Shown: piece by piece, positions 1 to 64,000 of the stretch
Layout: each line of letters starts with the position of its first letter
How positions within the stretch are numbered: the first letter of the stretch is position 1
Assembly: GCA_964604825.1 (NCBI GenBank)
Contig: CAZSAL010000009.1
Location: 2,479 to 66,478, forward strand
Length of the DNA: 64,000 nt
Origin: an uncultured Elusimicrobia bacterium
GTDB lineage: Bacteria; Elusimicrobiota; Elusimicrobia; 2-01-FULL-59-12
Direction of reading: 5' to 3'
Program-made: the position numbers and the translations under genes
The notes under the pieces: model-generated
What the model saw: only the letters and a program-made list of their open reading frames with translations
Databases searched by the model: none
Told to the model about the DNA's origin: nothing

Positions 1-1435
1 CGTCTACTTCCTGGAGGACGAAGTTGGCCGGATCCAAAGAGTCCTGCAATGCCCGCAGATCAGAACCAACCTCGGAAGAAGCTCCCCTGATCTGCCGAAC
101 AGCTGCTCGGATGGCGCTTAATTCATCCTCAGAGGGAGGTTCTCTCAGTATTTTCCTACTCTTGAGGTGTCCAGGTCGTTTGAAATGGATTTCGATTTCG
201 GCCCCGCCAACGTCGGGTTCCCCGACGAATACCGCCGCTTCAACAACGAATTCCATGGGACTTTCAAAACCCAGGCCCGGCGGCAATGTGTCGCCAAAGA
301 AAGCGGCACGAGCAAGGAGGAGAGCTTGCCGGATACCGGGGTTCGAATTTTCAAATCGCGCGAAATCTTTCCGGCCCTTGTCGTCTCGTCTGAAAGTCAC
401 GCTGATATTTTTCTTCGTCTCCAGGAGGTGAGCAATAGTCACTTCCCCTGCCAGATCTCCTCTAGTGGTTGCCAAATTGTATGCCGAAATTCTCACCGCC
501 AGAACGTCCTGGCTTCCGGGCACCGGTGCCGCCAGCGTAATAACGAAGTGATCTTGACCACTAGCATTCACATCGACCTTAGCATCGAATACAACGTCCT
601 TGAGATGGGCACAAACCGCTACAACGGGATCTTCGGTAGTTGACATTGGTTCGACGACAGTGGGCACAGACGGCGGGCTCGCAGGCGGTGGAGCAACGGC
701 ACTCCCCTCAGCACTTCTCTCCCCCGATTCACCGACGGCTGGTTCATCCAAGCGTTCTGCCCATTCATCCAACGTCGGGAACTGTGCAACTAAATCCGTA
801 AAAATCGGGTTTCCCTTCAGTGCCTCCCAAACACGTCGGAATTCCGCCTGCCCTGTCAGGTTGTTCGGAAAGACATATGGCTCCGTCCCTCCAAAGAAGA
901 ATGTGGCGAGATTGGGTTCGGTTGCTTGCCGAAACAAGGTTAGGCTAAAGCGCCCGACAGGAATACTTATCATGAATCCCCCAATATTCACACGGTGAAG
1001 GGGAATCACTATAACACCGGAACTAAAAACGGCTAATACATCGTCAATAGTCCTGCCACCTCCGCGGCCGGCGGCGGCTTGGAAATGGATCCCGTGGCGG
1101 GAAGGGCCTGGGCGCAACATACCGCCCGGGAATCGAAGCGCTCCCTCTCCGTCCCCCGCCGTTTGTACACCCTCTGCGGCACGACGGCTCCAACAGCTAT
1201 CGGGGATCCCAATATCTATCTTCCAGAGATTCCTGAACCATTGCGCTACAGGGGCCAGCGCTTCCCTATCGAAGACTGTCGTGGTTGCGATGACGAGGGG
1301 TGGTAACGCGTTGGGGAAATCGTTCCGTGGCGCGGACGCCGAGGCGTTTGCGGGAATCGAGAACGCCGGCTCGGCGATTATCGCCAAAGCGAGCATGGCC
1401 GCTAAAATGGACCTGCCGCGAGACACAAGTTTCAT
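1..1435 (-). CDS. Hypothetical secreted protein (partial, continues past window start)
   Basis: Manual translation of the minus strand from ATG at 1435-1433 (MKLVSRGRSILAAMLALAIIAEPAFS, signal-peptide-like) runs >470 codons to position 1 without a stop. No family recognised. The plus-strand ORFs in the track over this span look like spurious shadows. Confidence 0.45.
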   Translation of the reverse strand, partial: MKLVSRGRSILAAMLALAIIAEPAFSIPANASASAPRNDFPNALPPLVIATTTVFDREALAPVAQWFRNLWKIDIGIPDSCWSRRAAEGVQTAGDGEGALRFPGGMLRPGPSRHGIHFQAAAGRGGGRTIDDVLAVFSSGVIVIPLHRVNIGGFMISIPVGRFSLTLFRQATEPNLATFFFGGTEPYVFPNNLTGQAEFRRVWEALKGNPIFTDLVAQFPTLDEWAERLDEPAVGESGERSAEGSAVAPPPASPPSVPTVVEPMSTTEDPVVAVCAHLKDVVFDAKVDVNASGQDHFVITLAAPVPGSQDVLAVRISAYNLATTRGDLAGEVTIAHLLETKKNISVTFRRDDKGRKDFARFENSNPGIRQALLLARAAFFGDTLPPGLGFESPMEFVVEAAVFVGEPDVGGAEIEIHFKRPGHLKSRKILREPPSEDELSAIRAAVRQIRGASSEVGSDLRALQDSLDPANFVLQEVD

Positions 1436-1765
1436 GGACTTAGTCAATGAGAGTATTCTCCATTTTTTTGTCTGGGACACGTTCCTGGAACATGGCTATC
1501 GGCCGCTAAAACATTGGCGCAATGGCAATTCGCCTGTTGCGACGTTTTAACAGTTTACGGGAAACCACGGAATTCTTAAATATGTCCAAAGGCTAAAAAT
1601 GGAGGCCCTTTAGTCCTATGGGTAATTGGGCCTTGATCGCATAAAGCAAGAAAACTGAGAACTGAGAGACGGCGTGGACTATTTATACTTCACGGAACAG
1701 CCATAGGACTGCGTTGAAGGGATCTTTACCGGTTTGCCTGCGAGGGTTTCGTCAAGCGCGGCAGT

Positions 1766-3790
1766 TTATTTCTGAAAAGCAGATTGGAAAGCATCGAGTT
1801 CGGTTACGGTGTCGACAAGACGCAGGAACAGACTCTTGCCGCCCTGTTCGAGCAGAGCCTGATAGGAAGCCTCGGCAAAATAGTCCCGGACCAGATGCGG
1901 GCTGATGGAATGCAGGTATCCTTTGGCAAATCCGACGGCAGGCAGCCCGGCCAGAGGGCGGTCGGGTACGAAGGAAACGAGAAACGGCAGATAGCGCTTA
2001 GGCTGCGCAAGAACCTGCTGGTAGCTTATGTGCTGGTCGCCGGTTCCCTGCATCACCCATTCAACGCCGGCCGCGATCAGGGAATCCCGCAGCGATGAGA
2101 ATTTTTCTCCTTCCAGGTAAATGAAGGGAACAAGCTTCCGTTTGTTTTTATCCGCATATGCCTTCGCCTGCCTGACCACAAGCCTGAGCGTCTTATGATT
2201 CATCAGATTCGCGGGGAAATCGCTGAGGTTGGTTAGAAGCTCGCGGTGGGAAGCTTTTTCTTTGACGGCTTTTTCCGCCAGCCAGATGGAGCCCGGCTTT
2301 CCGGCCTCCTCTTTGTGGAGGCTCGATAAGCGCTCTTCCAGTAATTTTTTGCCAAGCTCAACAAAGGGCTGGCGCAGGAACAAATTTTCCTGGGCAATGC
2401 GCGCCGCCGGGTTGCCGAGATCGTTCAAGTCCGTTTTTCCCGCGGTTTGACCTGCTTTGGCCATGGCCCGCGCTATCAGGCGGGTTCCCACATGATTGGT
2501 AAACCCGTAGAAGAGGGTGAAAAGATCGGCATAGGCAAGCGCGGTCTCCTCGAGCGTACGGGCGCGGCGCTCCGTCAGAGAAGGCCGCACGGCATTAAAA
2601 TTTTTTGCATCAACGGCCGTATCCGTAAGGTTTATGACCAGCTTCTCCCGCCGGTTCCTGTAATAAAACGACTGGACCGGCCAGTCTTTTGCCCGGACCG
2701 CCACCAGATTGGCGAATCCCTCCTGCCAGATGCTCTCGTTAAAATTCTGCTCGCAGGATTTCCCGAACCAGAAAAGATGGTCCGGCACGAGCAGGGCGAT
2801 ATCCGTGCATCCCGAATCGAGCAGCTGATCGCCTATGCGGTTTGCCTCATGGCGGTTTTCGCGCACTTCGCGAATGCCGTCCCTGCGCCTTTGCCAGTAG
2901 AGTTCCGGGTCTATCCCGTATTGCGCCAGGAAAGTCATCATGTGCAGGTCCCCGGTCCACCTGCCGCCCACGTTGTCGAACATTTCTATCACCGCCGGCT
3001 GATGGACTTCCGTGTCCAGGCCGGAATTTTTCAGGAAAGCGGCAAGGCGGCTCTGGTCCGGGCGGTTTGTGGTTTCAAAAATAATCCGCTCCAGCAGCTT
3101 TTTGAAGATCGCCTTAACTTCGTCTGCCGGGCGATGGGTGCGTCCGGCTATGAGCTGAATCAGGCTGCCTCCCGGAACTATGAAAAGGTCTTTCCCGGGC
3201 CGTTCTGTTTCGCCTTCGAAATTGATTTCGTGAAGGATATCAAGGACCTGCCTGGCGAAGGTTTCGCCGTTTTCGCCCGACAGATGGGCCAGCATGGCGC
3301 TCAGGACCTGGACGAAGATAAGCATGGTCTCGTCCGTTGATCCGGATTTCGAGCTGGGAATGATTACTATTTCTTCCCAGGAAGCGCCAAGCTCTTCCAG
3401 CGTTTCAGCCAGTGATTTTTCGTAATCTTTTCCCAGCTCGTATTCGCCGGCGATTCTCACGCCCTGCGGATCAATCAGCGCGAATCCCCCGGCTATTCCC
3501 TGAAAGGGAGTATGCTGTCCTCCGATGCCGATTTTCATGATGTATTTCGGGCGGACGGATTCCAGTACCCGGCGGATTGCCAGGACATTGTCTCTAAAAA
3601 TCTTACGGCCTTCGGGCGTGTAGTAGCCCTGCGAGCCTTGGAAAGCGTGCGAGCCGTCTATCGCCGCCCCGGAAGGGACGCCGTAGCCCGGCTGTCGGAA
3701 GCCGCCTTTCAGATAATCGGCATTGCCGCCGTTTAAAGGGAGGCGGAGCAGTCCGGCTATATGCCGTCCCTGATCTTTTTCATTTGTCAT
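1766..3790 (-). CDS. Glucose-6-phosphate isomerase family protein (SIS domains) with C-terminal extension
   Basis: Motifs SKSGSTDETM (PGI SKSGxTxET) followed ~110 aa later by FDNVGGRWTG (PGI GGRYS-like), in the correct order. At 674 aa it is longer than a canonical bacterial PGI, and the extra C-terminal ~200 aa are unassigned. Confidence 0.55.
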   Translation of the reverse strand: MTNEKDQGRHIAGLLRLPLNGGNADYLKGGFRQPGYGVPSGAAIDGSHAFQGSQGYYTPEGRKIFRDNVLAIRRVLESVRPKYIMKIGIGGQHTPFQGIAGGFALIDPQGVRIAGEYELGKDYEKSLAETLEELGASWEEIVIIPSSKSGSTDETMLIFVQVLSAMLAHLSGENGETFARQVLDILHEINFEGETERPGKDLFIVPGGSLIQLIAGRTHRPADEVKAIFKKLLERIIFETTNRPDQSRLAAFLKNSGLDTEVHQPAVIEMFDNVGGRWTGDLHMMTFLAQYGIDPELYWQRRRDGIREVRENRHEANRIGDQLLDSGCTDIALLVPDHLFWFGKSCEQNFNESIWQEGFANLVAVRAKDWPVQSFYYRNRREKLVINLTDTAVDAKNFNAVRPSLTERRARTLEETALAYADLFTLFYGFTNHVGTRLIARAMAKAGQTAGKTDLNDLGNPAARIAQENLFLRQPFVELGKKLLEERLSSLHKEEAGKPGSIWLAEKAVKEKASHRELLTNLSDFPANLMNHKTLRLVVRQAKAYADKNKRKLVPFIYLEGEKFSSLRDSLIAAGVEWVMQGTGDQHISYQQVLAQPKRYLPFLVSFVPDRPLAGLPAVGFAKGYLHSISPHLVRDYFAEASYQALLEQGGKSLFLRLVDTVTELDAFQSAFQK

Positions 3791-3810
3791 GATTAGTCCT
3801 TAAATTGATT

Positions 3811-5100
3811 TTACCGAATTTGATCAAATGGCAGGTAGGGCTTTAATGCTTCGGGGGTAAGTACGGATCCATCAGCCTGCTGGTAATTCTCAAGCACTGC
3901 GGCGAAAGTCCGGCCGATCGCGACGCCCGACCCGTTCAGGGTATGGACAAACTCTTTTTTGCCGTCCGCGCGCCTGTATTTGATGTTCATCCGGCGCGCC
4001 TGAAAGTCGGTGAAAGTGGAGCAGGAGGAAATCTCCCGCCAGCGCCCATTCCCCTTGCCGTTTTCCGAAGGCTCGCCGGGATTCCAGACTTCAAGGTCAT
4101 AGGTTTTTGCCGAGGCAAACCCCAGATCGCCGGTGCAAAGCGCCATAACCCGGTAGGTAAGCCCCAGCTTTTGCAGTATTTTTTCCGCATCGGCAGTGAG
4201 CCGTTCGATCGTGGCAAGCGATTCCCCGGGCCGGACGAACTGGACCAGCTCGACTTTATTGAATTGATGGTTCCGGATCAGGCCTGCGGTGTCTTTGCCG
4301 TAGGACCCAGCCTCGCGGCGGAAGCATGCGGTATAGCAGACGTACTTTTTCGGCAGTTCTTTTTCATCCAGCACGTCGTCGCGATGCAGATTGGTCACAG
4401 GCACTTCGGCGGTGGGAATCAGGTAAAGAGAATCGCGTTCCACGTGGAAGAGCTCTTCTTCGAATCTGGGCAGCTGGCCTGTTCCCTGCATGGTTTGCGG
4501 CGTCACAAGGTAAGGCGTCATCACTTCCGTGTAGTCGTTTTCCTTTGTGTGAACGTCGAGCATGAATTGAATCAGGGCCCGCTCCAGGGCGGCGCCTTTG
4601 CCGCGCAGCACCGGGAAGCGCGCGCCGGAAAGTTTGGCTCCGGCTTTGAAATCCAGTATGCCCAGCGCCTCGCCCAGTTCGTAATGCGGCCTGGGCTTAA
4701 AAGTAAATTCAGGGATTTTCCCGGTTTGGCGGACCACCTTGTTATCTTCCGCGCCGGCGCCTACCGGCACGGAGGCATCAGGGACATTGTTGATTCGGAG
4801 CAGGAAATCCTGCAGCTTGGGTTCGACTTCGGCCAGCCTGGCCTCGAGCGCTTTGATCGTCGCTTTGCCGGACTCCATCTGTTTGAGTAAATCCGAGGCG
4901 TCGTCCTTTTTCGCTTTACGGCGGCCGATTTCGTCTGCCGCTTTATTGCGTTCCGCCTGGAGTTTCTCCAGTTCCATCAGGAGCCGTCGGCGTTCGGCAT
5001 CCATCTCAAAGAGCGGGGAAAGATCGAGTTTCGAATGCCGGTTGGCCAGCATCTGCCGCAGTTCTTCCGGGTGTTCCCGGATCCATTTGATATCCAGCAT
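3811..5100 (-). CDS. serS: Seryl-tRNA synthetase
   Basis: N-terminus MLDIKWIREHPEEL, long coiled-coil arm, class-II core with REISSCSTFTDFQARR. The track start at 5118 is a TTG; ATG at 5100 gives the canonical N-terminus. A TATAAT sits 7 nt upstream of that ATG, so the transcript may be leaderless. Confidence 0.9.
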   Translation of the reverse strand: MLDIKWIREHPEELRQMLANRHSKLDLSPLFEMDAERRRLLMELEKLQAERNKAADEIGRRKAKKDDASDLLKQMESGKATIKALEARLAEVEPKLQDFLLRINNVPDASVPVGAGAEDNKVVRQTGKIPEFTFKPRPHYELGEALGILDFKAGAKLSGARFPVLRGKGAALERALIQFMLDVHTKENDYTEVMTPYLVTPQTMQGTGQLPRFEEELFHVERDSLYLIPTAEVPVTNLHRDDVLDEKELPKKYVCYTACFRREAGSYGKDTAGLIRNHQFNKVELVQFVRPGESLATIERLTADAEKILQKLGLTYRVMALCTGDLGFASAKTYDLEVWNPGEPSENGKGNGRWREISSCSTFTDFQARRMNIKYRRADGKKEFVHTLNGSGVAIGRTFAAVLENYQQADGSVLTPEALKPYLPFDQIR

Positions 5101-5122
5101 AGACGGTATTATATACAAACTC

Positions 5123-5214
5123 CTTCCCCCCTTGAGGGGGAAGGTGGGGATGGGGGGGTATTGTACGACGAAGATGGACCCCCCACCTCAGTCCTCCCCC
5201 TCAAGGGGGGAGGG
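5123..5214. repeat. Hairpin/G-tract/C-tract/hairpin composite repeat, copy R1 (pdxH-serS spacer)
   Basis: CCTTCCCCC-cttga-GGGGGAAGG, then TGGGGATGGGGGGG, a ~20-nt spacer, CCCCCCACCTCAGT, then CCTCCCCC-tcaa-GGGGGGAGG. Confidence 0.5.
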
Positions 5215-5221
5215 AACTTAT

Positions 5222-5914
5222 TTACGGATAAAGCCGGGTGATGTCCCAGCGGTTTTGAATACGGGTATAAAGGAATCGGTCGTGAAGGCGGTTGGGGCGA
5301 AGCTGCCAGAACTCCATGCGCTCCGGCCTGACCCGGAAGCCGGTCCAGAATTCCGGCCGCGGCACGTTTTTTCCTTCAAAGCGCCGGCGAAACTCCTCAA
5401 CGCGCCCGTCAAGAATGGAACGGTCCGCCAGGGGGCTCGACTGCATGGAGGCCCAGGCGCCCAACTGGCTGAGGCGCGGCCGCGTGCGGAAATAAGCGTC
5501 CGCTTCGGCGTCAGTCACCTGGCTTGCGCTCCCCTGAATGCGTATCTGCCGCCAGAGTTTTTCCCAGTAAAACGTCAGGCATACCTGCGGCCGCGCTTTG
5601 AGCGCATTCCCTTTTATGGAATTGATGTTGGTGTAGAAAATGAAGCCTTCCTGGCTGAACCCCTTGAGCAGGACCATGCGCGCGTCAGGAAAGCCCTGAT
5701 CGTCGATCGTGGACAGGCACATGGTTTCCGGCTGCCGCATGCCGCCGGACTTTTTGGCTTTTTTATACCAGTCCGCAAACTGTTCAATGGGGTCATCTTT
5801 CATGTCTTCCCGCGCCAGCGGCTCCATAAAATAACCGGCGCAGATCAAGGCCCTGTAGCCGATCTTGTAGACAAGGCTGGTCCAATGCCCGGGTTTAGGA
5901 GGAGGAAGATCCAT
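5222..5914 (-). CDS. pdxH: Pyridoxamine 5'-phosphate oxidase
   Basis: FYTNINSIKG, WTGFRVRPERMEFWQ...RLHDRF.Y C-terminal signature typical of PdxH; ~215 aa. Confidence 0.85.
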   Translation of the reverse strand: MDLPPPKPGHWTSLVYKIGYRALICAGYFMEPLAREDMKDDPIEQFADWYKKAKKSGGMRQPETMCLSTIDDQGFPDARMVLLKGFSQEGFIFYTNINSIKGNALKARPQVCLTFYWEKLWRQIRIQGSASQVTDAEADAYFRTRPRLSQLGAWASMQSSPLADRSILDGRVEEFRRRFEGKNVPRPEFWTGFRVRPERMEFWQLRPNRLHDRFLYTRIQNRWDITRLYP

Positions 5915-6005
5915 GGAGTCTTATTATAGGGCAAAAGGAAAAGGGAAAAACGATGAAGCGCTTTATAACAAGGTGATTTCCTTGTTTTGCCCTTTGCCTT
6001 TTACC
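5914..6005. repeat. Purine-arm/pyrimidine-arm imperfect palindrome (signal-peptide cassette family), copy 1, intergenic pdxH/batE
   Basis: GGCAAAAGGAAAAGGGAAAAACGA...CCTTGTTTTGCCCTTTGCCTTTTACCC; the arms are reverse complements (GGCAAAAGG / CCTTTTGCC). Confidence 0.5.
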
Positions 6006-6018
6006 CGTTGCCCTGCAG

Positions 6019-6876
6019 TTAAATGGTTTCGACAGATGAGTCCGGAATCCAGCCCTTTAGCCCTTCGCTGGGAACGCCGATTTCCAGCCAGCCGCTGACT
6101 GGTTCCTGCTCGTCCAGAAGCAGAACCCGGCGTCCTTCCGGAATATTAAAGTTTGCGGGGGAAGACAAATTCGGACCGCTGCGCACTTCCGCCGCAGGTA
6201 CGATGATCACCGCTTCTTTCTGCTGCAAGGCTTCGATGCGCAGGCCGCACCAGGTCCCGGACAGGGCCAGCGCTGCGAACAGGGCAAAGGCCGCTTCTGC
6301 CGGGATTGTACGGCGTCCCAGAAAGAACAGGCCGCAGGTCGACACGAGTACTATCAGTAACGCGGAAACCAGAAGCGTTAGAAGATCCAGCGGAACTGCG
6401 TAATAGATTCGCCAGCAGAGAGAAGCCAGCGCGCCGCCGGGAAGAAGCGGATCCCCGGCTTTTGTCAGCGCCAGGTTCAGATTGAACACGACGTCAGAAT
6501 TCCCTGGATTCAAGCGGAAAGCCCTGTCGTATGCCGCAACCGCTTTACCCAGGCTCCCCGCTTTGTAGCAGGCATTACCAAGGTTGTATTGGACTACCCA
6601 GTTCTGCAGGCCTCCGGTAGCGGCTGATTCATACGCGCCCGCAGCCTGTAGATACTGCCCCTCGGCATAGGCTTTGTTCCCCTGATCAAAAGAATCCTGA
6701 GGAGAAGCAAAAGACAGGGAAAAGGGAAAAAGTAAAAGGTAAAAAAGAAGGAAGGATACCTTAATGATGTCATCCCCGAATTGTGTTATCGGGGATCCCT
6801 GAATCAAGGAATCCTTGTTAGATGGATTCCCGCTTACTACTTGCGGGAATGACGGAAAGCGGCTCACTCTTCCCAT
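6019..6876 (-). CDS. batE: BatE-like TPR + SH3-type domain protein (aerotolerance operon); N-terminal region interrupted in-frame by a repeat element
   Basis: TPR-like region (YAEGQYLQAAGAYESA..., NLGNACYKAGSLGKAVAAYDRAFRLNPGN), TM segment, C-terminal SH3b-like (EVRSGPNLSSPANFNIPEGRRVLLLDEQEPVSGWLEIGV). ATG at 6876 overlaps the batD stop in the motif ATGGGAAGAGTGA (translational coupling). Codons ~12-39 are encoded by the GTCAT repeat copy at 6768-6853. Confidence 0.65.
   Translation of the reverse strand: MGRVSRFPSFPQVVSGNPSNKDSLIQGSPITQFGDDIIKVSFLLFYLLLFPFSLSFASPQDSFDQGNKAYAEGQYLQAAGAYESAATGGLQNWVVQYNLGNACYKAGSLGKAVAAYDRAFRLNPGNSDVVFNLNLALTKAGDPLLPGGALASLCWRIYYAVPLDLLTLLVSALLIVLVSTCGLFFLGRRTIPAEAAFALFAALALSGTWCGLRIEALQQKEAVIIVPAAEVRSGPNLSSPANFNIPEGRRVLLLDEQEPVSGWLEIGVPSEGLKGWIPDSSVETI
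6768..6853. mobile_element. GTCAT/ATGAC structured repeat, copy A (MITE-like; in-frame inside batE 5' coding region)
   Basis: GTCATCCCCGA-attgtgtta-TCGGGGATCC...GGATTCCCGC-ttactactt-GCGGGAATGAC: terminal inverted repeats plus two internal stem-loops. Shares its architecture with copies B-E. Confidence 0.6.
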
Positions 6877-8705
6877 TTAATTTCCTTTTCCAGCGTGTCG
6901 ATCAATGTGCGAATGTCCTTTTGCGCCTTTGCAATATCTTCGGGACTTACCTGCGCAGGGGCAAACTGGAACAGGTCCAGGGTATTCCAGAGTTCTTCAA
7001 CTTTTTGTTTATCCGTATCGTGTAATTTTCTTTCGCTCATCAACTGAACCGAGTCTTTCAAAGCCAGTCCCGTATCGTTTAAACCCAGTTTGGCGGCGAG
7101 ATAACCGCGCAGAGCGTCGCCCATTTCGCGGGCCGCTTCTTTTACCTGCGACCGGGAAGCGAACGCTTCTGCGGCCTGCAGCCGCTTCAAGGCGCGGCCC
7201 CGCGCCGCGCGGAAACGCACCAGGCGCGGATTCGAAAAAAACAGCCTGCGGTAAAGCTGGAGAAGGCCTGCTCCCAGCATGAACAAAAAGGCAAGAGCAT
7301 TTAGAATATACAGCCAGGCGCTGCGATAAAGGGGAATTCTTTTCGGACGCAGTCCTGAGGAAGTTTTGATGTAGCGGATATCCTGGCCAAGCACGCGAAT
7401 GCCAGGAGCTTCCGGCGCGGAAAATCCCGGGCCCGGAGTCTGCGGACCGGCAGGCCCCGGTTTGACGGAGACGGAAAGAGGCTGGGAATGCAGCGTCCGG
7501 TAAGAGCCAGCTTCCGGATCGAAATATGAATATGAAACCGGCGGCACGGTGAGATCGCCGGAAGTCGTGGGGATCAGGACGATCTTGAACACTTTCGATC
7601 CCTGAACCAGGTAGTCTTTTTTATCGATATTGACCGCGGCGTTGGAAGCGAAAGTGCGGAAATTGTTGAAGGCCGGCCAGACAACGTCCGGCAAGGATTT
7701 TATATTACCCTTTCCCGCGATCGAAACGGACAGTTCCACGGGCTGGCCGACCGTAGTGGACCGCTTGTCCAGGCCGGCTGACAGCGCGTATTGGCCTACC
7801 GCTCCGCTGAAGCCCGCCGGCTTCGGTTCCGGCAGAGGCTTTACCTGAATCGTGATCGGATTGGTATTCAGCATTTTTTCCTGGCCGCCCCCGAAGAAGT
7901 TCGCAAACAAGTCTCCGCTGAAAGGATCGGACGCGAGATTCTGAATCTGCACGCGCAGCCCGGCGGGACCGATTTTCGCCCTGCCCGGAGTCGTGGGAAA
8001 CAAAGCCGTGCGGAGTTCGGTGACGTTAAACTGGGTTCCGCGGGCGCTTGCCGTATAGTTTTTCTGAGGAGGCAGATCTTCCGTCCAGAAACCGGAGGTA
8101 TCCGGCGGCTGGTACTGAGGGTTGCTCAGAAGCGGAACGCGGTTGTACACGCGGAAAGAAAGCGTGACGGGCTCGCCTACGTAGGCAGTGGATTTATCCA
8201 CCGTAGTGGTGACGAAAATGCCCGGAGCTCCGGAACCGCCGGGGGAAGCGCGCGCCGGAGCGGGCGCTGCGGACGCCTGGGCTTTCACGACTTCCAGGGA
8301 CATGGGCTGCGTTGCGGCGCTCTGGCCTCCGGCCTGGACCTGGATCGGAGGTATGGTAAAGCGGCCAACCTGTTTAGGCGAGAGCATGTAGTTGTAGGTC
8401 ACATTCGCGCTGGTCTGGCCGTTGACCCAGCTGAAGCTTTGCGATGTCCCGGCGTTATAGATCTGGAAATCCGGAAGCCCGGGGAGCTGCGGCGCAGGCA
8501 GATTGGAGGAATTTCCCGAAATGGTCACGCTTAAGCGCGCCTGCTCATTTAACGCCACCTGCTGCCGGTCGAGGCTGGCCGTGATTTGCACCTCCGCAAA
8601 ACAACAGGTTAAAGGTAAAAGTGAAAAGGGCAAAACGAGGTATAACCTTTTAAAAAGGCCTGCCAAACTTTTACCCTTTACCCTTTGCCCTTTTACCTGC
8701 CTCAT
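6864..8705 (-). CDS. batD: BatD-like protein
   Basis: 613 aa, N-terminal signal peptide (KGKSLAGLFKRLYLVLPFSLLPLTCCFA), long beta-rich ectodomain, C-terminal TM (AWLYILNALAFLFMLGAGLL) plus cytoplasmic tail. The architecture and operon position are typical of BatD. Confidence 0.7.
   Translation of the reverse strand: MRQVKGQRVKGKSLAGLFKRLYLVLPFSLLPLTCCFAEVQITASLDRQQVALNEQARLSVTISGNSSNLPAPQLPGLPDFQIYNAGTSQSFSWVNGQTSANVTYNYMLSPKQVGRFTIPPIQVQAGGQSAATQPMSLEVVKAQASAAPAPARASPGGSGAPGIFVTTTVDKSTAYVGEPVTLSFRVYNRVPLLSNPQYQPPDTSGFWTEDLPPQKNYTASARGTQFNVTELRTALFPTTPGRAKIGPAGLRVQIQNLASDPFSGDLFANFFGGGQEKMLNTNPITIQVKPLPEPKPAGFSGAVGQYALSAGLDKRSTTVGQPVELSVSIAGKGNIKSLPDVVWPAFNNFRTFASNAAVNIDKKDYLVQGSKVFKIVLIPTTSGDLTVPPVSYSYFDPEAGSYRTLHSQPLSVSVKPGPAGPQTPGPGFSAPEAPGIRVLGQDIRYIKTSSGLRPKRIPLYRSAWLYILNALAFLFMLGAGLLQLYRRLFFSNPRLVRFRAARGRALKRLQAAEAFASRSQVKEAAREMGDALRGYLAAKLGLNDTGLALKDSVQLMSERKLHDTDKQKVEELWNTLDLFQFAPAQVSPEDIAKAQKDIRTLIDTLEKEIKWEE
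8622..8705. repeat. Same palindrome family, copy 2, encoding the BatD signal peptide
   Basis: AAAGGTAAAAGTGAAAAGGGCAAAACGAGG-tataaCCTTTTAAAAAGGC-...CTTTTACCCTTTACCCTTTGCCCTTTTACC. Confidence 0.5.
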
Positions 8706-8708
8706 TGA

Positions 8709-9365
8709 TTACCAGTCTTCATCCGGATGCGGTACTCCGCCTTGCGGTTGTTTCTGTCTCGGTTTTTTCTGTTCGCCCGCGGCGATCGCCGCCAATAACC
8801 GCTGGGCATCCTCTTTGCTCATCTGAGGCTTCTGCTGATTTTGTTTGGCCTGCTGATTTTTGCTCCCGCCGGATTTGGGATTCTTGCATTTCGGCGGATT
8901 CTTCTGAAATCTCATCGCCATACCCAGATTATACTTGGCGTCCTCGTCCGCGGGATTGGCGCGCAGGCTTTCCTTATACGACTCAATGGCTTCCGCCCAC
9001 TTCTGCTCGCGGATAAAGGAATTGCCCTTGTTATACAAAGCCGCGGCACGCAGCGGCTTGAAGGCGGATTGCGCGGCCTGGTCAAACTCGGATTCGGCGC
9101 GGCTGAACTGCCCCATCTGGTACGCCGCGTCGCCTGCGTTGAAGTGGAGAATGCTGGAATTAGGCGCGTCGATCAGCGCGTCATCGTACTTTTTCAGCGC
9201 CCGCTCATAATTCCCGTTCCAGAAATCGCGGTTGGCATATTTAAGCGAAGCCGCACATACTGAAGAAGGCAAAAGGCAAAGGGCAAAGGGCAAAACGAGG
9301 AAGTGCCTTTTAAAAAGGCAAACCTTGTTTTTCCCTTTAACCTTTTCCCTTTTCCCTGTCGTCAT
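8709..9365 (-). CDS. batC: BatC-like TPR protein
   Basis: Signal peptide then TPR repeats (FNAGDAAYQMGQFSRAESEFDQAAQ..., ALYNKGNSFIREQKWAEAIESYKESLRANP). The track start at 9431 overlaps batB; ATG at 9365 (MTTGKREKVKGK...) overlaps the batB stop and is preferred. Confidence 0.7.
   Translation of the reverse strand: MTTGKREKVKGKNKVCLFKRHFLVLPFALCLLPSSVCAASLKYANRDFWNGNYERALKKYDDALIDAPNSSILHFNAGDAAYQMGQFSRAESEFDQAAQSAFKPLRAAALYNKGNSFIREQKWAEAIESYKESLRANPADEDAKYNLGMAMRFQKNPPKCKNPKSGGSKNQQAKQNQQKPQMSKEDAQRLLAAIAAGEQKKPRQKQPQGGVPHPDEDW
9268..9360. repeat. Same palindrome family, copy 3, encoding the BatC signal peptide
   Basis: GGCAAAAGGCAAAGGGCAAAGGGCAAAACGAGG-aagtgCCTTTTAAAAAGGC-aaaCCTTGTTTTTCCCTTTAACCTTTTCCCTTTTCCC; shares a ~30-nt core (GGGCAAAACGAGG...CCTTTTAAAAAGGC) with copy 2. 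Confidence 0.5.
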
Positions 9366-10366
9366 TCTCGTTTCCCTTCCGGGATTGCCAGGCTTATCAG
9401 TAAACAGAATAGAGCAATTCCCAGCGGCCACTGGTACCGGTTTTCCAGACGGTTGAAGAGGCGGGACTTTTGATCTCCGCGCTTTAAATTATCAAGAGCC
9501 TTGCCGATCTGATCGGCCTCGTCTCCCGAAAGATTGGCGCGGTAATACTGCCCGCCGGTTTCCTGAGCAATGCGGGAAAGAGTTGTTTCGTCCATCCGGC
9601 TTAATACGACCTGCCCGTTCTTGTCGCGTTTATAGCCGCTGCGGTGGCCCTGTTCATCGAATATCGGGATAGGATCTCCCTGTGGGCTTCCCACGCCGAT
9701 GGTGAATATTTTCATGCCCAGCTTTGCCGCTTCTTTTGCCGCCCCTATGGGATCGCTTTTGTGGTCCTCCCCATCCGTAAGGAGAATCAGCACGCGCGCC
9801 CCGCCTTCACCCGCCTTCAGGCCTTTGGCCGCGGTGCGTATGGCATCGCCAATGACCGTTCCCGGGATCGGCACGGCGCCCACGTCAATGGCGTCCAGCG
9901 CTTCCTGAGCGGCGGTGTTATCTATGGTAAGAGGGCATTCCACATATGCCTGGCCCGCAAAGGCGATAATGCCCAGGCGGTCGCCCGCCAGCCGGTCGAT
10001 CAGCTGTCCTAAAATCAGTTTGGCATTCGCCATCCGGTTGGGCTTGAGATCCTCGGCCTGCATGGACAGGGAACAATCCACTGCGATAAAAACGTCCAGG
10101 CCCTTTTGTTTGAATTCGACAAGGCGCGCCCCGATTAAAGGTCCGGCCAGAGCGATAGTCGCACTTAAGAGCCCCACGATCTGAAGGAAAGCGGACCAAT
10201 GCCTGCGGCGCGAGAGACCGGCCGGGAACAGCCGTCTGACGGTGGCCTCCTGACCCATAACGCCGACGCCTTGCCTGCGCCAGCGATAGGTCCAGAAAAT
10301 AATGACAGTCAATAACGCAGGTACTACGAAGAAAGCAAACATCGATGGATATGCGACGTAGTTCAT
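9362..10366 (-). CDS. batB: BatB-like von Willebrand factor A domain protein
   Basis: Two N-terminal TM helices then a vWA domain (DVFIAVDCSLSM...LGIIAFAGQAYVECPLT...ILLTDGEDH). Confidence 0.75.
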   Translation of the reverse strand: MNYVAYPSMFAFFVVPALLTVIIFWTYRWRRQGVGVMGQEATVRRLFPAGLSRRRHWSAFLQIVGLLSATIALAGPLIGARLVEFKQKGLDVFIAVDCSLSMQAEDLKPNRMANAKLILGQLIDRLAGDRLGIIAFAGQAYVECPLTIDNTAAQEALDAIDVGAVPIPGTVIGDAIRTAAKGLKAGEGGARVLILLTDGEDHKSDPIGAAKEAAKLGMKIFTIGVGSPQGDPIPIFDEQGHRSGYKRDKNGQVVLSRMDETTLSRIAQETGGQYYRANLSGDEADQIGKALDNLKRGDQKSRLFNRLENRYQWPLGIALFCLLISLAIPEGKRE

Positions 10367-10371
10367 ATGTT

Positions 10372-10456
10372 GTCGCCCCGGAAATTCGTTATCCGGGGCC
10401 CATACATAAAGGTCTTTTTTGATGGATCCCGGCTTACGGCCTGCCGGGAAGACGAC
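10372..10456. mobile_element. GTCAT-family structured repeat, copy B (GTCG variant; between batA and batB)
   Basis: GTCGCCCCGG-aaattcgttat-CCGGGGCCCAT...GGATCCCGGC-ttacggcct-GCCGGGAAGACGAC; near-identical to the reverse complement of copy C. Confidence 0.55.
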
Positions 10457-10475
10457 TTTAGGAGCGCCTCTTTCC

Positions 10476-11468
10476 TCACGGGAAAGTCCTCCAAACCGTC
10501 CGCTCCAGAAGAAAGCCGCCGCTCAGGCAGAGCATAGCTATCACCAGCCACCCCAGATAATTGTCCTCAAAGGTAACCGCCGAGGGCCCGATGATGTCGG
10601 TTTTTTCCAGCTTATCGATCTGAGAATAAATCTCTTCAAATTCTTTGGCGCTTGTGGCGCGGAAATAGTCGCCGCCTGTAGAGTGGGCAATGTCCTGCAA
10701 GGCGGCTTCGTCGAGGTCTTCATTAATAGGAAGCATATGGGTATTCCCAAAGTTATCCTGGACAGGGATGATCGACTGCCCGCGTTTCCCCACGCCGATG
10801 GCATAGATCTTGATGCCGAGCGCGGCCGCGGCTTTGGCCGCTGTGAGCGGGTCAATCTCCCCGGAATTATTGCGGCCGTCCGTAACTAGAATTATGACTT
10901 TGCTTTTGGCTCCGCTTTTCTTCAAGTGATTGCATGCCGTGGCAATGGCTGTACCTATGGCGGTGTTTTCGGTCGTGGTAACGCCCACCTCAATCTGGTC
11001 GAGGAAATCGACCAAAGCTCCATAATCCAGCGTCAGGGGGCATTCCAGTATTGCCACTCCGGCGAAGGCGACCAGACCGATGCGGTCGTAATGCCTGTGT
11101 GTTATGAAGATTTTCGCCGCTTTTTTCGCCTCAGCCATGCGGTCAAGGGGATCGAAATCAAGGGCCCGCATGCTGCCCGAAGTGTCCAGACAGATCATGA
11201 TGTCAATGCCGCGCGCCCGCGCTTCTTCTCCTTTAAGAACAGACTGCGGGCGGGCCAGCGCAACGATCGCCAGTGCGAGGCCGGCGTAGATAAGCGCGGG
11301 AACAGTTTTCCGGTAGCGGACGCGCCATGATGAAGGAAGAGAAGCCGTCATGGAAACGTCGGGATAGGGCAGCGTGGCGCGCGCCGCAGAATGATCCCGT
11401 TCCCGCCACCATATTAAAATGGCCAAGGGAATTAGTAACAGCAGAAAAATAAGGTCCGAGAAATGCAT
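10476..11468 (-). CDS. batA: BatA-like von Willebrand factor A domain protein
   Basis: N-terminal TM helices then vWA (IDIMICLDTSGSMRALDF...IGLVAFAGVAILECPLT...IILVTDGRNNSG), plus a C-terminal TM. Confidence 0.75.
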   Translation of the reverse strand: MHFSDLIFLLLLIPLAILIWWRERDHSAARATLPYPDVSMTASLPSSWRVRYRKTVPALIYAGLALAIVALARPQSVLKGEEARARGIDIMICLDTSGSMRALDFDPLDRMAEAKKAAKIFITHRHYDRIGLVAFAGVAILECPLTLDYGALVDFLDQIEVGVTTTENTAIGTAIATACNHLKKSGAKSKVIILVTDGRNNSGEIDPLTAAKAAAALGIKIYAIGVGKRGQSIIPVQDNFGNTHMLPINEDLDEAALQDIAHSTGGDYFRATSAKEFEEIYSQIDKLEKTDIIGPSAVTFEDNYLGWLVIAMLCLSGGFLLERTVWRTFP

Positions 11469-11498
11469 AAGTTAAAAGATCCTAATCAAGATAAAACA

Positions 11499-11585
11499 GT
11501 CGTCGTCCCGAAGGTCGTAAGCCGGGACCCATCAAAAAAGGCCTTCATAAATGGGCCCCGGACAACGGATTTCCGGGGCGACGAC
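11499..11585. mobile_element. GTCAT-family structured repeat, copy C (inverted orientation; between DUF4381 gene and batA)
   Basis: GTCGTCGTCCCGAAGGTCGTAAGCCGGGACCCATCAAAAAAGGCCTTCATAAATGGGCCCCGGACAACGGATTTCCGGGGCGACGAC. Confidence 0.55.
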
Positions 11586-11589
11586 TTAA

Positions 11590-12483
11590 TCATTGCTCCA
11601 ATCCTCGCAATGATTTCCTCGTTTTCTCCACTATCTGTACCGCGCTGGCGTGATCCTTCAGCGCTTCCGCCGCGTCCGGCCGGAGCTTGGCGAATTTCAC
11701 CAGGTCGCAGCTTTCCAGCAGATCTTTAATCTGAAGGATAACGGGCGATTCAAGCTTTCCCTGCTTGCGCAGGTCCCGCAGCAGTTCGCTGGTGGTGCGT
11801 TCGAGAGCAGGACAATGGAACCCGTTCTCAATGTAGCTGCGGAGCGCGTCGCTCAGTCCGATATAAAATTCTTTCAGCCGGCCGTTTTCCACCCAGCCTG
11901 TTGCCAGAAGCTCCTGCAGCCTGCGCAGAGCGACAGTATCTGCTGGCTCCGGTGGCGGAGGAGGCGGACCATGCAGCTTTGCCTGGCGTTTTTTCCAGAA
12001 CCAGACGCCTGCCGCTGAAGCGATCGCAGCCAGAAGCACCCACCACCAGATTGACCAGGCAACAGGGCCGAGCACGCCCTTGATGCCGCGGATGTCTCCT
12101 TTGTCCTTTGGACCGGGTGGGACCTCCTGGATCGTGACCGTCATCGAAGAAACCGTCACATGCCTGCTGCGCCCTTTTAAATCACTGAGGGAAAATTCCA
12201 CGCCGCTCAATGTCTGCTGGCCGGTAGTGAAATTCTGCAACTCGGTTTTAAGCTGCATGGCATTGGTTCCCGGAACCGCAGTGACCGTGCTTGAATACAC
12301 TTCGAAAGTGCCCCAGTTTTTGGGTGTTGGGGGGAATAAGACCAGTTGATCGCCGGGAGGGGTAACCTTTACGGTCAAAGAGAACAGATCTCCAAGCCTG
12401 GCCTGGCTCGGCTGAAGCTGGGCATTAACTGTCGCTGTGGCGACGGTGGTTGAGTGACTTTGTTTAACGGAATCTTTTGACAC
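11590..12483 (-). CDS. DUF4381-like membrane protein of the Bat/MoxR operon
   Basis: Central TM (WSIWWWVLLAAIASAAGVWFW), a proline tract, and a C-terminal helical region. It sits between DUF58 and batA, as in described aerotolerance operons. Confidence 0.55.
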   Translation of the reverse strand: MSKDSVKQSHSTTVATATVNAQLQPSQARLGDLFSLTVKVTPPGDQLVLFPPTPKNWGTFEVYSSTVTAVPGTNAMQLKTELQNFTTGQQTLSGVEFSLSDLKGRSRHVTVSSMTVTIQEVPPGPKDKGDIRGIKGVLGPVAWSIWWWVLLAAIASAAGVWFWKKRQAKLHGPPPPPPEPADTVALRRLQELLATGWVENGRLKEFYIGLSDALRSYIENGFHCPALERTTSELLRDLRKQGKLESPVILQIKDLLESCDLVKFAKLRPDAAEALKDHASAVQIVEKTRKSLRGLEQ

Positions 12484-13339
12484 GGGATTGGAAGAACTGA
12501 ACCAGCGGTTGAACGAAGGACCGGTCGGTTCTCAGCACGATATGATCGATTCCATGGCGCTGCAGCATTTTCTTCAAATACTGCCGTCGCGCCAGAGAAT
12601 TTTCCTGAAATTGTTTGCGGACGGCCACGTCCCGCGTATCCACCCACATGCGTGTTCCAGTTTCGGCATCGCTTAATTCGAGCAAACCCACCTTCGGCAG
12701 CGTCTCTTCGCGGGGATCAAGCAGCTGCAGAGCTATGAGATCGTGCCGTTTATTGGTTATAGCGAGAAGCCGTTCGTCCACCGCGTAAAAATCAGACAGC
12801 AGAAACGCCACGGCTTTGCGCTTGACCACGCGGTTAAGGTAACGCAGGGCTTCGTTGATGTCCGTTTGAATGCGCCGGGGAGCAAATTCCAGAACATCGC
12901 GGATCACCCTCAGGGTGTGCGTCCGTCCTTTCCGGGGGCGGATGAATTTTTCCACGCGATCGGAAAAAAGACATAGCCCGACTTTGTCGTTATTTCGGAT
13001 GGCGGAAAAAGCGAGCACCGCGGCGACTTCCGCTGCCTGATCGGATTTCCATTTGAGGGCCGTGCCAAACCGCAGCGAGGCGCTGCCGTCAACCAGCAGC
13101 ATCACGGTCATTTCCCGTTCGGCAACGAACTTCTTCACGTAAGGATGACCGGTACGCGCGGTCACATTCCAGTCAATGGCGCGGACATCGTCGCCGGGGA
13201 CGTATTCGCGCACTTCGGCAAATTCCATGCCCAGGCCGCGGAAAACGCTGCCGTACTGCCCGGAGAAAATTTCATTCACCAGGCGCCGGGTCTTGATTTC
13301 AAGACGATGAACTTGCGAAATGAGATCGCGGGTAATCAT
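12464..13339 (-). CDS. DUF58 family protein (MoxR partner, vWA-like)
   Basis: SGQYGSVFRGLGMEFAEVREYVPGDDVRAIDWNVTARTGHPYVKKF is the characteristic DUF58 block; it overlaps the downstream gene by 20 nt. Confidence 0.8.
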   Translation of the reverse strand: MITRDLISQVHRLEIKTRRLVNEIFSGQYGSVFRGLGMEFAEVREYVPGDDVRAIDWNVTARTGHPYVKKFVAEREMTVMLLVDGSASLRFGTALKWKSDQAAEVAAVLAFSAIRNNDKVGLCLFSDRVEKFIRPRKGRTHTLRVIRDVLEFAPRRIQTDINEALRYLNRVVKRKAVAFLLSDFYAVDERLLAITNKRHDLIALQLLDPREETLPKVGLLELSDAETGTRMWVDTRDVAVRKQFQENSLARRQYLKKMLQRHGIDHIVLRTDRSFVQPLVQFFQSRVKRFR

Positions 13340-13458
13340 GAGCGATTGTGTTGACGTCTTTCGGTTTTCAGTTCTCGGATTCTGGCCTTTTTGAAATTGG
13401 ATTCAAAATCCTAAATCAGAGAGGCCGAGAAGCAAGAATTGAAAGACAGGTTTCATGG

Positions 13459-14448
13459 TTAAGGGACTTCCACTGCCGCGAATAATTTCTGCACGATATC
13501 TTCGGAAGTCGTATTTTCCGCGTCCGCCTCATAAGTAAGAAGGATGCGATGCCGCAGAATGTCCGGCCCGATGGTTTTAACGTCTTCCGGAGTGACGTAT
13601 CCCCGGCCCTGCAGGAACGCATAGGCTTTGACGGCCTGCGTAAGGCAGATTGTTGCGCGAGGGGAAGCTCCGTAGGCGACCAGGCTCTTAATTCCGTCTA
13701 ATTTATACCGGTCCGGGAAGCGCGAGGCAAAGACCAGATCCAGAATATAGTTCTTGATCTTCTCGTCGACATAGATTTCATTCACGATGGCGCGCGCGGA
13801 CAGGATCTCGTCCGGATGCACGACCGGCTTGATCTCAATGGGATGCCCTGTGGTCATCCGGTCGAGGATAAGCCGCTCTTCTTCCCGCGAGGGGTATGTG
13901 ATTTTAAGTTTCAGCATGAAGCGGTCCACCTGCGCTTCGGGAAGGGGATAAGTTCCCTCCTGCTCTATCGGATTCTGCGTGGCCAGCACCAGAAACGGCG
14001 CGGGAAGTTGGAAGCTTTCTTCGCCGATCGTGACCTGATGCTCCTGCATTGCCTCCAGAAGCGCGCTCTGCACCTTGGAAGGCGCCCGGTTGATTTCATC
14101 GGCCAGCAGCAGGTTGGTGAATATCGGACCTTTCTTCACAAAAAAGTGGCTGTCTTTGGGATTGTAAACCGTCGTGCCGATCAGGTCCGCAGGCAGCAGA
14201 TCAGGAGTAAATTGAATGCGCTGGAACTGGGTGTCGATAGACTTTGCCATAGTGCGCACTGCCAGAGTCTTAGCAAGCCCGGGGACTCCTTCGAGAAGCA
14301 CATGGCCGTCCGCCAGGAGCCCGACCAGGAGCCGTTCCACCAGATATTCCTGGCCAACGATCACTTTTCCTATCTCCTGTTTGAGCGCCTGGATAAAAAC
14401 GCTCACCTTGCTTACTTTTTCATGAATTACGCGGATGCTTTGGTCCAT
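13459..14448 (-). CDS. moxR: MoxR-family AAA+ ATPase
   Basis: IVGQEYLVERLLVGLLADGHVLLEGVPGLAKT (Walker A), LLADEINRAPSKVQSALLEAMQE (Walker B/sensor); ~329 aa. Confidence 0.85.
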   Translation of the reverse strand: MDQSIRVIHEKVSKVSVFIQALKQEIGKVIVGQEYLVERLLVGLLADGHVLLEGVPGLAKTLAVRTMAKSIDTQFQRIQFTPDLLPADLIGTTVYNPKDSHFFVKKGPIFTNLLLADEINRAPSKVQSALLEAMQEHQVTIGEESFQLPAPFLVLATQNPIEQEGTYPLPEAQVDRFMLKLKITYPSREEERLILDRMTTGHPIEIKPVVHPDEILSARAIVNEIYVDEKIKNYILDLVFASRFPDRYKLDGIKSLVAYGASPRATICLTQAVKAYAFLQGRGYVTPEDVKTIGPDILRHRILLTYEADAENTTSEDIVQKLFAAVEVP

Positions 14449-14559
14449 ACGAAATTCCTCCCATGATAATAAAAGCTGTTCCCATCTTTATAATCCATCC
14501 TGAATTTTTTTGTCAAGACGCGGCATCCTAAAAGCTTTCTCAGGATTCTAATAGGTAAG

Positions 14560-15204
14560 GTGAAAAAGGGATGGCTTATCCTTGTGCTTCTGTGCTTTGC
14601 CTGCGGCGCCGAGGCTGCTTCGTCCGCGACCTGGTTCGGCAGCGATCGCTTTTCCCTTATGCTGGGAGCAACGCTCCTGCACAGTGGATCTGACACGGAA
14701 TTTCTCCCGGCTTTGGCCCTGCGCTACAGGCTCGACCTGCCGTGGCTTTCCGCTATAGAAATAGGAGGGGCCACTCCGACCAATGTCTCAAGCAATCTGT
14801 CGCAGGACTCCAGGAACGTTTTTTCCGGGACCGTTCAGTCGCAGGTAGATTCGGTCAGGGAAGGCCATATTGCCGGCATCTGGGAATTCTGGAAGAAAGA
14901 CTGGATGATACCGGAGTTCGCCCTAGGCCTGTCCGTGGCAAATTTCGAGAACCAGGCAACGGAGAATCCGCCCTTTGATCCGTATCCCTTTCAGGAGGGG
15001 CATACAACAATATCTCAGCTAACCCAGCTCGGCGTAAGGTTCCCATGCCCGCACGGAAAAGAGTTGGGCCTGGAAAATCTTTCTCTGCACGCGGACGCCG
15101 GCTATGTCCACTACTCAAACCATCTGAATCCTCCGGACGGACAAGATTTCAATCTCGGAGTGTCCGGACTCACCTTCCGCATGATGCTTGAGCTTCAGTT
15201 TTAG
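14560..15204 (+). CDS. Small outer-membrane beta-barrel-like protein (hypothetical)
   Basis: GTG start; signal peptide MKKGWLILVLLCFACGAEAAS; alternating amphipathic pattern; C-terminal ...RMMLELQF (terminal Phe as in OMPs). Confidence 0.4.
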   Translation: MKKGWLILVLLCFACGAEAASSATWFGSDRFSLMLGATLLHSGSDTEFLPALALRYRLDLPWLSAIEIGGATPTNVSSNLSQDSRNVFSGTVQSQVDSVREGHIAGIWEFWKKDWMIPEFALGLSVANFENQATENPPFDPYPFQEGHTTISQLTQLGVRFPCPHGKELGLENLSLHADAGYVHYSNHLNPPDGQDFNLGVSGLTFRMMLELQF

Positions 15205-15270
15205 GCCCACCCGGAGAATCGAAGCAAGTAGCCTGAAGGGAAACCCGTTTTTATATAATGCATCCACTAC

Positions 15271-15320
15271 CATCCCTCCAGTGGTGTTAATGGAGGATGG
15301 CCTAGCTCCTAAAAAAGGAT
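15271..15320 (+). promoter_or_regulatory. 5'-leader structure upstream of the inositol-1-phosphate synthase gene with alternative SD-sequestering pairings
   Basis: CATCCCTCCA-gtggtgttaa-TGGAGGATGG hairpin (15271-15300). The same CCATCC tract is also complementary to the presumptive RBS AAGGATGG at 15313-15320. A TATAAT lies at 15254-15259. Confidence 0.3.
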
Positions 15321-15329
15321 GGTCGCAAG

Positions 15330-16676
15330 GTGAAAAAATCCAACGCTTCTGTCATGTCTCAAAGTTCTGAGTCGGTAAAAATCGCCCCGGCAAAAGGGAA
15401 ACTGGGAATTCTAATGCCCGGACTGGGCGCAGTAGCCAGTACATTTATCGCCGGAGTTATGGCTTCCCGCAAAGGCCTCGGCAAGCCCATCGGGTCGCTC
15501 ACCCAGATGGGCACCATACGCCTGGGCAAACGCACGGAACACCGCATCCCTATGATCAAGGATTTTGTGCCGCTTGCCGAACTGAAGGATCTCGTTTTCG
15601 GCGGCTGGGATATTTTCCCGGACAATATGTTTCGCGCCGCCACAAAAGCCGGAGTGCTTACCGCCGAACACCTCGCTCCCCTGCGCGCCGAGCTGGAAAA
15701 AATCAAACCGATGCCCGCGGTTTTTGATACTGCCTATGTCTCACGCATTTCCGGACCGAACGTTAAAAAGGGCAAATCCAAAATGGATCTGGCCCAGCAA
15801 CTCATGGCAGACATTGCCCAATTCAAGAAGACAAACCGCCTGGACCGGCTGGTGATGATCTGGTGCGCTTCTACGGAAAAATACCAGAAGGCGGCGGCGG
15901 TTCATAAAAATCTTGCGGTCTTTGAGAAAGGCCTCAGGGAAAATTCCCCGGACATTTCCCCCAGCCAGATTTACGCCTACGCCGCGCTGCAGTCCGGCGT
16001 TCCGGTTGCAAACGGCGCGCCCAACCTGATGGTGGATATCGGCGCCATCCGCGAACTGGCGGCGAAAAAGAGCCTCCCGGTTTGCGGCAAAGACTTCAAA
16101 ACCGGCCAGACCTTCATCAAGACCGTGCTGGCGCCCGCCTTCAAAGCGCGCCTGCTGGGACTGGACGGCTGGTTCTCTGCCAATATCCTCGGGAACCGGG
16201 ACGGCGAAGTGCTCGACGACCCGGAAGCTTTCAAGACCAAGGAAGAGTCAAAGCTCTCCGTTCTGGAATACATCCTTCAGCCCGATCTGTATCCCGATCT
16301 TTACGGCCACTATGACCATAAAGTACGGATAAATTACTACCCGCCCCGCGGCGACAACAAAGAAGGATGGGACAACATCGACATCTTCGGCTGGCTGAAT
16401 TATCCGATGCAGATCAAGGTGAATTTCCTCTGCCGGGATTCCATTCTGGCCGCGCCGATCGTCCTTGACCTGGCTATTTTTGTTGATCTGGCGCATCGCG
16501 CGGGGATGCAGGGCATTCAGGAATGGCTTTCCTTCTATTTCAAAAGCCCGATGGCTGCGCCGGGGCTTTACCCAGAGCATGACCTGTTTATCCAGCTGAT
16601 GAAGCTCAAAAACACCCTGCGCTATCTGCGCGGCGAAGAGCTCATCACGCACTTGGGCATCGAGTACTACGACTAG
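15330..16676 (+). CDS. ino1: myo-Inositol-1-phosphate synthase
   Basis: GILMPGLGAVASTFIAG (NAD-binding), NGAPN, KTGQT, and ~440 aa length typical of bacterial/archaeal MIPS. Start could be GTG 15330 or ATG 15354. Confidence 0.85.
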   Translation: MKKSNASVMSQSSESVKIAPAKGKLGILMPGLGAVASTFIAGVMASRKGLGKPIGSLTQMGTIRLGKRTEHRIPMIKDFVPLAELKDLVFGGWDIFPDNMFRAATKAGVLTAEHLAPLRAELEKIKPMPAVFDTAYVSRISGPNVKKGKSKMDLAQQLMADIAQFKKTNRLDRLVMIWCASTEKYQKAAAVHKNLAVFEKGLRENSPDISPSQIYAYAALQSGVPVANGAPNLMVDIGAIRELAAKKSLPVCGKDFKTGQTFIKTVLAPAFKARLLGLDGWFSANILGNRDGEVLDDPEAFKTKEESKLSVLEYILQPDLYPDLYGHYDHKVRINYYPPRGDNKEGWDNIDIFGWLNYPMQIKVNFLCRDSILAAPIVLDLAIFVDLAHRAGMQGIQEWLSFYFKSPMAAPGLYPEHDLFIQLMKLKNTLRYLRGEELITHLGIEYYD

Positions 16677-16700
16677 CAGTAAAAAACTTAAAAAAAGGGC

Positions 16701-18197
16701 ATGAAGCGGAAGAGCTTCTTTCTGCTGACGGCGTTCTGTCTGACCGCGGGGAATTGCGTCTGGACGGATGAAACCCCTTTCTTTAACCAGCCTGTTAAAA
16801 TCTCTACGTATACCGTAAATGTTCCAGCAGGCGCGGCAGCTCCACGCCGGCGGCGTCATCTTCCCACCGGGGCCGATATTCAGCGCAGCTACAAAAAATA
16901 CGGAAAACCGAATCCGCGCGTTGAGGAACCGTCAGCTCAGCCGATGCCTTCGCAGGCTCCGGAGATGCCGACTTTTCGCCAGGCGCCGCCTCCTGCCCCG
17001 GCGCCTCCAGCGCCGCAGACTGCCACCGAGCGTTTCTTCGCCGGGGCAGCCAGGATCATGACCTATACCAAAAATAACAATCTGTTTGTCTGGCTTCCGG
17101 CAATCGCCACTGATCCCAATGCCGGTCCGACGTACGGCGTCCTGCCAGTTACAGTGATTTCCAATCCGGTGACCAACCATATCCGCCACCTGCTGGCTCC
17201 TTCCTATACGTATAACTCTATTTTCGGCCAGACGGCCACCATGCGTTATTTCTATTACCCTACAGACGAAAGCCAGCTTTACACCATCGGCAGCTTTTCG
17301 CAGCATACCAACCGCGAAATCAAAGTCCGCTACGAGAACACCGCTGCCTGGGATGGAATGGGTTACGTTTACGCCGAAGGCGCGCACGACGTAGATGCTT
17401 CCGACAGATTTTATGGTTTGGGACCGGGAACTCATTCTCAGGATGAAACCGGCTATACGGCCGGGGATACCTATGCACGGGGGGATATCGGCCTGAACTT
17501 TTTCAAATACTGGCGCGCTTCGACCGGGATTCGTTTTCGCACTATGGACGTAGACCACACCATTGTTCCGGGCGTCAACGATCTCGCGAATGCTTTTCCG
17601 ACGCTGGCCGGTCTGGGCACAAAAAACACCGTGGCTTACGAATGCAGGCTTTTTATGGACTCGCGTGACTACCCGATTACTCCTTCCAGGGGAAGTTCTG
17701 GCGAGGTCTGGTTTGAGAAAACTTTCCAGACGCTCGGCAGCGATTCCATATTCATCCGCTACGGCGCGGAGGCGAAACATTTCTTTATATGGGAAAATCA
17801 TCCTGACCAGGTCACCGTTATACACGGCCTGTATGAGTGGGTGAACGGCCCGTACATTCCTTTCTATGAATTGACTTCTGTCGGCGGCCGGGACACCCTG
17901 CGGGGTTTTGGCGAAGGGCGGTTTACGGACCGCGGGCGGATGGTCTTTAATGTGGAGCAGCGCATGCGCATCGCTTCCCTGACCATGATGGGCATCAAAA
18001 CCAATTTCGAGATAGCGCCGTTTATTGACGGCGGCGAAGTTTTCCCAACTCTTCCGCAGGCGGAAATCAGGAATTTTCATCCTGTCTATGGAACGGCCTT
18101 TCGCGCTGCGGTCAAACCCAATGTCGTAGGGTCTGTCGATGTCGGCGTCGGCAATGAAGGGCCCGCCGTGTTCGTCGGCATAAATTATCCTTTCTAA
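16701..18197 (+). CDS. Omp85/D15-like outer-membrane beta-barrel protein
   Basis: Signal peptide MKRKSFFLLTAFCLTAGNCVW, a Pro/Ala-rich linker, TSVGGRDTLRGFGEGRF (Omp85-type motif), C-terminal ...VGINYPF. The 428-aa antisense ORF 16932..18218 was rejected. Confidence 0.5.
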   Translation: MKRKSFFLLTAFCLTAGNCVWTDETPFFNQPVKISTYTVNVPAGAAAPRRRRHLPTGADIQRSYKKYGKPNPRVEEPSAQPMPSQAPEMPTFRQAPPPAPAPPAPQTATERFFAGAARIMTYTKNNNLFVWLPAIATDPNAGPTYGVLPVTVISNPVTNHIRHLLAPSYTYNSIFGQTATMRYFYYPTDESQLYTIGSFSQHTNREIKVRYENTAAWDGMGYVYAEGAHDVDASDRFYGLGPGTHSQDETGYTAGDTYARGDIGLNFFKYWRASTGIRFRTMDVDHTIVPGVNDLANAFPTLAGLGTKNTVAYECRLFMDSRDYPITPSRGSSGEVWFEKTFQTLGSDSIFIRYGAEAKHFFIWENHPDQVTVIHGLYEWVNGPYIPFYELTSVGGRDTLRGFGEGRFTDRGRMVFNVEQRMRIASLTMMGIKTNFEIAPFIDGGEVFPTLPQAEIRNFHPVYGTAFRAAVKPNVVGSVDVGVGNEGPAVFVGINYPF

Positions 18198-18616
18198 CGA
18201 TCGTCCACCTCGAAACAATTCGCTTCTCGTCGGGAATTATCCCAACCGGACATTTTCCCTTGAAATATTTCTAAACGTGTAGGAACCTTACCAGTGAGAA
18301 GACGTTCTGGAAATGGACATGCAGCGAGCGGGAGGTTGAATGCTGGGAGTAGGAACGCTGGTAAGCCGGGTGGGAAGCGCGCAGGCAGCGGAAAGAATCC
18401 TGCGCGATCATTTCGTGTCAAAACGGGGCCGGAGCCTGCACGACAACCGCTATGCGAGCATGGAATTCCTCCTGAAATGGTCGCCGCTCTTCCGACGGCA
18501 CGCCGGACCCGCCTCGCCAATTTAACCCGCCAGTTTACCGTCTGAGAAACCAGCGCCGTCGGAATCCGCGCCCTGCCTTTCGCCGGAGGTTTTATTCCTC
18601 GTCGGGAAAAATATTG

Positions 18617-18645
18617 TTGACAGTCGGATACCGTCGATATAGAAT
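18617..18645 (+). promoter_or_regulatory. Consensus sigma70-type promoter for the small tandem-repeat protein gene
   Basis: TTGACA (18617-18622), 17-nt spacer, TAGAAT (18640-18645); the RBS GAGGGGG lies ~8 nt before ATG 18695. Confidence 0.6.
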
Positions 18646-18694
18646 ACAGCCGTTTTAATAAAACTATTCTTTACCGACGAGGGGGTGATTCAAC

Positions 18695-18916
18695 ATGGCA
18701 GAGAAAGTGGCTAAGGCTGGTGTTAAACGGCAGGATGGGTATCTCTATTTCATCGATAAACAGGGAGATGTCTCTCGCGCCAAAATGGCACGCGGCGGAA
18801 AGAAGGGCGGCAAGCCTGAAAAAGTCGCAAAGGTTGGAGTCAAGAAGCAGGCGGGCTACCTGTATTTCCTCGACAAAGGTGGCGATGTATCCCGCGCCAA
18901 GATGAAACGCCGTTAG
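18695..18916 (+). CDS. Small basic tandem-repeat protein (2 x ~33 aa: VAKxGVKxQxGYLYFxDKxGDVSRAKM)
   Basis: 73 aa, Lys/Arg-rich, two nearly identical internal repeats. It is preceded by a consensus promoter (TTGACA-17-TAGAAT) and the RBS GAGGGGG. Confidence 0.5.
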   Translation: MAEKVAKAGVKRQDGYLYFIDKQGDVSRAKMARGGKKGGKPEKVAKVGVKKQAGYLYFLDKGGDVSRAKMKRR

Positions 18917-19116
18917 TCCCTCGGCTGCGCTCGGGAGACTGAGCAACGTCGAAGGAAATGGTCGTACTTTTTCAACAGAACCCCTTTCCCCAGGCTAGTC
19001 CTGAGGAAAGGGGTTTCTGCTTGTGGATCCAGCCCGCCTCAGGGTCGCTCATCATAAGTCAAATCCATTTTGATGGAGCGCAGCGGATCGAACCATGTGC
19101 TAAAATTCAATCCAAT

Positions 19117-19812
19117 ATGGAAACTTTTGCGAAGGAAACAGACGGTTTTTTCGCCCGCCATTTCGACCGGAAAATTTCCGGCGCAATCAGCCGCAGGTTG
19201 ATCCAGACCCCCGTCACCCCCAACCAGATAACCGTTGGCGTCACCCTCATCGGCATTTTCAGCGGCGTGCTTATGGCTCAGAAAGGAGCGACCTGCAAAA
19301 TCGCCGGGGCGCTTGTTTTTCTGCTGACCTCAATACTCGACGGGTGCGACGGCGAAGTGGCCCGCGCAAAAAAAATGACCTCCCGGCTGGGAGGATGGCT
19401 CGATCTCTGGGGTGACAATGTTATCCATATCGCCGTTTTCTATGGCCTGGGCTTGGGGCTTGCCAAAGATCTGGGAAACCCCGTCTACGTCGCATTGGGA
19501 CAGATTGCCGCAGTCGGGACTTTGATCGCGGCTTCTCTTGCCAGTTACCAGACTTACATGGCCGGTCGGAGTTCGTTCACTTCGGTATCCGGAGATGCGA
19601 GCCGGTTCTCTCAAAATAAGTGGACTGGAAAGCTTACCCGATTGAGCGACGTCCTGGCCCGGCGCGATTTCATCTATGGCGTTGTGGTTCTTGCCTTAGT
19701 TAACCGGCTGCAATGGTTCCTGTGGGCCTGCAGCATTGGAGTGGTGATGTATGCCTTTGTGCTATTGGTTTTATTCTTTCTTACATTGCCCGCAAAAAGG
19801 AGAGCGGAGTGA
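19117..19812 (+). CDS. CDP-alcohol phosphatidyltransferase family protein
   Basis: DGCDGEVARAKKMTSRLGGWLDLWGD matches D-G-x2-A-R-x8-G-x3-D-x3-D; multiple TM helices. ATG at 19117 (METFAKE...) is preferred over the upstream track start. The stop overlaps the next gene's GTG (GTGA). Confidence 0.75.
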   Translation: METFAKETDGFFARHFDRKISGAISRRLIQTPVTPNQITVGVTLIGIFSGVLMAQKGATCKIAGALVFLLTSILDGCDGEVARAKKMTSRLGGWLDLWGDNVIHIAVFYGLGLGLAKDLGNPVYVALGQIAAVGTLIAASLASYQTYMAGRSSFTSVSGDASRFSQNKWTGKLTRLSDVLARRDFIYGVVVLALVNRLQWFLWACSIGVVMYAFVLLVLFFLTLPAKRRAE

Positions 19813-20756
19813 AAATCTTCCGAATCATTGCGCTTTTGATCGGCCTCTCCGCAGTCGGATTCTTTGTTCATCAGGTGGGCGTATCGCAGGTGGCTTCGAC
19901 TTTAGGGCTTCTGCGCTGGAGTTATTTCATTGTACTGGCATACCCGCTTGTCTGGATGCTGTTGAATACCATGGGCTGGCAGGTGACGTGTCCCAGCGGG
20001 GTTTCTTTTCTGCGGCTGGTTCAAATCCGTATGGCGGGGGAATGCTTTAACTCGCTGCTTCCCTCCGGTTATGTCGGCGGCGAGCCGTTGAAAGTTAAAC
20101 TGCTGGCGGAAAAAACCGGGCTCAGAGAAGCGACGGCTTCGGCTCTTGTGGCAAAATCCGCTCAGAGCATCGGTATGGTGCTGTATCTGGGTTTAGGATT
20201 GACCTATGCCCGGCCGGAAGGCAGCACCCGAGACTGGGCGTCGCTGACTGCGCTTACAGCGCTGGGTCTGGGCATTGGTATCTTTACATGGCTCCTGGCT
20301 AACCGTTCTTTCAGCCGCCTGGGACGTGTGCTGCATCGCCTTACCGGGCATCCCTGGCTCCATAAGCAGGAGGGGCGTCTTTTGATGCTGGATGAGTCTC
20401 TGGGACATTTTTTCCGTCATGATACAGGCAGGTTTTTCGAAAGCGTTGTTTTTCATACCGGAGGCTGGCTGGCAGGAGCCCTGGAGTTATGGATAATCTT
20501 CCATTTGCTCGGTCACCCCTTCGGCTGGAAGGACGCCTGGTTTATGGGCGCCATGGCGCAGCTGGGAGCTACGGTGGGATTCGTTGCTCCTGCCGGGGTC
20601 GGTTTTTTCGAAGGGGGGCATTACCTCGCAGCTATAGCTTTAGGCCTGCCGCCGTCTCTGGGAGTCAGCGTCAGCCTTATCCGCCGGGTGCGCGAAATTT
20701 TCTGGGATATCGTCGGCGTAAGTCTCTTCTGGAAATTAACCCGCCGTCAGCAGTAA
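19809..20756 (+). CDS. Flippase-like / MprF-type transmembrane domain protein (UPF0104-like)
   Basis: ~315-aa polytopic membrane protein (KIFRIIALLIGLSAVGFFV..., GECFNSLLPSGYVGGEPLKVKLL) resembling the lysyl-PG synthase/flippase-like TM family. Translationally coupled to the CDP-alcohol phosphatidyltransferase upstream. Confidence 0.55.
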   Translation: MKIFRIIALLIGLSAVGFFVHQVGVSQVASTLGLLRWSYFIVLAYPLVWMLLNTMGWQVTCPSGVSFLRLVQIRMAGECFNSLLPSGYVGGEPLKVKLLAEKTGLREATASALVAKSAQSIGMVLYLGLGLTYARPEGSTRDWASLTALTALGLGIGIFTWLLANRSFSRLGRVLHRLTGHPWLHKQEGRLLMLDESLGHFFRHDTGRFFESVVFHTGGWLAGALELWIIFHLLGHPFGWKDAWFMGAMAQLGATVGFVAPAGVGFFEGGHYLAAIALGLPPSLGVSVSLIRRVREIFWDIVGVSLFWKLTRRQQ

Positions 20757-20772
20757 ACCTTTCCTTGAAATT

Positions 20773-22284
20773 CTATTCCGAAAAGGCTTCGCTGCGGAAA
20801 ACCCGCAGTTCTACGGAAGGATCTTTCCAGCAGCCGGGAGGCAGTCCGGCCTTTTGCGAGCAAAGCGTATCCAAAAAAGATGTTTTATCCGGCAGACTTT
20901 CCCACACCTCAGGCAGGAAAAGTCCGGAATGGCGTCCATTACGCACGATCACGCCGTCGCGTCCCGGCACGATCTCTCCGGCATCTTTTATGCGCTGAGG
21001 CGGCGAAAGTATGGATATTTCGACGCGTATATCCTTAAGTTCGGCCTGTTCCAGCGGCTGGAAACGCGTGTCCTCAAAAGCGGCCGACCTAGCGAAATGA
21101 CGGACCGCTTCCCAGAGACTGAACTGCGGTTCTACAGTCCCCACACAGCCGCGCAATTCGCCGTGCCTGCGCAGCGTAACAAAGACCGCGGCGGGAAGGT
21201 TAAGGTCATAGTTTTTGTTCAGCGGCTCAAAGGAAAAACGTTTTTGCGCGAGTCCGTCGGCTATTGAAGTGCGCGCCGCATCAAGAAGCCGCTGCTGCGC
21301 CTTCTTATCCAGAAGGTCCGGGTTTTTGGGACGGCCTGCATGAACGAAAGCGACGGCAGCATAGCCTACGGAACGATCCGCCGTATCGGGAACCAGCTCC
21401 CCCGAATTGGCATAACGCAGGATCTGCGCCTGATTTGCGCCAAGGGCTTTAGCGGCGTAAAGACCCGTCCATATGGCGGTTTCACCGCAGGCGACCGTGA
21501 ACAGTTCCGGTTCCCCCCGGCTCATCAGTGTTTGCCCTGTCAGCTTCAGATATTCGGGATCAAGGCGCTCGAGCGCTTTGAGAAAAGTCTGGTCCACCGG
21601 CCTGGCTACATTGCTGCGCGGGTAATGCGAGAGGTCGGAGGAAATGACCAGGAGAGTTTTTCTTCCCCGCACGGCTTCCGCAATTGCAAGGCCCGCTTTG
21701 CGGGCAATCTCCAGATCTTCGGTGTTCATAACAACAGGCAGAATGCGGAATCTTTTAAGCCGCCGCTGCAGGAAAGGGAGCTGAACTTCAAGGGAATGTT
21801 CCGCGGCATGGGGTGCGGCTTCTTCCGCGAACACCGGAGAAGCAGCGAGCAGTTTCCCGGCAAGCTCTTCATCAACCGGCACGGAACCAAGCGGCGTCCG
21901 GAAAGATCCGCGCGCGACCAGGGCTGCGCCCTTGACCGCGACATGATGCGAGGGCCCGATCAGTATGACGGAAGGCCATTCGTCTTTCAGCGTCTTAAAG
22001 GCTTCCGCCGCTATTGGTCCGGAGTATTGATAGCCGGCATGCGGTACAAGGATTGCTGAAAGTTCCCCGTCAAGGCCATGCCTGCCGGCGCCGGCAAGAA
22101 GATGGTCCACCATATTCCTTAGCTCTCCCGGATTAGCGGGATAAAACTGCCCCGCTGCAGCCGGGGGTCTTTCATTTTCCGGTTGTGCGGCTGCAGGACG
22201 GCAAAACAGGGAACAGCCAAAAAAAAGCGAGCCAAATGCGGCCTTTTTATCCGGTACAAGGAGAATTTTCGGCATGCCGGACAA
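20773..22284 (-). CDS. Fused Memo-like (AmmeMemoRadiSam protein B) / AMMECR1 (protein A) protein
   Basis: N-terminal half has the Memo/extradiol-dioxygenase-like fold features (ILVPHAGYQYSGPIAAEAF, IGPSHH). The C-terminal half has the AMMECR1 signature AVFVTLRRHGELRGCVGTVEP. No radical-SAM partner lies adjacent. Confidence 0.7.
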   Translation of the reverse strand: MSGMPKILLVPDKKAAFGSLFFGCSLFCRPAAAQPENERPPAAAGQFYPANPGELRNMVDHLLAGAGRHGLDGELSAILVPHAGYQYSGPIAAEAFKTLKDEWPSVILIGPSHHVAVKGAALVARGSFRTPLGSVPVDEELAGKLLAASPVFAEEAAPHAAEHSLEVQLPFLQRRLKRFRILPVVMNTEDLEIARKAGLAIAEAVRGRKTLLVISSDLSHYPRSNVARPVDQTFLKALERLDPEYLKLTGQTLMSRGEPELFTVACGETAIWTGLYAAKALGANQAQILRYANSGELVPDTADRSVGYAAVAFVHAGRPKNPDLLDKKAQQRLLDAARTSIADGLAQKRFSFEPLNKNYDLNLPAAVFVTLRRHGELRGCVGTVEPQFSLWEAVRHFARSAAFEDTRFQPLEQAELKDIRVEISILSPPQRIKDAGEIVPGRDGVIVRNGRHSGLFLPEVWESLPDKTSFLDTLCSQKAGLPPGCWKDPSVELRVFRSEAFSE

Positions 22285-22323
22285 GTTTAGCTCGCAAAGA
22301 GTTCTAATGCAACGGTGCGGTGG

Positions 22324-23373
22324 TCAGCGGGGGAGGGCGGGTTTTAATTCAGGGGGAGCAACAGGTACAGTCTTGCCGTTTAATGCGGCGGAAGCATAAG
22401 AAGCCTGCATCAGCGCCGCGCACCAGCCCGCTTCCCTAAAGTTTTTCCCGGTGGGATGGTCCAGTTCTTCGCGAAAGGCAGGCAGGAGAGCCTCGAACCA
22501 GTCAGCATGATGGGAACCGGCGGAAAGCGCGGCATCAAAATGGAATTCCTCGGTCATTCCGCCCGCCGCCAGGATAATCCGTACATCATCAATGATAAGC
22601 ACGCCTTTTTCACCATGAATGATTGCGGCATTGCGCCGGTTCGGCGCGCGCCAGGTGAGTTTTAGAAAAGCTTCGGCATCCCCGAATGAAATAACGCCTC
22701 GGGCAGCTTCTTCCAGATCGCCCGCGCCTGTCTGCATGCTCATGGATACGGCAGAAGGCTCCACGCCCATGAGGTTAAAAAGAAGGTAAAAAGCGTGCCA
22801 GCCATGATCAACAAGGATTCCTCCGCCGGCTACCGCTTTGTTCGTGCGCCAGTCTTCAGCCGGCTGCCTTCCGTTTGAGGAACCTTCCGAAGCGCCTTTG
22901 CAGTGGGAATTCCTCAGGACGTAGAGTTCCGTATGCCAGATCCGGCCCAGGCGTCCTTTGCGGATGAGTTCAAACGCTTTCTGAAAGATCTGCGCGTGTT
23001 TCCAGTTGTGGACCGTGAAGAGCGTTTTCGCATGCCGGGAAACCAGGCTGGAAAGGATTTCGTAATCGGCGGCACTCAAAGTAAGAGGTTTTTCGCAGAG
23101 GACATCCCAGCCGTTTGCCAGCGCCGTACCTGCGAATTCTACATGCGACGCGGGCGGCGTACAGATATCAACGAAATCCAGCCGTTCTCCGGCCAGGGCC
23201 TCGATAGAGGGAAAAACTTTCAGGTCCTTCTTAAAGGCCAGTGCGGCTTTGCGGCGGGCTTCGGCGGGATCGACGACGGCGACAATTTCAAAATCCGCAG
23301 ATTTCGCGTAACCCGGCCAATGGCCGTTGGCCGCCACATTGCCGAATCCTATAATGGCTCCGCGTCTAGGCAT
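22324..23373 (-). CDS. Gfo/Idh/MocA family NAD(P)-dependent oxidoreductase
   Basis: MPRRGAIIGFGNVAANGHWPGY (Rossmann), EKPLTLSAADYEIL, and ~350 aa from the internal Met. This family includes inositol 2-dehydrogenase. Confidence 0.75.
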   Translation of the reverse strand: MPRRGAIIGFGNVAANGHWPGYAKSADFEIVAVVDPAEARRKAALAFKKDLKVFPSIEALAGERLDFVDICTPPASHVEFAGTALANGWDVLCEKPLTLSAADYEILSSLVSRHAKTLFTVHNWKHAQIFQKAFELIRKGRLGRIWHTELYVLRNSHCKGASEGSSNGRQPAEDWRTNKAVAGGGILVDHGWHAFYLLFNLMGVEPSAVSMSMQTGAGDLEEAARGVISFGDAEAFLKLTWRAPNRRNAAIIHGEKGVLIIDDVRIILAAGGMTEEFHFDAALSAGSHHADWFEALLPAFREELDHPTGKNFREAGWCAALMQASYASAALNGKTVPVAPPELKPALPR

Positions 23374-24682
23374 GAATTTCGCCGGCGACGGCGCCGAGCG
23401 CTTCGTCGATGATTGCCGCGCCTTCGAGCGCTTCCGCTTCGGAAAGCGTGAGCGGAGGATGGATGCGGACGCGTGGAGCATATCCCATCATGATCAGCCC
23501 GCGCTTCAGGCACTCGGCAAAGAAGCGCTCGCAGAGCGGCTTGCCGAGGGACTCTTTTGTCGCCTGGTTTTTTACAAGTTCAAAACCGATCAGAAGTCCC
23601 CGGCCGCGCACTTCTCCGACAAACGGGTATTTGCTCAGGCGGCGCGCCAGTTCATTACGCAGGACAGCGCCCACCTTCGCGCTGTTTTCCACAAGATTGT
23701 CTTCCTTGATCGTCTGGAGGGTGACCATCGCAGCGGCGCTGGCAAAAGGGTTGCCGCCATAGCTGGAAGAAGAAGCGCTGGGCAGGGACCATGGTTTCGC
23801 CGAAACGATTTCGTCCGTGGAAACCACCCCGCTGACGGGAAATCCCGAACCCATGCCTTTGCCGATGGTCATAATATCGGGTTCGACATCGTCATGCTGA
23901 AAGCCGAACCATAGCCCCGTCCGGCCGAAGCCGCAGATCATCTCGTCGGAAATGTAGAGCGCTCCGTTTTCATGCGCGATGTCGCGCAGGGCGCGGAGAA
24001 ATCCGGCAGGGGGAATGATATTGCCTGCCGTACCCTGGATCGGCTCGGCTATAATCGCGGCAAGCTTGCCTCTGGCATTTTTCTGGATAACTTCTTTCAC
24101 CTGGTCAATTGCATGCTGGAGACATTTTTCCGTAGAACCGTTGAAGCGGTAAGTGTAGGGATAGGTGGCTATGTGCATTCCCGGCGCCAGCGGGCCGACA
24201 TGAATTTTCCAGTCCACGTCGGATAGCGGCAGGACGCCTCCGGTTTTTCCATGGAAGCCGCCGGTAAAGCCGATCACATCCGTGTGTTTGGTATAGGAAC
24301 GGGCCAGGCGTATCGCGGCCTCAACCGCTTCTGCGCCACCGGAGAAAAGCTGCGTGCGGCCCAATTTTCCCGGAGCCAGTTCATTGATAAGCTTCATGAA
24401 TTTCAGGCGGGCTTCGCTGGTAAAACTGCCCACTGTGACTTTTTCCAGCTGCGCGCGCATCGCTGCGATATATTTCGGGTGCGAATAACCCAGGCTGCAG
24501 ACCGAGACGCCCACGTTGAAGTCCAGATAACGGTTGCCGTCCACGTCGTAAAGATAAGAGCCCTGGCCATGATCGATTGTGAGCTTGGAAAGCAGCGCGA
24601 TGGACTGAATTCCCGGGGCAATCAAATGCTGTTCTTCTTCGAAAAGAGCGGCTGATTTCGGCCCGGGCCAATTATTCACCCC
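23366..24682 (-). CDS. Class III (omega-type) PLP-dependent aminotransferase
   Basis: GFTGGFHGKTGG, DEMICGFGRTG, and a Lys-containing TIGKGMGSG block. A likely GTG start near 24682 is preceded by GGGAGAGGG. The track ORF extends upstream through a repeat element. Confidence 0.8.
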   Translation of the reverse strand, partial: GVNNWPGPKSAALFEEEQHLIAPGIQSIALLSKLTIDHGQGSYLYDVDGNRYLDFNVGVSVCSLGYSHPKYIAAMRAQLEKVTVGSFTSEARLKFMKLINELAPGKLGRTQLFSGGAEAVEAAIRLARSYTKHTDVIGFTGGFHGKTGGVLPLSDVDWKIHVGPLAPGMHIATYPYTYRFNGSTEKCLQHAIDQVKEVIQKNARGKLAAIIAEPIQGTAGNIIPPAGFLRALRDIAHENGALYISDEMICGFGRTGLWFGFQHDDVEPDIMTIGKGMGSGFPVSGVVSTDEIVSAKPWSLPSASSSSYGGNPFASAAAMVTLQTIKEDNLVENSAKVGAVLRNELARRLSKYPFVGEVRGRGLLIGFELVKNQATKESLGKPLCERFFAECLKRGLIMMGYAPRVRIHPPLTLSEAEALEGAAIIDEALGAVAGEIHA

Positions 24683-24772
24683 TCTCCCCTTGTGGGAGAG
24701 GGTGGGGGTGAGGGGAGGTGTTGATCTCATGATAGTCCCCCTATCCTAGCCTTCCCCCGCAAGGGGGGAAGG
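24679..24772. repeat. Hairpin/G-tract/C-tract/hairpin composite repeat, copy R2 (ATP-grasp / aminotransferase junction)
   Basis: CCCTCTCCC-cttgt-GGGAGAGGG, then TGGGGGTGAGGGGAGG, a spacer, TCCCCCTATCCTAG, then CCTTCCCCC-gcaa-GGGGGGAAGG. Same order and arm sequences as R1. Confidence 0.5.
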
Positions 24773-25615
24773 AATTTTAAACAGGCAGTTGTTTTCGTAG
24801 GCATAGTATGTTTCCTTTAGGTAACGAGCTATAGCGCTGGCCGCCGCGCCGCGGCACGGAGCGAAAGAGGGCCAGTCGTTGAGGTCAATCAGAGTAATTT
24901 TGCCATCGGACGAAATGATGGCGTCGCCGCCGTAAATGGCGATATCAAGCGCCGCCGCAGCCTGTTCCGCTATGCGCTGCAGTTCCTGTTCGACAAAAGG
25001 GTAGCCTTCGCATTCTTTGGGATAGTAAGGCCAGAACAGACCGTCTCCGCGGACGGCATAAAATTTGACCTCATCTCCTGCGCAGTGCGCCTGGAGCACG
25101 GCCTTCTTCAATCCCCGGGAGGAAAACTGTTTAAGCGCGGCAGGCAGCAGCGGAGCTTTTTCTATGCGCAGCACGTCTCCCGCCTGCGTGGCATGCACGT
25201 CGTCGCGCTTAAGCCATGCGCCGTCATTCTCAAAAAAAGGCTCCAGCAGTTTAAGATCTTCAGATCCATCGGTCTTCACTTCCACGCTTTTGGGAAAGGC
25301 AAGATGGTTTTCAAGCATCAGCCGGCAAAGGAAGTCGCGGTAGGTGGCGCGCGAAGCGGCGGGATCGTTGCAGATCAGCGCGCCGGAACTTTGCCATTCC
25401 GTAAGCTCCGCTATCGCATCAGGTCCCTGGCACATGGAAAAAATCAGGGAGGCGTCCTTCCAGCAGTTCCGGGCTTCATCAATTGTCGTAAGCTTCAGGG
25501 GAATGTTTTCCCTTTCCAGGGCCATGCCTACCAGCCGCAGTATTTTGGCGTCATTCGAATTGTGGCGGCCGGGCGAATAAGCAGGTTCGCGATAAATGCC
25601 GAGGAAGGGCTTCAT
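24746..25615 (-). CDS. ATP-grasp-like protein (tentative)
   Basis: The C-terminal block DIAIYGGDAIISSDGKITLIDLNDWPSFA resembles the ATP-grasp Mg/ATP-binding region. The assignment is weak. The last 8 codons are encoded by a hairpin repeat. Confidence 0.35.
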   Translation of the reverse strand: MKPFLGIYREPAYSPGRHNSNDAKILRLVGMALERENIPLKLTTIDEARNCWKDASLIFSMCQGPDAIAELTEWQSSGALICNDPAASRATYRDFLCRLMLENHLAFPKSVEVKTDGSEDLKLLEPFFENDGAWLKRDDVHATQAGDVLRIEKAPLLPAALKQFSSRGLKKAVLQAHCAGDEVKFYAVRGDGLFWPYYPKECEGYPFVEQELQRIAEQAAAALDIAIYGGDAIISSDGKITLIDLNDWPSFAPCRGAAASAIARYLKETYYAYENNCLFKIPSPLAGEG

Positions 25616-26364
25616 CGAGGTAACCGCCTTTCCGCGGAAACGATGTCTTCCGGCCGGTCAATATCCATAACCGGAGGCAAAGGCACGCCGTAAATGCGGT
25701 AGCCGCATTTCAGCAGATGGCCGAGAAACTGGCGGAGAGCGGTGTAATTGTTTTTCAGGGCAGCCTCTTTTTCCTTCAAAATTTCCGGTTGAACGAAATA
25801 AAACCCGGAAGTTACATAACTGCTTTGAAATCCACCGTCATTCATGGCAACGATTTCGAAAGCCTCCGGGCGGTCTTCAATCCTGTCCGGCATGAAGCCG
25901 GAATCAGTTTCCCCGCGCAGAGCAACGCGCAGGGGTTTTTCGTCCTCAATAAAATCGGTCAAGCCCAGGACTACATGCGCATTCGCAAAAAGCCGGGATT
26001 TCCTGGCAAATTCGCTGTAAATCTCCGGGGGACAAACTGAATCAACCGTAGTGATCAGACAGGCGTCCGCATTCTTCCGCGCCAGCCGCTCAAGCACTAT
26101 CAAAAAACTGTGCATTGATGAGGGAGTAGTCCGGATGATCCAGTCCGCCTGAACCGGCCTTCCCTGCCCCGAAACATATGCGGGGACTTCGCCCGCCTGT
26201 TCATTAACTATGCAGGTGAAACTTTGCGCGCCTGCGGCCTGGAGGCCGTCCAGCGCGTAGTCAATAAGCGCTTTTCCGGCAACCTGCGTCAGAGCCTTTG
26301 GTTGCTTTTTCCCGAGCCGCTCACCCCATCCTGCAGCTATGATGCCGGCATTCAAGGCTGTCAC
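25612..26364 (-). CDS. Nucleotidyltransferase (NTP-transferase / MobA-like fold)
   Basis: N-terminal GIIAAGWGERLG (G-x-G-x-R-L-type motif of sugar/alcohol-phosphate nucleotidyltransferases); ~250 aa. It overlaps its neighbours by 4 nt on each side (operon). Confidence 0.6.
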   Translation of the reverse strand: MTALNAGIIAAGWGERLGKKQPKALTQVAGKALIDYALDGLQAAGAQSFTCIVNEQAGEVPAYVSGQGRPVQADWIIRTTPSSMHSFLIVLERLARKNADACLITTVDSVCPPEIYSEFARKSRLFANAHVVLGLTDFIEDEKPLRVALRGETDSGFMPDRIEDRPEAFEIVAMNDGGFQSSYVTSGFYFVQPEILKEKEAALKNNYTALRQFLGHLLKCGYRIYGVPLPPVMDIDRPEDIVSAERRLPR

Positions 26365-27062
26365 AACCCCTCATGGACGTGCGCAAGTCTGACAGGTAAA
26401 TCTTCCAGGCTGTGCAGAATAAGATCGACTTTTGAAGGATCAGGACAGGTTCGCACTTCCGGGCCGCGCAGCCAGCAGGTTTTCATGCCCAGGGCTTTTG
26501 CCGGCAGGATATCGCGTTCAAAAGAATCCCCCACGAATGCAATTTCCCGGGGTGAGGAAACGGCAAGTTCTTCCATTGCCTTCTGAAAAATCGCCGGATC
26601 AGGTTTTTTGAGTCCTATGACAGCGGAATCCAAAATTACTTTAAGAAAAGGCGTGTAGCCAAATTCCCTGCATAACACCGCTATATTCCCATAAAAATTT
26701 GAAATGATTCCCAGCTTGTATCCGGCAGCTGACAATTTCTCCAGAATTTTGCGGTTCCTGCGCAGTATTCGTTCCGCCGGGCGTGAAAATGCGGTTACGG
26801 CTTCATCCTTTTGCGCAGGATTATTTAATTTAAGTTTTTCAAACTGCCAGTGTACATGTCGCTCCATCATGTCGCGCAGGCCGGATTCACGGATGCCTGA
26901 GTCGACTTCAGCCTGAGCATCGGCATAGTAAAAAGCCTCTTTAAGCCTGGGTTGAGCGATATTAACGCCCAGATGTTGGTAGATGCTGTAGAACCGATCC
27001 AGCCAATGAAGGCCATCGGCATCAAGCGTTCCACCAAAATCAAATAGAATTGATGAAATCAT
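26361..27062 (-). CDS. HAD-superfamily hydrolase/phosphatase
   Basis: MISSILFDFGGTLD (HAD motif I variant), later SNF..., and the C-terminal GDSFERDILPAKALGM (motif IV). The internal Met at 27062 is preferred over the track start at 27200. Confidence 0.6.
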   Translation of the reverse strand: MISSILFDFGGTLDADGLHWLDRFYSIYQHLGVNIAQPRLKEAFYYADAQAEVDSGIRESGLRDMMERHVHWQFEKLKLNNPAQKDEAVTAFSRPAERILRRNRKILEKLSAAGYKLGIISNFYGNIAVLCREFGYTPFLKVILDSAVIGLKKPDPAIFQKAMEELAVSSPREIAFVGDSFERDILPAKALGMKTCWLRGPEVRTCPDPSKVDLILHSLEDLPVRLAHVHEGL

Positions 27063-27142
27063 AATTCGAGTTGATTTTTCAATTATTTTTAATGGGTACG
27101 GAGTTAGATTGGCACAAAAATTGTAGATTTTTCCGCATATTG

Positions 27143-27171
27143 TTGTCAAGGCACAGATGAAATGATAAAAT
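27143..27171 (+). promoter_or_regulatory. Promoter candidate for the MBL-hydrolase/hemL operon
   Basis: TTGTCA-17 nt-TAAAAT in the 100-bp AT-rich divergent spacer between the HAD operon and the MBL gene. Confidence 0.4.
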
Positions 27172-27191
27172 TCCGCAAACAAAGAGGTTTT

Positions 27192-28049
27192 ATGCGTCAT
27201 TTCAATTCGATTTGTCCCCTAGGCGGCGCAGTTTTTTCTTTCCTTTCGTTAATATGCGGATTAGCATTTCCGCTGTGTCTCCATGCAGATGTTTTTCAAA
27301 CAAATACCGGTCAGGAAGGCGCACCTCCTATAACCCAGCCTATACAGCCTCTTAAGGATTCGGGATTCTCGCCTGATGTTCACATCACCTGGTTAGGTCA
27401 ATCCTGCTTTGCATTTCACAGCTTTAAAGGGAACAGCCTTCTGACGGATCCCTATAATCCTGATATCGGTTACCCTCCCCCGGTAATTGATACAAGAGTA
27501 GTAACAATAAGTAACGAACATCCAGACCATAATTATTTGCCGGCTGTTTCCGGTGCGCCCATTGTGATTCGTTCAGTAGGTGAAACCGCAACCGGCGGGT
27601 TGATTTTTCAGGGCATCCGTTCATGGCATGACAATGTTAAGGGGAAAAAGCTCGGCCCTAACCGGATTTTCAAATGGAACATGGGAGGACTCCGGTTTGT
27701 GCACCTGGGCGATCTTGGCCAGCATCGGTTGACGGCGGCCCAGTTAAAAGCGATAGGGATGGTGGATGTTCTGCTTATTCCCGTTGGGGGCGTAGCTACG
27801 ATCAATGGCACCCAGGCGTTGGAGATTGTAAAACAGCTTCAGCCCAAAATGGTCATACCCATGCATTACAAGACGGATGCGCTGAAAATCAAGCTCGATA
27901 CCATAGACAATTTTCTAAAAGGCCCTTATACGGTGGTGAATACCGGCAAATCCGATTTGCTCTTGAACAGTTCAAGCCTGCCGGCGAAACCAACGATTTT
28001 TGTCATGGATTATGTCCACAAAAACCCAACAGCAGGGGGAACTCATTGA
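27192..28049 (+). CDS. MBL-fold metallo-hydrolase (secreted)
   Basis: Signal peptide MRHFNSICPLGGAVFSFLSLICGLAFPLCLHA, ITWLGQSCF...TDPY, HPDHN. RBS AGAGG lies 7 nt upstream of ATG 27192. Promoter candidate TTGTCA-17-TAAAAT at 27143-27171. Confidence 0.6.
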   Translation: MRHFNSICPLGGAVFSFLSLICGLAFPLCLHADVFQTNTGQEGAPPITQPIQPLKDSGFSPDVHITWLGQSCFAFHSFKGNSLLTDPYNPDIGYPPPVIDTRVVTISNEHPDHNYLPAVSGAPIVIRSVGETATGGLIFQGIRSWHDNVKGKKLGPNRIFKWNMGGLRFVHLGDLGQHRLTAAQLKAIGMVDVLLIPVGGVATINGTQALEIVKQLQPKMVIPMHYKTDALKIKLDTIDNFLKGPYTVVNTGKSDLLLNSSSLPAKPTIFVMDYVHKNPTAGGTH

Positions 28050-29338
28050 AAGCACATAAATCAGAAGCGCTTTTTAAAAAGTCGCAGGAAGTGCTGGTGG
28101 GCGGGGTTAACTCTCCGGTAAGGTCTTTCAAGGCCGTAGGCGGGACGCCACGGTTTATTATCCGGGGCAAAGGGCCGTTTATCTGGGATGCCGACGGTAA
28201 ACGCTATGTGGATTTTTGTTCTTCATGGGGGGCAGGCATCCTCGGGCACGCCGCTCCGGCCGTAGTATCTGCGGTAACCCGCGCCGCGCGGCTGGGGCTC
28301 AGTTTCGGCGCGCCTACGGAACGTGAACTGGAACTGGCCGAGATCATCTCAAAAGCGCTGCCTTCGATGCAGCGGATGCGCTTTGTTTCCTCGGGCACGG
28401 AAGCGGTCATGTCGGCGGTGCGCCTGGCTCGCGCCGCCACGCAGCGTGAAATCCTGGTGAAATTTTCCGGCGGATATCATGGACATGCCGACTCGGTGCT
28501 GATCAAGGCCGGCTCGGGCACGCTGAGCCTTGCCGCTCCGGATTCCGCAGGAGTGCCTTCCGTTCTTGCGCAGCGCACGCGTGTTCTGCCGTATAACGAT
28601 CTGGACGCGCTGAAGGATCTTTTCCGCCGCGAGGGACAATCGATAGCAGCAGTCATTGTGGAGCCTGTGGCTGCGAATATGGGTGTAGTGCTGCCCCGCC
28701 AGGGGTTTCTCGAAGAGATAAGGACTCTGACTGCACAGCACAGCGCGGTTCTGATTTTTGACGAGGTGATCACGGGATTCCGGGTTGCTTATGGTGGCGC
28801 GCAGGCCCTTTATTCGGTAGCGCCCGATCTGACATGCCTGGGCAAAGTTGTGGGCGGGGGTTTGCCTCTGGCGGTTTACGGCGGCAGGCGCGATCTGATG
28901 GAATGGGTAGCGCCGCTGGGTCCGGTGTACCAGGCGGGAACCCTGGCCGGAAATCCGCTTGCCGTGTCCGCAGGGATCGCTACGCTTAAGCAGCTTAAGG
29001 AAAAATCTCCCTACAAGATTCTCGAAAAGCTGGCCGCCGATTTCGTGGCTGACATCGAAGATGTGGCGCGGCAGGTTGGATGTAACATGCGCATAAACCG
29101 TGCGGGCTCGATGTGGACGCCATTTTTTACCAACGCCCCGGTAGTAGACCTGACAAGCGTCCAAAGGTCCAACGGCCCCTTATATGCATCCTTTTTCCAG
29201 CAGATGTTGCTTCGAGGCGTTTATTTGCCGCCGTCGCCTTATGAGGCCTCCTTCATTTCCACGGCGCACACAAAGGGACTGCTCAATAGAACCGTTGAGA
29301 TCATTGAGAAAGTACTGAAAACGATTCCTGTCTCCTGA
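28048..29338 (+). CDS. hemL: Glutamate-1-semialdehyde 2,1-aminomutase
   Basis: SEALFKKSQEVLVGGVNSPVRSF, GHAAPAVVSAV, and the conserved Lys region. A likely TTG start near 28048 gives the typical N-terminus. Confidence 0.85.
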
Positions 29339-29340
29339 AC

Positions 29341-30567
29341 ATGGTATCCATAGCCCCATTTAAAGCCATCCGCTACAACAGCAAAAAGTTTTCCAATCTG
29401 TCTCCGCTGGTTTGCCCTCCGTATGACGTGATTTCCGTTCCAGAGTATCGTCAGCTGCTGGAAAGCCATCCGGCAAATATCGTCCGCGTGGAACTGCCGC
29501 TTGCGCAAGGACGGGAAGACAAGTACGCAGTATCGGCGGGTTATTGGCGGAAATGGCTGAACCGGCGGATACTTGTTGAGGACAAGACGCCGGCATACTA
29601 CGGCTATGAGCAGCGCTTCTCCACAGGGGGGCAGATCCATGTCCGGCGAGGTTTTTTTGCCGCAATGAAACTGGAAAAACCCGGGAAAGGTCACGTCCGG
29701 CCGCACGAGCGCACCTTCCCCAAACACAAGGAAGACCGCCTGTATTTAATGCGCGCCACCCATGCCAACATCAGCCCCATTTTCGGGATTTTCTTTGACC
29801 GGCAGGGCCAGGCGCAGGAGCTTATCAGCCGCCGGATGGAGGCAAAACCGCTGGTCATCAGCCGCGATGACAAAGGCGTAACCCACCGGCTCTGGCGGTG
29901 GGAAGATCGAGAGGCGATAAAAATATTATCCGGCGTCTTGAAAGCGGAAGATGTTTTGATCGCCGACGGGCACCATCGATACGAGACCGCCTGGAATTAC
30001 GCTCAGGAGTGCGCATCAAGAAACAGATCAGCCTCGGCAGCGCGCGCCTGGAAATTCGTAATGCTTTTTCTCTGCCCGCTTTCAGATCCGGGCCTGGTCA
30101 TTCAGCCTACGCACCGCGCGGTAAGATGGAATGCGTCGTTTGAAGAATGGAAAAAGCGCATTGAAAGCTGCTGCACACTGCGCGTCGCGCCAAGGTTGGA
30201 CGGATTATATTCCCGGCTGCGGGATCCTAAAGAAAACGGATCAATGGCATTTGTCCTGGAGGGTGGGAAAATGTTCTGGCTGAAACCGAAGCCTGACGGG
30301 AATAACGGTATGCCGGTTGTTTATCTGCACGAGAAGATTCTAAGGGACATTCCCCAGGAGCGAATCAGCTTTGGCCAGGATGCCCGACAGATGGTGGAAA
30401 GCATTCAGCGGGGAGAGGCGAACGCCGTGTTCCTTCTGCCTCCGCCGGACAAGGATGCTTTCGCAAGAATCTGCAAGGCAGGCAGGCTTCTGCCGCAGAA
30501 ATCAACGTATTTCTATCCGAAACTCGGCACCGGATTTGTCATGCGTTCGCTCGACGGGGAGATCTGA
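29341..30567 (+). CDS. DUF1015 family protein
   Basis: N-terminus MVSIAPFKAIRYN and ADGHHRYETAW are typical of DUF1015. Starts 2 nt after the hemL stop; its stop overlaps the next start (TGATG). Confidence 0.7.
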   Translation: MVSIAPFKAIRYNSKKFSNLSPLVCPPYDVISVPEYRQLLESHPANIVRVELPLAQGREDKYAVSAGYWRKWLNRRILVEDKTPAYYGYEQRFSTGGQIHVRRGFFAAMKLEKPGKGHVRPHERTFPKHKEDRLYLMRATHANISPIFGIFFDRQGQAQELISRRMEAKPLVISRDDKGVTHRLWRWEDREAIKILSGVLKAEDVLIADGHHRYETAWNYAQECASRNRSASAARAWKFVMLFLCPLSDPGLVIQPTHRAVRWNASFEEWKKRIESCCTLRVAPRLDGLYSRLRDPKENGSMAFVLEGGKMFWLKPKPDGNNGMPVVYLHEKILRDIPQERISFGQDARQMVESIQRGEANAVFLLPPPDKDAFARICKAGRLLPQKSTYFYPKLGTGFVMRSLDGEI

Positions 30568-32123
30568 TGTATCCGTCGTTAAGCCAGTTCACCCGCTGGG
30601 CGTCTCGGTACAGGGCCGTTCCGCTGTGGGTAGAACCCCATCTGCCGGCGAATTCTCTTGTTGAATGGGTGCGCGAGCTCAATACCGGGAAATCCAATTT
30701 CTTTTTCCTGCACAGTTCCGGTTCTGGCACCCAGGCCCGATATTCTTATTTTGCCCTGGAGGAGCCGCATTTTATTGTCCGAGCCTCCGGGGGCACCCTT
30801 GTCATCGAACACCTTTCCGAAGCCGCAGGCACAGCGGTTTCGGCAAAAGTCGGCAACCCCTTTGACCGTTTTCATGAATGGTTGGGCCATTGCTCCGGTC
30901 CGCGCGTAGACGGCCTGCCTCCTTTTTGGGGAGGGGCGGTCGGCTATTTCGGACATGAAAGCGCACGCTATTTTGATCCCCGGCTGAAGCGCCTGTTCAG
31001 CCGCAGACAGCCTGCGGGCGCTTCCGACGATCCTGCAACATGGGATTACCCGGATTTCGAATTCGGCATATATGATCTGATCGGCGCGGTTGACCACGCG
31101 AGGCAGAAGCTATGGCTGATTCATACCGTTTTTCTCCCGGAGCGCAAACAACTTTCGCCGGCGCAGCTGGAAAGAATTTACCGGAATGCCCAAGACAGGC
31201 TTTTGCGTCAGGCCGTGCGGGTTCAGCGCGCAGTCCGTGAAGACCGTCCCTGGAAGGTCTTTACGGCGCCGATCCCGCGTTCAAATCGGTCGGAGCATGC
31301 TTACCAGTCGGCGGTCCGCCGAGCTAAAACGCATATGGCTGCGGGGGAAATTTACCAGATCAATTTGAGTCAGAGTTTTTCCGCAGACTGGAACGGCGAT
31401 CCCTGGTCGCTTTACAGACAGCTCTCTGCGGCAAATCCTTCGCCTTACGGGGCGCTCTGGCGTTCTGGAACGCGCTGGATCGCAAGCGCTTCGCCAGAGC
31501 TTCTTCTGCGCCAGGAAGATAACCGTCTGGAGGCCCGGCCCATGGCCGGTACCCATCCCCGCGGCTCTAATCCGGATTCTGCGCGGCGGATGTGCGCTGC
31601 TCTGCTGAACGACTGCAGAAAAAGGGCGGGGCACATCATGCTGGTAGATGCCGCGCGCGGCGATCTCAGCCGGGTTTGCGCGCCGTCAAGTTTGAATATT
31701 GCCGAATTGGCCGCGGTAGAGGCGCATTCCCGTGATTTCTATCTTGTTTCTGATATCCGGGGTACGCTGTTCCCGGGCAAAACCTGGAGAGACTCGGTGA
31801 AGGCCGTGTTTCCTGCAGGTACGGTCACAGGATGCCCCAAGATCCGGTCCATAGAAATTATCCGCAAACTGGAATCTCTACCGCGCGGCCCTTATGGCGG
31901 TTCGCTCGGATGGATAGGATTCAACGGTGATTTGACGCTGAACGTCCTGACCCGCACCTTTTTCATGGACAGGCAGCATCTGCGTTTTCCTGTCGGGGCG
32001 GGCATAGTGGCAGACTCAATTCTTAACCGGGAATATGAAGAGACCTGGCATAAGGCGGAAGCCATGATGGATGCGCTGGATAAACATGTGCCGCTTTATC
32101 TTTTTCCCATGGAGGATTTATGA
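30567..32123 (+). CDS. Chorismate-binding enzyme (anthranilate/aminodeoxychorismate synthase component I or isochorismate synthase family)
   Basis: C-terminal half has PRGPYGGSLGWIGFNGDL, GAGIVADS and IELIRK-like motifs of the TrpE/PabB/MenF fold. No glutamine amidotransferase partner is adjacent. Confidence 0.75.
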   Translation: MYPSLSQFTRWASRYRAVPLWVEPHLPANSLVEWVRELNTGKSNFFFLHSSGSGTQARYSYFALEEPHFIVRASGGTLVIEHLSEAAGTAVSAKVGNPFDRFHEWLGHCSGPRVDGLPPFWGGAVGYFGHESARYFDPRLKRLFSRRQPAGASDDPATWDYPDFEFGIYDLIGAVDHARQKLWLIHTVFLPERKQLSPAQLERIYRNAQDRLLRQAVRVQRAVREDRPWKVFTAPIPRSNRSEHAYQSAVRRAKTHMAAGEIYQINLSQSFSADWNGDPWSLYRQLSAANPSPYGALWRSGTRWIASASPELLLRQEDNRLEARPMAGTHPRGSNPDSARRMCAALLNDCRKRAGHIMLVDAARGDLSRVCAPSSLNIAELAAVEAHSRDFYLVSDIRGTLFPGKTWRDSVKAVFPAGTVTGCPKIRSIEIIRKLESLPRGPYGGSLGWIGFNGDLTLNVLTRTFFMDRQHLRFPVGAGIVADSILNREYEETWHKAEAMMDALDKHVPLYLFPMEDL

Positions 32124-33454
32124 GGAAGCAATCGTTGACCATAATTCTTTTTCTTTCCATCCTGGCCGGATACGGGATCTGCGCCGTGCCCGCCCAGACA
32201 CATTCGCAGGCCATCCCGGCTGGGCTGACCAGTCAGGAACTTCCGGTGTATAAGCTGGTTATGCAGCTCAACGAAGTCTCGGAAGTTCAGGTCAATGAGC
32301 GCACTGAGCCGGCCTATTCAATTCTGCGTGCGATCAATGATGCCGACGGCCCTGCGTATACCCAACTGCGCCGAATTATTGGCCGCTCTACCGTACGGGC
32401 GGCGCTGAACCCCACTGCGAAGGCGGTCTTCGCCGGATTATTATCGGACAAAAGCGATTCATTTTCCCTGGCGGGTAATCTCTGGCTCGCAGCCTTAAGA
32501 AGCGCAAACCCGGATTACAAGCTTAAAGCCCGGCAAAAACTGGTCGAATTTATCCAGCCTGCGCATATCCCCGTGCTTATCAGCATTCTGAAAATTCCCG
32601 GCCCCAACGTCCAGGCTTACGAAATTCTGCAGGAAGTTACAGGACAGTCCTTTGATCCCAGGGAAAAAACATGGAAGGATTGGTGGACGCGGAAGCACGG
32701 TAAAGTGGATCTCACGGGACATATGCTTAAGGTAGTCAGTACCCAGCTGTCTCAGACGGTTATACGTCCGGCAGATCTGGGAAGCTTCTGGTACGTTCCG
32801 GAACAAATCAAGAATGCGTCGCTGCCTTATGCCAAACGGTCCTCTTCCGAGCAGCTTGTTGTCACGCATTGGAATGAGTGGGCCGGTAATGACGTCCGAC
32901 GTTTTGTGGATGACTGGATGAGAGCCAAACCCCTTTTCGACAAAATCGTTCATCAGCCAGATCCCAGGGTAAACAATTACCTCCAGAACCTGATATCTGA
33001 TCCCAGCTTCAGCGATTATGCGAGCGTGATACTCGCCTGGCGCGGCAGTAAATCTTCGCTCAGCGCCATACAGCACGCATTTCCCCGGCATCCCACGCCT
33101 TCGCTGGCGCTTGCGCGCGGATCATTGGGAGATAGAGATGCCCTCAGGGATCTCATACAGATGACGCGGAATAACCCTAACCCTTCCTCTTTCGGCATAA
33201 TGGACCAAAACGCCCGCTCTTACGTCAGCTGGCTGCGGTTGATCGGAATTGTGCCTGCGGAGCAGGCGCTGGAACTGCTGACCCACCATAATTTCGGTTT
33301 TGAATCCGCTGCCACGCGCAGGGAGAAGAAGAAAGCGATCAAACAGGCTGAAAAATGGCTGAAGGATAACGAAGGGGAACTTCTTTTCAATTCCAAGGGC
33401 GGCTTTTTCTACCTTCCTGTAAAAAATAGCTATAATTCCCGTCATGGCGGCTGA
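32120..33454 (+). CDS. Hypothetical secreted protein
   Basis: Signal peptide [25 protein letters not shown]; no recognised domain. Start overlaps the previous stop (ATGA) and its end overlaps hisG. Confidence 0.45.
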
Positions 33455-34346
33455 CGAAAAAATTATTACATCGAACGGTAAACTCAGACTGGGCCTGCCC
33501 AAAGGCAGCCTCCAGGAATCGACCATCGAGATTTTCCGGCGTGCCGGCATCCGGATTTACGCCTCGGACCGCTCCTATTTTCCCACTTCGGATGATGATG
33601 AACTGGAAATCATGCTGGTCCGCTCCCAGGAAATGGCCCGTTATGTTGCAGACGGCGTATTCGACGCGGGGTTGACCGGCTATGACTGGATCATGGAGTC
33701 CGGCGCAAGGGTGCATCAGATTTGCGAGTTGCTTTACGCGAAAACCGGATTCCGCCCGGTCCGCTGGGTGCTTGCCGTTCCGAATGATTCGCCGATTCAA
33801 TCCGTAAAAGACCTGCAGGGCAAACGCATCGCCACCGAACTTGTAGGAGTGGTGAAGAAGTATCTGGCCAGGCACAAGGTCAACGCCGAAGTGGAATTTT
33901 CCTGGGGCGCGACCGAAGCCAAGGCGGGATTTCTTGTGGATGCCATTGTTGAGCTTACTGAGACTGGCAGTTCCCTGCGCGCCAACAAGCTGCGCATCGT
34001 CAAGGAACTGCTTACCTCAAGCACACGGTTTATTGCCAACAGGAAATCCTGGAAAGACCCCCGGAAGCGCGAGAAAATGGAAAATCTGGCCATGCTGCTT
34101 CAGGGCGCGCTCGCCGCAGAGGGCATGGTTGGCTTAAAGATGAACGTGAAGCAGAAAAATATCGACGGTTTGATGCAAATTTTACCCGCCATGAAAAACC
34201 CGACCATTTCCTCGCTAAGCGAAGAAGGCTGGTCAGCCCTGGAAGTGATCATCGAAGAAAAAACTGTCAAGAAACTCATCCCGCAGCTCAAGCGCGCCGG
34301 CGCCACGGGCATCATCGAATACCCCTTAAACAAAGTCATTCCGTAG
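33444..34346 (+). CDS. hisG: ATP phosphoribosyltransferase (long form)
   Basis: [14 protein letters not shown]-terminal signature, ~300 aa with a C-terminal regulatory domain. Confidence 0.85.
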
Positions 34347-34359
34347 ATCTGAAAATCTT

Positions 34360-37300
34360 TTATTGGACGTTAAAGTATTTAGCCTGAGGGTGGTGGACCA
34401 CAATCGCTGATGTGGATTGTTCTGGAACTAGCTGGTATTCTTCGGTAAGGCTGACGCCGATTCTGGAGGGATCAAGCAGTTCAAAAATCAGTTTTTGATC
34501 GGCAAGGTTCGGGCAGGCGGGATAGCCGAATGAGTAGCGGCTGCCGCGGTATTTCTGCTGAAACCATTCCCTGATTTGCGGAGCGTCTTCATTTTCAATA
34601 TGGAGTTCCTCCCGTATGCGCCGGTGCCAGTATTCCGCAAGCGCCTCGGCTGTTTCCACGCTCAGCCCGTGCAGATAAAGATAATCCCTGTAGGCGTTTT
34701 CCTTGAAGAGCTTGTGTGCTTCATCTGAGGCCTTGGTGCCGACTGTCACAAGGAATGTCCCAAAAATATCGATTTTTCCCGATGATTTTGAAAAATAAAA
34801 ATCGGAAATACATCTTCTGGGAGCCGAGGACTGCCTGGGGAATTTAAACCTCACCCATTCTGTCTTTTGATCTTCCTTGTAAACGATCAGGTCGTTTCCG
34901 TCAGATTGGCAGGGGAAATAGCCGTAAACCACCTGCGGCACGAGCAGCTGTTCCTTGAGGCAGTAATCTTTCCATTTCTGAAAAAGCGGCTGGACCGTTT
35001 CCTTCAGAGTCTTGTTGTATCTCTCCAGCGGTGTCTGGCCGCGAATGAATCCCCAGCGTACTTTAAGCAGAGCAGTCTCGTTAATGAAGGAAAATACATC
35101 TTTCAATGGAATCCCGCGCGCTACCCTGCTTCCCCAGAAAGGAGGTTTGGGGATGGAGATGTCGCGGCGGACAGTCTTCCCCTCACCCACGCCCTCTCCC
35201 GCCCCGCCACTACGGCTTAGTGGGTCTGCCAACGACTCAGTGGCGGAAAGGGGAAAAGGAGTTTTTGAAGTGTGACCGGAGCCACCCCGGACTTCGTAGA
35301 TCGTGGCCTTTTTCTCGATAGATGGATCAGTCAGTTCTTCCATTATGCGCAGGCCTTCGAACGCGTCATGGCCGTAAAATACGTAACCTTTGTATAAATC
35401 GCGCAGTTCCTGCTCGACAAAACGCCGGGTCAGCGCAGCTCCGCCTAGGAGAACCGGCGTTTTAACTCCGCGCCGGTTCATCTCTTCCAGATTTTCCTTC
35501 ATGACTGCGGTCGATTTCACAAGCAGGCCGGACATGCCGATGACGTCGGCTTTGTGCTCCTCGGCGGCCTTCAGGATATCTTCGATCGGCATCTTGATGC
35601 CAAGATTAATGACCTTGTAGCCGTTGTTCGTCATAATAATGTCCACAAGGTTTTTGCCGATATCATGCACATCGCCTTTGACTGTAGCCAGGACAATCCG
35701 TCCTCTGTGCCGACCTGCATCGGCTTTTGGCAGGAAAGGTTCGAGGCAGAGGACTGCGGCTTTCATGGTTTCCGCAGACTGCAGAACAAACGGCAGCTGC
35801 ATCTGACCGGAACCAAAGAGGTCTCCGACCACGCGCATGCCGTCAAGAAGGATGGTATTGATAATATCCAGAGGATCGTGCGTCTTAAGCGCCTCGGTAA
35901 GCAGAAGGTCGAGGCCCTGTTTGTTGCCGTCGACGATCCGGCTCTTGAGCCGCTCTTCTATAGTCTTCGGTTCTTCCTTTTTGGCGACGGTTATCTCTGA
36001 TGCTTCAGCATAGTGCGCCATGAGTTCAGTAAGCGGATCAAACGTTTTGGACGTCTTTCCGGCAGGTCGTAAGCCGGGATCCATGGATCCCCCGCTGACA
36101 CCCGCGGGGGATGACGAAAAAGTCCGCTCATCGAATATCAACTGCCGTGCCAGCTCCCGGCCCTTCTCATCGATCTTGTAGAGCGGCAAAATTTTCCGGG
36201 CATTGATGATGGCCGCGTCCAGTCCGGCTTCGATGGCGTAATGCATAAAAACGGAATTCAGCGCCTGCCGCACCTGCGGCGCCAGGCCGAAAGATATGTT
36301 TGATACGCCCAAAACCGTAGAAACGCCGGGCAGCTCTTTTTTGATCAGCCGGATCGCTTCGATTGTTTCCATGCCTGCTTTACGGAATTCCTCATCCCCT
36401 GATCCAAGAGTGAAGGTCAGAGCGTCAAAGAAGAGATCCTCCGGTCGGAGCCCGAATTTATTTACCGCCAGATCATGAATGCGCCTGGCAATGGCCAGCT
36501 TCCTGTCCCGCGTTTTGGCCATGCCTTTTTCATCAATGGTCAAAGCCACAAGCGCCGCCCCATAGGTTTTGGCCAGCGGGCAGATCCTGCGCATCCGTTC
36601 TTCGCCGTCTTCCAAATTAATGGAATTAATGACGCAACGGCCGCCCGCATGCTTCAGGGCGGCTTCGATCACCGGCGCCTCGGTGGAGTCGATCATGAAC
36701 GGCGTACGGACCTGAAGCACCATGCGGCTCATGCATGCGTTCATGTCCTGTGCTTCGTCGCGTCCGACATAGGCGGTGCAGAGATCAAGGATATGGGCGC
36801 CCTCATTGGATTCTTCTTTAGCCATGCCGGTGAGAGCGTCATAGTCATTTTTGGCCAGAAGGTCGCGGAATTTTTTCGAGCCATTTGCGTTAATCCGCTC
36901 GCCGATAATTAGAGGTTTTGGTTCCTGCCTGAAAGGGACCTGGATATAAAGACTGGAACAGGCGGGAATTTTTTCAACGGTGCGGGCAACAGGCGCCTGA
37001 TTCTCCAGGGTCTTCACTACAGCTGCCAGATGCGCGGGCGTTGTGCCGCAGCATCCACCGACGATATTGACTCCGAAGCGCGTCACGAAGTCTTTGAGGT
37101 GGCCTGCCAGCTGATCCGGAGTCAGTTTATAAACGGCCCTGCCTCCGACATTTTCCGGAAGGCCGGCGTTAGGCAGTACCGAAATATACCTGGGCCACTG
37201 CTGCGAAAGGGTGCGCACATGTTCGGACATCTCCTGCGGGCCTGTGGCGCAGTTCATGCCCAGGGAAAAAATCGGATACGGTTCCAGAGCTGTGATCACC

Positions 37301-37922
37301 GCCGCGATTTCCGTGCCCAACAGTAGCGTTCCCGTGGTTTCCACCGTGACCTGGACCATAACAGGGATGTCTTTTTTAGCGGCAGACAGGGCGTCGAGCG
37401 ATCCGGTAATTGCGGCTTTGATCTGAAGAAGGTCCTGGCAGGTTTCTATCAGCAGGAAGTCCGCGCCTCCTTCAATCAATCCCGCGGCCTGTTCAATGTA
37501 ATTGCGGCGCAGGATGTCGAAAGTCGTGTGGCCAAGAGACGGCAGTTTGGTTCCCGGCCCCATGGATCCCGCGACAAAACGCGGGTTGTCTTTGGTGGAA
37601 AATTGCCGCGCGACTTTGCGCGCCAGGCGCGCGGCTTTTACATTGAATTCATGGACGCGTTCTTCCAGCCCGTACTCGGCGAAAACGATCCGGTTGGCGC
37701 CAAAGGAGTTGGTTTCCACTGCCTGGCAGCCGGCCTGCAAAAAAGAGGCATGCAGATCCTCAATCCATTCCGGATGGGTTTCCAGAAGGATTTCCGTGCA
37801 GCCTTCCTTCCCGGCGTAATCGTCGATCGTGGGGTTGCGCAACTGGAGGTTTGTTCCCATGGCCCCATCAAAGACAAGGATGCGCTCATGCAGCAGGTTT
37901 TCAATTTCTACTCGACTCATAG
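34360..37922 (-). CDS. metH: Cobalamin-dependent methionine synthase
   Basis: Hcy-binding (ERILVFDGAMGT), pterin-binding, B12-binding (GDVHDIGKNLV) and AdoMet-activation domains in order; ~1186 aa. ATG at 37922 (MSRVEIEN...) is preferred. The track ATG at 37956 lies inside a GTCAT repeat. Confidence 0.9.
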
Positions 37923-37951
37923 GAAGAATTATAAGTGTTATCGTTCTTTGT

Positions 37952-38032
37952 GTCATTCCCGAGATTCATAATCGGGAATCCATCATAGAGGCCTTTATGA
38001 AGGGATCCCCGCTTACTGCGTGCGGGGATGAC
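37952..38032. mobile_element. GTCAT-family structured repeat, copy D (between pcm and metH)
   Basis: GTCATTCCCGAGATTCATAATCGGGAATCCATCATAGAGGCCTTTATGAAGGGATCCCCGCTTACTGCGTGCGGGGATGAC. Confidence 0.6.
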
Positions 38033-38034
38033 GG

Positions 38035-38679
38035 CTATTCTTTACCGAATCCGTACTCTCCAAGGAGGGGAACAAACTGGCAGCGGCAGATAACGGAACG
38101 CATCAGGCCTTTTTCGCGCTTTTCAATTAAAACCAGTTCCTGGTGATCGCGGCTGCCAATAGGCAGAAGCAGCTTTCCGTCAGGTGAAAGCTGATCAAGA
38201 TAAGGCGCGGGAATATCCGGCGCAGCAGCCGTGACTGTGATGTCGTCAAACGGCTCCTTCCCGGGAAGGCCGCCAGAACCGTCACGTTCGTATACAGTGG
38301 CATTTTTCAGGCCGAGACAATTGAGCCTTTGGCGCGCGCTTTCCGCTAATTCCGGCACAATTTCAATGGTGTCAACCTTTCGTGCCAGCAGGGCTAGAAG
38401 AACAGTCTGATAGGCGGAACCTGTTCCAATTTCAAGCACATGCTCATGGCCGTCTAATTTCAGAGCCTGAAGCATGATGCCGACCATATAAGGCTGGGAA
38501 ATGCTCTGTCCACCGGGGATAGGCAGTGCACGATCCTCATAAGCATGCCTGCGAACATCCTCCGGCACATAATTCTCGCGCGGCACGGTGGACATCACCT
38601 CAAGCACGCGCGGGTCATTAATACCCCGCTTAATCAGCTGGGATTCGACCATTTCGTTTCGAAGATCGGAGTAATTCAA
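38035..38679 (-). CDS. pcm: Protein-L-isoaspartate O-methyltransferase
   Basis: VLEIGTGSAYQTVLLA (SAM motif I), SQPYMVGIMLQAL, ~214 aa. Confidence 0.85.
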   Translation of the reverse strand: MNYSDLRNEMVESQLIKRGINDPRVLEVMSTVPRENYVPEDVRRHAYEDRALPIPGGQSISQPYMVGIMLQALKLDGHEHVLEIGTGSAYQTVLLALLARKVDTIEIVPELAESARQRLNCLGLKNATVYERDGSGGLPGKEPFDDITVTAAAPDIPAPYLDQLSPDGKLLLPIGSRDHQELVLIEKREKGLMRSVICRCQFVPLLGEYGFGKE

Positions 38680-38780
38680 AGTTTCCTCTAATCCGTCGCC
38701 CCGGCGATTCGTAGGCCGGGGTCTATCAGCAAGAACTCCTTTTTATGGGTCCCGGCCTGAGACCTGCCGGGACGACGTCT

Positions 38781-39362
38781 TTATGAAAAGTAATTGGGTT
38801 CAGTGCCCGCTTTCCATTTGATGTTGCAGCCCATGCTCGGTTTCTGATCTTTGCTGACCGCTTTTCCTGCAAGCACTGCATCGATTGCGGCTCGAAGGTC
38901 TTTGCCTGTAAGCGGCTTATCATTTCCCGGGCGGCTGTCATCCAGCTGGCCGCGGTAAACAAGCTTTCTTTCCGGCCCAAAAAGAAAGAAATCGGGCGTG
39001 CAGGCAGCAGTGTAGGCTTTTGCCGTTTGCTGGCTTTCGTCGTAACAAAAGGGGAAAGTGAAACCAAGCTCTTTTGCCATTGCTTTCAGGTTTTCAGGCG
39101 AATCATCCGGATAATTTTCCACATCGTTGGAACTGACAGCCACGATGCCTATGTCTTTTCCGGAATAATCTCCTGCCAACCTCTTGAGCTCGGGCTTAAT
39201 GTGCTGAACATAGGGGCAGTGCCGGCAGATAAACATCACCAACAGAGCCTTTTTCCCTTTAAAGTCGGCAGGGGTTATCGTTTTTCCGGACAGCACGTCG
39301 GGAAGTTGGAAGTCAGGCGCTGCGGTCCCGAGCGGCAGCATGGTTGAAGCTGTTAGAGACAT
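38781..39362 (-). CDS. Thioredoxin-fold thiol-disulfide oxidoreductase (TlpA/AhpC-TSA-like)
   Basis: CRHCP (CxxC) within a thioredoxin-like fold; ~190 aa. Confidence 0.6.
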   Translation of the reverse strand: MSLTASTMLPLGTAAPDFQLPDVLSGKTITPADFKGKKALLVMFICRHCPYVQHIKPELKRLAGDYSGKDIGIVAVSSNDVENYPDDSPENLKAMAKELGFTFPFCYDESQQTAKAYTAACTPDFFLFGPERKLVYRGQLDDSRPGNDKPLTGKDLRAAIDAVLAGKAVSKDQKPSMGCNIKWKAGTEPNYFS

Positions 39363-39384
39363 AAGATCCTCCTTTACTCATATT

Positions 39385-39464
39385 GTCATTCCCGAATTTT
39401 GTTATCGGGAATCCATCGATAAAGGCCTTTTTTAGGGATCCCCGATTAAGACCTCGGGGATGAC
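39385..39464. mobile_element. GTCAT-family structured repeat, copy E (divergent region between trx-like gene and gltX)
   Basis: GTCATTCCCGAATTTTGTTATCGGGAATCCATCGATAAAGGCCTTTTTTAGGGATCCCCGATTAAGACCTCGGGGATGAC. Confidence 0.6.
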
Positions 39465-39542
39465 ACCCATTGTGTATAGGAAAATTTTACCACTTAGACA
39501 CAAATCGGATTTGGTGATGTTCAAATAAGTAAAATAAATATC

Positions 39543-41045
39543 ATGTCTAACCCAATCAGGGTCCGTTTTGCACCATCACCGACCGGCTACCTGCATATAG
39601 GAGGAGCCCGCACTGCGCTCTTTAACTGGCTTTTTGCGCGGCACAACTCCGGAACCTTTATTCTGCGCATCGAGGACACCGATGAAGTACGTTCCACGGA
39701 AGAATCGGTCAGCGGCATTCTGGAATCCATGCGCTGGCTCGGCCTGGACTGGGATGAAGGGCCGGTTTACGACAAAACTCAGGGCATTCCTTCTCAGGTT
39801 AAGGGCGATAAAGGTCCGTACTTTCAAATGCAGCGCCTGGAGTTTTACCAGAAATTCTGTCAGCAGTTGATCGACGCAGGACACGCCTACCCCTGTTACT
39901 GTACGCCGGAGGAAGTGGAAAAAATGCGCCAGATGGCGCTATTATCGAAACGTCCTCCAAAATATGACGGGACGTGCCGCAATCTGACCACTGAAGAACG
40001 TGCCCGTAAAGAAGCTGAGGGCCGCAAAAAGTCCATACGCTTCAAGACTCCCCACGAAGGCATAACCTCTTTTTCCGATCTTGTACGCGGTTCAATGCAG
40101 TTTGAGAATAATCTGCTGGAAGATTTTGTCATCCAAAAGACCTCCGGCGTGCCTACATACAATTTTGCCTGCGTCGTTGACGATCACCTGATGGAAATCA
40201 GCCATGTTATTCGCGGAGACGATCATCTTTCCAATACGCCGCGCCAGGTTTTGATTTATCGGGCGCTGGGATGGGAACTGCCGCAGTTCGGACATCTGGC
40301 CATGATCCTTGGATCGGATGGTTCGCGCCTGTCAAAGCGCCACGGAGCCACCGCCGTACTCGAATATAAAGAGGCGGGCTACCTCCCGGAAGTGCTGTCG
40401 AATTATCTGGCATTGCTCGGCTGGGGAACGGAAAACAGCCAGCAGATCTTTTCGCCACAGGAGATGATTGACAAATTTTCTCTGGAGCGCTGCGGCAAAA
40501 GCCCGGCAACGTTCGACCCCAAAAAATTGCACTGGATGAACGGCGAATATGTCCGGAAGAAATCAGTGCCGGAACTTGCCGATCTGGCCTGGCCCTTTCT
40601 GTTCGCAGGAGGTGTCGCCAAACTGCACCCTTCTCCCGAAGAACGCGCAGCCGTTGAAAAGGCGATTGCTCTCGAGCACGAAAAAATAAAATTATTGACG
40701 GATGCGCCCAGATTGATCGATTTTCTGATCTGGGATGAATACGAATTCAAGGCAGAGGCGGTCGAGAAGGTTTTAAAGCAGCCCAATGTTGCGGAGATCC
40801 TTGAAGATCTGGCTAAACGTCTGGAGGCGCTGGAGCCTTTCGATGTCGCAGGCATCGAGGCTGTAGCTAGGGCATGCGCTAAAGACCGCGGGCTCAAGGC
40901 CGGAGGCACGTTCCATCCGCTGCGCGTAGCAGTTTCGGGCCGGACGGAAGGGCCCAGTCTTTTTCACATGGTTGAATTCCTGGGAAAGAAGCGGACAATC
41001 GAACGAATAAAGAGGGCCAGAACGTTACTGTCGTCCAAGGTTTAA
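39543..41045 (+). CDS. gltX: Glutamyl-tRNA synthetase
   Basis: RVRFAPSPTGYLHIGGARTALFNW (HIGH), KLSKRHG (KMSKS variant); 500 aa. Confidence 0.9.
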   Translation: MSNPIRVRFAPSPTGYLHIGGARTALFNWLFARHNSGTFILRIEDTDEVRSTEESVSGILESMRWLGLDWDEGPVYDKTQGIPSQVKGDKGPYFQMQRLEFYQKFCQQLIDAGHAYPCYCTPEEVEKMRQMALLSKRPPKYDGTCRNLTTEERARKEAEGRKKSIRFKTPHEGITSFSDLVRGSMQFENNLLEDFVIQKTSGVPTYNFACVVDDHLMEISHVIRGDDHLSNTPRQVLIYRALGWELPQFGHLAMILGSDGSRLSKRHGATAVLEYKEAGYLPEVLSNYLALLGWGTENSQQIFSPQEMIDKFSLERCGKSPATFDPKKLHWMNGEYVRKKSVPELADLAWPFLFAGGVAKLHPSPEERAAVEKAIALEHEKIKLLTDAPRLIDFLIWDEYEFKAEAVEKVLKQPNVAEILEDLAKRLEALEPFDVAGIEAVARACAKDRGLKAGGTFHPLRVAVSGRTEGPSLFHMVEFLGKKRTIERIKRARTLLSSKV

Positions 41046-41059
41046 AAAGGAGTCATTTT

Positions 41060-41431
41060 ATGGTAGAGGAACAGATTAAAGAAAGCGATGCTGATTTTCG
41101 ATTTTTGTCACTTACCATCTCTTTGGTAACTGCAGCCTGGTCACAGATGGGCAAGATCCCGCATCCTGTTTCAAAAAAGATAGAGAAAGACCTGCCGCAG
41201 GCTCAGGTATCTATTGAGTTTCTCCGCATGCTGCAGGAAAAGACAAAAGGGAATTTAAAACCTAAAGAAAAAGAACTGCTGGAAAACTCCATTACCGATC
41301 TGGAGCTCAATTACGCTGATGAGACTGCCAGGACGCCTGCAAAGCCGGAAGAGGCTAAGAAAGGCCCCGAAATCATCACGCCTTCAGGATCCGGCAAAGG
41401 GTCCGGCCCAGATATTATCAAACCTTCCTAG
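41060..41431 (+). CDS. DUF1844-like protein
   Basis: FLSLTISLVTAAWSQMGKIP...IEFLRMLQEKTKGNL resembles the DUF1844 family. Confidence 0.5.
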   Translation: MVEEQIKESDADFRFLSLTISLVTAAWSQMGKIPHPVSKKIEKDLPQAQVSIEFLRMLQEKTKGNLKPKEKELLENSITDLELNYADETARTPAKPEEAKKGPEIITPSGSGKGSGPDIIKPS

Positions 41432-41484
41432 GACTCCGACCCCTGTAGAAGTGTGGTAAAATCCTCAGGATTCCTGTGGTCAGC

Positions 41485-41557
41485 TCCGGGATCATCTAAC
41501 GGTAGGATGAGAGACTCTGAATCTCTTCGTCTAGGTTCGAATCCTAGTCCCGGAGCC
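41485..41557 (+). tRNA. tRNA-Gln (anticodon CUG)
   Basis: Manually folded cloverleaf: acceptor TCCGGGA/TCCCGGA (U1-A72, typical of bacterial tRNA-Gln), D stem ATCT/GGAT, anticodon stem AGAGA/TCTCT with loop CTCTGAA (anticodon CTG), T arm CTAGG-TTCGAAT-CCTAG, discriminator G, then an encoded CC. Confidence 0.8.
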
Positions 41558-41589
41558 GACCGCATACTGTACAATGCTGAGAGCTTGTC

Positions 41590-42270
41590 ATGAACCGCAT
41601 TCTAATCATCGAAGACGAAAAAGACATTGTCCGGCTGGTGAAATATAACCTGGAAAAACAGGGTTTTGAAGTTTTATCCGCATCTGACGGCGCATCCGGC
41701 CTGGAACTTGCGCGTAAAGAAAAACCCGACCTTATAATCCTCGATTTGATGCTGCCCAAAATTGACGGGCTGGAAATATGCCGGACACTGCGCCAGGATT
41801 CCCGGGTACCGATCATTATGCTCACTGCCAAAAAAGAGGAAGTTGACCGTGTGTTGGGGCTGGAACTCGGTGCCGATGACTACATGACCAAGCCATTCAG
41901 CATGCGTGAATTGCTGGTTCGTATAAAAAATATTCTCCGCAGGGCGCGGGCGGAGGAATCCTCCGTAGAGGCCTTCCAGTGCGGCGATTTGAAGATCGAC
42001 CTGTCGAGATACACGGTGAATTTGAAAGGCAAGCCGGTCTCTCTCAGCTCTAAGGAATTCGAGTTCCTGAAAATATTGATTCAGGCGCACGGCAAGGCGT
42101 TGACCCGTGATCAGCTTCTGGAGCGGGTCTGGGGGTACGATCGCTCCATGGATATTGATACGCGGACGGTGGATCAGCATATCGCGCGCCTCCGGGATAA
42201 ACTGGGCTCAGAAGCCAGGCGTGTTATCACAGTGAAAAATGTCGGGTATCGATTTGCTGTGGAAAAGTAG
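41590..42270 (+). CDS. phoB: OmpR/PhoB-family response regulator
   Basis: Receiver domain (IIEDEKDIV...DLIILDLMLP...MLTAK) plus a winged-helix output (LSSKEFEFLKIL...RTVDQHIARLRDKL). Lies in a pit/phoR context. Confidence 0.8.
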   Translation: MNRILIIEDEKDIVRLVKYNLEKQGFEVLSASDGASGLELARKEKPDLIILDLMLPKIDGLEICRTLRQDSRVPIIMLTAKKEEVDRVLGLELGADDYMTKPFSMRELLVRIKNILRRARAEESSVEAFQCGDLKIDLSRYTVNLKGKPVSLSSKEFEFLKILIQAHGKALTRDQLLERVWGYDRSMDIDTRTVDQHIARLRDKLGSEARRVITVKNVGYRFAVEK

Positions 42271-42306
42271 ATAGGTGTTCATAAAACACAAAAAGGGAGA
42301 TACGCA

Positions 42307-42933
42307 ATGGGTTTTAGCCTCATTCCAAAAGATGAGAAATTTTTTGATTTGTTAGAAGAAGCTTCCGATAACGTTATTCATTCCGCCTCCGTTTTTCGGG
42401 ACATGGTGGCCACCTGGCAGCAGAGTAATGAAAAAGCCAAAGAAATCCGCGAATTGGAACATGCAGGCGACCGTATGACCCACGAAATATTCAACAGACT
42501 CAACCGCACATTTATCACCCCGATTGATCGGGAAGATATTCATGCTTTGGCCAGCGAACTGGATGATGTCGTGGACATCATCCAGTCCACTACTGATCGG
42601 ATGTTGCTTTATCGCATCGATTCCACGTCGGCTTCTTTGGTTAACATGGCGAATGTCCTGCTGCAGTCGGCTGAAGTTATCGGGAAAGCGGTCAAGAGCC
42701 TCCGCGATCTTACGCACAGCCGCCGCACGCTGGATTTTTGCATCGAAGCGAACCGGCTGGAAAATGAGGGCGACGTATTTCTGAAGACCGCCATAGGAGA
42801 ACTTTTCGCCAACCAGAATAATGTGCTGGAAATCATTAAATGGAAGGAAATATACGAAGCCACTGAATTTGCCATCGATAAGTGCGAAGATATAGCCAAT
42901 ACTATCGAAGGCATTATCGTTAAAAACGCCTGA
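42307..42933 (+). CDS. DUF47 (PhoU-like) phosphate transport accessory protein
   Basis: ~208 aa; helical PhoU-like repeats; the canonical DUF47-PiT pairing with the next gene. Confidence 0.65.
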   Translation: MGFSLIPKDEKFFDLLEEASDNVIHSASVFRDMVATWQQSNEKAKEIRELEHAGDRMTHEIFNRLNRTFITPIDREDIHALASELDDVVDIIQSTTDRMLLYRIDSTSASLVNMANVLLQSAEVIGKAVKSLRDLTHSRRTLDFCIEANRLENEGDVFLKTAIGELFANQNNVLEIIKWKEIYEATEFAIDKCEDIANTIEGIIVKNA

Positions 42934-42935
42934 TC

Positions 42936-43943
42936 ATGCTGGCCCACCTGGTTGCCGCACCTCATTACGTTCTCCTGATCATCGTTATTGCTTTGTGCTT
43001 TGATTTTATTAATGGGTTTCACGATTCCGCGAATTCCATCGCAACCGTAGTATCGACGCGCGTTTTAACCCCCCGATTAGCCGTGGCATGGGCCGCTTTT
43101 TTCAATTTTGTCGCAGCTTTCGGTTTTGGTGTGAAAGTGGCGAAAACGATCGGCAAAGGCGTAATCCATCCCGGTGTTGTGGATTCGCATGTGATTTTTG
43201 CCGCTCTTATCGGGGCGATAATTTGGGACCTGATAACCTGGTATTATGGCCTGCCCACCAGTTCTTCTCATGCTCTGATTGGCGGTTTTGCTGGGGCGGC
43301 CATAATTAAAGCGGGGTGGTCCTCGCTTATCGCCGAAGGGTTCATAAAAATCGCAGCCTTCATTGTGATCTCTCCGGTTATGGGACTGGTTTTCGGCTTT
43401 CTTCTGATGGTGCTGGTGCTGAATTTGGCAAAAGATTTTACTCCGGACCGCGTGGACAGATTCTTTCGAAAAGGTCAATTGTTTTCCGCCGCTCTCTACA
43501 GCCTGGGGCACGGCACGAATGATGCCCAAAAAACAATGGGATTAATATACATATTGTTGATATCCAGCCGCCTTATCCCTGAATCAGCCGGTGTGCCGAT
43601 ATGGGTGATATTGAGTTGCCATGCCGCCATAGCTCTGGGAACGTTTTTTGGCGGTTGGCGGATAGTAAAAACTATGGGTCAAAAAATCGCCAAGCTCAAA
43701 CCGGTTGGTGGATTCTGCGCTGAGACCGGAGGCGCAATTATGCTTTTAGGTACTGCGGCGGCCGGTATTCCGGTCAGTACTACTCATACGATTACGGGAG
43801 CGATCATGGGGGTTGGATCCACCCGACGCTTGTCAGCGGTGCGCTGGGGTGTTGCTACGCGTATTGTCTGGGCTTGGGTTCTGACAATCCCTGCGGCTGC
43901 CATGACGGCTGCGGCCAGTTATAAGTTAATAATGTTATTTTAG
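42936..43943 (+). CDS. pitA: Inorganic phosphate transporter, PiT family
   Basis: NGFHDSANSIATVVSTRVL and a second GTNDAQKTMG repeat (the two PiT signature repeats); polytopic. Confidence 0.8.
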   Translation: MLAHLVAAPHYVLLIIVIALCFDFINGFHDSANSIATVVSTRVLTPRLAVAWAAFFNFVAAFGFGVKVAKTIGKGVIHPGVVDSHVIFAALIGAIIWDLITWYYGLPTSSSHALIGGFAGAAIIKAGWSSLIAEGFIKIAAFIVISPVMGLVFGFLLMVLVLNLAKDFTPDRVDRFFRKGQLFSAALYSLGHGTNDAQKTMGLIYILLISSRLIPESAGVPIWVILSCHAAIALGTFFGGWRIVKTMGQKIAKLKPVGGFCAETGGAIMLLGTAAAGIPVSTTHTITGAIMGVGSTRRLSAVRWGVATRIVWAWVLTIPAAAMTAAASYKLIMLF

Positions 43944-43965
43944 CGGTCTCGGAGTCCGGGGAAAT

Positions 43966-45738
43966 ATGCATTTTACCTTCGCCAAAAAACTTACCTTAAG
44001 TTATCTGTTTGTCGTCCTTGTAACACTTGTCTTGACAGGACTGTTGTTCACCCGTCGTCTCCGGTCCGATTTTATTTCACACCTGGAACAATCGCTCGTC
44101 TCACAGGCAATTCTCACCCGCGCCGACACGATGCCCGCCTTTGAACAAAAGGTCGGGGCATATCAGTCCATAGTTCAGGCTCTGGCCAGGGAAACAGGAT
44201 CTCGGATTACTTTGATTCGCGCGGATGGAACCGTCATATCGGATTCCGAACAGGATCCCGGCGAATTAGCCGGTATGGAAAATCATCTGATGAGACCGGA
44301 AGTTCAGGCTGCCCTGAATACGGGCAGTGGTAAAGCGATACGCTACAGCAAAACCCTCCAAGAAGACATGCTTTATGTGGCTGTGCCGGCAGTATCCTCG
44401 GGAAAGCTTAATGGAGTTGTGCGAACCGCGTTGCCTCTGACTGAAGTAAACCGGCGGATTTCAACCTTTCAGAAAGATCTGCTTCGTGCAGGAGCAGCAG
44501 CCATGATCTTCGCACTGGCTATCGCGGTGCTGTCTGTTCGGCGCGTCAGCAGACCGCTTGAAAAATTGACTGATCTGGCGCAAAGGATTGGGAGAGGGGA
44601 ATATCCAGCCGAACAGTCTGTCGAAACGCCTGACGAATTTGGTCAACTGGCCAAAACGCTGGTTGAAATGTCTAAACGTATTCAGGAAAAGGTTCAGGAG
44701 CTGAATCTTGAACGCACCCAACTGGCGGCGATACTTTCGGCCCTTGTTGAAAGCGTGATCGCTGTTGACCACGAAGGAAAAATTCTCTTTTTGAACCCGG
44801 CTGCCGAGAGTCTGTTCCGCGTAAGTGCTTTGCAGGTTAAAGGCCGTCCAATGCTGGAAGCGCTCCGGCACAGTGTGTTGAGTGACGTTATCGCTAAAAC
44901 GCTGACCGGCAAAAAAGTTGTTGCTGAGGAAATAACGGTCCATTCTCCGGAAGAACATATCCTTGCCGTTCAGGCTCTGCCCGTGGCTTATGGCGAAGGG
45001 CGGACAGGGATACTGGTCGCGCTCAACGACATTACGGATCTGCGGAAGCTTGAACGCGTACGGCAGGAATTCGTTGCCAATGTTACGCATGAGCTCAAAA
45101 CGCCGCTGACGTCAATCAAAGGATTTACGGAGACGCTTCTGGATGGCGCGCTGGAAGACCCTTCTCATAACCGGGAGTTTTTAACGACAATCCAGGAACA
45201 TGCGACCCGCCTTGGGTTTCTGATTGATGACCTGCTGGATCTGGCGGCAATCGAGGCGAAAAGAATGGAGTACCGGTTCGAATCGGTCTCGGTGCCTGAT
45301 GTCGTAGAGCGCATCTTAAAAGGGCTTGCACCCATGGCAAAAGGAGGAAAAATCCAGATTCAAAACGATCTTTCTCCTTCTTTGCCAAAAGTACGAGCTG
45401 ACCGCGATAAACTGGCGCAGGTTTTTATCAACCTGATTGATAATGCCATTAAATTTAACAAACCTAATGGCTTGATCAAGATTTCCGCTGAAGCAAAGGG
45501 GAAAAACCTGGTTATTTCCGTGCGTGATTCGGGAATTGGAATTCCACAAACGGACCTGCCTCGCATCTTTGAGCGATTTTATCGGGTCGATAAGGCCCGT
45601 TCCCGAGAAATGGGGGGCACTGGCCTCGGCCTTTCCATTGTGAAACACTTGGTTGAGGCCCATCATGGGACGGTGAGCGTCCAAAGTATCGTTGATCAAG
45701 GTTCCAATTTTACTGTAAGCCTGCCTTTGGCGCTCTAG
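43966..45738 (+). CDS. phoR: Sensor histidine kinase (PhoR-like; TM, HAMP, PAS, HisKA, HATPase)
   Basis: ANVTHELKTPLTSIKGF (H-box), NLIDNAIKF (N), DSGIGIP (G1), GGTGLGLSIV (G2); an N-terminal TM/periplasmic loop and a PAS domain. Confidence 0.8.
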   Translation: MHFTFAKKLTLSYLFVVLVTLVLTGLLFTRRLRSDFISHLEQSLVSQAILTRADTMPAFEQKVGAYQSIVQALARETGSRITLIRADGTVISDSEQDPGELAGMENHLMRPEVQAALNTGSGKAIRYSKTLQEDMLYVAVPAVSSGKLNGVVRTALPLTEVNRRISTFQKDLLRAGAAAMIFALAIAVLSVRRVSRPLEKLTDLAQRIGRGEYPAEQSVETPDEFGQLAKTLVEMSKRIQEKVQELNLERTQLAAILSALVESVIAVDHEGKILFLNPAAESLFRVSALQVKGRPMLEALRHSVLSDVIAKTLTGKKVVAEEITVHSPEEHILAVQALPVAYGEGRTGILVALNDITDLRKLERVRQEFVANVTHELKTPLTSIKGFTETLLDGALEDPSHNREFLTTIQEHATRLGFLIDDLLDLAAIEAKRMEYRFESVSVPDVVERILKGLAPMAKGGKIQIQNDLSPSLPKVRADRDKLAQVFINLIDNAIKFNKPNGLIKISAEAKGKNLVISVRDSGIGIPQTDLPRIFERFYRVDKARSREMGGTGLGLSIVKHLVEAHHGTVSVQSIVDQGSNFTVSLPLAL

Positions 45739-45848
45739 CCAACAACAGATCCTTTACCTACGTGTAGCCGCCTGGAAACCTAAACTCAATCCCAAATCGA
45801 TTCAACAGTACGCCCCTCTTTTAATAGAGGATATTTTTGTCACACAAA

Positions 45849-45892
45849 TGTTACGTGGTTGTTACGGCAACGTTACAAACAACATTTATAAT
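45849..45892 (+). promoter_or_regulatory. Three 7-mer direct repeats at 11-bp periodicity (TGTTACG-tggt-TGTTACG-gcaa-CGTTACA) followed by TATAAT: OmpR/PhoB-type response-regulator site plus -10
   Basis: Repeats at 45849-55, 45860-66, 45871-77; TATAAT at 45887-92; an inverted copy CGTAACA at 45902-08. Sits between phoR and the 682-aa ORF. Confidence 0.5.
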
Positions 45893-45948
45893 TCTCCAAT
45901 ACGTAACATTGCGCGTCGTTATAAAAAGGGAGAAAGAAAAACCAACAC

Positions 45949-47997
45949 TTGGTTCTTTCACCTCTTTTTCAACGGTTTGTAACGCAGAATATAGTCCTTC
46001 TTTTTCTCTGCAATCCTCTGTTTGATGGTTGTTTAAATTTGGATCCATTTCAGGGACTTTCTCCTGCGCAATTCTGGCTCAGAAACCATTATCCCTCGCT
46101 CCTTACCGCAAAAGCGCTGCAGCAGCATTACGACGATCTTTTGAAAGGTTACGAAGTTCCTCAGACCGGTCTTTTCTTGAGCTTTCCTGAAACGTCAGAT
46201 CAACGTCTTGTCCAGCAGGCCTCTACTTATGATCAGGGTGTTATGGGAATTCTGCTGCTTAAACTGCACGACTTTAAGCGCGTCGCGGCCATCCTGCGGT
46301 TTTATCAGCATGCGTGGCAGGAGGCCAAAGAACGCAGCGGCCCGCGAAAAAACGTATTTGGTTTTGCCAACTTCTACAATGCCTACTACGGTGTTGAAGG
46401 AGTAGAAAAGACCATGCATGTCGGGCCGAACGTCTGGATCGGTCTTCTCGCGTCGCGCTATTATCGCCGGACCGGCGAGATCTGGGCGCGCGACCTGGCG
46501 CTTGAAATAGCGCGTTGGGAAATCCGGAGCGTTCCCCATACAGACGGCGCGGTAGCCATGGGTGAAATTCCCTGGAACGGCGCTCCCTGGTCTAATATTT
46601 ATTCGACAGAAAATAATATCAGTACCTACGCGTTCCTCTCCGATTTGCTCAAGGGGGAATCCCTTCCACCGGCAGACATGGAGTTAATCCGCAAAGAACG
46701 CAAAGCGATCGGCCGCTGGCTTTTGACCAAAGCCTATCATACGGACCAGAACGCTGTGATCCGCGGGTTCAATCCCGGCGGTGTTGACGATATTCCCGCA
46801 GTGGATTCCTATACCTGGTACATCGACGCCCTGCGGCCGGGGACATTCGAAAAAATGGGAATTCCTCTGCGCCGTCTGATGAAGCGCCTGCACGAAGAAT
46901 TCTTGGTGAAGGTAGGTCGTTTAAAAGGCATTGATTGCGTTGATCAGCGGACGGCAAAAGCCACTTATGAAGATGCGCTGCATGAACGTATCATGGATCC
47001 GAATTGGCATCGCCCCGAAGGAGACGATCACCGTCTGATCTGGTACGAAGGAACAGGACAGTTTATTGTAGCGCTGCAGGACATGGCGGTTCATGCCGTG
47101 AACCAGGCTTTTGAACTCCCGGAAGGTCCGCAGCGCGACCGGGTTCTTGGTGTGGCCGAAGGCTGGCTGCAGGAGGCAAAAGAATACGCCGATGCCATGG
47201 ATGCCGCCGCTTTCCGCACGGAAGCCTCCGGTGTCAGCTATCCACTCGCTACAAGGGGAAGATTTTATCTGTTCGGCTGGCCCGCTCCGCAGCCGGCAAG
47301 AGATCATCCTGCTAATGCCGTGGCGCCTTTGGCCTGGCGGATTTTTGCCGGGATGGGCTATGAACCCTTATCTGATACGGATCTTAAACCTTCAGGGAAG
47401 TGGTACGTAAAAAAAGCGTCGTATCATTATGAAACGGTCCGCGATCCTGGAACGGAAATCCTTTATGGCGCCAGCGAGGAAATGTCTATCAGGGCCTGGC
47501 AGCTGTTCGAGTCCGGGCTATACGACAAGGCCTGGAGGCAATCGCGGGCGACGATCCACCTGTGGGAAGAAGACGCCGGAAGGCTGGAAGCGCGCAAAGA
47601 GAAGGCAGTGGGCGGCTTTCTTTTCTATGACGGCACGGTAGCATCTTTTCAGCGCATTCACGATTACTGGGCGCTCAATGACGTGGCCGCCAGCTATTTT
47701 GTCTGCGCGGAGATCTGCGATCGCGAGGGGCGCTATCAGGAAGCAAAAATCATCTTTTCTCACATCTTAAAGGATTTTACGCTGGCCCAAATTTGGGATA
47801 AACGGGGCTGGTTCTGGACGCCTGCTGAGACCATCGCCGAGGATTTCATCGCACCGTTTCCTGAACGTTACTCTGAGCTTATGGCTGATGTCCCGGAAAC
47901 GTTCAGGATCAATCCCCGATTTATTCCCGGATGGAATTCAACTCCTCAAGCAATGGCAGCCAAGACTCCGCAGTGGTATTACGACGCAATCCAATGA
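45949..47997 (+). CDS. Hypothetical protein (682 aa), candidate Pho-regulated
   Basis: Long ORF with no recognised motif. Preceded by an 11-bp-periodic direct-repeat site plus TATAAT. Start uncertain (TTG 45949). Confidence 0.45.
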   Translation: MVLSPLFQRFVTQNIVLLFLCNPLFDGCLNLDPFQGLSPAQFWLRNHYPSLLTAKALQQHYDDLLKGYEVPQTGLFLSFPETSDQRLVQQASTYDQGVMGILLLKLHDFKRVAAILRFYQHAWQEAKERSGPRKNVFGFANFYNAYYGVEGVEKTMHVGPNVWIGLLASRYYRRTGEIWARDLALEIARWEIRSVPHTDGAVAMGEIPWNGAPWSNIYSTENNISTYAFLSDLLKGESLPPADMELIRKERKAIGRWLLTKAYHTDQNAVIRGFNPGGVDDIPAVDSYTWYIDALRPGTFEKMGIPLRRLMKRLHEEFLVKVGRLKGIDCVDQRTAKATYEDALHERIMDPNWHRPEGDDHRLIWYEGTGQFIVALQDMAVHAVNQAFELPEGPQRDRVLGVAEGWLQEAKEYADAMDAAAFRTEASGVSYPLATRGRFYLFGWPAPQPARDHPANAVAPLAWRIFAGMGYEPLSDTDLKPSGKWYVKKASYHYETVRDPGTEILYGASEEMSIRAWQLFESGLYDKAWRQSRATIHLWEEDAGRLEARKEKAVGGFLFYDGTVASFQRIHDYWALNDVAASYFVCAEICDREGRYQEAKIIFSHILKDFTLAQIWDKRGWFWTPAETIAEDFIAPFPERYSELMADVPETFRINPRFIPGWNSTPQAMAAKTPQWYYDAIQ

Positions 47998-48121
47998 TCC
48001 CTCATAATGTGACAACTGCATGACAAAAAGTCCCGAAATTTCATGGGACCTTTTGCCCTCGATTTTTAGCCCTTCGCTCTATCGATAAATTCCCTGCATC
48101 CAGCTACAATCTTCTCGTCGA

Positions 48122-51100
48122 ATGCCGCAGATGTTTTCTGCTGCTGCAGCGATAACAAAAAGGGAAATAGCCGTTCAATTTGGAGGCATGCTCTTCGTGC
48201 AGCCTTTTCCCTTTTTGCGTTTTTCCTTCATGACCCTCAAGCGGATCATCGGCATTGCGCTTTGCTGCGCCGTTTCCCTCGGAGACCCAGTCTGGGCTTC
48301 AGGAATCCATGTATCCATGAATCGGAGCACCAGAGCGCTGGAGCACCGGAGCGATGTCTTTTCCCCGGTTCCCCGGTTCATCGGTTCTCCGGTTCGGTCA
48401 TTCGAAGAGCAGACGGTAGTTCCCAGGCTTTCATGTGCGTATCGCGCGGGCGCCTCCACGCTGTCGGGTTTCCGTATACTGCGTGCCATGCTTTCGAACC
48501 AGGCCTCAGAGACCCCCCTGTCTCTCCATGAGGCTCTGCGTCATGCCCGGCGTTTTGTGGGCATCGATTTTGTCCAGGGTTTCCATAAGCCGGCCAATCC
48601 ATTCGCTTTATGGTCATACGTCAATTTGATGGGAAGCAATTTTGAAGAACTTTTCGAGAATTTCAGGAATCTGGATTATGACGCTCCAGGTTACCGGGAA
48701 ACAGCTGCGGCCTTGCGCCTTAATCAGGACCTTTCCCGATATAGCGAGCTTCTCGAACTTTACGCCGATTTAAAAGAGAAAAATCCGGAAGATCCCAGAT
48801 TGGCAGATCTTCGCGGCATCCTGCGGCATAAACAATACAACGGGATCCTGGCGAAAGAAGGTGACCGTAAACCCGGGCGCAGAGGCGGTATCCCGATCAA
48901 TCGACGTACATGGGACGGTCGGGGTGACGAAACATGCGGTCTGATCATCGATGAAATCCTCCGGCTGCACAAGGAAGCTCCAGATAAAACGATTATTATC
49001 GACGATTGGGCCGTTTCGGATGGCATTACTTCCATGGGACTTGCCCGCCGGATCGAAGAAAATGACCTGTCGAGTTTTGTTTCCATACGGGCGTATGACA
49101 AGTCGTTATCCTTCTGGATTTCCGACAAAATGCTCGATGGCTACCGGCTGATTTTTGACGCCAGCGGGCATTTAATCCAGGCTGTGCCCGTAAATCCAGG
49201 CCGGCTTTGGGTGCGCTGGACTCTGGCGGATTATTTCTCCAAGTGGGTCCGGGACAAGCTGGAACGATGGATGTCCACCCGGGGGAACACTCTTGTCGGC
49301 AGGGAACGATTTCCCGTCCGGAATATACCTATTGAAACGCTTGAGAAACGTTTCATGCAGGCAAAAGCACAGGAAGACGGTTCTCTGGTGCGTATCTCAC
49401 TGTTGGACCCCGAGGTAGAAGCCTACAGTCGGGCGCATCCTCGTCTGCTGCAGTTTTTTGAAGCCGATATTAGACAGCCGCCTTTCCGTGGTAACCCGGA
49501 TGAACAGGCTTCAGTGATCCGCGTCATGGGGCTCATGATGCGGAATAAGGAATATTTCAGCGATTCCACAATTAAACGGACGCTGGCTAACCTTGCAGGT
49601 AACTCTTTCCCCGAGCAGGAAGGCATGATGCTTAACGGTGTGGTCGGTTCCATTAAGAAGCCGGAACAGTTATTCCTTGATGTTTATCGCTTCAACGGGG
49701 AGTCTCTGAATTTGGAAGATTCCAGAGGGTACAAAACTGACCGTGGCTGGGAACAGATTTATTTATCCGAATTCCCTCATGAACTGCCTCGCGACGGCGG
49801 AGTTTCCGGTAGCGCCTCGGGCGCTTCGGTTGGCAATAACAGACAAAAACGCAGATCAGGCGCCTCTATGTTCACATCCCTGGCAGGGCACAGGCAGGTT
49901 ATTTTGATAGCTGGGGTTCTGTTGTTGCTGCTGGTTATGGTGTCTTTCCCTTTAGCCGCTCATTCCTTGGCGGCAACCGCGCTCCATCCGGCCGTGCACC
50001 ATATTGCGCCTGTTGCGCAGCAGGGTGTTGACCACGTAATGCATGGCGCGCAAATGTTTTCCGTCCCGGGAATTAACGGCCTGCCGACGGTTACCGATTA
50101 CGATAAAATCAACCCCGGATATATAAATCATCTGGTTCAGAATTTAGTGAACGGAACGGACGGTTTTTCCCTGCATCGCGATTTACTAACCCAGACGCTG
50201 CATCATCAGCCTGACAATCAGGAACTCGTAGATTACGTCAGGCATCTTCATATGCTGAGGGTTGATGTCAGTCATGCAGGCCCGCAGCCGATACATGACC
50301 TGGCCCAGAAAGTTCTCATTATGGATCACCAGATCTATCAGCCCGGTCAGGCGATCCCGAATTTTTCCGGAAAAGAAATTGAAGCAATGACAGAGGTCAT
50401 TAAAACGGCCAACCCGCATGGCATTATGGGGAATCAGGTCTGGATCCCGGAATTTTTCAAACCTCATCTGGATGTGGTAACTGATCCTAAAATGGTGGAT
50501 TGGCATTCGTTCAGCTGCCTGCCGCTGCATCCTGTCTCGCCCGGCCATCAAGGTTTTCCCTTCTCTTCGCATTTTCCGAATCTACATCAAGCGCCGGCAG
50601 CTCCAGCGCATTTAGTCGCGCCTGCTCCGGCTACCACAGTTCCGCCCGCTCAAACTCCACCGGTGGCGCCAGCTCCGGTTCATCCGGTTGCACCCGCTCC
50701 TGCTCCCGGCGTGCAACCTGCTGCCCCTCCGGCTCTGCCATCGCCACAGGCATCTACGCATCCTCCTATAGTGCCGTACGCGGCAAAAGATTTGGATTCT
50801 TATGTTCCCTATCCGCTGCAGTTGATTCTCAAAGAAATAATGGAAGGTGGTTTCGGCCTGGCAGCGTTGATTGTATCGTTGAGATGGATCTTACGGGTAC
50901 CGCGCATAACGCCCGTGCCGCCTCCCGGCTCTCCGGAGGAAGGCTTGATGAAGCAGGATAGAAGGATGCTCCGGATTTATGGAGTTCTGGAAGACATGGG
51001 GCAGGATAACCGAAAAGCCCTTAATCTTGAAGATATATACATAAAATTAAATCCCTCCCATACCAGTGAGTTGAGCCGGAAAGAAAAAAGACATCTGAAC

Positions 51101-54100
51101 AGGATGATAGGCAGAATTCAAAAGAGGATAAAAGCGAAACAAAACAATCAACCGAACGCGTCTGCGCCTTTGCCGGTTTTCCTTTCTCTGTCCTTTTATG
51201 GGGTTTCGTATTCCGCATGGCTTGCGGTACCTGTTTGTATTGCGGGAGGGCTGTGGCTATGGAATGACCGGAAAGAGAAACGATATGGTCAGGCGATAGA
51301 CGCTTATTTAGGAAAACCTGGCAAACCTGAAGAAATAGAGACAGCGATTTCCAAAGGTTCGCTTATTGATCCGCTTCCTGTACGGGAAGTTGATGCCCAA
51401 GTCAGCAATTTGATTAACCGGACGGCATTGATCGCGGGGGGATCGGCAGTCCTGATTTGTTTGGCATTTCTGCTGGCGCCTGCGTGGGCTGGCGTAGAAC
51501 ATCAGCTTCAGCAATCAGTACCGAACTTCCTGTCAATATTTGTAGGCGGTGGAACAGGCTATCTGTTGTTCCACAAAAATTTACGGGACCCCAGCAAAAA
51601 TAGACCTTATATCTACTCAGAATTGACCAATCGTAAATATGACGATAGATATAAACTCGCAATTGGCGGGTCGTTTGTCATGTTTGTGTTGGGGTCGTCG
51701 ATTCATTTTGCCTATTTATGGCTGGAGTTGTTGGGGGCTTTTGTTATTGGTTTTGGCTACATATGGTACCACTATTGGACAGGCATCCCGGCGGAAGAAA
51801 TGAAGCGTCCGAAAAATACGGAACTGGAGGAGTGGGAACAACTGCTGACCGAAGGGCTTACGAGAAACGACGACCCCGTAATTTTCAGCGCCCACACTCT
51901 GGATAATCTTTTCAACCGGCTGATCCCAATTCTTGCCGTTAAAGCTTTCGAACCAACGATCATTGGGAACCCCGGTAGGATAACCGTATTCAACAGATTT
52001 CATGAAGAACTAATGTATCTCGCCGAGGATACGCTTCATAAACTTGATCAATTGCCAGCTCCCGGAACAGACCAGGAAAAGTCGCGCCTGCAGTTGACGC
52101 GCCTGCGAACTGTGCAGATCCTGAAATATGCGGTTGCCTCCCGTATGGTGGGGGATCACGCATTTGCCGCCGCCAATCTGGCTGGTTATAAATTTGTCCG
52201 CCGTTTTGGCCGTATTGGGGGGGCAAAAGGAATCTATCTTTCGGACCTGGTGCAAGGTGTTGCTCTCGCATGGCTGAGAATCGAACAGGGAAGAAAAATT
52301 ACGAAATCCAAGCTTGCAGTATCAGTTTTTAAAATGGGCAAAGCGGGCAATGAAATGCTGCCGGGGCTGTTCCCGCGGATCCCGCAGTTCGGGGCTGCCT
52401 CACCTATCGAGTTAGAGCAGGAAGATATGGAGGATTATGAACTGTCTAAAGCTGCCGTAGAAGCGGTGGACAAGCTTATTGCCAACCTGCCTGATATGTA
52501 CTCGGGAGACCAGGTGCAAAAATCGCATCGTCAGATATATGGGCGTGCTGCAGGCTTGCTGGGCTTTGTCTTGCTTGTCATTTCCGTTTGCATGTCGCCT
52601 AACGGGTCTGCTTTTGCGCTGCTCCGGCTTTGGACTTCCATTATCACTTTCCCGATTGCCGTATATTGGATTACACACTGGCAGGCCGCGTTTGAAGCCC
52701 GAAGAGAATTTGTCACATCCAGGATAAATGAGTTGGAAAGTAAAAGCTATAAAGACTTACCCGCCCGTGCGTCTACTGAAGACGCCGCCCAAAAAATGTT
52801 TTTGGAGCAGATCCTTGCTTCCGCTACGCCGGACTCGGATCCTAATAGGCCCTTCTCTTTGGATTTGATTGTAATTGTGGTCAGAGATGAGGCCACCAGG
52901 AATGCGCTGGAAGCCAGGCTAAACGCTATGCAGGATCAATTAGGTTTGCCCGAAAGTCAACGACTGCCCGTATATTTTCTCACCAGTCAAACCACCATGG
53001 TGGCTGACATGCTTCAGGCTCATAGTTATTTGTTGAAAAAATGGGCAGACGTCCAGGAAGCAATACGCAATCAGCACGGCTACGAAATACCAGCCTTGAA
53101 AGACAGCCGTATAGGGGTCCTGATCGCTTCCGGATTGGCTGAACAGCCGTTTGATCCACTGATCAGGACAGGCATCGTATTGAGGACTGGAGATGCTAAA
53201 GCCTCTTTTGGATTTGATATGCCTTCGAATGAACAACTGATTTCCGGAGCTTTCAATGTGCTTAATCTTCTGTACCATGCGCAGGCGTTTAAGGATAAGG
53301 GCCAGCGCGCTTACCTGGTTGACAATGCACATAGTATTTATATCGCGCCGCGTTATGAAATTGATGATCAGAATCGCGCACCCGTGCGCTTGGGAATATA
53401 CACTGCCCACGTTAGCAAACAGGATATCGAAGACGCTAACAGCCGGGAGAGGAATAAGAAAGATTTATTGGGTATTGCAGGCATCGACATAGCAGTCCCG
53501 CGGTATGCGCACAGTGGAACCGGAAATGACGACAGCGAAGTTCTGCAGGGCCTTTACGCAGGGCCCAATGGGCTCAGGCGGGCACAGCAGGATATGAAAA
53601 GTGGACAATATGCAGACATTCAAGATGTCAGACAGTATCTGGGCGCGACCGGCCTGACAGTTATGGCGGCAGAGTCTGCCTTGGAACAAATATCTTTTGA
53701 AGGTCAAATGATGGACCCTTACGAAGTGTCATTGATTTTACTTGACCGTATTGCCGACAAGGCCATAGAACTCGCCAGATCGATGCCGGAGCAGGCGAGA
53801 ATGTTCACTTTCAAAATTCGAGCGCATCTTCTGGTTGCCCTGATTATGGCACGGGACAGGAGACGTCTTGATGGATTCGTCGGCCAGTCACTCAGAGAAT
53901 TGGAACAGCTCATGGCCACCCCGAACGCAGCGCTGCCTGATCAGCGAAACGATATAAGCGCGAATGTCCCCGATCCTCTTAAGGACGCGCAAGAAGCACT
54001 TCGCAAATATTTTGATTTTCTCTTCGAGTTAAGGGAGGCCGCCGGGAAACTGATCGATTTTGAAACCATTATTCCAAGCCATGATTATTTCAGGCTGCTC

Positions 54101-54208
54101 TATCCAGATGGGGGCACAATAGCACACGAAGATCTCGCAAGAATCAGTAAAGCGCCTGCTCTTAGCGGAAAAGTGACTTCGCCTGGTGCGCTCAAAGCGG
54201 CGGCCTGA
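48122..54208 (+). CDS. Giant (2028 aa) multi-pass membrane protein of unknown function
   Basis: Continuous 6.1-kb ORF. Probable signal peptide (MTLKRIIGIALCCAVSLGDPVWA); at least 6 strongly hydrophobic helices; a His-rich segment; a Pro/Ala-rich linker (APAAPAHLVAPAPATTVPPAQTPPVAPAPVHPVAPAPAPGVQPAAPP); ~500-aa soluble regions at the N-terminus and C-terminus with no recognisable catalytic motifs. Confidence 0.6.
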   Translation: MPQMFSAAAAITKREIAVQFGGMLFVQPFPFLRFSFMTLKRIIGIALCCAVSLGDPVWASGIHVSMNRSTRALEHRSDVFSPVPRFIGSPVRSFEEQTVVPRLSCAYRAGASTLSGFRILRAMLSNQASETPLSLHEALRHARRFVGIDFVQGFHKPANPFALWSYVNLMGSNFEELFENFRNLDYDAPGYRETAAALRLNQDLSRYSELLELYADLKEKNPEDPRLADLRGILRHKQYNGILAKEGDRKPGRRGGIPINRRTWDGRGDETCGLIIDEILRLHKEAPDKTIIIDDWAVSDGITSMGLARRIEENDLSSFVSIRAYDKSLSFWISDKMLDGYRLIFDASGHLIQAVPVNPGRLWVRWTLADYFSKWVRDKLERWMSTRGNTLVGRERFPVRNIPIETLEKRFMQAKAQEDGSLVRISLLDPEVEAYSRAHPRLLQFFEADIRQPPFRGNPDEQASVIRVMGLMMRNKEYFSDSTIKRTLANLAGNSFPEQEGMMLNGVVGSIKKPEQLFLDVYRFNGESLNLEDSRGYKTDRGWEQIYLSEFPHELPRDGGVSGSASGASVGNNRQKRRSGASMFTSLAGHRQVILIAGVLLLLLVMVSFPLAAHSLAATALHPAVHHIAPVAQQGVDHVMHGAQMFSVPGINGLPTVTDYDKINPGYINHLVQNLVNGTDGFSLHRDLLTQTLHHQPDNQELVDYVRHLHMLRVDVSHAGPQPIHDLAQKVLIMDHQIYQPGQAIPNFSGKEIEAMTEVIKTANPHGIMGNQVWIPEFFKPHLDVVTDPKMVDWHSFSCLPLHPVSPGHQGFPFSSHFPNLHQAPAAPAHLVAPAPATTVPPAQTPPVAPAPVHPVAPAPAPGVQPAAPPALPSPQASTHPPIVPYAAKDLDSYVPYPLQLILKEIMEGGFGLAALIVSLRWILRVPRITPVPPPGSPEEGLMKQDRRMLRIYGVLEDMGQDNRKALNLEDIYIKLNPSHTSELSRKEKRHLNRMIGRIQKRIKAKQNNQPNASAPLPVFLSLSFYGVSYSAWLAVPVCIAGGLWLWNDRKEKRYGQAIDAYLGKPGKPEEIETAISKGSLIDPLPVREVDAQVSNLINRTALIAGGSAVLICLAFLLAPAWAGVEHQLQQSVPNFLSIFVGGGTGYLLFHKNLRDPSKNRPYIYSELTNRKYDDRYKLAIGGSFVMFVLGSSIHFAYLWLELLGAFVIGFGYIWYHYWTGIPAEEMKRPKNTELEEWEQLLTEGLTRNDDPVIFSAHTLDNLFNRLIPILAVKAFEPTIIGNPGRITVFNRFHEELMYLAEDTLHKLDQLPAPGTDQEKSRLQLTRLRTVQILKYAVASRMVGDHAFAAANLAGYKFVRRFGRIGGAKGIYLSDLVQGVALAWLRIEQGRKITKSKLAVSVFKMGKAGNEMLPGLFPRIPQFGAASPIELEQEDMEDYELSKAAVEAVDKLIANLPDMYSGDQVQKSHRQIYGRAAGLLGFVLLVISVCMSPNGSAFALLRLWTSIITFPIAVYWITHWQAAFEARREFVTSRINELESKSYKDLPARASTEDAAQKMFLEQILASATPDSDPNRPFSLDLIVIVVRDEATRNALEARLNAMQDQLGLPESQRLPVYFLTSQTTMVADMLQAHSYLLKKWADVQEAIRNQHGYEIPALKDSRIGVLIASGLAEQPFDPLIRTGIVLRTGDAKASFGFDMPSNEQLISGAFNVLNLLYHAQAFKDKGQRAYLVDNAHSIYIAPRYEIDDQNRAPVRLGIYTAHVSKQDIEDANSRERNKKDLLGIAGIDIAVPRYAHSGTGNDDSEVLQGLYAGPNGLRRAQQDMKSGQYADIQDVRQYLGATGLTVMAAESALEQISFEGQMMDPYEVSLILLDRIADKAIELARSMPEQARMFTFKIRAHLLVALIMARDRRRLDGFVGQSLRELEQLMATPNAALPDQRNDISANVPDPLKDAQEALRKYFDFLFELREAAGKLIDFETIIPSHDYFRLLYPDGGTIAHEDLARISKAPALSGKVTSPGALKAAA

Positions 54209-54281
54209 GATATCTCCGTCACCCTGCTGTCATCCAGTTTTTACTCCGCCATGACTCCATTTCGCCGCCGTTCGTGCCACA

Positions 54282-55331
54282 ATGCAATCCATGCCTCCTG
54301 CTCTGCTGGAAGACGTAATCCATATCGAAGAACGGCGCCCTCTTTCGGAGGAGATTGTTTCTGTTCTAGAACAAGTTGTCTGGGGCACGGACGAAGCCCG
54401 TTACACCCTGAAAAACGTCCGGGAGATTCTACAGCACACTACCGGTTTCCAGTATTTTTTGGTCCGCAGGAATGGAAAAATTGTGGCCATGCGGGCAGAC
54501 CAGGTGAAGACTCTGCAGGTGAACGGAACATGGGAACCATGTCTCTATCACAGCATGGCGGCTGTTGTCCCTTCAGCGCTGGGGCGGGGTTTTGGAAGAA
54601 TCATGTACGGGAAAAGCTTGGATTACTATAAGCGCAAATTAAATGAAAAGGGGATTATTTATGCCTATGTTGAAACCGGCAATCTCAAATCGCTGCATCT
54701 GTCAGAATCCCTGGGATACCGGCGTCTTGGACAATTTCAGGTCATCGCCTTCAGCAGGTTCTTCCCGAAAAATTCTTCCGGGGTCACCCTTTTGCAGGAG
54801 CACGAGATTCCCTGGATTGACCATCTTTTAAAGGAACGCTACCATGGGCATCTTCTTCTCGAAAAAGATCCCGCCATCCGACTCGGTTCCTATTATGTAC
54901 TTAAGGACGAAGAAGGGATAGTGGCTGGAGTTCAGGCTGATTTTCAGCGCTGGCAGATCCATTCTCTGGGCGGGTTTGGCGGCTCAGTTGCGAGGGATCT
55001 CCTGCCGCATATTCCCTTGATGAGACGAATTTTCAATCCTGACGACTTCCGCTTCCTGAAGTGGGGCCATGTTTATGTGCGAAAAGGCCGGGAAAAAATC
55101 CTGTTTGAACTGATGGAAGCAGTACTGGCGCGCCAAGGGCTGCATACGGGTATCGGATATTTTGATCGCCGTAGTCCAGTAGACGGTCCTCTCCTGAAAA
55201 AACAAGGATGGGGGGTACTGCGCCACCTGGTTGAAACTTCAGTTCAAGTTCTCGGCTATTTCCAGGAGGGTCAATATAAACTGACAGATTTGCAAAAGAT
55301 CCCTCTCGTCATCTCGCCAAACGACCCCTGA
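54282..55331 (+). CDS. GNAT-like acyl-CoA N-acyltransferase family protein (tentative)
   Basis: RGFGRIMYGKSLDYYKRK...YAYVETGNLKSLHLSESLGY resembles GNAT motif A/B; 349 aa. Confidence 0.4.
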   Translation: MQSMPPALLEDVIHIEERRPLSEEIVSVLEQVVWGTDEARYTLKNVREILQHTTGFQYFLVRRNGKIVAMRADQVKTLQVNGTWEPCLYHSMAAVVPSALGRGFGRIMYGKSLDYYKRKLNEKGIIYAYVETGNLKSLHLSESLGYRRLGQFQVIAFSRFFPKNSSGVTLLQEHEIPWIDHLLKERYHGHLLLEKDPAIRLGSYYVLKDEEGIVAGVQADFQRWQIHSLGGFGGSVARDLLPHIPLMRRIFNPDDFRFLKWGHVYVRKGREKILFELMEAVLARQGLHTGIGYFDRRSPVDGPLLKKQGWGVLRHLVETSVQVLGYFQEGQYKLTDLQKIPLVISPNDP

Positions 55332-55358
55332 ACCTGAATCGGCGCAAGCGGTATCACA

Positions 55359-55796
55359 CTAACGCAATGAAAAAATGAAAAGGATTGCTGCGCAGAGAAG
55401 CATCCGCCAGTGGTCGGCAGGGAGTCCCCACAACCATTTAGTATGCCATGTGGCTTTATGGGGATTGTGATTTTTCCATCCGAAAGCGGGATTAGCCAGA
55501 AACCAGACCAAATCTTCCACCACCCAGAAAACAAAAATCCAGGAGATGGCCCGGAATTCAAGCCGGGCATTCCATGTCCATGACCAAACAAACGGCATGT
55601 GGAAAACCGCAATAATGAAGGAAAAAGCCCACAGATGGTAACCCGTCAGGGGGCGGTCCCCTAAGGCAATATTAAGGAGAGGATGTTTTATCCGCCAGGT
55701 CGGCAGGTTTGCGGCCCAGCCGCCGGTGCCTTCGATTTCAATTTCCAGTTTGGCCCAGATATAGGCGGCCACAAGAACAAAGACAAATTCCCGAAT
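55359..55796 (-). CDS. Small integral membrane protein (hypothetical), last gene of the PlcP-like operon
   Basis: Trp-rich hydrophobic 145-aa product from the internal Met (MIREFVFVLVAAYIW...). That start abuts the upstream GT28 gene stop. Confidence 0.35.
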   Translation of the reverse strand: MREFVFVLVAAYIWAKLEIEIEGTGGWAANLPTWRIKHPLLNIALGDRPLTGYHLWAFSFIIAVFHMPFVWSWTWNARLEFRAISWIFVFWVVEDLVWFLANPAFGWKNHNPHKATWHTKWLWGLPADHWRMLLCAAILFIFSLR

Positions 55797-56923
55797 CATG
55801 CAACCATTGAATGCGAGATTATATTTTCGGCTATCGCGAAGGCGGCTTTGGGCCGGGAACATCGGGTGATATTTTTCCCAAGTTCCTGCCGTAGCAGGGG
55901 TTCGCTCATGGTGAGCAGAACAATGGAAGGCAGATCCTCAAAAGCGGGAGCTCTCAGCGCAGCGTGCTGTGAAGCAAGGAAGCGCGCATTGCGTTCCTCC
56001 TGTCCCGGGATCGGAGAAATCAGAATCATCAGTTTTTTCTTGGCCAGACATTCAGAAACGGTCAGGCCGCCGGGTTTGGTGATAACTATGTCCGAGACGC
56101 TCAAGAGCTCATGCATGTTATCTACATAGCCGAGATTGTGCAGCGTCATCGCCGGCGGAGGCGTGATACGGTTCAGGCGTTCGCGCAGTTCCGCGTTGTT
56201 CCCTGAAATCGTAACCACCTGGAAAGCTCCGGGCAGAGTCAGAATCCGGTTGACCGCTTTTTCCAGAGACGCAAGCCCCAGACCGCCGGTAAGCATAACC
56301 AGAACAGGCCGGACGGGGTCGAGATGGAATTTCCTGTAGAGGGCCGCAAGATTTACCGCGTCCGTAAATGCCGGATGAACCGGAATACCGGTTACTGAAA
56401 TGCGTTCGTTTGGAATTCCCCTGGCCGCGAGCGCTTTGACCAGACCTTCATGCGCTACATAATACCGGGAGATGTTGCGGGAAATCCAGAAGGGGTGAAT
56501 GCTGTAATCCGTAATCACGCATTCGAGCGGGATGGATCGCAAAGCTTCATCCGGAGCAATCGCCATAAGCTGAGGGATAAGGAAATGAGTGGTAACTATC
56601 AAGTCGGGTTTAAAATTCCTGACGCAACCAAAAAAACGCGAAACGAATGATCTCTGAGCGCGGCAGAAAATGGGAGTGAGTTTTGACTCAGGCTGTCGGC
56701 GGTCCCAGAAGTGATAAAGGCGGCCCCACAGGGATGGCGCGCGGTTCACGGCAAAGCGATAGCCGTCCAGATATAAACGCCGGAATGCCGGCGCCGCATA
56801 ATCTGTTGCGTCGATATGAAGCGTTTCAATTTCCGGCGCAGTGCGGCGCAGCGCTTCACGGATGGCTTCTGCCGCGCGCACATGGCCGCAGCCTGTCCGG
56901 ACCGATGTGATGAGAATTTTCAC
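55796..56923 (-). CDS. Diacylglycerol glycosyltransferase (MGDG-synthase-like, GT28 family)
   Basis: N-terminal MKILITSVRTGCGHVRAAEAIREAL (MGDG_synth-like), C-terminal GT-B half (ITKPGGLTVSECLAKKKLMIL). Confidence 0.65.
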   Translation of the reverse strand: MKILITSVRTGCGHVRAAEAIREALRRTAPEIETLHIDATDYAAPAFRRLYLDGYRFAVNRAPSLWGRLYHFWDRRQPESKLTPIFCRAQRSFVSRFFGCVRNFKPDLIVTTHFLIPQLMAIAPDEALRSIPLECVITDYSIHPFWISRNISRYYVAHEGLVKALAARGIPNERISVTGIPVHPAFTDAVNLAALYRKFHLDPVRPVLVMLTGGLGLASLEKAVNRILTLPGAFQVVTISGNNAELRERLNRITPPPAMTLHNLGYVDNMHELLSVSDIVITKPGGLTVSECLAKKKLMILISPIPGQEERNARFLASQHAALRAPAFEDLPSIVLLTMSEPLLRQELGKNITRCSRPKAAFAIAENIISHSMVA

Positions 56924-56981
56924 CCCACCACCTCATTGGGTACGACAATACCCGCCGTCGGTGTGCAATGAGGTGGTGGGA

Positions 56982-57875
56982 TCATGAAACGCTCACCGCA
57001 ACCGGCGGGGCATTCTCTTGCCGGGATTTTTCCGGGGACATGATCTCAATCCAGGAAAGCATCTCCAGCCGGCCGTCGAAGTGCTCTACCAGGGCAGTGG
57101 CGCTTTCCACCCAGTCGCCGTCGTTGCAATAAAGAACGCCGTTACACTCGCGGATTTCCGCTTTATGAATGTGTCCGCAGACGATGCCGTCCAGCTTACG
57201 GTGCCGGCATTCCTGAACAACCGCTTCTTCGAATGAGGAAATAAAGTTAACCGCATTTTTGACCTTGTTTTTTAAGTACGCCGAGAAGGACCAGTAATGG
57301 TATCCCAGCTTCAAGCGGAAATGATTGAAAATCCGGTTGATGACCAGAGCCACTTCGTAAGCTTCATCGCCGATCCTTGCCAGCCAGCGCGCGAATTTGA
57401 CGACATTGTCGAATTGATCGCCATGCAGGACGAGAAGCTGTTTGCCGTCGGCAGTTCGGTGAATAATTTCTGAGGCAATGGTGATCCGGCCGAAGACCTG
57501 TTTTCCAAAAGCGCGCAGGAATTCATCATGATTGCCGGAGATCAGGTAAACGGAAGTGCCTTTGCGCGCTTTGCGCAGGATTTTTTGAATAACGTCGTTG
57601 TGCGACTGCGGCCAATACCAGCTTTTCTTAAGCTGCCAGCCGTCAATAATATCTCCTACCAGGTAGAGATAATCGCAGTCTGTTCTGCGCAAGAAATCGA
57701 GCAGAAAGCGTGTTTGTGAGTTGCGCGTTCCAAGGTGCAGGTCAGAAATCCAGACGGTTCTGTACTTCCTGACGCCGTCAATTAAATCTTCATTTAAAGG
57801 ATCAGATACTCCTCCGTGTGAACCTGAATCGGAAGAAAAATTTAAAAGGCTTCGAAAAAGTTCTGTGAAATCCAT
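56982..57875 (-). CDS. LpxH-family metallophosphoesterase, PlcP-like (putative phosphate-starvation phospholipase C)
   Basis: WISDLHLG, LVGDIIDGW, GNHDE, LHGDQFD, GHIHK are the calcineurin-like/LpxH metal ligands in order. Sits 59 nt upstream of a DAG glycosyltransferase and next to a Pho box. Confidence 0.6.
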   Translation of the reverse strand: MDFTELFRSLLNFSSDSGSHGGVSDPLNEDLIDGVRKYRTVWISDLHLGTRNSQTRFLLDFLRRTDCDYLYLVGDIIDGWQLKKSWYWPQSHNDVIQKILRKARKGTSVYLISGNHDEFLRAFGKQVFGRITIASEIIHRTADGKQLLVLHGDQFDNVVKFARWLARIGDEAYEVALVINRIFNHFRLKLGYHYWSFSAYLKNKVKNAVNFISSFEEAVVQECRHRKLDGIVCGHIHKAEIRECNGVLYCNDGDWVESATALVEHFDGRLEMLSWIEIMSPEKSRQENAPPVAVSVS

Positions 57876-57940
57876 TGATCAAGTTTAACAGGGGTGGGCT
57901 GAATAACCTATTGCAGGCCTGCAAATTCTATGTGAATTGT

Positions 57941-57983
57941 GTGTGACAGTTATGTCATTTATTCGTCATGTATCTTTTACAAA
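57941..57983. promoter_or_regulatory. Pho-box-like site (TGTCAT-ttat-TCGTCAT with an inverted TGTCAC upstream) in the divergent promoter region
   Basis: GTGTGACAG-ttaT-GTCAT-ttat-tcGTCAT: hexamers at 57953-58 and 57964-69 (11-bp spacing), with CTGTCAC on the other strand at 57943-49. A TACAAA -10 candidate lies 9 nt downstream for the + gene. Compare the E. coli Pho box CTGTCAT-N4-CTGTCAT. Confidence 0.5.
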
Positions 57984-58048
57984 TCTGATACAGAATTCAG
58001 GAAACGTATCAGGTAAGATTCAAATCACAAAAAGGGATAAAGGAAATC

Positions 58049-59338
58049 ATGGAAACGCTAAAAGTTGCAATCCCTTTTTCTGCCCAGACGGTCTGCGACC
58101 CAAATCCGCAAAACTATCACATTTACGACAAAGTACGAGCTTTCAACAAGCATTCCGATGAATTGCGCGCCGGGGGGCTCTATTTCTACATGCGCAAGCT
58201 CCAGTCGTCTTCGGAGGCCCACGTTGTGATCAACGGCCAGGACATGCTTATGTTTGGTTCCAATAATTATCTTGGGTTGACTACTCACCCGAAGGTTAAG
58301 GAAGCGGCGCGCAATGCTCTGGAAAAGTACGGGATAGGCGCCGGATCTGTCAGGCTCCTTGGCGGAACATTCAATCTGCACGAGGAACTTGAAGAGCGTT
58401 TGGCCAATTTTAAAGGGACAGAAGCGGCAGTCGCCTATAGTTCCGGGTATGTATCAAACGTAGCGACACTCTCAAGTTTTCTTTCGAAATCTTCAGATTT
58501 GGCCATTATTGACGAAAGAATTCACGCGAGTTTGGTTGACGGCTTGCGGTTTGCCCAAATCCCCTTTCGTGTATTCGGCCATAACGACATGCGTGATCTG
58601 GCCATTAAGCTGGAGGTCTCAAAAGGCAGGGGCAACCTCGCCATTATTGTTGACGGTGTTTACAGCATGGACGGCGATATCGCCAATCTGCCGGACGTCT
58701 ACCGCTTGGCGCGCAAGTATCAGGCGGTTGTCATCATCGATGAAGCGCATGCCACAGGGGTCCTTGGAGCCAGGGGCCGCGGGACGCCGGAACATTTCGG
58801 ACTTCACGGCAGGATTGATCTGGTCATGGGAACCCTCAGTAAAGCGCTGGGAGGTATTGGCGGTTTCGCCGCAGGACCAAAGATCCTGGTTGACTATTTG
58901 AAACATGTGGCCCGCGGCTTCGTTTTCAGCGCGGCGCTCCCTCCGGCAGTGTGCGCAGGACTGATCGCCTCCATCGACGTGATTGAAAATGAACCAGAAT
59001 GGCTTATTCGCCTGCGGGAAAATACAGGTTTATTAAGGAAAGGACTTCAGGAGCTGGGGTACAACACGGCTCACAGCGAAACGCCGATCATCCCCATTAT
59101 CCTAGGTGAAGACCTGACCGCCTATCAAATGACCCGCGCCCTTCATATGCTTGGGGTTTATGTCAGTCCGGTCACGTTCCCCGCAGTCAAAAGGGGTCAA
59201 TCCCGGATCCGGGTAAGCACTATGGCAACTCATACCACACAGGATATTTTAAAAGCCCTGGAAGCGTTTGATAAAGCCAGGAAAATAGTGCCAAATCTTC
59301 CGCTGCCCGAGAGCTTAACACAACACAACGCAGCTTAA
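58049..59338 (+). CDS. alpha-Oxoamine synthase family PLP enzyme (Kbl / serine palmitoyltransferase / BioF-like)
   Basis: FGSNNYLGL, DEAHATG, GTLSKALGG (PLP-Lys); ~400 aa. Confidence 0.75.
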   Translation: METLKVAIPFSAQTVCDPNPQNYHIYDKVRAFNKHSDELRAGGLYFYMRKLQSSSEAHVVINGQDMLMFGSNNYLGLTTHPKVKEAARNALEKYGIGAGSVRLLGGTFNLHEELEERLANFKGTEAAVAYSSGYVSNVATLSSFLSKSSDLAIIDERIHASLVDGLRFAQIPFRVFGHNDMRDLAIKLEVSKGRGNLAIIVDGVYSMDGDIANLPDVYRLARKYQAVVIIDEAHATGVLGARGRGTPEHFGLHGRIDLVMGTLSKALGGIGGFAAGPKILVDYLKHVARGFVFSAALPPAVCAGLIASIDVIENEPEWLIRLRENTGLLRKGLQELGYNTAHSETPIIPIILGEDLTAYQMTRALHMLGVYVSPVTFPAVKRGQSRIRVSTMATHTTQDILKALEAFDKARKIVPNLPLPESLTQHNAA

Positions 59339-59526
59339 TCGACAGACGAATGTTTTCGGGCGGTATCCCTTTCCCTTTTTGTGGATACCGCCCTCTTTTT
59401 TTGTGGGAGTTATCTTACATGCCGTCATCCATTTGTCATACAGACTTTACATCGTCACAATGGGCTTCCTGCCGGTTTGCCTTTACAATACCCGCAACAA
59501 TAGAAATCACAAGGGAGGTCACTGAC

Positions 59527-59697
59527 ATGGTGATCCAGATGAAAGAAGAGTTCCTTGCGGCGAGCATCCGCAAACAGGCCGAGACACTAAATAACCTGAT
59601 TCATGAAATGGAAACTGAAAAATTGGTTGGAGACGCTCTGGCCTGGAGAATCCGGGCGGTGGAATTACAACTGCGACGAATCCGCGAAGCCGCTTAA
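59527..59697 (+). CDS. Small helical hypothetical protein
   Basis: 56-aa coiled-coil-like product (MVIQMKEEFLAASIRKQAETLNNLIHEM...). Weak call. Confidence 0.25.
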   Translation: MVIQMKEEFLAASIRKQAETLNNLIHEMETEKLVGDALAWRIRAVELQLRRIREAA

Positions 59698-59934
59698 GGG
59701 GAAAGAGAATAGCTACCGAAGAATTTTATGAACCTACAAAAAGGAAAGTCTCAGGGAAGTCGCATAGGATCACGCTTTGGCGGGCGGCGCCCTTTTTCCC
59801 TTTTTGCGGGCGGCGCCCGCTTCTTTATACAGCATACTGTAACTCAAAAAAATAACAAGGTAGTTTCTTGACGGAAACGGAAACGGAATAAAACATCAAA
59901 TGAAACAACAAACCAACAAATGGAGGGCGTATAG

Positions 59935-61378
59935 AATGAACAGTCACAATAAAAAGGGAAAGGTGCGGGAAGTAATCGCCGTTCTCGCAGCTTTACTCGT
60001 TATCGGGGGGACTATTCCTTCCCATGTCATGGCAGATGAAACGGCGACCTTAACAGTTAAATCCATACCGAATGTCAGCATCCGGATGTATGGGTTTATG
60101 GAAAATGATGTGATTAATGATGCCAAACAGATCAGTTCATTGGAAGAATTGGACAATCCGCTGGTGCCTAAGGCAAGCACATGGGCGGGACAGAACGGCA
60201 GAACAATAGATAGCGTCCGGAACAGCCGCCTCGGGTTTGATGTAACGATGCCTGAGACTGACTTCGGGCTGAAATCGGAAGCCATTGTTGAACTCGATGC
60301 GTTGGGTGACAATGCCGAAACTCAGACTGCTGGAGCCAACACGGCTGTCGGCACCAGTCTCTCTGGCAGCACGCTCAAAACCTCGAACATCGGCACGCCT
60401 GGGTCTATGTCAGAAAGAGACCTGTTCAATAACCCAACAATCCGTATTCGTCATGCTTATGGCAATTTCACGGATGGACAGTGGAATTTTAAGGTTGGCC
60501 AGACATGGTCACTCCTGGGATGGCAGCCGCACTACTTCCCTGCGGAACCGAACGTTGCGCCTACGGTTGGCATGCTCTACCGCCGCTTCCCGCAGATCCG
60601 GGCGACAAATACCCAGAAGCTGGGAGATTCCTGGACTCTGGAAACCGCCTTGGATTTTGCCAAGCCTGCGGAAATGAATGGACAGTCTCCGGAATATCAT
60701 GCCGGTATCCGCCTGGCGTCTACAAAGACAACGGCCGGTGTCTGGGCCGGATCCGGAAGCAGCATGGAAGGGCTATCATTGGCAGCGTCGGGAGCTATAA
60801 TCCCGATCCGTACTGGAGATGGCAGTCCTACGGGCTCCGCCATAGCGCTGGATGCCTTTATTCCCATTATCCCTTCTTCGGATGGGAAGAATGCTTCCAA
60901 CACGCTGTCTCTTCTGGGCGAATACTGTAATGGAACTGGTATAGGCGGTCTGGAAATTGCCGGTTTAACGGGTGGCCTCAGCACCATAACCAGTGTTACG
61001 GCGGCAGCAGCACAGGCTAATGGTCTGACTCCGCAGACGGCTATCGATTCCGGTATGGCTGCCATCAGCGCTACCGGGGCTGTGGAACTGCTCCATGTGC
61101 AGACCTATCGCGCCAGCCTGCAGTACATTTTCCCGAGCCCCAAATGGTCCATTAACGGTGGTTTCGCGGATGAAAGTATTCTGAACCTAGCGGACTTTAC
61201 TGCCAGCACCAGTCTGTCACCGCGCGATCAGTATTTCTTCGGCAACATACTCTATCAACCGTTGAAATGGCTGAAATTTGGGTTGGAAGTTGCTCAGATC
61301 AAAACGACTTACACGGACGCAGCCAATACCTACGCCTATGATAATCGCTCGCAGTTCACCACATACGTGATGTTCTAA
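59935..61378 (+). CDS. Outer-membrane porin-like beta-barrel protein (immediately upstream of pstS)
   Basis: RBS GGAGGG 9 nt before ATG 59935; signal peptide ...VIAVLAALLVIGGTIPSHVMA; Gly/Ser/Thr-rich amphipathic strands; C-terminal ...TTYVMF. Confidence 0.5.
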
Positions 61379-61396
61379 GTCTTAACCGTCCATGGG

Positions 61397-61423
61397 CTCC
61401 GGTCCCCGATAAGGGGACCGGAG
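61397..61423 (+). promoter_or_regulatory. Perfect 11-bp-stem hairpin between porin and pstS (attenuator / mRNA-processing or stability element)
   Basis: CTCCGGTCCCC-gataa-GGGGACCGGAG. No U-tract follows, so it is unlikely to be a full terminator. Confidence 0.4.
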
Positions 61424-61451
61424 TTCCCAGGACAACTAAAAACACAAGGAG

Positions 61452-62483
61452 ATGACCATGTTTAAGAAATTTTCCGCTCTAAGTTTGGCCGCAAGCCTTC
61501 TCGCCGGTTCTTGCAATGTCTGGGCGGATGCGCTCCTGGTAAATGGCGCAGGCGCTACTTTCCCTTACCCAATTTACTCCAAATGGTTCGATGAATATCA
61601 CAAGATTCATCCGGACATCCAATTCAACTATCAGTCTATTGGCTCCGGCGGGGGAATTCGCCAGATCACAGCCAAAACGGTTGATTTCGGCGCTACGGAC
61701 GGGCCCATGTCTGACGAGCAGTTAAAAGCCGCTCCGGACATGATCATGCATTTCCCCACAGTGATGGGCGGTGTTGTTCCTGTTTACAATGTCGAAGGCG
61801 TAACTGCCTCCTTGAAGTTTTCACAGAAGGCGATTGCGGGCATTTTTCTGGGAACCATCACTTCATGGAACGACCGCGAGATTCAAAAGGCGAATCCGGA
61901 CGTAAAATTACCCGCAGCGCCGATCGTCGTTATCCATCGTTCCGATGGTTCAGGCACGTCCTTCTGCTGGACAGACTTCTTAAGTAAGATCAGCCCCGAT
62001 TGGCTGTCTAAGGTTGGCAAAGGGACATCGGTGAATTGGCCAGTCGGTCTGGGCGGCAAAGGGAATGAAGGGGTGGCCGGTCTGGTCCGGCAGACGCCGA
62101 ATTCCATTGGTTATGTTGAACTGATCTACGCCACGCAGAACAAAATCAGCTACGGAGCCCTGCAGAACAAGTCGGGGAAATATGTTCAGTGTTCTCTGGA
62201 ATCGGTTACGGCTGCGGCTGCGGGCGCTGCAGGCAACATGCCCGATGACTTCCGCGTTTCCATCACCAACTCGCAGGGAGCCGACGTCTATCCGGCATCG
62301 ACCTTCACCTGGCTGCTGGTGTATCAAAATCCGTCGGATAAAACAAAGGGTGAGGCGCTGGTGGGTTTCATGAAATGGATGCTTACAGATGGCCAGAAAT
62401 TTGCCACCAACCTGGGGTATGCTCCCCTGCCGGTCAGTGTTATTGAAAAAGAAGAAGCCGCTATTCAGAAAGTAAAAATCTGA
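61452..62483 (+). CDS. pstS: Phosphate ABC transporter substrate-binding protein
   Basis: Signal peptide, GAGATFPYPIYSKWFDEY, SIGSGGGI, TDGPMSDEQL are the typical PstS blocks. Confidence 0.85.
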   Translation: MTMFKKFSALSLAASLLAGSCNVWADALLVNGAGATFPYPIYSKWFDEYHKIHPDIQFNYQSIGSGGGIRQITAKTVDFGATDGPMSDEQLKAAPDMIMHFPTVMGGVVPVYNVEGVTASLKFSQKAIAGIFLGTITSWNDREIQKANPDVKLPAAPIVVIHRSDGSGTSFCWTDFLSKISPDWLSKVGKGTSVNWPVGLGGKGNEGVAGLVRQTPNSIGYVELIYATQNKISYGALQNKSGKYVQCSLESVTAAAAGAAGNMPDDFRVSITNSQGADVYPASTFTWLLVYQNPSDKTKGEALVGFMKWMLTDGQKFATNLGYAPLPVSVIEKEEAAIQKVKI

Positions 62484-62510
62484 ATAATTAATTCCAGGTT
62501 CTAATACCAG

Positions 62511-62541
62511 ACACCCACATCTGAAATTCAGATGTGGGTGT
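62511..62541. terminator. Bidirectional intrinsic terminator between convergent pstS and the small secreted-protein gene
   Basis: Perfect 15-bp inverted repeat ACACCCACATCTGAA-a-TTCAGATGTGGGTGT, flanked by A/T-rich runs on both sides (aataccag / tggtattt). Confidence 0.6.
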
Positions 62542-62556
62542 TGTGGTATTTCAGCG

Positions 62557-62913
62557 TCATGGCTCGTAACCCGATACTCCGGTTTTTTGGGAAGGCTCCC
62601 GTTGAATAGCGGGAGTTCCCATTAAACGATCCGGCGCTGCGGTCTTTACGGCATCCTGCAGCCGCAGCAGGGCGACTTCTTCCCTCTCCTTCACCGTGAA
62701 ATGAACTGAAGAATCGTCCGGTTTTACGGCCACATCCTTGATTTCCCCTATCTGGCTGAGCCTGCTTTCGATATCAGAAGCTGCCTTGGAATCGACAGCA
62801 GGCGTGATGGTTGCCATATATGTTCCGGGCGACAACATTTCAGTTGCCGCGTAGACGGATGCGGCAGTCAGAAAAACCACTGCCAGGAATCCTACGAAAG
62901 TCTTCATAACCAA
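62557..62913 (-). CDS. Small secreted hypothetical protein
   Basis: Signal peptide MKTFVGFLAVVFLTAASVYA; ~118 aa; convergent with pstS, across a perfect hairpin terminator. Confidence 0.4.
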   Translation of the reverse strand: MVMKTFVGFLAVVFLTAASVYAATEMLSPGTYMATITPAVDSKAASDIESRLSQIGEIKDVAVKPDDSSVHFTVKEREEVALLRLQDAVKTAAPDRLMGTPAIQREPSQKTGVSGYEP

Positions 62914-63029
62914 TGCCCCCTACTCTCCCTTTTTCCTATTAATTAGACAAAGCTGTAACCTGTAAAGATGCAACTTAAGGTTCTATTGATATGTCATATA
63001 GCGGCGAAAGGAAATCTCTCTGCCCCTGA

Positions 63030-64000
63030 ATGAGCCCCGTTAACTGGTCATTGCGCAAACCGATTACGGTTATTGTGCTCATGTGCGCCGCAGTCCTGTG
63101 CGCTGCCTTTGCCCTCCTGCGCATGCCGCGCGATATCTTCCCTGACCTGCAGATTCCCGTTATTTACGTTTCCCAGCCTTACGGCGGCATGAGCCCTGAG
63201 CAGATGGAAGGATTCATCACCTATTACTATGAGTACCATTTCCTTTACATCACAGGCATCGACTATATAGAGACAAAGTCCATCCAGGGCGCAGCCCTTA
63301 TCAAGCTCCAGTTCCATCCCGGAACCAACATGGCCGAGGCCATGGCAGAGACGGTTTCCGAAGTCAGCCGCGCCCGCGCCTTCATGCCTCCCGGAACCGT
63401 TACCCCCTTTGTGCTGCGTTTTGACGCGGGCAGTGTTCCCATAGGAGACCTGGTCTTTTCCAGCCCGTCGCGCGGCATTGGCGAGATTCAGGACCTGGCT
63501 TTAAACCGGGTGCGCCCGCTTTTTGCGACTCTCCCCGGAGTCTCGGCGCCGCCTCCCTTTGGAGCCAGTCAGCGCACGATCGTCGTCACGATTGATCCAA
63601 AAGCCCTGCGCGCCCGGAACCTCTCTCTCGAGGACGTGGTTAAGGCAATCAACGATTCCAACGTGATAACTCCTGCGGGGAACCTGATTATGTCCGGGCG
63701 GTATCCCATTGTCCCGATGAATTCTCCGGTTACCGATATTCAGCATCTGCGGGATGTTCCTCTTCGCCTGGGCACCTACCCGACGGTTTTCCTGCGCGAT
63801 GTGGGAAAGGTCGAAGATGCCACCGATATCCAGACGGGATACGCCCTGGTCAACGGCAGGAGAGCCATATATATCCCGGTAACCAAACGCGCCGACGCAT
63901 CCACGCTCGCTGTAGTGGCTTTAGTGCGCAAGAACCTGCGCCGTTTTCAGGATGTATTGCCTAAGGACGTCAAGGTGACCTATGAGTTTGACCAGTCCGT
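63030..64000 (+). CDS. RND-family efflux transporter (AcrB/CzcA-like), N-terminal part, truncated by window end
   Basis: Manual translation from ATG 63030: [60 protein letters not shown]... This is the typical RND TM1 plus periplasmic porter start, and it reads open to the end of the window. Confidence 0.8.

Follow-up and report, generated by a model that had tools for sequence, protein, structure and literature searches.

The stretch of DNA described here (the window) comprises 64,000 nucleotides (64 kb) of an uncultured Elusimicrobia bacterium, and includes two groups of genes in which a structured repeat is found. The first group is the bat operon, located on the minus strand, which encodes MoxR, a DUF58 protein, an unknown gene, BatA, BatB, BatC, BatD and BatE. 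The batE reading frame (6019..6876, minus strand) codes for a TPR protein of 285 aa. The second group includes metH (34360..37920, minus strand), the gene for the B12-dependent methionine synthase, together with genes for PCMT, an AhpC/redoxin-like protein and gltX. The window holds seven copies of the repeat, i.e., 14 hairpin modules, and each copy is a doublet of approx. 85 bp with the exception of a short one of 63–65 nt.

The repeat elements and their structure

Three of these copies are found inside the bat operon, and the map of the operon agrees with the original prediction on this point. Element A (6768..6854, plus strand) lies in-frame in batE, where it occupies approximately codons 9 to 37; its left module (6769-6800) is followed by a central mini-hairpin (about 6805-6817) and by the right module in inverted orientation (6822-6853). 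Element B (10371..10455, plus strand) is placed at the batA/batB junction, with the batB ATG 5 nt past its end, and element C (11498..11583, minus strand), which is inverted with respect to A and B, separates batA from the unknown gene of 297 aa; over 82 nt, C and B are 85% complementary. In the second group of genes, element G (36052..36116) is a short doublet in-frame in metH from which the central hairpin is absent. It is formed by a long-loop module (36053-36084) and an inverted NTS-like module with a 9-bp stem (36084-36115; the NTS is described below). Element D (37951..38033, plus strand) lies between the PCMT stop codon and the metH start, element F (38694..38777, plus strand) between the stop codon of the AhpC/redoxin-like gene and the PCMT start, and element E (39384..39465, plus strand) in the region from which the AhpC-like gene and gltX diverge.

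The original prediction listed five copies, all of which were found in place and can be aligned with a mean column identity of 68%; however, the true count is seven, since a repeat search added two elements that had been missed, the full-length F and the short G. Likewise, the statement that every copy except A is intergenic was wrong, because G lies in-frame within metH. Neither the rest of the window nor the adjoining 10.7 kb of its contigs (L228 and L229, which match the window exactly) contain further copies; therefore, the seven elements form two clusters, at 6.7–11.6 kb and at 36.0–39.5 kb. A degenerate module pattern built from the copies gives 11 matches in the window versus 0.01 expected from dinucleotide-preserving shuffles, and a structure-only scan (GTC, a perfect 8-bp stem with a loop of 3–13 nt, and a C) detects 10 modules versus 0.05 in mononucleotide shuffles. 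These scans, together with the covariation of the stems described below, support the proposal of a MITE/REP-like structured repeat family. Two other candidate explanations were considered and rejected, i.e., chance similarity as the origin of the repeats, and CRISPR-like arrays; the window is devoid of such arrays, and the tandem copies present in two other stretches (L017 and L062) are spaced 121–143 nt.

Each element is formed by two inverted modules of approx. 32 nt with their heads facing outward, usually around a small central hairpin of 5 bp of the AAAGGCCTTT type. The order within a module is a (C/T)GTC head, a stem of 8 bp (e.g., ATCCCCGA), a loop of 9 nt, the complementary stem and a CC(AT) tail. 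Among the window modules the loops vary from 8 to 10 nt, and the stems have 8 bp except for the right module of G, which has 9. The G, T and C of the head and the C that follows the stem are invariant columns in the alignment of the 14 modules, as well as in that of the five copies; the base before GTC is C in nine modules and T in the other five, with the right module of C placed among the nine once its misaligned row was corrected; most tails read CCA, and three read CCC. The dimeric organization is common to all of them, given that seven out of seven elements are inverted dimers. When folded as single-stranded DNA (ssDNA), the elements are predicted to form two terminal hairpins together with the small central one, a single long hairpin being the alternative fold (z = -2.6 to -4.6), in agreement with the terminal inverted repeats and stem-loops initially described.

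The stems also carry a clear sign of compensated change. In the alignment of the 14 modules, 94.6% of the stem cells pair, five of the eight stem pairs have changed on both sides, and the covariation score was reached by none of 500 shuffles, while slid registers collapse. Since pairing, two-sided changes and the shuffle test agree, the compensated variation noticed in the original prediction is confirmed.

Classical MITEs, which are derived from an IS with a DDE transposase, combine terminal inverted repeats with a target-site duplication. In the window elements the modules themselves are the terminal inverted repeats, and the flanks of the seven copies show no evident target-site duplication. 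An empty site for element D was sought in a related genome (L122), where the intergenic DNA is too diverged for reconstruction. The mobility of the elements is thus suggested by their distribution, given that neither a duplication nor an empty site could be reconstructed.

Copies within and between genes

The batE ATG, at 6876, overlaps the batD stop codon and is preceded by AAGGA; the public annotation of this protein (P0001) has an identical start and 285 aa. Element A appears after approximately codon 8. Most BatE orthologs have about 246–252 aa, and in several of them the sequence ME(R/K)L runs directly into the hydrophobic region. It is at this boundary that the window BatE shows about 29 extra codons, which at the DNA level correspond to a complete hairpin doublet. 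In a relative that is free of the insertion (L204), batE starts 2 nt past the batD stop codon. The comparison with bat operons and BatE proteins of relatives, suggested in the original prediction as a check, therefore upholds the view of copy A as an insertion, given that the orthologs and L204 do not have the segment and that its DNA is a full doublet. It also upholds its location between the batE start, which is conserved, preceded by a Shine-Dalgarno sequence and overlaps the batD stop codon, and the hydrophobic region. Judged from these sequences, the insertion in BatE is supported and translation through it is likely. Regarding the claim that 28 codons had been added with the frame unbroken, the frame is indeed open in batE, but copy A measures 85 nt from GTC to GAC, i.e., about 28.3 codons, and just one of its six frames is open, the one that BatE uses. 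The BatE sequence that spans the insertion is QVVSGNPSNK...QFGDDIIK.

The intergenic copies B and C are found at junctions that overlap or abut in relatives. This is the case of the junctions of the unknown gene with batA and of batA with batB in the P0019 contig and in L204; in consequence, B and C are lineage-specific insertions that part formerly coupled genes. In another relative (L203), the batA/batB gap is occupied by a different repeat.

The copy present in metH encodes approximately SSSPAGVSGGSMDPGLRPAGKT, within the linker between the pterin-binding and B12-cap domains. The window MetH is 75–79% identical to the MetH proteins of Elusimicrobia MAGs, and synteny is common to both. About 35 close homologs (73–79% identity) show FDER(K/R)(P/E)G-FDPLT at the insertion point and do not have the segment, and the window protein shows FDERTFSSSPAGVSGGSMDPGLRPAGKTSKTFDPLT at this point. 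According to this alignment of orthologs, the metH copy is an insertion. A related insertion is present at the same metH site in P0123 (L122) and in P0139 (L121, from the closed Elusimicrobia MAG OY969767.1), and a remnant of it is found in the P0128 MetH. In addition, the metH gene of L121 contains a second doublet, and a BatE ortholog (P0062, from L227) carries a separate in-frame doublet at another position; these two cases indicate that in-frame capture is recurrent in the clade. The MetH peptide at element G is SSSPAGVSGGSMDPGLRPAGK.

The metH copy is conserved at the nucleotide level. The MetH proteins of the window, L121 and L122 are 78–82% identical, and the third positions of their identical four- and six-fold codons are only 34–47% identical, so that their synonymous sites are close to saturation. 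The module CGTCATCCCCCGCGGGTGTCAGCGGGGGATCC is identical to that of L121 in 32 of 32 nt and to that of L122 in 31 of 32, including 11/11 and 10/11 third positions, respectively. In the window and L122 the second module has the same core, GGCTTACGACCTGCCGG, and the spacer and the outer junctions of the element differ between lineages. The loop of CGTCATCCCCCGCGGGTGTCAGCGGGGGATCC differs from that of every other copy listed, both in the window and in the parts of L121 and L122 that were sampled, and this speaks against homogenisation by gene conversion from them. In a neighbor-joining tree of MetH, a poorly resolved, star-like radiation, the carriers are not monophyletic. From these sequence comparisons two readings may be proposed: purifying selection could act on the hairpin, at the DNA or RNA level, or the same site could have received this variant repeatedly. 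The metH copy represents a rare case of an intragenic REP-like hairpin conserved at synonymous sites over a deep divergence, and this conservation makes selection on DNA structure within a coding region testable. This conservation of synonymous sites in the metH hairpin was the most unusual result of the analysis.

Relationship with the CGTC-REP and NTS repeats

In Neisseria, the dRS3 repeat is part of a 28-nt sequence known as the NTS (CGTCATTCCCGCGMAVGCGGGAATCYRG), which is bound solely as ssDNA by SsnA, a GIY-YIG nuclease of 94 aa whose cleavage site lies a few nucleotides upstream. Binding depends critically on the C that follows the palindrome, and cleavage on the three nucleotides that precede it; SsnA does not bind RNA (PMC11893778). 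The ssn genes are often flanked by NTS (NTS-ssnA-NTS), an architecture that was called 'identical to' that of an IS; degenerate 'Ssn-related motifs' (SRM) are present across many phyla, dRS3 is the target of a phage recombinase, and transposition by an Ssn nuclease was raised as a hypothesis only (Chenal et al., Nat Commun 2025, PMC11893778). Hairpins of this kind had earlier been classed as CGTC-tagged REPs, which have a stem of 8–9 bp that often starts with AT, a loop of 4–5 nt and a CCA tail, and are mostly dimers; intragenic units are known, and no RAYT was found flanked by CGTC repeats (Di Nocera, De Gregorio and Rocco 2013, PMC3733652). The published families come from five phyla; dRS3 corresponds to CGTC-1, and the Rickettsia repeats RPE-4 and RPE-6 belong to the same CGTC-REP group (PMC3733652).

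The nucleotides critical for SsnA, i.e., the three before the palindrome and the C after it, correspond to the invariant GTC and C of the window modules. The likeness with NTS and SRM extends to the (C/T)GTC head, the AT-initiated GC-rich palindrome with a C directly after it, the hundreds of copies clustered around genes, and the small GIY-YIG genes bracketed by hairpins, an arrangement that is reproduced in uncultured lineages. Unlike the NTS, with a loop of about 4 nt, the window modules have a loop of 9 nt with an 8-bp stem; they are also arranged in compact heads-outward doublets with a central mini-hairpin, and their host belongs to the Elusimicrobiota. Allowing for at most one mismatch, no match to the NTS was found in the window or in L121, L122 and L033. 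The SRM expression as published, HGTCWYN(0-2)YYVSBRHN(0-5)WNVSBRGN(0-2)RNCYNB, matches two of the 14 modules (6822-6854 and 38001-38033), and four of them when the central run of N is extended up to 7; mononucleotide shuffles give 0.4–0.7 matches.

The CGTC-REPs and the window elements have in common the CGTC/TGTC tag, the stem of 8–9 bp, the CCA tail, the dimers, the in-frame intragenic copies and, judging from the genes flanked in related loci, the lack of a RAYT; they differ in the loop, of 8–10 nt in the window versus the published 4–5 nt, and in that the long-loop form is present in about 20 phyla among the matches listed. The family had been regarded as possibly uncharacterised, but its head, stem, tail and dimer habit are those of the CGTC-REP, dRS3-NTS and SRM repeats (PMC3733652, PMC11893778). 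In terms of its sequence, the window family is a long-loop variant of this already described CGTC-REP/NTS class.

Two other groups of repeats may be compared with the window elements. The inverted REP doublets (REPIN/BIME) of Pseudomonas and E. coli are similar in that they can be folded as one long hairpin, are non-autonomous and occupy intergenic positions at gene ends. The Rickettsia palindromic elements have 100–150 bp and are confined to Rickettsia. By description, these are also palindromic repeats located in-frame in functional protein genes and translated as extra segments, translation being predicted in the case of the window. Both the batE and the metH copies lie in an ORF, keep its frame, and are absent from orthologs.

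The distribution of the long-loop module was evaluated by scanning one genome per GTDB species for this module followed by TCCAT. It was detected in at least 120 genome stretches, with at least 133 matches versus about three expected from a uniform-composition chance estimate. The matches listed include Nitrospirota, Omnitrophota, Desulfobacterota, Ignavibacteria, Bacteroidota, Elusimicrobia, Chloroflexia and Brocadia, as well as Calditrichota, KSB1, Zixibacteria, Nitrospinota, Methylomirabilis, Binatia and Auribacterota; the isolates among them belong to Nocardia, Colwellia, Vreelandella and Undibacterium, and there is also one Bathyarchaeota MAG, for which contamination is possible. The 114 distinct modules among the matches listed are conserved in loop positions that the pattern left free (consensus c/a-ATG-y-TTTTA-g/t), and three of their stem pairs covary with at most three mismatches. 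As with the window modules, this covariation points to a hairpin kept by selection. In most of the matches listed, a second inverted module is present 5–40 nt downstream, often of the canonical short-loop NTS type. The long-loop module was also found in 22 contig stretches (putative viral contigs) of IMG/VR.

A small GIY-YIG gene directly abuts the module in two of the at least 120 genome loci listed. In one of them (L039), the gene for a 97-aa GIY-YIG protein (PF01541, E = 1.7e-16) ends beside a long-loop module with a loop, CGTGTAGTAAG, similar to the one in the right arm of copy A, CAAGTAGTAAG; in the other (L103), a frameshifted homolog of this protein is placed likewise. When 80 metagenome loci in which a relative of the L039 protein is encoded were examined for GTC hairpins within 300 nt of the gene, a hairpin was found upstream in 63, downstream in 63, and on both sides in 56. 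Most of the flanking hairpins (124/187) are within about 100 nt of the ends of the GIY-YIG gene, mostly 3–20 nt away from it, and in the 70 closest ones the upstream modules are on the plus strand and the downstream modules on the minus strand, i.e., with their heads outward. These hairpins mostly have 4-nt loops, with seven of the 187 being of the long-loop form, and an NTS match with at most one mismatch is present in 35 of the 80 loci. A tblastn probe detected no small GIY-YIG gene in the window, in L121 and L122, or in the flanks of approx. 10.7 kb on the same contigs (L228 and L229). Given that the window doublets have the same heads-outward geometry and that the gene is absent, they look like MITE-like derivatives of Ssn-type units. 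A weak GIY-YIG match in L033 was discarded, since it corresponds to the N-terminal domain of UvrC.

These results place a repeat considered 'uncharacterised' in the recently defined Ssn/NTS framework, and extend this framework from cultured Proteobacteria to the Elusimicrobiota and many candidate phyla, in which the long-loop module and the compact doublet represent a distinct form.

Possible origin and alternative explanations

We consider that the elements are probably non-autonomous, MITE-like inverted hairpin pairs of the CGTC-REP/dRS3-NTS/SRM class, i.e., long-loop, gene-less derivatives of hairpin-ssn-hairpin units. According to this model, the hairpins would extrude on ssDNA, and a cognate Ssn-type GIY-YIG nuclease would bind them and, like the Neisseria SsnA, cleave a few nucleotides to the 5' side of the GTC head. 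The window doublets would be the gene-less remnant or derivative of 'hairpin-ssn-hairpin' units, and would spread or persist through an Ssn-type protein. Intragenic copies would survive only where the frame is open and the peptide is tolerated, as could be the case of the region that precedes the hydrophobic segment of BatE and of the interdomain linker of MetH. The left and right modules of A and the right module of G represent concrete substrates for asking whether Ssn nucleases maintain or move these elements.

A different reading is that the elements act primarily as RNA, with hairpins that stabilise, process or attenuate the transcripts of the bat and metH regions, or that are small RNAs. 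Several observations fit this idea, which we nevertheless regard as unlikely: elements B, C, D and F, which lie within genes or between genes of the same orientation, must be transcribed, folding predicts stable hairpins, and B, which ends so close to the batB ATG, could occlude the ribosome-binding region. The REP/BIMEs of E. coli stabilise the upstream mRNA, and an analogous role could be envisaged here. However, no Rfam family is matched at gathering thresholds (the window gave only a tRNA), the elements are absent from the list of terminator-like sites and have no T-tract such as that of intrinsic terminators, and their orientation relative to transcription is mixed, C being inverted and E being located between divergent genes; hence, the primary role in RNA stability or processing, or as small RNAs, suggested in the original prediction found no support. 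Moreover, the conserved unpaired GTC head and the C tail are the nucleotides needed for the recognition of ssDNA by SsnA, a protein that does not bind RNA. Finally, the elements are absent from the same junctions in relatives, so that nothing points to a regulatory function conserved in the bat operon. From this analysis, a DNA-level mechanism (Ssn/ssDNA) appears better supported than an RNA-level one.

It is quite improbable that the hairpins mainly serve other mobile DNA, as landing pads or as sites of recombination, and that they spread by recombination rather than by a mobility of their own. The proposal draws on the documented role of dRS3 as a phage recombinase target (PMC11893778), on the junction of L203 (batA/batB) that is filled by another repeat family, and on the modules found on putative viral contigs. 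Nevertheless, no integrated element adjoins any of the seven window copies, the doublets are compact and complete, and a role of this kind would account for the use of the hairpins but not for their origin.

The geometry of two inverted hairpins that can be folded as one, characteristic of REPIN/BIME, could also suggest REPINs mobilised by a RAYT, i.e., an IS200/IS605-like Y1 transposase, as occurs with the GTAG REPs. This seems very unlikely, since the head is (C/T)GTC and not GTAG, no RAYT flanked by CGTC repeats was reported by Di Nocera et al. (PMC3733652), and the gene flanked in related loci encodes a GIY-YIG nuclease; thus, the GTAG head and the Y1 (HUH) transposase of those systems contrast with the GTC head and the GIY-YIG association of the window elements. 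Lastly, the reading of the BatE and MetH segments as ordinary lineage-specific protein sequence, with a DNA likeness due to chance, has nothing more in its favor than the open reading frames and is refuted by their absence in about 35 close metH homologs and in the BatE orthologs, by the full hairpin doublets that both segments form in the DNA, and by the chance expectation in shuffles of 0.01 matches per window.

Beyond the origin of the window doublets as derivatives of Ssn-type units, a broader proposal may be advanced tentatively, and with more doubt than confidence: the Ssn-type GIY-YIG nucleases and the hairpins might constitute a true ssDNA mobile-element system, the gene-less long-loop doublets, a form not described so far, might have colonised about 20 phyla, and some of the intragenic copies of the Elusimicrobiota might be under purifying selection at the nucleotide level. 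If this were true, it would imply that a hairpin located within an essential gene, metH, has a function for the host or for the element.

The presence of these hairpins also has consequences for annotation. They give rise to spurious start codons, as in metH, make ORFs appear longer, and add stereotyped peptides (SSSPAGVSGGS, VVSGNPS and similar) to the proteomes of MAGs; for these reasons, annotators should mask them. In the case of metH, the terminal ATGAC of element D provides a spurious upstream in-frame ATG, and the start codon of the public annotation (P0122) is 12 codons further downstream.

Palindromic repeats besides the hairpin doublets

A second palindromic repeat family is present in the window, with copies at 8606-8706, 9266-9366 and 5926-6022, as well as a half copy at 6713-6745. 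Repeats of this family consist, in this order, of a purine-rich arm formed by the short tandem units GGGTAAA, GGGCAAA or GGGAAAA, a small hairpin in the centre, and a complementary pyrimidine-rich arm; folding of the DNA gave z values of -2.2, -4.8 and -3.5. In both batD and batC, the codons of the n-region, rich in K, G and R, lie in the purine arm, and those of the hydrophobic region, rich in F, L and P, in the pyrimidine arm; therefore, the hairpin itself encodes a signal peptide or transmembrane segment. In batE the pyrimidine arm alone is retained, immediately after the in-frame doublet, element A. The same correspondence between arm and segment was found, with different repeat units, at the batD/E junction of a related bat region (L203), and likewise several BatE orthologs have hairpin arms that code for the segment using other repeat units.

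A third family, of the CCTTCCCCCCTTGAGGGGGAAGG type, was detected in the window at 5112-5224 and 24731-24777, and in L203 at 5340-5420. The copy at 5112-5224 folds into a long hairpin (-34 kcal/mol, z = -5.3). In L203 the gap between batA and batB is filled by a similar CCTCTCCCAAAGGGAGAGG element; in the window this gap is occupied by element B, a hairpin doublet.

Hairpin doublets within reading frames

Locus L227 includes an in-frame doublet, GTCATCCCCGCGTGTTGTAAGCGGGGATCCAT ... GCGGGAATGAC, at approx. 450-600, located in the membrane-proximal part of the BatE ortholog P0062, where it encodes VVSGDPSFAAWIDSRFR...GRGNDK. This doublet is independent of the other BatE insertion.

Hairpin-doublet repeats also create false starts, and metH is an example. 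At 37920-37956 in the window, the ATG of its longest ORF comes from the end of element D (GGGAATGAC), and the public MetH protein (P0122) starts 12 codons downstream of it, at MSRVEIENLL. In the Elusimicrobia MAG OY969767.1 (L121) a second doublet is located within the same gene, in its C-terminal part (13207-13279), and accounts in part for the length of 1233 residues of this MetH.

In other phyla, long-loop modules located within very long open frames of 1,025 to 2,666 codons (L054, L078, L106 and L046), some of which span the entire locus, suggest candidate in-frame intragenic copies, as judged from the sequence; the L046 frame is an NRPS-like ORF of Nocardia.

Short-loop hairpins, module arrays and viral contigs

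A closed Elusimicrobia genome (L033) carries three clustered short-loop NTS-like hairpins of the GTCACCCCGGCGGAAGCCGGGGTC type at 1075-1350; therefore, short-loop and long-loop forms coexist in the lineage. Between these three hairpins there is no GIY-YIG ORF.

Tandem arrays of the module were observed in MAGs of Ignavibacteria (L017, 513-790, with a period of 123 nt), Chloroflexia (L062, 6206-6501, 121-143 nt) and Ectothiorhodospiraceae (L099, 3278-3445, 68 nt). These arrays are of the cluster type and resemble BIMEs or NIMEs, in contrast with the doublets of the window, which are isolated.

The long-loop module is also present on 22 stretches of putative viral contigs from IMG/VR (L205-L226), which may represent genuine phages, the borders of prophages, or cellular DNA that has been misclassified. 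Some of these stretches carry five modules each, and the maximum, eight, was found on a single 39-kb putative viral contig, UViG_3300028837_002970.

What the first reader, a model, noticed from the sequence alone, without database searches (positions are those of the whole stretch)
22324..27062. Oxidoreductase / class-III aminotransferase / ATP-grasp / nucleotidyltransferase / HAD-phosphatase operon next to myo-inositol-1-phosphate synthase and a CDP-alcohol phosphatidyltransferase-flippase pair
Five minus-strand genes overlap by 4-8 nt each: HAD, NTP-transferase, ATP-grasp, aminotransferase and Gfo/Idh/MocA dehydrogenase (the family of inositol 2-dehydrogenase). They lie 5-11 kb from ino1 (15330-16676) and from a translationally coupled CDP-alcohol phosphatidyltransferase plus MprF-like flippase (19117-20756). 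MIPS, a cytidylyltransferase, a CDP-alcohol transferase and a phosphatase together are the complete enzyme set for di-myo-inositol phosphate or phosphatidylinositol-type synthesis. The extra dehydrogenase and aminotransferase suggest inositol goes to inosose and then to an aminocyclitol. The ATP-grasp suggests amide ligation. A plausible product is an aminocyclitol- or inositol-derived compatible solute or lipid headgroup that is exported or flipped. I do not recognise this combination as a described pathway.
Basis: inference. Interest (0 to 1): 0.65.

Follow-up and report, generated by a model that had tools for sequence, protein, structure and literature searches.

The report
Aminated inositol-lipid head-group gene cluster
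These five genes belong to a gene set, conserved across several bacterial phyla, that most likely builds an inositol-based membrane-lipid head group through CDP-inositol; here it carries two extra enzymes that probably turn the inositol into an amino-inositol, a lipid type I found no report of.

Summary
The window (an Elusimicrobiota MAG) has a minus-strand run HAD, NTP-transferase, ATP-grasp, class-III aminotransferase, Gfo/Idh/MocA dehydrogenase. Three of its four junctions overlap by 4, 4 and 8 nt.

The proposed link to ino1 and to the CDP-alcohol transferase/flippase pair is strongly supported. In 34 non-redundant related loci the ATP-grasp gene sits beside a CDP-alcohol transferase (33), HAD (33), NTP-transferase (30), MIPS (21) and the flippase-like gene (18). 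Natural fusions exist: NTP–ATP-grasp, HAD–NTP–ATP-grasp and ATP-grasp–CDP-alcohol transferase.

The core matches a partly known pathway: CDP-inositol-dependent inositol-lipid synthesis (Rhodothermus IPCT/BEPIS; the unconfirmed "alternative cluster" of gut Bacteroidetes). It is probably not a di-myo-inositol-phosphate (DIP) solute pathway.

Two things appear to be new:
- The ATP-grasp belongs to no Pfam family and is a core member overlooked in the papers I could read.
- The dehydrogenase and aminotransferase are an all-or-none add-on (14 both, 20 neither, 0 alone) in at least four phyla. This fits an inosose-to-inosamine conversion and an amino-inositol lipid, but is unproven.

The exact ATP-grasp and HAD steps remain unresolved.

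The parts
15330..16676 (+). myo-inositol-1-phosphate synthase (MIPS, eukaryote-like type)
   Evidence: PF07994 6e-99 and PF01658 8e-32. A MIPS gene lies within 10 kb of the ATP-grasp gene in 21 of 34 related loci.
18958..19812 (+). CDP-alcohol phosphotransferase of the DIPPS/AF2299 type; presumed transferase of the phospho-cyclitol head group
   Evidence: PF01066 2.6e-11. NCBIfam best hit is the DIPPS half of IPCT/DIPPS, 7.5e-25, below the cutoff. PDB hits: AF2299 1e-20, IPCT/DIPPS 6e-13, PIPS 2e-4, and the DGxxAR...GxxxDxxxD motif is present. Found next to the ATP-grasp gene in 33 of 34 loci. An ATP-grasp–CDP-OH transferase fusion exists, P0248.
19809..20756 (+). Flippase-like membrane protein (LPG_synthase_TM domain, HpnL-like), with no MprF synthase domain
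   Evidence: PF03706 2.6e-28. TIGR03476 HpnL 1.7e-44, below the cutoff. Its GTG start overlaps the transferase stop by 4 nt. Present in 18 of 34 loci.
22324..23373 (-). Gfo/Idh/MocA NAD(P)-dependent dehydrogenase; presumed cyclitol (or CDP-/phospho-cyclitol) dehydrogenase
   Evidence: PF01408 1e-19 and PF22725 1e-17. No NCBIfam equivalog passes (IolG 48 bits against a cutoff of 355). GxGxxG, EKP and D-x3-H motifs are readable in the translation. Occurs only together with the aminotransferase.
23366..24730 (-). Class-III (GABA-aminotransferase-like) PLP aminotransferase; presumed keto-cyclitol aminotransferase
   Evidence: PF00202 3.6e-98. Best PDB relatives are GABA aminotransferases, 1e-70 to 1e-61. 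No NCBIfam model passes its cutoff. Strict co-occurrence with the Gfo gene: 14 both, 0 alone. The start is uncertain: ATG 24730 or GTG 24679.
24746..25615 (-). ATP-grasp enzyme of a family with no Pfam model; core member of the cluster, catalytic step unresolved (kinase-type favoured)
   Evidence: AF2 pLDDT 92.7. Foldseek to Ddl/LysX/PsnB, TM about 0.7. Family profile against PDB: PsnB 1e-7, ITPK4 2e-6, RimK 6e-6, ITPK1 3e-4. Zero of 60 members reach any Pfam cutoff. 937 cluster representatives at E<=1e-3. Fusions to NTP-transferase, HAD and CDP-OH transferase.
25612..26364 (-). NTP_transf_3 nucleotidyltransferase; presumed CTP:inositol-phosphate cytidylyltransferase (IPCT-like)
   Evidence: PF12804 4.5e-11. 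NCBIfam top hit is IPCT/DIPPS at 3.6e-9, far below the cutoff. The family profile aligns end to end only with IPCT structures 4jd0, 2xme and 4mnd (4e-13 to 2e-11), although RmlA scores slightly better over part of the length.
26361..27062 (-). HAD-IA hydrolase with a non-canonical motif I (D-F-G-G-T)
   Evidence: PF00702 3e-17 and PF13419 1e-16. Best NCBIfam hit is DREG-2-like, 1e-22, below the cutoff. Motif I is D-[FYLM]-G-G-T in all 60 family members where a motif was found. Next to the ATP-grasp gene in 33 of 34 loci.
27120..27149 (-). Sigma-70-like promoter match upstream of the HAD start codon
   Evidence: TTGACA-18-TACAAT, 11 of 12. This is a consensus match only. The total number of such matches in the region does not exceed chance.

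Best explanation
The five genes are the soluble-enzyme half of a conserved module that builds the polar head group of a membrane lipid from glucose-6-phosphate.

Better-supported steps:
- MIPS makes inositol phosphate.
- The IPCT-like nucleotidyltransferase activates it with CTP to a CDP-cyclitol.
- The DIPPS/BEPIS-type CDP-alcohol phosphotransferase transfers the phospho-cyclitol onto a lipid alcohol (diacyl/dialkyl glycerol or ceramide).
- The MprF/HpnL-like flippase-domain protein moves the product across the membrane.

Inferred step: the Gfo/Idh/MocA dehydrogenase and the class-III aminotransferase always occur together and only in some lineages, including this one. They most plausibly oxidise one ring hydroxyl and transaminate the ketone (inosose to inosamine). 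Whether they act on the free, phosphorylated or CDP-activated cyclitol is unknown. The result would be a zwitterionic amino-inositol phospholipid or sphingolipid instead of an anionic inositol lipid.

Most speculative step: the ATP-grasp is a core member that does not depend on the amine. It most likely performs an ATP-dependent phosphorylation of the cyclitol phosphate, like the ATP-grasp inositol-phosphate kinases ITPK and PPIP5K. The HAD would then remove a phosphate, or pyrophosphate, later. A comparable kinase/phosphatase/nucleotidyltransferase logic is known from heptose-nucleotide synthesis, and other prokaryotic inositol pathways pass through PIP or DIPP intermediates (both from my own knowledge).
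For: - Domain assignments.
- The same five-gene order occurs in a second Elusimicrobia genome and in Verrucomicrobiota.
- Single tightly packed operon NTP-MlaE-MlaF-MlaD-ATPgrasp-AT-CDPOH-Gfo-LPGTM-HAD-MIPS in L012 and in Ignavibacteria-type loci L027 and L039.
- Co-occurrence in 34 loci: CDPOH 33, HAD 33, NTP 30, MIPS 21, LPGTM 18; AT and Gfo 14 both, 0 alone.
- Fusions: NTP–ATPgrasp (six representatives), HAD–NTP–ATPgrasp, and ATPgrasp–NTP-like–CDPOH; an NTP–ATPgrasp fusion inside an AT/Gfo-containing locus.
- CDPOH is nearest AF2299/DIPPS, not PIPS. The NTP family aligns full-length only with IPCTs.
- Lipid context: LPG_synthase_TM, MlaEFD, PIPS/PgpA/PAP2/acyltransferase, and Spt-like plus GNAT neighbours.
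- AT/Gfo-free clusters occur in Sphingobacterium. That genus makes ceramide phosphoryl-myo-inositol (Naka 2003, as cited in PMC4587543 and PMC9246714), and Heaver reports no BT-type cluster for it.
- CDP-inositol-dependent lipid synthesis is experimentally established in Rhodothermus (Jorge 2015, as summarised in PMC4587543).
- Heaver 2022 proposes NTP + CDPOH + HAD next to MIPS as an alternative inositol-lipid route and reports a CDPOH–HAD fusion.
- Kinase reading of the ATP-grasp: a C-terminal liDlNdWPSF motif resembles ITPK4 VDLNYLPSF (D-x-N, not the E-x-N of RimK); PDB profile hits to ITPK4 at 2e-6 and ITPK1 at 3e-4; 12 of 60 members weakly hit PF05770.
Against: - No substrate was tested for any enzyme.
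- The ATP-grasp is at least as close in sequence and fold to ligases (PsnB 1e-7, RimK 6e-6; Foldseek top hits are Ddl/LysX/ArgX/PsnB) as to ITPKs. ITPK1 is not among the top 50 Foldseek hits.
- In Rhodothermus, IPCT plus BEPIS were reported to suffice without a kinase or phosphatase. The need for the ATP-grasp and HAD is therefore unexplained rather than demonstrated.
- The HAD lacks the canonical Asp+2 general acid/base, which is atypical for a phosphomonoesterase.
- The known inosose aminotransferases (StsC, BtrS) are DegT-family, not class III (my own knowledge).
- Muribaculaceae operons carry a BT-like PIPS/PAP2 set together with this module. This suggests the module's product differs from plain PI/IPC in some way I cannot specify.
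- In other Elusimicrobia loci MIPS is not within the flank examined.
Confidence: 0.5

Rival explanations
1. Same cluster and the same lipid destination, but the ATP-grasp is a ligase. It would attach a carboxylate, for example an amino acid, to the cyclitol head group: as an amide on the amine in clusters with the aminotransferase, or as an ester on a hydroxyl elsewhere. The HAD would remove a phosphate from the ligated product. The Campylobacter capsule enzymes Cj1437/Cj1438/Cj1435 (aminotransferase, ATP-grasp amide ligase, HAD phosphatase) work this way (my own knowledge).
For: The closest PDB relatives by sequence and fold are ligases, including the ester- and amide-forming PsnB. Fourteen of 60 members weakly hit RimK and 14 of 60 hit ATPgrasp_ST. 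The flippase-like partner belongs to the MprF family, which handles aminoacylated lipids. In a rough midpoint-rooted NJ tree the clusters with AT/Gfo are the phylogenetically wider set, so an amine-linked ancestral role is conceivable.
Against: The ATP-grasp is retained, with invariant catalytic residues, in many clusters with no amine-forming genes. The cluster encodes no candidate carboxylate-supplying enzyme. The only inositol lipids reported from organisms or genera with such AT/Gfo-free clusters are plain ceramide/diacylglycerol phosphoinositol, with no extra mass. However, I could not confirm that the strains analysed carry the ATP-grasp gene.
Confidence: 0.2
2. The module makes a soluble solute of the di-myo-inositol-phosphate type (or an aminated version): MIPS, then IPCT, then DIPPS, then the HAD as DIPP phosphatase. 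The flippase-like protein would act as an exporter.
For: MIPS + cytidylyltransferase + DIPPS-like transferase + phosphatase is exactly the DIP enzyme set. The best NCBIfam hit for both the NTP-transferase and the CDP-alcohol transferase is the Thermococcales IPCT/DIPPS model. DIPPS is the second-best PDB hit.
Against: Scores are far below the equivalog cutoff (88 and 36 bits against 580). Hosts are mesophiles, including gut Bacteroidales. The cluster is repeatedly linked to lipid genes: MlaEFD, PIPS/PAP2/acyltransferase, Spt-like, LPG_synthase_TM. A homologous CDP-inositol route to lipids is known.
Confidence: 0.1
3. The cluster makes an ordinary, non-aminated inositol lipid. The dehydrogenase/aminotransferase pair serves another purpose, such as epimerisation to another inositol isomer, modification of the lipid backbone, or an unrelated amino-compound step.
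For: Class-III aminotransferases are not the family known for inosose amination. No equivalog model passes for either enzyme. Members of this fold also act as racemases and lyases.
Against: The two genes are never found singly, and they are interleaved with core genes inside the operon (ATPgrasp-AT-CDPOH-Gfo-LPGTM) in several phyla. The only polyol the cluster makes is inositol. The aminotransferase retains a lysine in the TIGKG segment expected for the Schiff-base lysine, read from the translation.
Confidence: 0.12
4. The five genes are an unrelated sugar or amino-acid pathway that merely lies near ino1 in this genome.
For: In this window a Memo–AMMECR1 gene and about 5.6 kb separate the operon from ino1. 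In other Elusimicrobia loci MIPS is not adjacent.
Against: Cross-phylum synteny and domain fusions tie HAD, NTP-transferase and ATP-grasp to the CDP-alcohol transferase, and synteny ties them to MIPS.
Confidence: 0.03

Closest known systems
Rhodothermus marinus MIPS–IPCT–BEPIS operon (CDP-inositol-dependent inositol phospholipid synthesis; Jorge, Borges & Santos 2015, PMID 25472423, read only through its summary in PMC4587543)
   Same: MIPS is clustered with a soluble inositol-phosphate cytidylyltransferase-like enzyme and a CDP-alcohol phosphotransferase. The head group, not the lipid, is CTP-activated. Homologues were reported in Sphingobacteria, where I also find the cluster.
   Different: This cluster always adds an ATP-grasp and a non-canonical HAD, usually a flippase-like protein, and in this lineage a dehydrogenase/aminotransferase pair.
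Bacteroides (Phocaeicola) vulgatus-type 'alternative inositol lipid cluster' (Heaver et al. 2022, PMC9246714); proposed, not confirmed experimentally
   Same: NTP-transferase + CDP-alcohol phosphatidyltransferase + HAD beside MIPS, with an LPG-synthase-like gene nearby. The gene order I see in Bacteroidota is NTP>ATPgrasp>CDPOH>LPGTM>HAD. This would fit locus tags BVU_RS13095/13105/13115 with two undiscussed genes in between, which is my inference.
   Different: The paper never mentions an ATP-grasp. It assigns the HAD an AUR1-like role, which is unlikely for a soluble HAD-IA. It has no dehydrogenase or aminotransferase. Orthology to the BVU proteins themselves was not tested.
Archaeal and Thermotoga IPCT/DIPPS di-myo-inositol-phosphate pathway
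   Same: Best-scoring characterised relatives of both the nucleotidyltransferase and the membrane transferase. It also needs a terminal phosphatase.
   Different: Scores are far below the equivalog cutoffs. The hosts are mesophilic and the gene context is lipid-related. Extra enzymes are present.
Aminocyclitol formation in streptomycin/rhizopine pathways, and kanosamine NtdC/NtdA/NtdB (Gfo-family dehydrogenase, then aminotransferase, then HAD phosphatase) — from my own knowledge
   Same: A Gfo/Idh/MocA dehydrogenase paired with a PLP aminotransferase converts a ring hydroxyl to an amine. An ino1-derived precursor and phosphatase or kinase steps surround it.
   Different: Those aminotransferases are DegT/class-V type and their products are antibiotics or opines. 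Here the aminotransferase is class III and the product is handed to a CDP-alcohol transferase.
ITPK and PPIP5K ATP-grasp inositol-phosphate kinases; RimK/PsnB ATP-grasp ligases
   Same: Full three-domain ATP-grasp fold, conserved Lys/Lys/Asp/Asp/Asn ATP-Mg residues, and an ITPK-like D-x-N-x-[WFL]-P-S-F motif.
   Different: No member reaches the gathering score of PF05770, RimK or any other Pfam family. Identity to every solved structure is 10-17%. It is best treated as a new ATP-grasp family.

Membership tests
CDP-inositol-dependent inositol lipid pathway (IPCT/BEPIS type) | MIPS gene clustered with the pathway genes | tested here: met
   PF07994 6e-99 at 15330-16676. MIPS lies within 10 kb of the ATP-grasp gene in 21 of 34 loci and is in-operon in L010, L012, L027 and L032.
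CDP-inositol-dependent inositol lipid pathway (IPCT/BEPIS type) | Soluble CTP:inositol-phosphate cytidylyltransferase | tested here: inconclusive
   The family profile aligns over its full length only with IPCT structures (4jd0 3.8e-13, 2xme 2.6e-12, 4mnd 1.8e-11), but RmlA 3hl3 scores 3.4e-15 over positions 1-183. The NCBIfam IPCT/DIPPS hit is 36 bits against a cutoff of 580.
CDP-inositol-dependent inositol lipid pathway (IPCT/BEPIS type) | CDP-alcohol phosphotransferase of the clade that uses soluble CDP-alcohol donors, with the D-G-x2-A-R...G-x3-D-x3-D motif | tested here: met
   AF2299 1e-20, DIPPS 6e-13, PIPS only 2e-4. The motif is visible in the alignment.
CDP-inositol-dependent inositol lipid pathway (IPCT/BEPIS type) | Orthology to R. 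marinus BEPIS, and a lipid acceptor | not tested
B. vulgatus-type alternative inositol lipid cluster (Heaver 2022) | NTP-transferase + CDP-alcohol phosphatidyltransferase + HAD adjacent to MIPS, LPG-synthase-like gene nearby | tested here: met
   All are present in the window and in Bacteroidota loci with the same order. Sequence comparison with BVU_RS13095/13105/13115 themselves was not possible.
IPCT/DIPPS (DIP synthesis) equivalog NF041135 | Score above the curated cutoff | tested here: not met
   87.8 bits (transferase) and 36.1 bits (NTP-transferase) against a cutoff of 580.
ATP-grasp superfamily | Three-domain ATP-grasp fold with conserved ATP/Mg ligands | tested here: met
   AF2 pLDDT 92.7. 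Foldseek probability 1.0, TM 0.6-0.74 to Ddl/LysX/ArgX/PsnB. K136, K184, D231, D244 and N246 are invariant in 40-60 diverse members.
ITPK inositol-phosphate kinases (PF05770) | Match above the Pfam gathering score; inositol-phosphate kinase activity | tested here: not met
   Only 12 of 60 members give weak hits (best E 0.002), none at the cutoff. PDB profile hits to ITPK4 (2e-6) and ITPK1 (3e-4) are confined to the C-terminal 50-75 residues. Activity is not testable here.
RimK-type ATP-grasp ligases (PF08443) | Match above the Pfam gathering score | tested here: not met
   14 of 60 members give weak hits, best E 4.8e-5, none at the cutoff. RimK structures score 6e-6 to 2e-4 over positions 69-270.
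Class-III aminotransferases (PF00202) | Domain match; a specific equivalog | tested here: met
   329 bits against a cutoff of 30.5. None of 69 NCBIfam models reaches its cutoff, so the substrate is unassigned.
Inositol 2-dehydrogenase IolG (TIGR04380) | Score above the equivalog cutoff | tested here: not met
   48.4 bits against 355. It is a Gfo/Idh/MocA member (PF01408 71.7 bits) with no assignable substrate.
Canonical HAD phosphatases | Motif I D-x-D-x-T, with Asp+2 as general acid/base | tested here: not met
   The window has D-F-G-G-T. Across the family the motif is D-[FYLM]-G-G-T in 60 of 60 members where it was found. The HAD fold itself is met (PF00702 64 bits).
MprF (lysyl-phosphatidylglycerol synthase/flippase) | LPG_synthase_TM flippase domain plus C-terminal aminoacyl-PG synthase domain | tested here: not met
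   Only PF03706 is present in a 315-347 aa protein. It is closest to the HpnL subfamily, 152 bits against 195. It is flippase-like, not an MprF.

The most novel reading that the evidence does not exclude
Bacteria of at least four phyla (Elusimicrobiota, Verrucomicrobiota, Ignavibacteria/Bacteroidota, Nitrospirota) make a membrane-lipid class I found no report of: an amino-inositol (inosamine) phospholipid or phosphosphingolipid. It would be assembled Kennedy-style from a CDP-aminocyclitol. The conserved ATP-grasp would be a bacterial inositol-phosphate kinase related to the eukaryotic/archaeal ITPKs, and it would also be a missing step of the inositol-lipid route of gut Bacteroidales.
Probability: 0.3. 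Interest if true: 0.8.

Novelty: new variant of a known kind. Interest (0 to 1): 0.62.

Why it matters
Inositol lipids are rare in bacteria. In gut Bacteroidetes they affect capsule, antimicrobial-peptide resistance and host colonisation (PMC9246714).

This analysis shows that the "alternative" CDP-inositol-type cluster has a universally conserved ATP-grasp gene that was not noted before. The family has more than 6,000 protein clusters at E<=1e-30 in one search, many of them in gut Bacteroidales. It also has an unusual HAD. The published three-enzyme scheme is therefore probably incomplete.

The version with a dehydrogenase and an aminotransferase predicts a zwitterionic amino-inositol head group. 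If it exists, it would be a new lipid class and a possible biomarker. It would also be a new way to neutralise membrane surface charge. It would give concrete enzymes to test for cyclitol amination by a class-III aminotransferase.

Tried and rejected
- The first AF2 model, built from 22 close homologues, was poor (pLDDT 64). A 40-sequence diverse alignment fixed this.
- The Haliangium homologue (L003, 39% identity) stands alone beside a sensor kinase and a PilZ gene. It gave no context.
- I tried to place the cluster in B. vulgatus itself. Name look-ups returned Muribaculaceae, Parabacteroides, Sphingobacterium and Runella, but not Phocaeicola or Prevotella.
- Literature searches for inosamine or amino-inositol phospholipids found nothing relevant.
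- The Jorge 2015 paper is not held.
- The Memo–AMMECR1 fusion and the Omp85 gene were considered as cluster members and rejected. Each is present in only 1 of 34 loci, the window itself.
- A sphingolipid link through the window's alpha-oxoamine synthase (58049-59338) stays open. It scores below every Spt/Kbl/BioF cutoff, and the nearby GNAT is unrelated to the GNAT in the Verrucomicrobia locus.
- I rejected the idea that the HAD is an AUR1-like IPC synthase (Heaver's suggestion). It is a soluble HAD-IA with no membrane segments, read from the translation.

Full report
**Observation.** The window comes from an Elusimicrobiota metagenome-assembled genome. The ATP-grasp protein is 100% identical to one on an 88.9-kb JGI contig, and its nearest named relatives are Elusimicrobiota MAGs. 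Pfam confirms the minus-strand run: HAD (26361-27062), NTP_transf_3 (25612-26364), a weak ATP-grasp (24746-25615), Aminotran_3 (23366-24730) and GFO_IDH_MocA (22324-23373). On the plus strand it confirms MIPS (15330-16676), an Omp85-family gene, a CDP-alcohol phosphotransferase (18958-19812) and an LPG_synthase_TM protein (19809-20756). Read directly, three of the four junctions overlap: GTGA, ATGA and ATGCCTAG. The ATP-grasp/aminotransferase junction has a 15-66 nt spacer that holds two GC-rich hairpins. A near-consensus sigma-70-like site precedes ATG 27062.

**Is the cluster real and linked to ino1?** Yes.
- The same HAD-NTP-ATPgrasp-AT-Gfo order, followed by a convergent LPG_synthase_TM gene, occurs in another Elusimicrobia chromosome whose ATP-grasp is only 63% identical. 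It also occurs in Verrucomicrobiota, there preceded by the CDP-alcohol transferase.
- In L012 and in Ignavibacteria-type loci all parts form one tightly packed operon: NTP-MlaE-MlaF-MlaD-ATPgrasp-AT-CDPOH-Gfo-LPGTM-(small ORF)-HAD-MIPS.
- I scanned 80 further metagenomic loci with my own phmmer panel. In the 34 non-redundant loci with at least 5 kb on both sides of the ATP-grasp gene, a CDP-alcohol transferase is present in 33, HAD in 33, NTP-transferase in 30, MIPS in 21 and LPG_synthase_TM in 18. The aminotransferase and the Gfo gene are present together in 14 and never singly. Memo–AMMECR1 and Omp85 are present only in the window.
- Among 50%-identity representatives there are fusion proteins: NTP–ATPgrasp (six), HAD–NTP–ATPgrasp (P0184) and ATPgrasp–degenerate-NTP–CDP-alcohol transferase (P0248).
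- Together these results refute coincidental proximity.

**What the parts are.**
- CDP-alcohol transferase. It is closest to A. fulgidus AF2299 (1e-20) and IPCT/DIPPS (6e-13), and much further from PIP synthases (2e-4). It carries the catalytic motif. This places it with enzymes that take a soluble CDP-alcohol donor.
- NTP-transferase. A profile of the family aligns end to end only with the three IPCT structures (4e-13 to 2e-11). RmlA scores marginally better over a partial stretch, so IPCT identity is likely but not proven.
- ATP-grasp. With a diverse alignment AlphaFold gives pLDDT 92.7, a full three-domain ATP-grasp. Foldseek's best matches are the ligases Ddl, LysX/ArgX and PsnB, at TM about 0.7 and 10-17% identity. 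No member of the family reaches any Pfam gathering score. Weak hits divide among RimK, ATPgrasp_ST, Ins134_P3_kin and R2K_3. A family profile hits PsnB (1e-7), ITPK4 (2e-6), RimK (6e-6) and ITPK1 (3e-4). The Mg-binding motif liDlNdWPSF resembles the ITPK D-x-N...PSF form rather than the RimK E-x-N form. It is a new ATP-grasp family, with 937 representatives at E<=1e-3.
- Aminotransferase. It is GABA-aminotransferase-like.
- Dehydrogenase. It is a generic Gfo/Idh/MocA member.
- Neither the aminotransferase nor the dehydrogenase passes any NCBIfam equivalog cutoff.
- HAD. It is a capped type-IA enzyme, but its motif I is D-x-G-G-T across the whole family. The canonical second aspartate is missing.

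**Three recurrent architectures.**
- Core only: NTP>ATPgrasp>CDPOH>(LPGTM)>HAD beside MIPS, with no aminotransferase or Gfo gene. It occurs in Parabacteroides, Sphingobacterium, Runella, Muribaculaceae and other Bacteroidota.
- Core plus the aminotransferase/Gfo pair. It occurs in Elusimicrobiota (this window), Verrucomicrobiota, Ignavibacteria, other Bacteroidota MAGs and Nitrospirota.
- A Muribaculaceae form in which the ATP-grasp/CDPOH/HAD genes share an operon with a BT-like PgpA/PIPS/PAP2/acyltransferase set.
- In a rough midpoint-rooted NJ tree of the ATP-grasp proteins, the long-contig loci without the pair form one Bacteroidota clade. Apparent cases without the pair elsewhere are all on truncated contigs. 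The version with the pair is therefore the phylogenetically wider one.

**Comparison with what is known.** Heaver et al. 2022 proposed, without confirmation, an alternative inositol-lipid cluster in B. vulgatus and Prevotella: NTP-transferase, CDP-alcohol phosphatidyltransferase and HAD next to MIPS, with an LPG-synthase-like gene nearby. They also noted a transferase–HAD fusion. They do not mention an ATP-grasp. Jorge et al. 2015, as summarised in PMC4587543, showed that the MIPS–IPCT–BEPIS operon of Rhodothermus marinus makes an ether glycerophosphoinositol from CDP-inositol. Sphingobacterium carries the core-only cluster. It is reported to make ceramide phosphoryl-myo-inositol, and Heaver found no BT-type cluster in that genus. 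The core of this finding is thus a member of a known, partly characterised kind. I found no description of the ATP-grasp, the odd HAD or the dehydrogenase/aminotransferase pair.

**Mechanism.**
- Reasonably supported. MIPS makes inositol phosphate. A CDP-cyclitol donor is formed from it. The head group is transferred to a lipid alcohol, and the product is flipped across the membrane. A lipid product is favoured over a soluble one by the MlaEFD, LPG_synthase_TM, PIPS/PAP2/acyltransferase and Spt-like/GNAT neighbours, and by the mesophilic hosts.
- Inferred. The dehydrogenase and aminotransferase convert one ring hydroxyl to an amine. Their all-or-none co-occurrence and their interleaving with core genes argue that they act on the cluster's own polyol. 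The level at which they act (free, phosphorylated or CDP-bound) is unknown, and class III is not the family known for inosose amination.
- Speculative. The ATP-grasp acts as a cyclitol-phosphate kinase, and the HAD removes a phosphate or pyrophosphate. In favour: the ATP-grasp is independent of the amine, it is fused to the NTP-transferase, it has ITPK-like motifs, and only plain inositol lipids have been reported from hosts with core-only clusters. Against: its equal or greater similarity to ligases, the reported sufficiency of IPCT plus BEPIS in Rhodothermus, and the missing Asp+2 in the HAD.

**Verdict.** This is a new variant of a known kind, of moderately high interest. It predicts an undescribed amino-inositol lipid in at least four phyla, and it exposes an overlooked conserved enzyme in a pathway that is widespread in gut Bacteroidales. 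No biochemical step was tested. Every substrate assignment beyond family membership is inference.

Noticed in passing
window 18695-18916 (+): A 73-aa, very basic protein made of two ~33-aa repeats (EKVAKxGVKxQxGYLYFxDKxGDVSRAKM), with its own 11/12 sigma-70-like site at 18617-18645. It is 71/73 identical in another Elusimicrobia genome whose neighbouring enzymes are only ~63% identical. It sits beside the CDP-alcohol transferase or flippase gene in all Elusimicrobia loci examined. It has no Pfam family. It might be a nucleoid or ribosome-associated protein rather than a cluster member.
   Followed up: partly
window 26361-27062 and homologues in loci L001-L092: The cluster's HAD hydrolase has motif I D-[FYLM]-G-G-T instead of D-x-D-x-T in every family member checked (60 of 60). 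The general acid/base aspartate of ordinary HAD phosphatases is absent.
   Followed up: partly
window 20773-22284 (-): A fused Memo-like + AMMECR1 protein (AmmeMemoRadiSam system proteins B and A in one 503-aa ORF) is wedged between the Gfo gene and the flippase gene. It is absent at this position in all other related loci. I did not look for a radical-SAM partner.
   Followed up: no
window 16701-18197 (+): An Omp85-family outer-membrane protein gene starts 25 nt after the MIPS stop codon and is probably co-transcribed with it. This pairing was not seen in any other locus.
   Followed up: partly
window 54282-59338: A group of lipid-like genes about 30 kb from the cluster: GNAT (54282-55331), an MGDG-synthase-like glycosyltransferase (55796-56923), an LpxH-like metallophosphoesterase (56982-57875) and an alpha-oxoamine synthase (58049-59338). 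The synthase scores 420-440 bits to the Spt/BioF/Kbl models, below all cutoffs. Verrucomicrobia and some Bacteroidota loci have an Spt-like gene right beside the inositol cluster, so a sphingolipid acceptor is possible.
   Followed up: partly
window 24680-24702, 24750-24772 and 5122-5144: Nine-bp GC-rich hairpins (CCCTCTCCC...GGGAGAGGG and CCTTCCCCC...GGGGGAAGG) flank the ATP-grasp stop and the aminotransferase start. A second copy of the latter hairpin lies after the gene that ends at 5118. They look like small REP-like elements and make the aminotransferase start codon ambiguous.
   Followed up: partly
L001 7917-8999: In one Elusimicrobiota MAG a YhcG/DUF1016 PD-(D/E)XK nuclease gene is inserted between the NTP-transferase and ATP-grasp genes of the operon.
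   Followed up: no
protein cluster of L055/L081 (P0526, P0527): NCBI names 305-aa Parabacteroides proteins as 'CDP-alcohol phosphatidyltransferase family protein'. These proteins fall in the same 90%-identity cluster as the 285-aa ATP-grasp homologue, so this is probably a mis-annotation carried over from the neighbouring gene.
   Followed up: no
window 27162-34346 (+): A block lies divergent from the operon: Lactamase_B_3, a HemL-like class-III aminotransferase, DUF1015, a chorismate-binding enzyme, a 444-aa unknown protein and HisG. The block from the HemL-like gene onward is conserved beside the cluster in another Elusimicrobia genome (L006). Its function and any relation to the cluster are unknown.
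   Followed up: no
window 48122-54208 (+): A 2028-aa ORF with no Pfam match.
   Followed up: no

Follow-up and report, generated by a model that had tools for sequence, protein, structure and literature searches.

The genome of an uncultured Elusimicrobia bacterium carries a set of short direct repeats between the gene of a phosphate-type sensor kinase and two large reading frames, ORF682 and ORF2028. This arrangement raises the question of whether the repeats are the operator of a phosphate-responsive promoter and, if so, which of the two genes this promoter controls. We addressed it within the 64,000-nucleotide stretch of DNA that surrounds the site (hereafter the window) and by comparison with related contigs.

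An 11-bp-phased array in front of ORF682

The region from the regulator gene to the first codons of ORF682 contains the following features:

41590..42270, plus strand: gene of an OmpR-family response regulator (PhoB/PhoP-like; Pfam Response_reg and Trans_reg_C), the presumed binder of the array
43966..45738, plus strand: gene of a phosphate-type sensor histidine kinase (Pfam domains sCache-HAMP-PAS-HisKA-HATPase)
45815..45830, plus strand: weak terminator-like hairpin 3' of the kinase gene, CCTCTtttaatAGAGG, then ATATTTTTGT (terminator scan)
45837..45880, plus strand: putative operator of four direct repeats in 11-bp phase (Pho-box array), TTGTCACacaa ATGTTACgtgg TTGTTACggca ACGTTACaaac
45887..45892, plus strand: perfect -10 hexamer TATAAT (sequence)
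45901..45910, minus strand: perfect 10-bp inverted copy of unit 2, AATGTTACGT, shortly 3' of the -10 (repeat search)
45949..47997, plus strand: ORF682 (682 aa, TTG start), with a signal anchor, an (alpha/alpha)6 six-hairpin barrel and a TPR-like C-terminal domain
45975..45984, minus strand: perfect 10-bp inverted copy of unit 4, CGTTACAAAC, within the first ORF682 codons (repeat search)

An earlier, sequence-only reading had proposed three heptamers at an exact 11-bp period about 9 bp before a perfect TATAAT, and all these positions could be confirmed: TGTTACG occupies 45849-45855 and 45860-45866, CGTTACA occupies 45871-45877, and the -10 hexamer lies 9 nt past the last heptamer and 10 nt past the last hexamer core, CGTTAC (core end 45876). 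A fourth, canonical unit, TTGTCAC (45837-45843), had been missed; it stands in phase one period 5' of the heptamers, the four units starting at 45837, 45848, 45859 and 45870. GTTAC occurs 25 times on the plus strand and 35 times on the minus strand of the window, copies 11 and 22 bp apart being found only at this array, an arrangement far beyond chance. Moreover, a sigma-70 scan found no -35 hexamer with at least 4/6 matches 16-18 nt 5' of the TATAAT, and the motif recurs before other phosphate-stress genes and before an ORF682 ortholog on a related contig (L088), which bears out the proposal of an OmpR/PhoB-type geometry in place of a -35 element. The hairpin 3' of the kinase gene has a stem of just 5 bp and folds no better than shuffles. 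As to the two inverted unit copies 3' of the -10, they are not accounted for by simple activation, and two or more such 10-mer inverted pairs occur in at most 1.5% of Markov shuffles.

Regarding the specificity of the motif, a scoring matrix was trained on three other arrays of the window, chosen by eye (before a GNAT gene, before an Spt-like gene and before a small ORF 5' of the pstS region). In its core-only form, this matrix ranked the 45837-45880 array above every other four-unit array of the window (score 30.1; null maximum 12.1 +/- 1.9, largest null value 16.6), and in its full-width form it returned the same array as the best three-unit match outside the training set. A degenerate pattern, YGTYAY-N5-YGTYAY-N5-YKTYAY, derived from the same sites that it then matches, gave five matches, all of them in the 45.8-59.5 kb interval, on the plus strand and 5' of genes of that strand, and none in 100 shuffles or in 84 other loci totalling 1.24 Mb. 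The further arrays of the window are:

54216..54248, plus strand: Pho-box array of three units (CCGTCAC, CTGTCAT, TTTTTAC) that follows the ORF2028 stop and precedes the GNAT gene
57928..57984, both strands: divergent Pho-box arrays, toward the PlcP-like gene (minus strand, 57928-57949, CTGTCAC/AATTCAC) and toward the Spt-like gene (plus strand, at 57952, ATGTCAT/TCGTCAT/CTTTTAC)
59422..59454, plus strand: three-unit Pho-box array 5' of a 56-aa ORF (59527-59697)

Most neighbouring transcription units have an array of their own. ORF492 and pstS lie further 3' of the 59422 array, beyond a terminator-like hairpin, and no array stands directly 5' of pstS, the nearest being 2 kb off, past this hairpin. 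Judged by its 11-bp repeats, its TGTCA(Y)/TTxACA-type core, its -35 position and the presence of the motif at other phosphate genes, the array in front of ORF682 would qualify as a Pho box. However, its units 2-4 carry GTTAC in place of the GTCAY core of the other sites, a deviation of one or two bases, and the affinity of the same regulator for them is therefore not assured.

The setting is largely the phosphate-limitation one described earlier. Indeed, Pfam and NCBIfam recognize in the flanks DUF47, PHO4/PitA, Metallophos (PlcP-like), an MGDG/diglucosyl-DAG-synthase-like glycosyltransferase and PstS, which passes its own NCBIfam equivalog cutoff; the supposed porin, ORF492, by contrast matches no family, its sole features being a signal peptide and the C-terminal residues ...YVMF. 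The PlcP-like and glycolipid glycosyltransferase genes are adjacent on the minus strand (55796-57875) and, with the minus-strand array at 57928-57949, have the composition of a PlcP-Agt module. The kinase scores 434 bits against the NCBIfam PnpS equivalog (cutoff 400), and the regulator 234.5 bits against the PhoB model, under the cutoff of 296 and tied with RpaB and YycF.

ORF682 and ORF2028

Both proteins had been described as having no recognisable domains. For ORF682 this is true of family models, its barrel matching no Pfam or NCBIfam entry in 36 members save one Glyco_hydro_76 at E = 0.061, but not of its structure: we are confident that the protein combines a six-hairpin (alpha/alpha)6 carbohydrate-enzyme fold (residues ~50-470) with a TPR domain (residues ~505-650). 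Its family, found in Elusimicrobiota, counts at least 36 members and has five invariant acidic residues (E153, E221, D280, D286 and E367); no sequence relative was found in the PDB. ORF682 represents a new family with a known fold. Epimerases, isomerases and terpene cyclases share this fold as well, and the enzyme class of ORF682 is putative. Members of the family are repeatedly located beside phosphorus-free lipid genes, which encode a PlcP-like phosphoesterase, a glycolipid synthase and OlsB/OlsA-like acyltransferases; the most likely substrate of ORF682 in the course of phosphate-stress envelope remodelling is therefore a glycan or glycolipid headgroup.

Such a neighbourhood is seen in L088, a 6-kb contig where the ORF682 ortholog (58% identity) adjoins PlcP-like (72%) and MGDG-synthase (52%) genes. 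The two best arrays of this contig lie 5' of the ortholog, with units of the CGTCAC/TTTTAC type, and 5' of the next gene; in this second array, 10 nt separate the core from a TATGAT. The L088 gene that corresponds to ORF2028 by position is truncated; it has a similar signal-peptide end, DP(G/V)WASG, and its own canonical Pho-box promoter, which argues that the ORF2028-like gene class is phosphate-regulated. Elsewhere in the ORF682 family, Metallophos, OlsB-like and OlsA-like genes are found nearby on one contig (P0005), and OlsB-like and OlsA-like genes about 9 kb away on another (L004). Most ORF682 orthologs lack such an array: those of L002-L004 lie within other operons, and neither matrix nor pattern found one in L002-L014 and L083-L087, to which the matrix of this genome may not apply. 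As for the pairing of ORF682 with ORF2028, whose conservation the sequence-only reading had proposed to check, it is not kept in most relatives, whose ORF682 orthologs have no ORF2028-like neighbour.

ORF2028 (48122..54208, plus strand) encodes a giant multi-pass membrane protein of 2028 aa according to its reading frame and hydropathy, the true start likely being the ATG at 48230 (MTLKRIIG..., signal-peptide-like). The features attributed to it were recovered, namely a signal-peptide-like N terminus, a His-rich tract (23 His in residues 612-830), a Pro/Ala block and hydrophobic segments, of which at least eight are now counted instead of at least six, and here the absence of recognisable domains was confirmed. 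No match was obtained in Pfam at E up to 10 (five segments), in NCBIfam, PADLOC or PHROGs, or by sequence in the PDB; no relative emerged from a word search, a metagenome scan, or plasmid and phage collections; and HMMER found no homologue of residues 940-2028 among 1.84 billion representatives. Single-sequence AlphaFold2 gave no usable fold for residues 61-590 (pLDDT 41). That no search found a homologue and that no candidate start has an obvious ribosome-binding site would suit a chimeric assembly, a pseudogene in decay or a long but spurious frame. Such a non-functional ORF2028 is nevertheless very improbable: the frame is open for 6087 nt at 52% GC, host-like codon usage points to frame 1 everywhere but in two Pro/Ala- or Ala-rich blocks and is seen in every 200-codon block apart from the Pro/Ala block and the short remainder at the C terminus, the identical protein is recorded on three contigs (ENA, JGI, NCBI), and its membrane-protein organisation is coherent. 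With 6 kb free of stops and host-like codon usage, ORF2028 is therefore a real, native gene, and it is a fast-evolving, lineage-specific orphan. Our best guess is that it serves as a structural or scaffolding envelope protein rather than as an enzyme of known class.

Reach of the promoter and competing readings

The proposal that the site drives both genes is likely to be right for ORF682, located directly downstream, but is weakened for ORF2028 by three features in between:

48005..48026, minus strand: near-canonical two-unit box, TTGTCATgcag TTGTCACatta, directly after the ORF682 stop
48030..48054, plus strand: weak hairpin GUCCCG(8 nt)UGGGAC, then C-UUUU, a possible partial terminator (RNA fold)
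48082..48110, plus strand: sigma-70-like promoter TCGATA-17-TACAAT, 5' of ORF2028 (promoter scan, 9/12 matches)

The link between the array and ORF2028 is accordingly weak. We favour, with a probability of about 65%, a four-unit Pho-box promoter of the PhoB/PhoP type which responds to phosphate limitation and directly controls the envelope enzyme ORF682, ORF2028 being transcribed by read-through or from a promoter of its own. Upon phosphate limitation, the PnpS/PhoR-type kinase encoded just upstream would phosphorylate the OmpR-family regulator encoded 4 kb upstream, which would bind the 11-bp repeats head-to-tail and recruit RNA polymerase to the promoter lacking a -35. The direct target would be ORF682, presumably a six-hairpin enzyme with a TPR tail that is exported or anchored in the membrane; from the array promoter, ORF2028 could be reached only by read-through past the weak hairpin, and it may also possess its own promoter.

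A serious competitor, to which we give somewhat less than even odds, is that the array is a real OmpR-family operator for ORF682 only, ORF2028 depending on its own sigma-70-type promoter and being either outside the phosphate response or controlled via the inverted box. The hairpin and U tract after the ORF682 stop and the TCGATA-17-TACAAT at 48082-48110 point this way, as do the lack of any plus-strand array at the right distance from the -10 of that promoter, the ORF682 orthologs devoid of an ORF2028-like neighbour and the own arrays of most neighbouring units. However, the hairpin is weak (6 bp, 4 U), was not called by the terminator scan and is no better than shuffles, and sigma-70-like sites are not more numerous than expected from shuffles. 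The canonical Pho-box promoter of the L088 counterpart also counts against this reading, and so does the two-unit box between the two genes, whose score of 16.1 is the third best in the window (null maximum 13.8 +/- 1.3, largest 16.9); the minus-strand sequence offers no -10 at the proper distance from this box.

It is also conceivable, but unlikely, that a different direct-repeat regulator uses the GTTAC repeats as its operator and that only the first unit is Pho-box-like. Indeed, units 2-4 share a GTTAC(G/A) that the other four arrays do not use, the perfect inverted unit copies downstream are absent from those arrays, and the adjacent regulator falls under the PhoB cutoff. Against this, a matrix blind to the site still ranks it top, a canonical TTGTCAC opens the array in phase, the spacing to the -10 is that of PhoB, the L088 ortholog has CGTCAC/TTTTAC-type units, and Pfam/NCBIfam annotation reveals no other regulator gene in the cluster. 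A more far-reaching extension of the favoured Pho-box reading, which we consider speculative and rather improbable, would make ORF2028 and its truncated L088 counterpart the founders of a class of giant Elusimicrobiota envelope proteins, hitherto undescribed and induced by phosphate starvation. They would work with ORF682 to remodel the envelope or its glycolipids, or to scavenge phosphorus, in a new way, and the inverted operator copies would add a further level of control through looping or repression. The layout envisaged for such a protein comprises a His-rich, Pro/Ala-tethered extracytoplasmic module and an eight-helix membrane core surrounded by three large soluble domains.

Comparison with known systems

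The site is of an ordinary kind and its regulatory logic is textbook, leaving current understanding intact. Its interest lies in that the window gives a self-consistent view of a phosphate regulon in an uncultured phylum, with at least five operators of one motif near phosphate-uptake and phosphorus-free lipid genes, and that this motif can be used to predict the phosphate regulon genome-wide. Moreover, an uncharacterised Elusimicrobiota six-hairpin family gains a physiological context, phosphate stress and envelope remodelling, and ORF2028 is flagged as a candidate phosphate-stress envelope component.

In E. coli and other Proteobacteria, the PhoB Pho box, CTGTCAT-N4-CTGTCAY, replaces the -35 element 10 bp upstream of the -10. 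The present array shares with it the 7-bp core and 4-bp spacer, the 11-bp period, direct units that face the gene, a 10-nt gap from the last core to the -10 and the lack of a -35, unit 1 (TTGTCAC) and the other arrays of the window being near the consensus. It differs by having four units instead of two, by the TGTTAC/CGTTAC of three of them (C to T at core position 4), by the inverted copies of two units 3' of the -10, by its host, probably a member of the Elusimicrobiota, and by a kinase with the Gram-positive PnpS/PhoR architecture. The promoter-proximal units (GTTACA, TTTACA) resemble the hexamer of Bacillus subtilis, whose PhoP boxes consist of four TT(A/T/C)ACA repeats. Multi-unit operators are also known from Streptomyces, where an operator with PhoP PHO boxes contains from two to six or more direct repeat units of 11 nt, and well-conserved core units nucleate the occupation of poorer ones (PMC2275107). 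Our putative operator is likewise composed of several 11-nt units; the Streptomyces consensus, G(G/T)TCAYYYR(G/C)G, is distinct.

Regarding the enzyme, the six-hairpin (alpha/alpha)6 glycosidases include MmpH, GH15 and GH125 (clan GH-L), with Asp47/Glu262 as the reference catalytic acid/base residues of MmpH (PMC9883506). ORF682 shares 7-14% sequence identity with these proteins and adds a signal anchor and a TPR domain. Finally, PlcP-Agt is a phosphorus-stress lipid remodelling module (PMC4796936), of which neither ORF682 nor ORF2028 is a described component. In the present cluster, the glycosyltransferase is GT28/MGDG-synthase-like, and an Spt-like alpha-oxoamine synthase and a GNAT protein are also encoded. 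The cluster resembles PlcP-Agt in having a PlcP-like metallophosphoesterase and a glycolipid glycosyltransferase gene preceded by a Pho-box-like array, and the ORF682 ortholog stands beside the same pair in L088.

The array upstream of ORF682

The sequence-only reading had described three heptamers repeated with an 11-bp period, followed by a TATAAT, and a check of the sequence bears out both elements (TGTTACG at 45849-45855 and 45860-45866, CGTTACA at 45871-45877; TATAAT at 45887-45892). A fourth unit, TTGTCAC, had been overlooked one period 5' of the heptamers (45837-45843) and the element is thus a four-unit array, which reads in order TTGTCACacaa ATGTTACgtgg TTGTTACggca ACGTTACaaac. Its surroundings are as follows.

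41590-42270 (+), gene of an OmpR-family regulator
43966-45738 (+), gene of a PnpS/PhoR-type kinase
45837-45880 (+), four-unit Pho-box-like array
45949-47997 (+), ORF682, 682 aa, TTG start
48122-54208 (+), ORF2028, 2028 aa

GTTAC occurs 25 times on one strand of the window and 35 times on the other, and copies spaced by 11 and 22 bp are confined to the heptamer site. The end of the last hexamer core is 10 nt from the -10, and a promoter scan found no -35 hexamer with at least 4/6 matches at 16-18 nt from the TATAAT. The promoter-proximal TTTACA/GTTACA units were considered as plain -35 hexamers, a reading that was dropped because the spacer to the -10 is just 9 nt. The exact promoter sequence was also sought in JGI metagenomes, where it had no match.

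By reading the intergenic regions of the cluster, we spotted four further Pho-box-like 11-bp arrays; taken as a set, they give this organism a candidate operator motif.

54216-54248 (+), 3' of the ORF2028 stop and 5' of a GNAT gene
57928-57949 (-), 5' of the PlcP-like gene
57952-57984 (+), 5' of the Spt/BioF-like gene
59422-59454 (+), 5' of a 56-aa ORF, with ORF492 and pstS further downstream

A position matrix was trained on the three plus-strand arrays of this list only, the ORF682 site under test being left out. Scored with the full 11-bp matrix, 45837-45869 came out as the best three-unit match outside the training set on both strands of the window; with a core-only matrix, 45837-45880 topped all four-unit arrays in the window with a score of 30.1 (null maximum 12.1 +/- 1.9, largest 16.6, 40 Markov shuffles). 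Moreover, the degenerate pattern YGTYAY-N5-YGTYAY-N5-YKTYAY has 5 matches in the window, all of them between 45.8 and 59.5 kb, on the plus strand and 5' of genes of that strand, and it has none in 100 shuffles or in 84 other loci (1.24 Mb total); as it was derived from the same sites that it finds, it gauges specificity and not discovery. Judged on sequence, this is a genuine regulatory site of a familiar kind, and binding of the regulator to it is predicted.

The promoter holds in addition two perfect 10-bp inverted copies of array units, both located 3' of the -10: unit 2 (45847-45856) recurs downstream at 45901-45910 and unit 4 (45871-45880) at 45975-45984, within the first ORF682 codons. 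Two or more 10-mer inverted pairs arose in at most 1.5% of shuffles of the 231-bp promoter region, and the centre-to-centre distances between unit and copy (~54 and ~105 bp) correspond to whole helical turns, about 5 and 10. A transcribed RNA element in the leader was ruled out, RNA structure being unlikely because the two pairs cross and because their 5' arms precede the transcription start, which is predicted near 45899; Rfam gave no match in the promoter/leader region. These inverted copies are most simply read as additional regulator sites that serve in looping or negative control.

ORF682 and its relatives

ORF682 matches no Pfam or NCBIfam family and has at least 36 homologues (35-59% identity), all of which possess an N-terminal hydrophobic segment, supporting the TTG start at 45949. 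Among reference genomes, full-length relatives are confined to Elusimicrobiota, which makes a genome of this phylum the probable source of the window; Omnitrophota, Planctomycetes and Gammaproteobacteria share just the last ~150 residues. From the family alignment, AlphaFold2 gave a model of pLDDT 90.1, comprising a barrel and a TPR-like C-terminal domain. Five acidic residues of the barrel are invariant in the family; the known catalytic positions of MmpH are Asp47/Glu262 (PMC9883506).

The closest ortholog (58% identity) is encoded on L088, a 6-kb contig of JGI 3300061644, where it adjoins orthologs of the PlcP-like (72%) and MGDG-synthase-like (52%) genes of the window. Lipid genes recur near some other members of the family.

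Gene neighbourhoods of the ORF682 family
Window and L088: PlcP-like (Metallophos protein) and MGDG-synthase-like (glycosyltransferase) genes
P0005 contig: Metallophos, OlsB-like and OlsA-like genes
L004: OlsB/OlsA-like genes, 9 kb away
L002 and L003: GT4, GH2_C and MFS genes, polyphosphate kinase nearby

The PlcP module has been described in relation to phosphate stress (PMC4796936). From this recurring set of neighbours we infer that the ORF682 family acts in phosphate-stress envelope remodelling, with a glycan or glycolipid headgroup as its putative substrate. ORF682 represents a sequence family that is new, though its fold is known, and its physiological context is sensible.

Upstream repeats like those of the window were detected on L088 and, with the matrix built from this genome, at none of the more distant orthologs; several of these distant genes are embedded in other operons. 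On L088, the two best array scores are at 3335-3378, 5' of the ORF682 ortholog, and at 5550-5582, 5' of the next gene. The latter reads TTTTTAC/CCGTCAC/TTTTCAC followed by 10 nt and TATGAT, the same promoter geometry as in the ORF682 array of the window. The ORF682 ortholog and the PlcP-like gene of L088 are separated by a gene for a ParB_N/HTH_ParB protein (2339-3283), which has no counterpart in the window. A 633-aa paralogue of ORF682 from the short subfamily (37% identity) is found in an unrelated neighbourhood on contig L083 (259-2160), which shares the ENA sample ERZ27250145 with the contig of the window and is probably from the same genome.

ORF2028 and the gap preceding it

ORF2028 is a genuine gene and a giant orphan. 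No stop interrupts its frame over 6087 nt, and its codon usage is like that of the window's confident genes. Frame 1 comes out best in each block of 200 codons, apart from the Pro/Ala block and the short remainder at the C terminus, and the identical protein is recorded on three contigs (ENA, JGI, NCBI). The following layout was deduced from hydropathy.

Layout of ORF2028 (residues)
37-60, signal-peptide-like segment
593-611, strong transmembrane helix
612-905, Lys/Arg-poor, His-rich loop (23 His in the 219 residues 612-830) with the Pro/Ala block at its end
906-924, transmembrane helix
925-1027, highly basic loop
1028-1214, four transmembrane helices
1215-1470, soluble domain
1472-1517, transmembrane hairpin
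1518-2028, soluble domain

The topology signals conflict: with its likeness to a signal peptide, the N terminus speaks for export of the N domain, whereas the positive-inside rule makes this domain cytoplasmic and puts the His/Pro-rich loop outside. The protein contains no internal repeats.

Searches for relatives returned ORF2028 itself or nothing. The strongest negative comes from full HMMER: residues 940-2028, run against 1.84 billion representatives, hit the protein itself alone. A word-index search with the whole protein likewise matched only itself, and one with residues 38-600 found nothing, a weak negative since the parent protein was missed too; coverage of the N-terminal half is correspondingly poorer. 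No match was obtained by a metagenome peptide-pattern scan, by tblastn against the loci collected here, plasmids and phages, with Pfam on five segments (E up to 10), or with NCBIfam, PADLOC and PHROGs, and no PDB sequence matched at E below 0.15. A single-sequence AlphaFold2 model covering residues 61-590 was unusable (pLDDT 41). Inspection by eye had raised the suspicion of a methyltransferase motif of the CheR type in the N domain and of one resembling nucleotidyltransferases in the C domain, and neither received support from any tool.

The only hint of kinship is positional. On L088, a truncated gene 3' of the ORF682 ortholog starts MKRYLYRLVACLLVPAMIVADPGWASG, to be compared with MTLKRIIGIALCCAVSLGDPVWASG in ORF2028 (14/43 identical; pairwise E 1e-4, non-significant as a database search). 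This likeness favours ATG 48230 as the true ORF2028 start and points to a class of rapidly evolving genes, not to an isolated case. On L085, the gene 3' of another ORF682 ortholog (51% identity), at 9721-14355, encodes a 1544-aa product that carries a signal peptide and matches nothing in Pfam; it was dropped as an ORF2028 homologue, the two having no similarity. Large unannotated exported proteins 3' of ORF682 orthologs may be a recurring pattern.

Between ORF682 and ORF2028 lies a gap of 124-232 nt. It contains a 6-bp hairpin followed by UUUU, on which a terminator scan makes no call, and a promoter-like TCGATA-17-TACAAT. Read-through from ORF682, by which the array might also drive ORF2028, is plausible, and so is an independent ORF2028 promoter. 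Directly 3' of the ORF682 stop, a near-canonical two-unit box, 48005-48026 (-), TTGTCATgcagTTGTCAC, scores 16.1 versus a null maximum of 13.8 +/- 1.3. It points opposite to both flanking genes and has no -10 at the proper distance on the minus strand; antisense, roadblock or upstream-site functions are candidate roles.

Phosphate-related neighbours and known operators

The kinase exceeds the NCBIfam PnpS (phosphate kinase) cutoff and PstS its own, and the OmpR-family regulator scores under the NCBIfam PhoB cutoff. Immediately 5' of the regulator gene is a tRNA-Gln (CTG) gene, 41485-41557 (+); a -10-like TG-TACAAT at 41568-41575 leaves a very short leader before the regulator ATG at 41590.

Downstream of a Pho-box array, the 'aminotransferase' gene 58049-59338 (+) encodes a BioF/Kbl-family alpha-oxoamine synthase, whose best named matches include serine palmitoyltransferase, under that model's cutoff; gene and array together hint at sphingolipid or aminolipid synthesis under phosphate stress. 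Directly 3' of another array, 59527-59697 (+) encodes a 56-aa helical protein with a strong GGGAGG ribosome-binding site and no family match. ORF492, 59900-61378 (+), carries a signal peptide, and its C-terminal residues are ...YVMF, an ending like that of outer-membrane beta-barrel proteins; it had been called a porin, a label that is putative, Pfam and NCBIfam giving no match. Terminator-like hairpins are located at 59370-59395 and 59806-59820, and another hairpin at 61393-61427, 5' of pstS. Elsewhere, GTAAC occurs twice, 10 bp apart, at 27501-27515 (-) (GTAACAATAAGTAAC on the plus strand), within the stretch of 26-28 kb, whose GC of 0.485 is the lowest in the window.

The ORF682 promoter has the arrangement of the E. 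coli phoA promoter, in which a core is followed by 10 nt and the -10. The classical Pho box is CTGTCAT-N4-CTGTCAY, and the four other arrays (54216, 57952, 57928 and 59422) are nearer to the CTGTCAT consensus than the ORF682 array. Operators made of several 11-nt repeats are documented for PhoP of Streptomyces, where the well-conserved units nucleate occupation of the poorer ones (PMC2275107).
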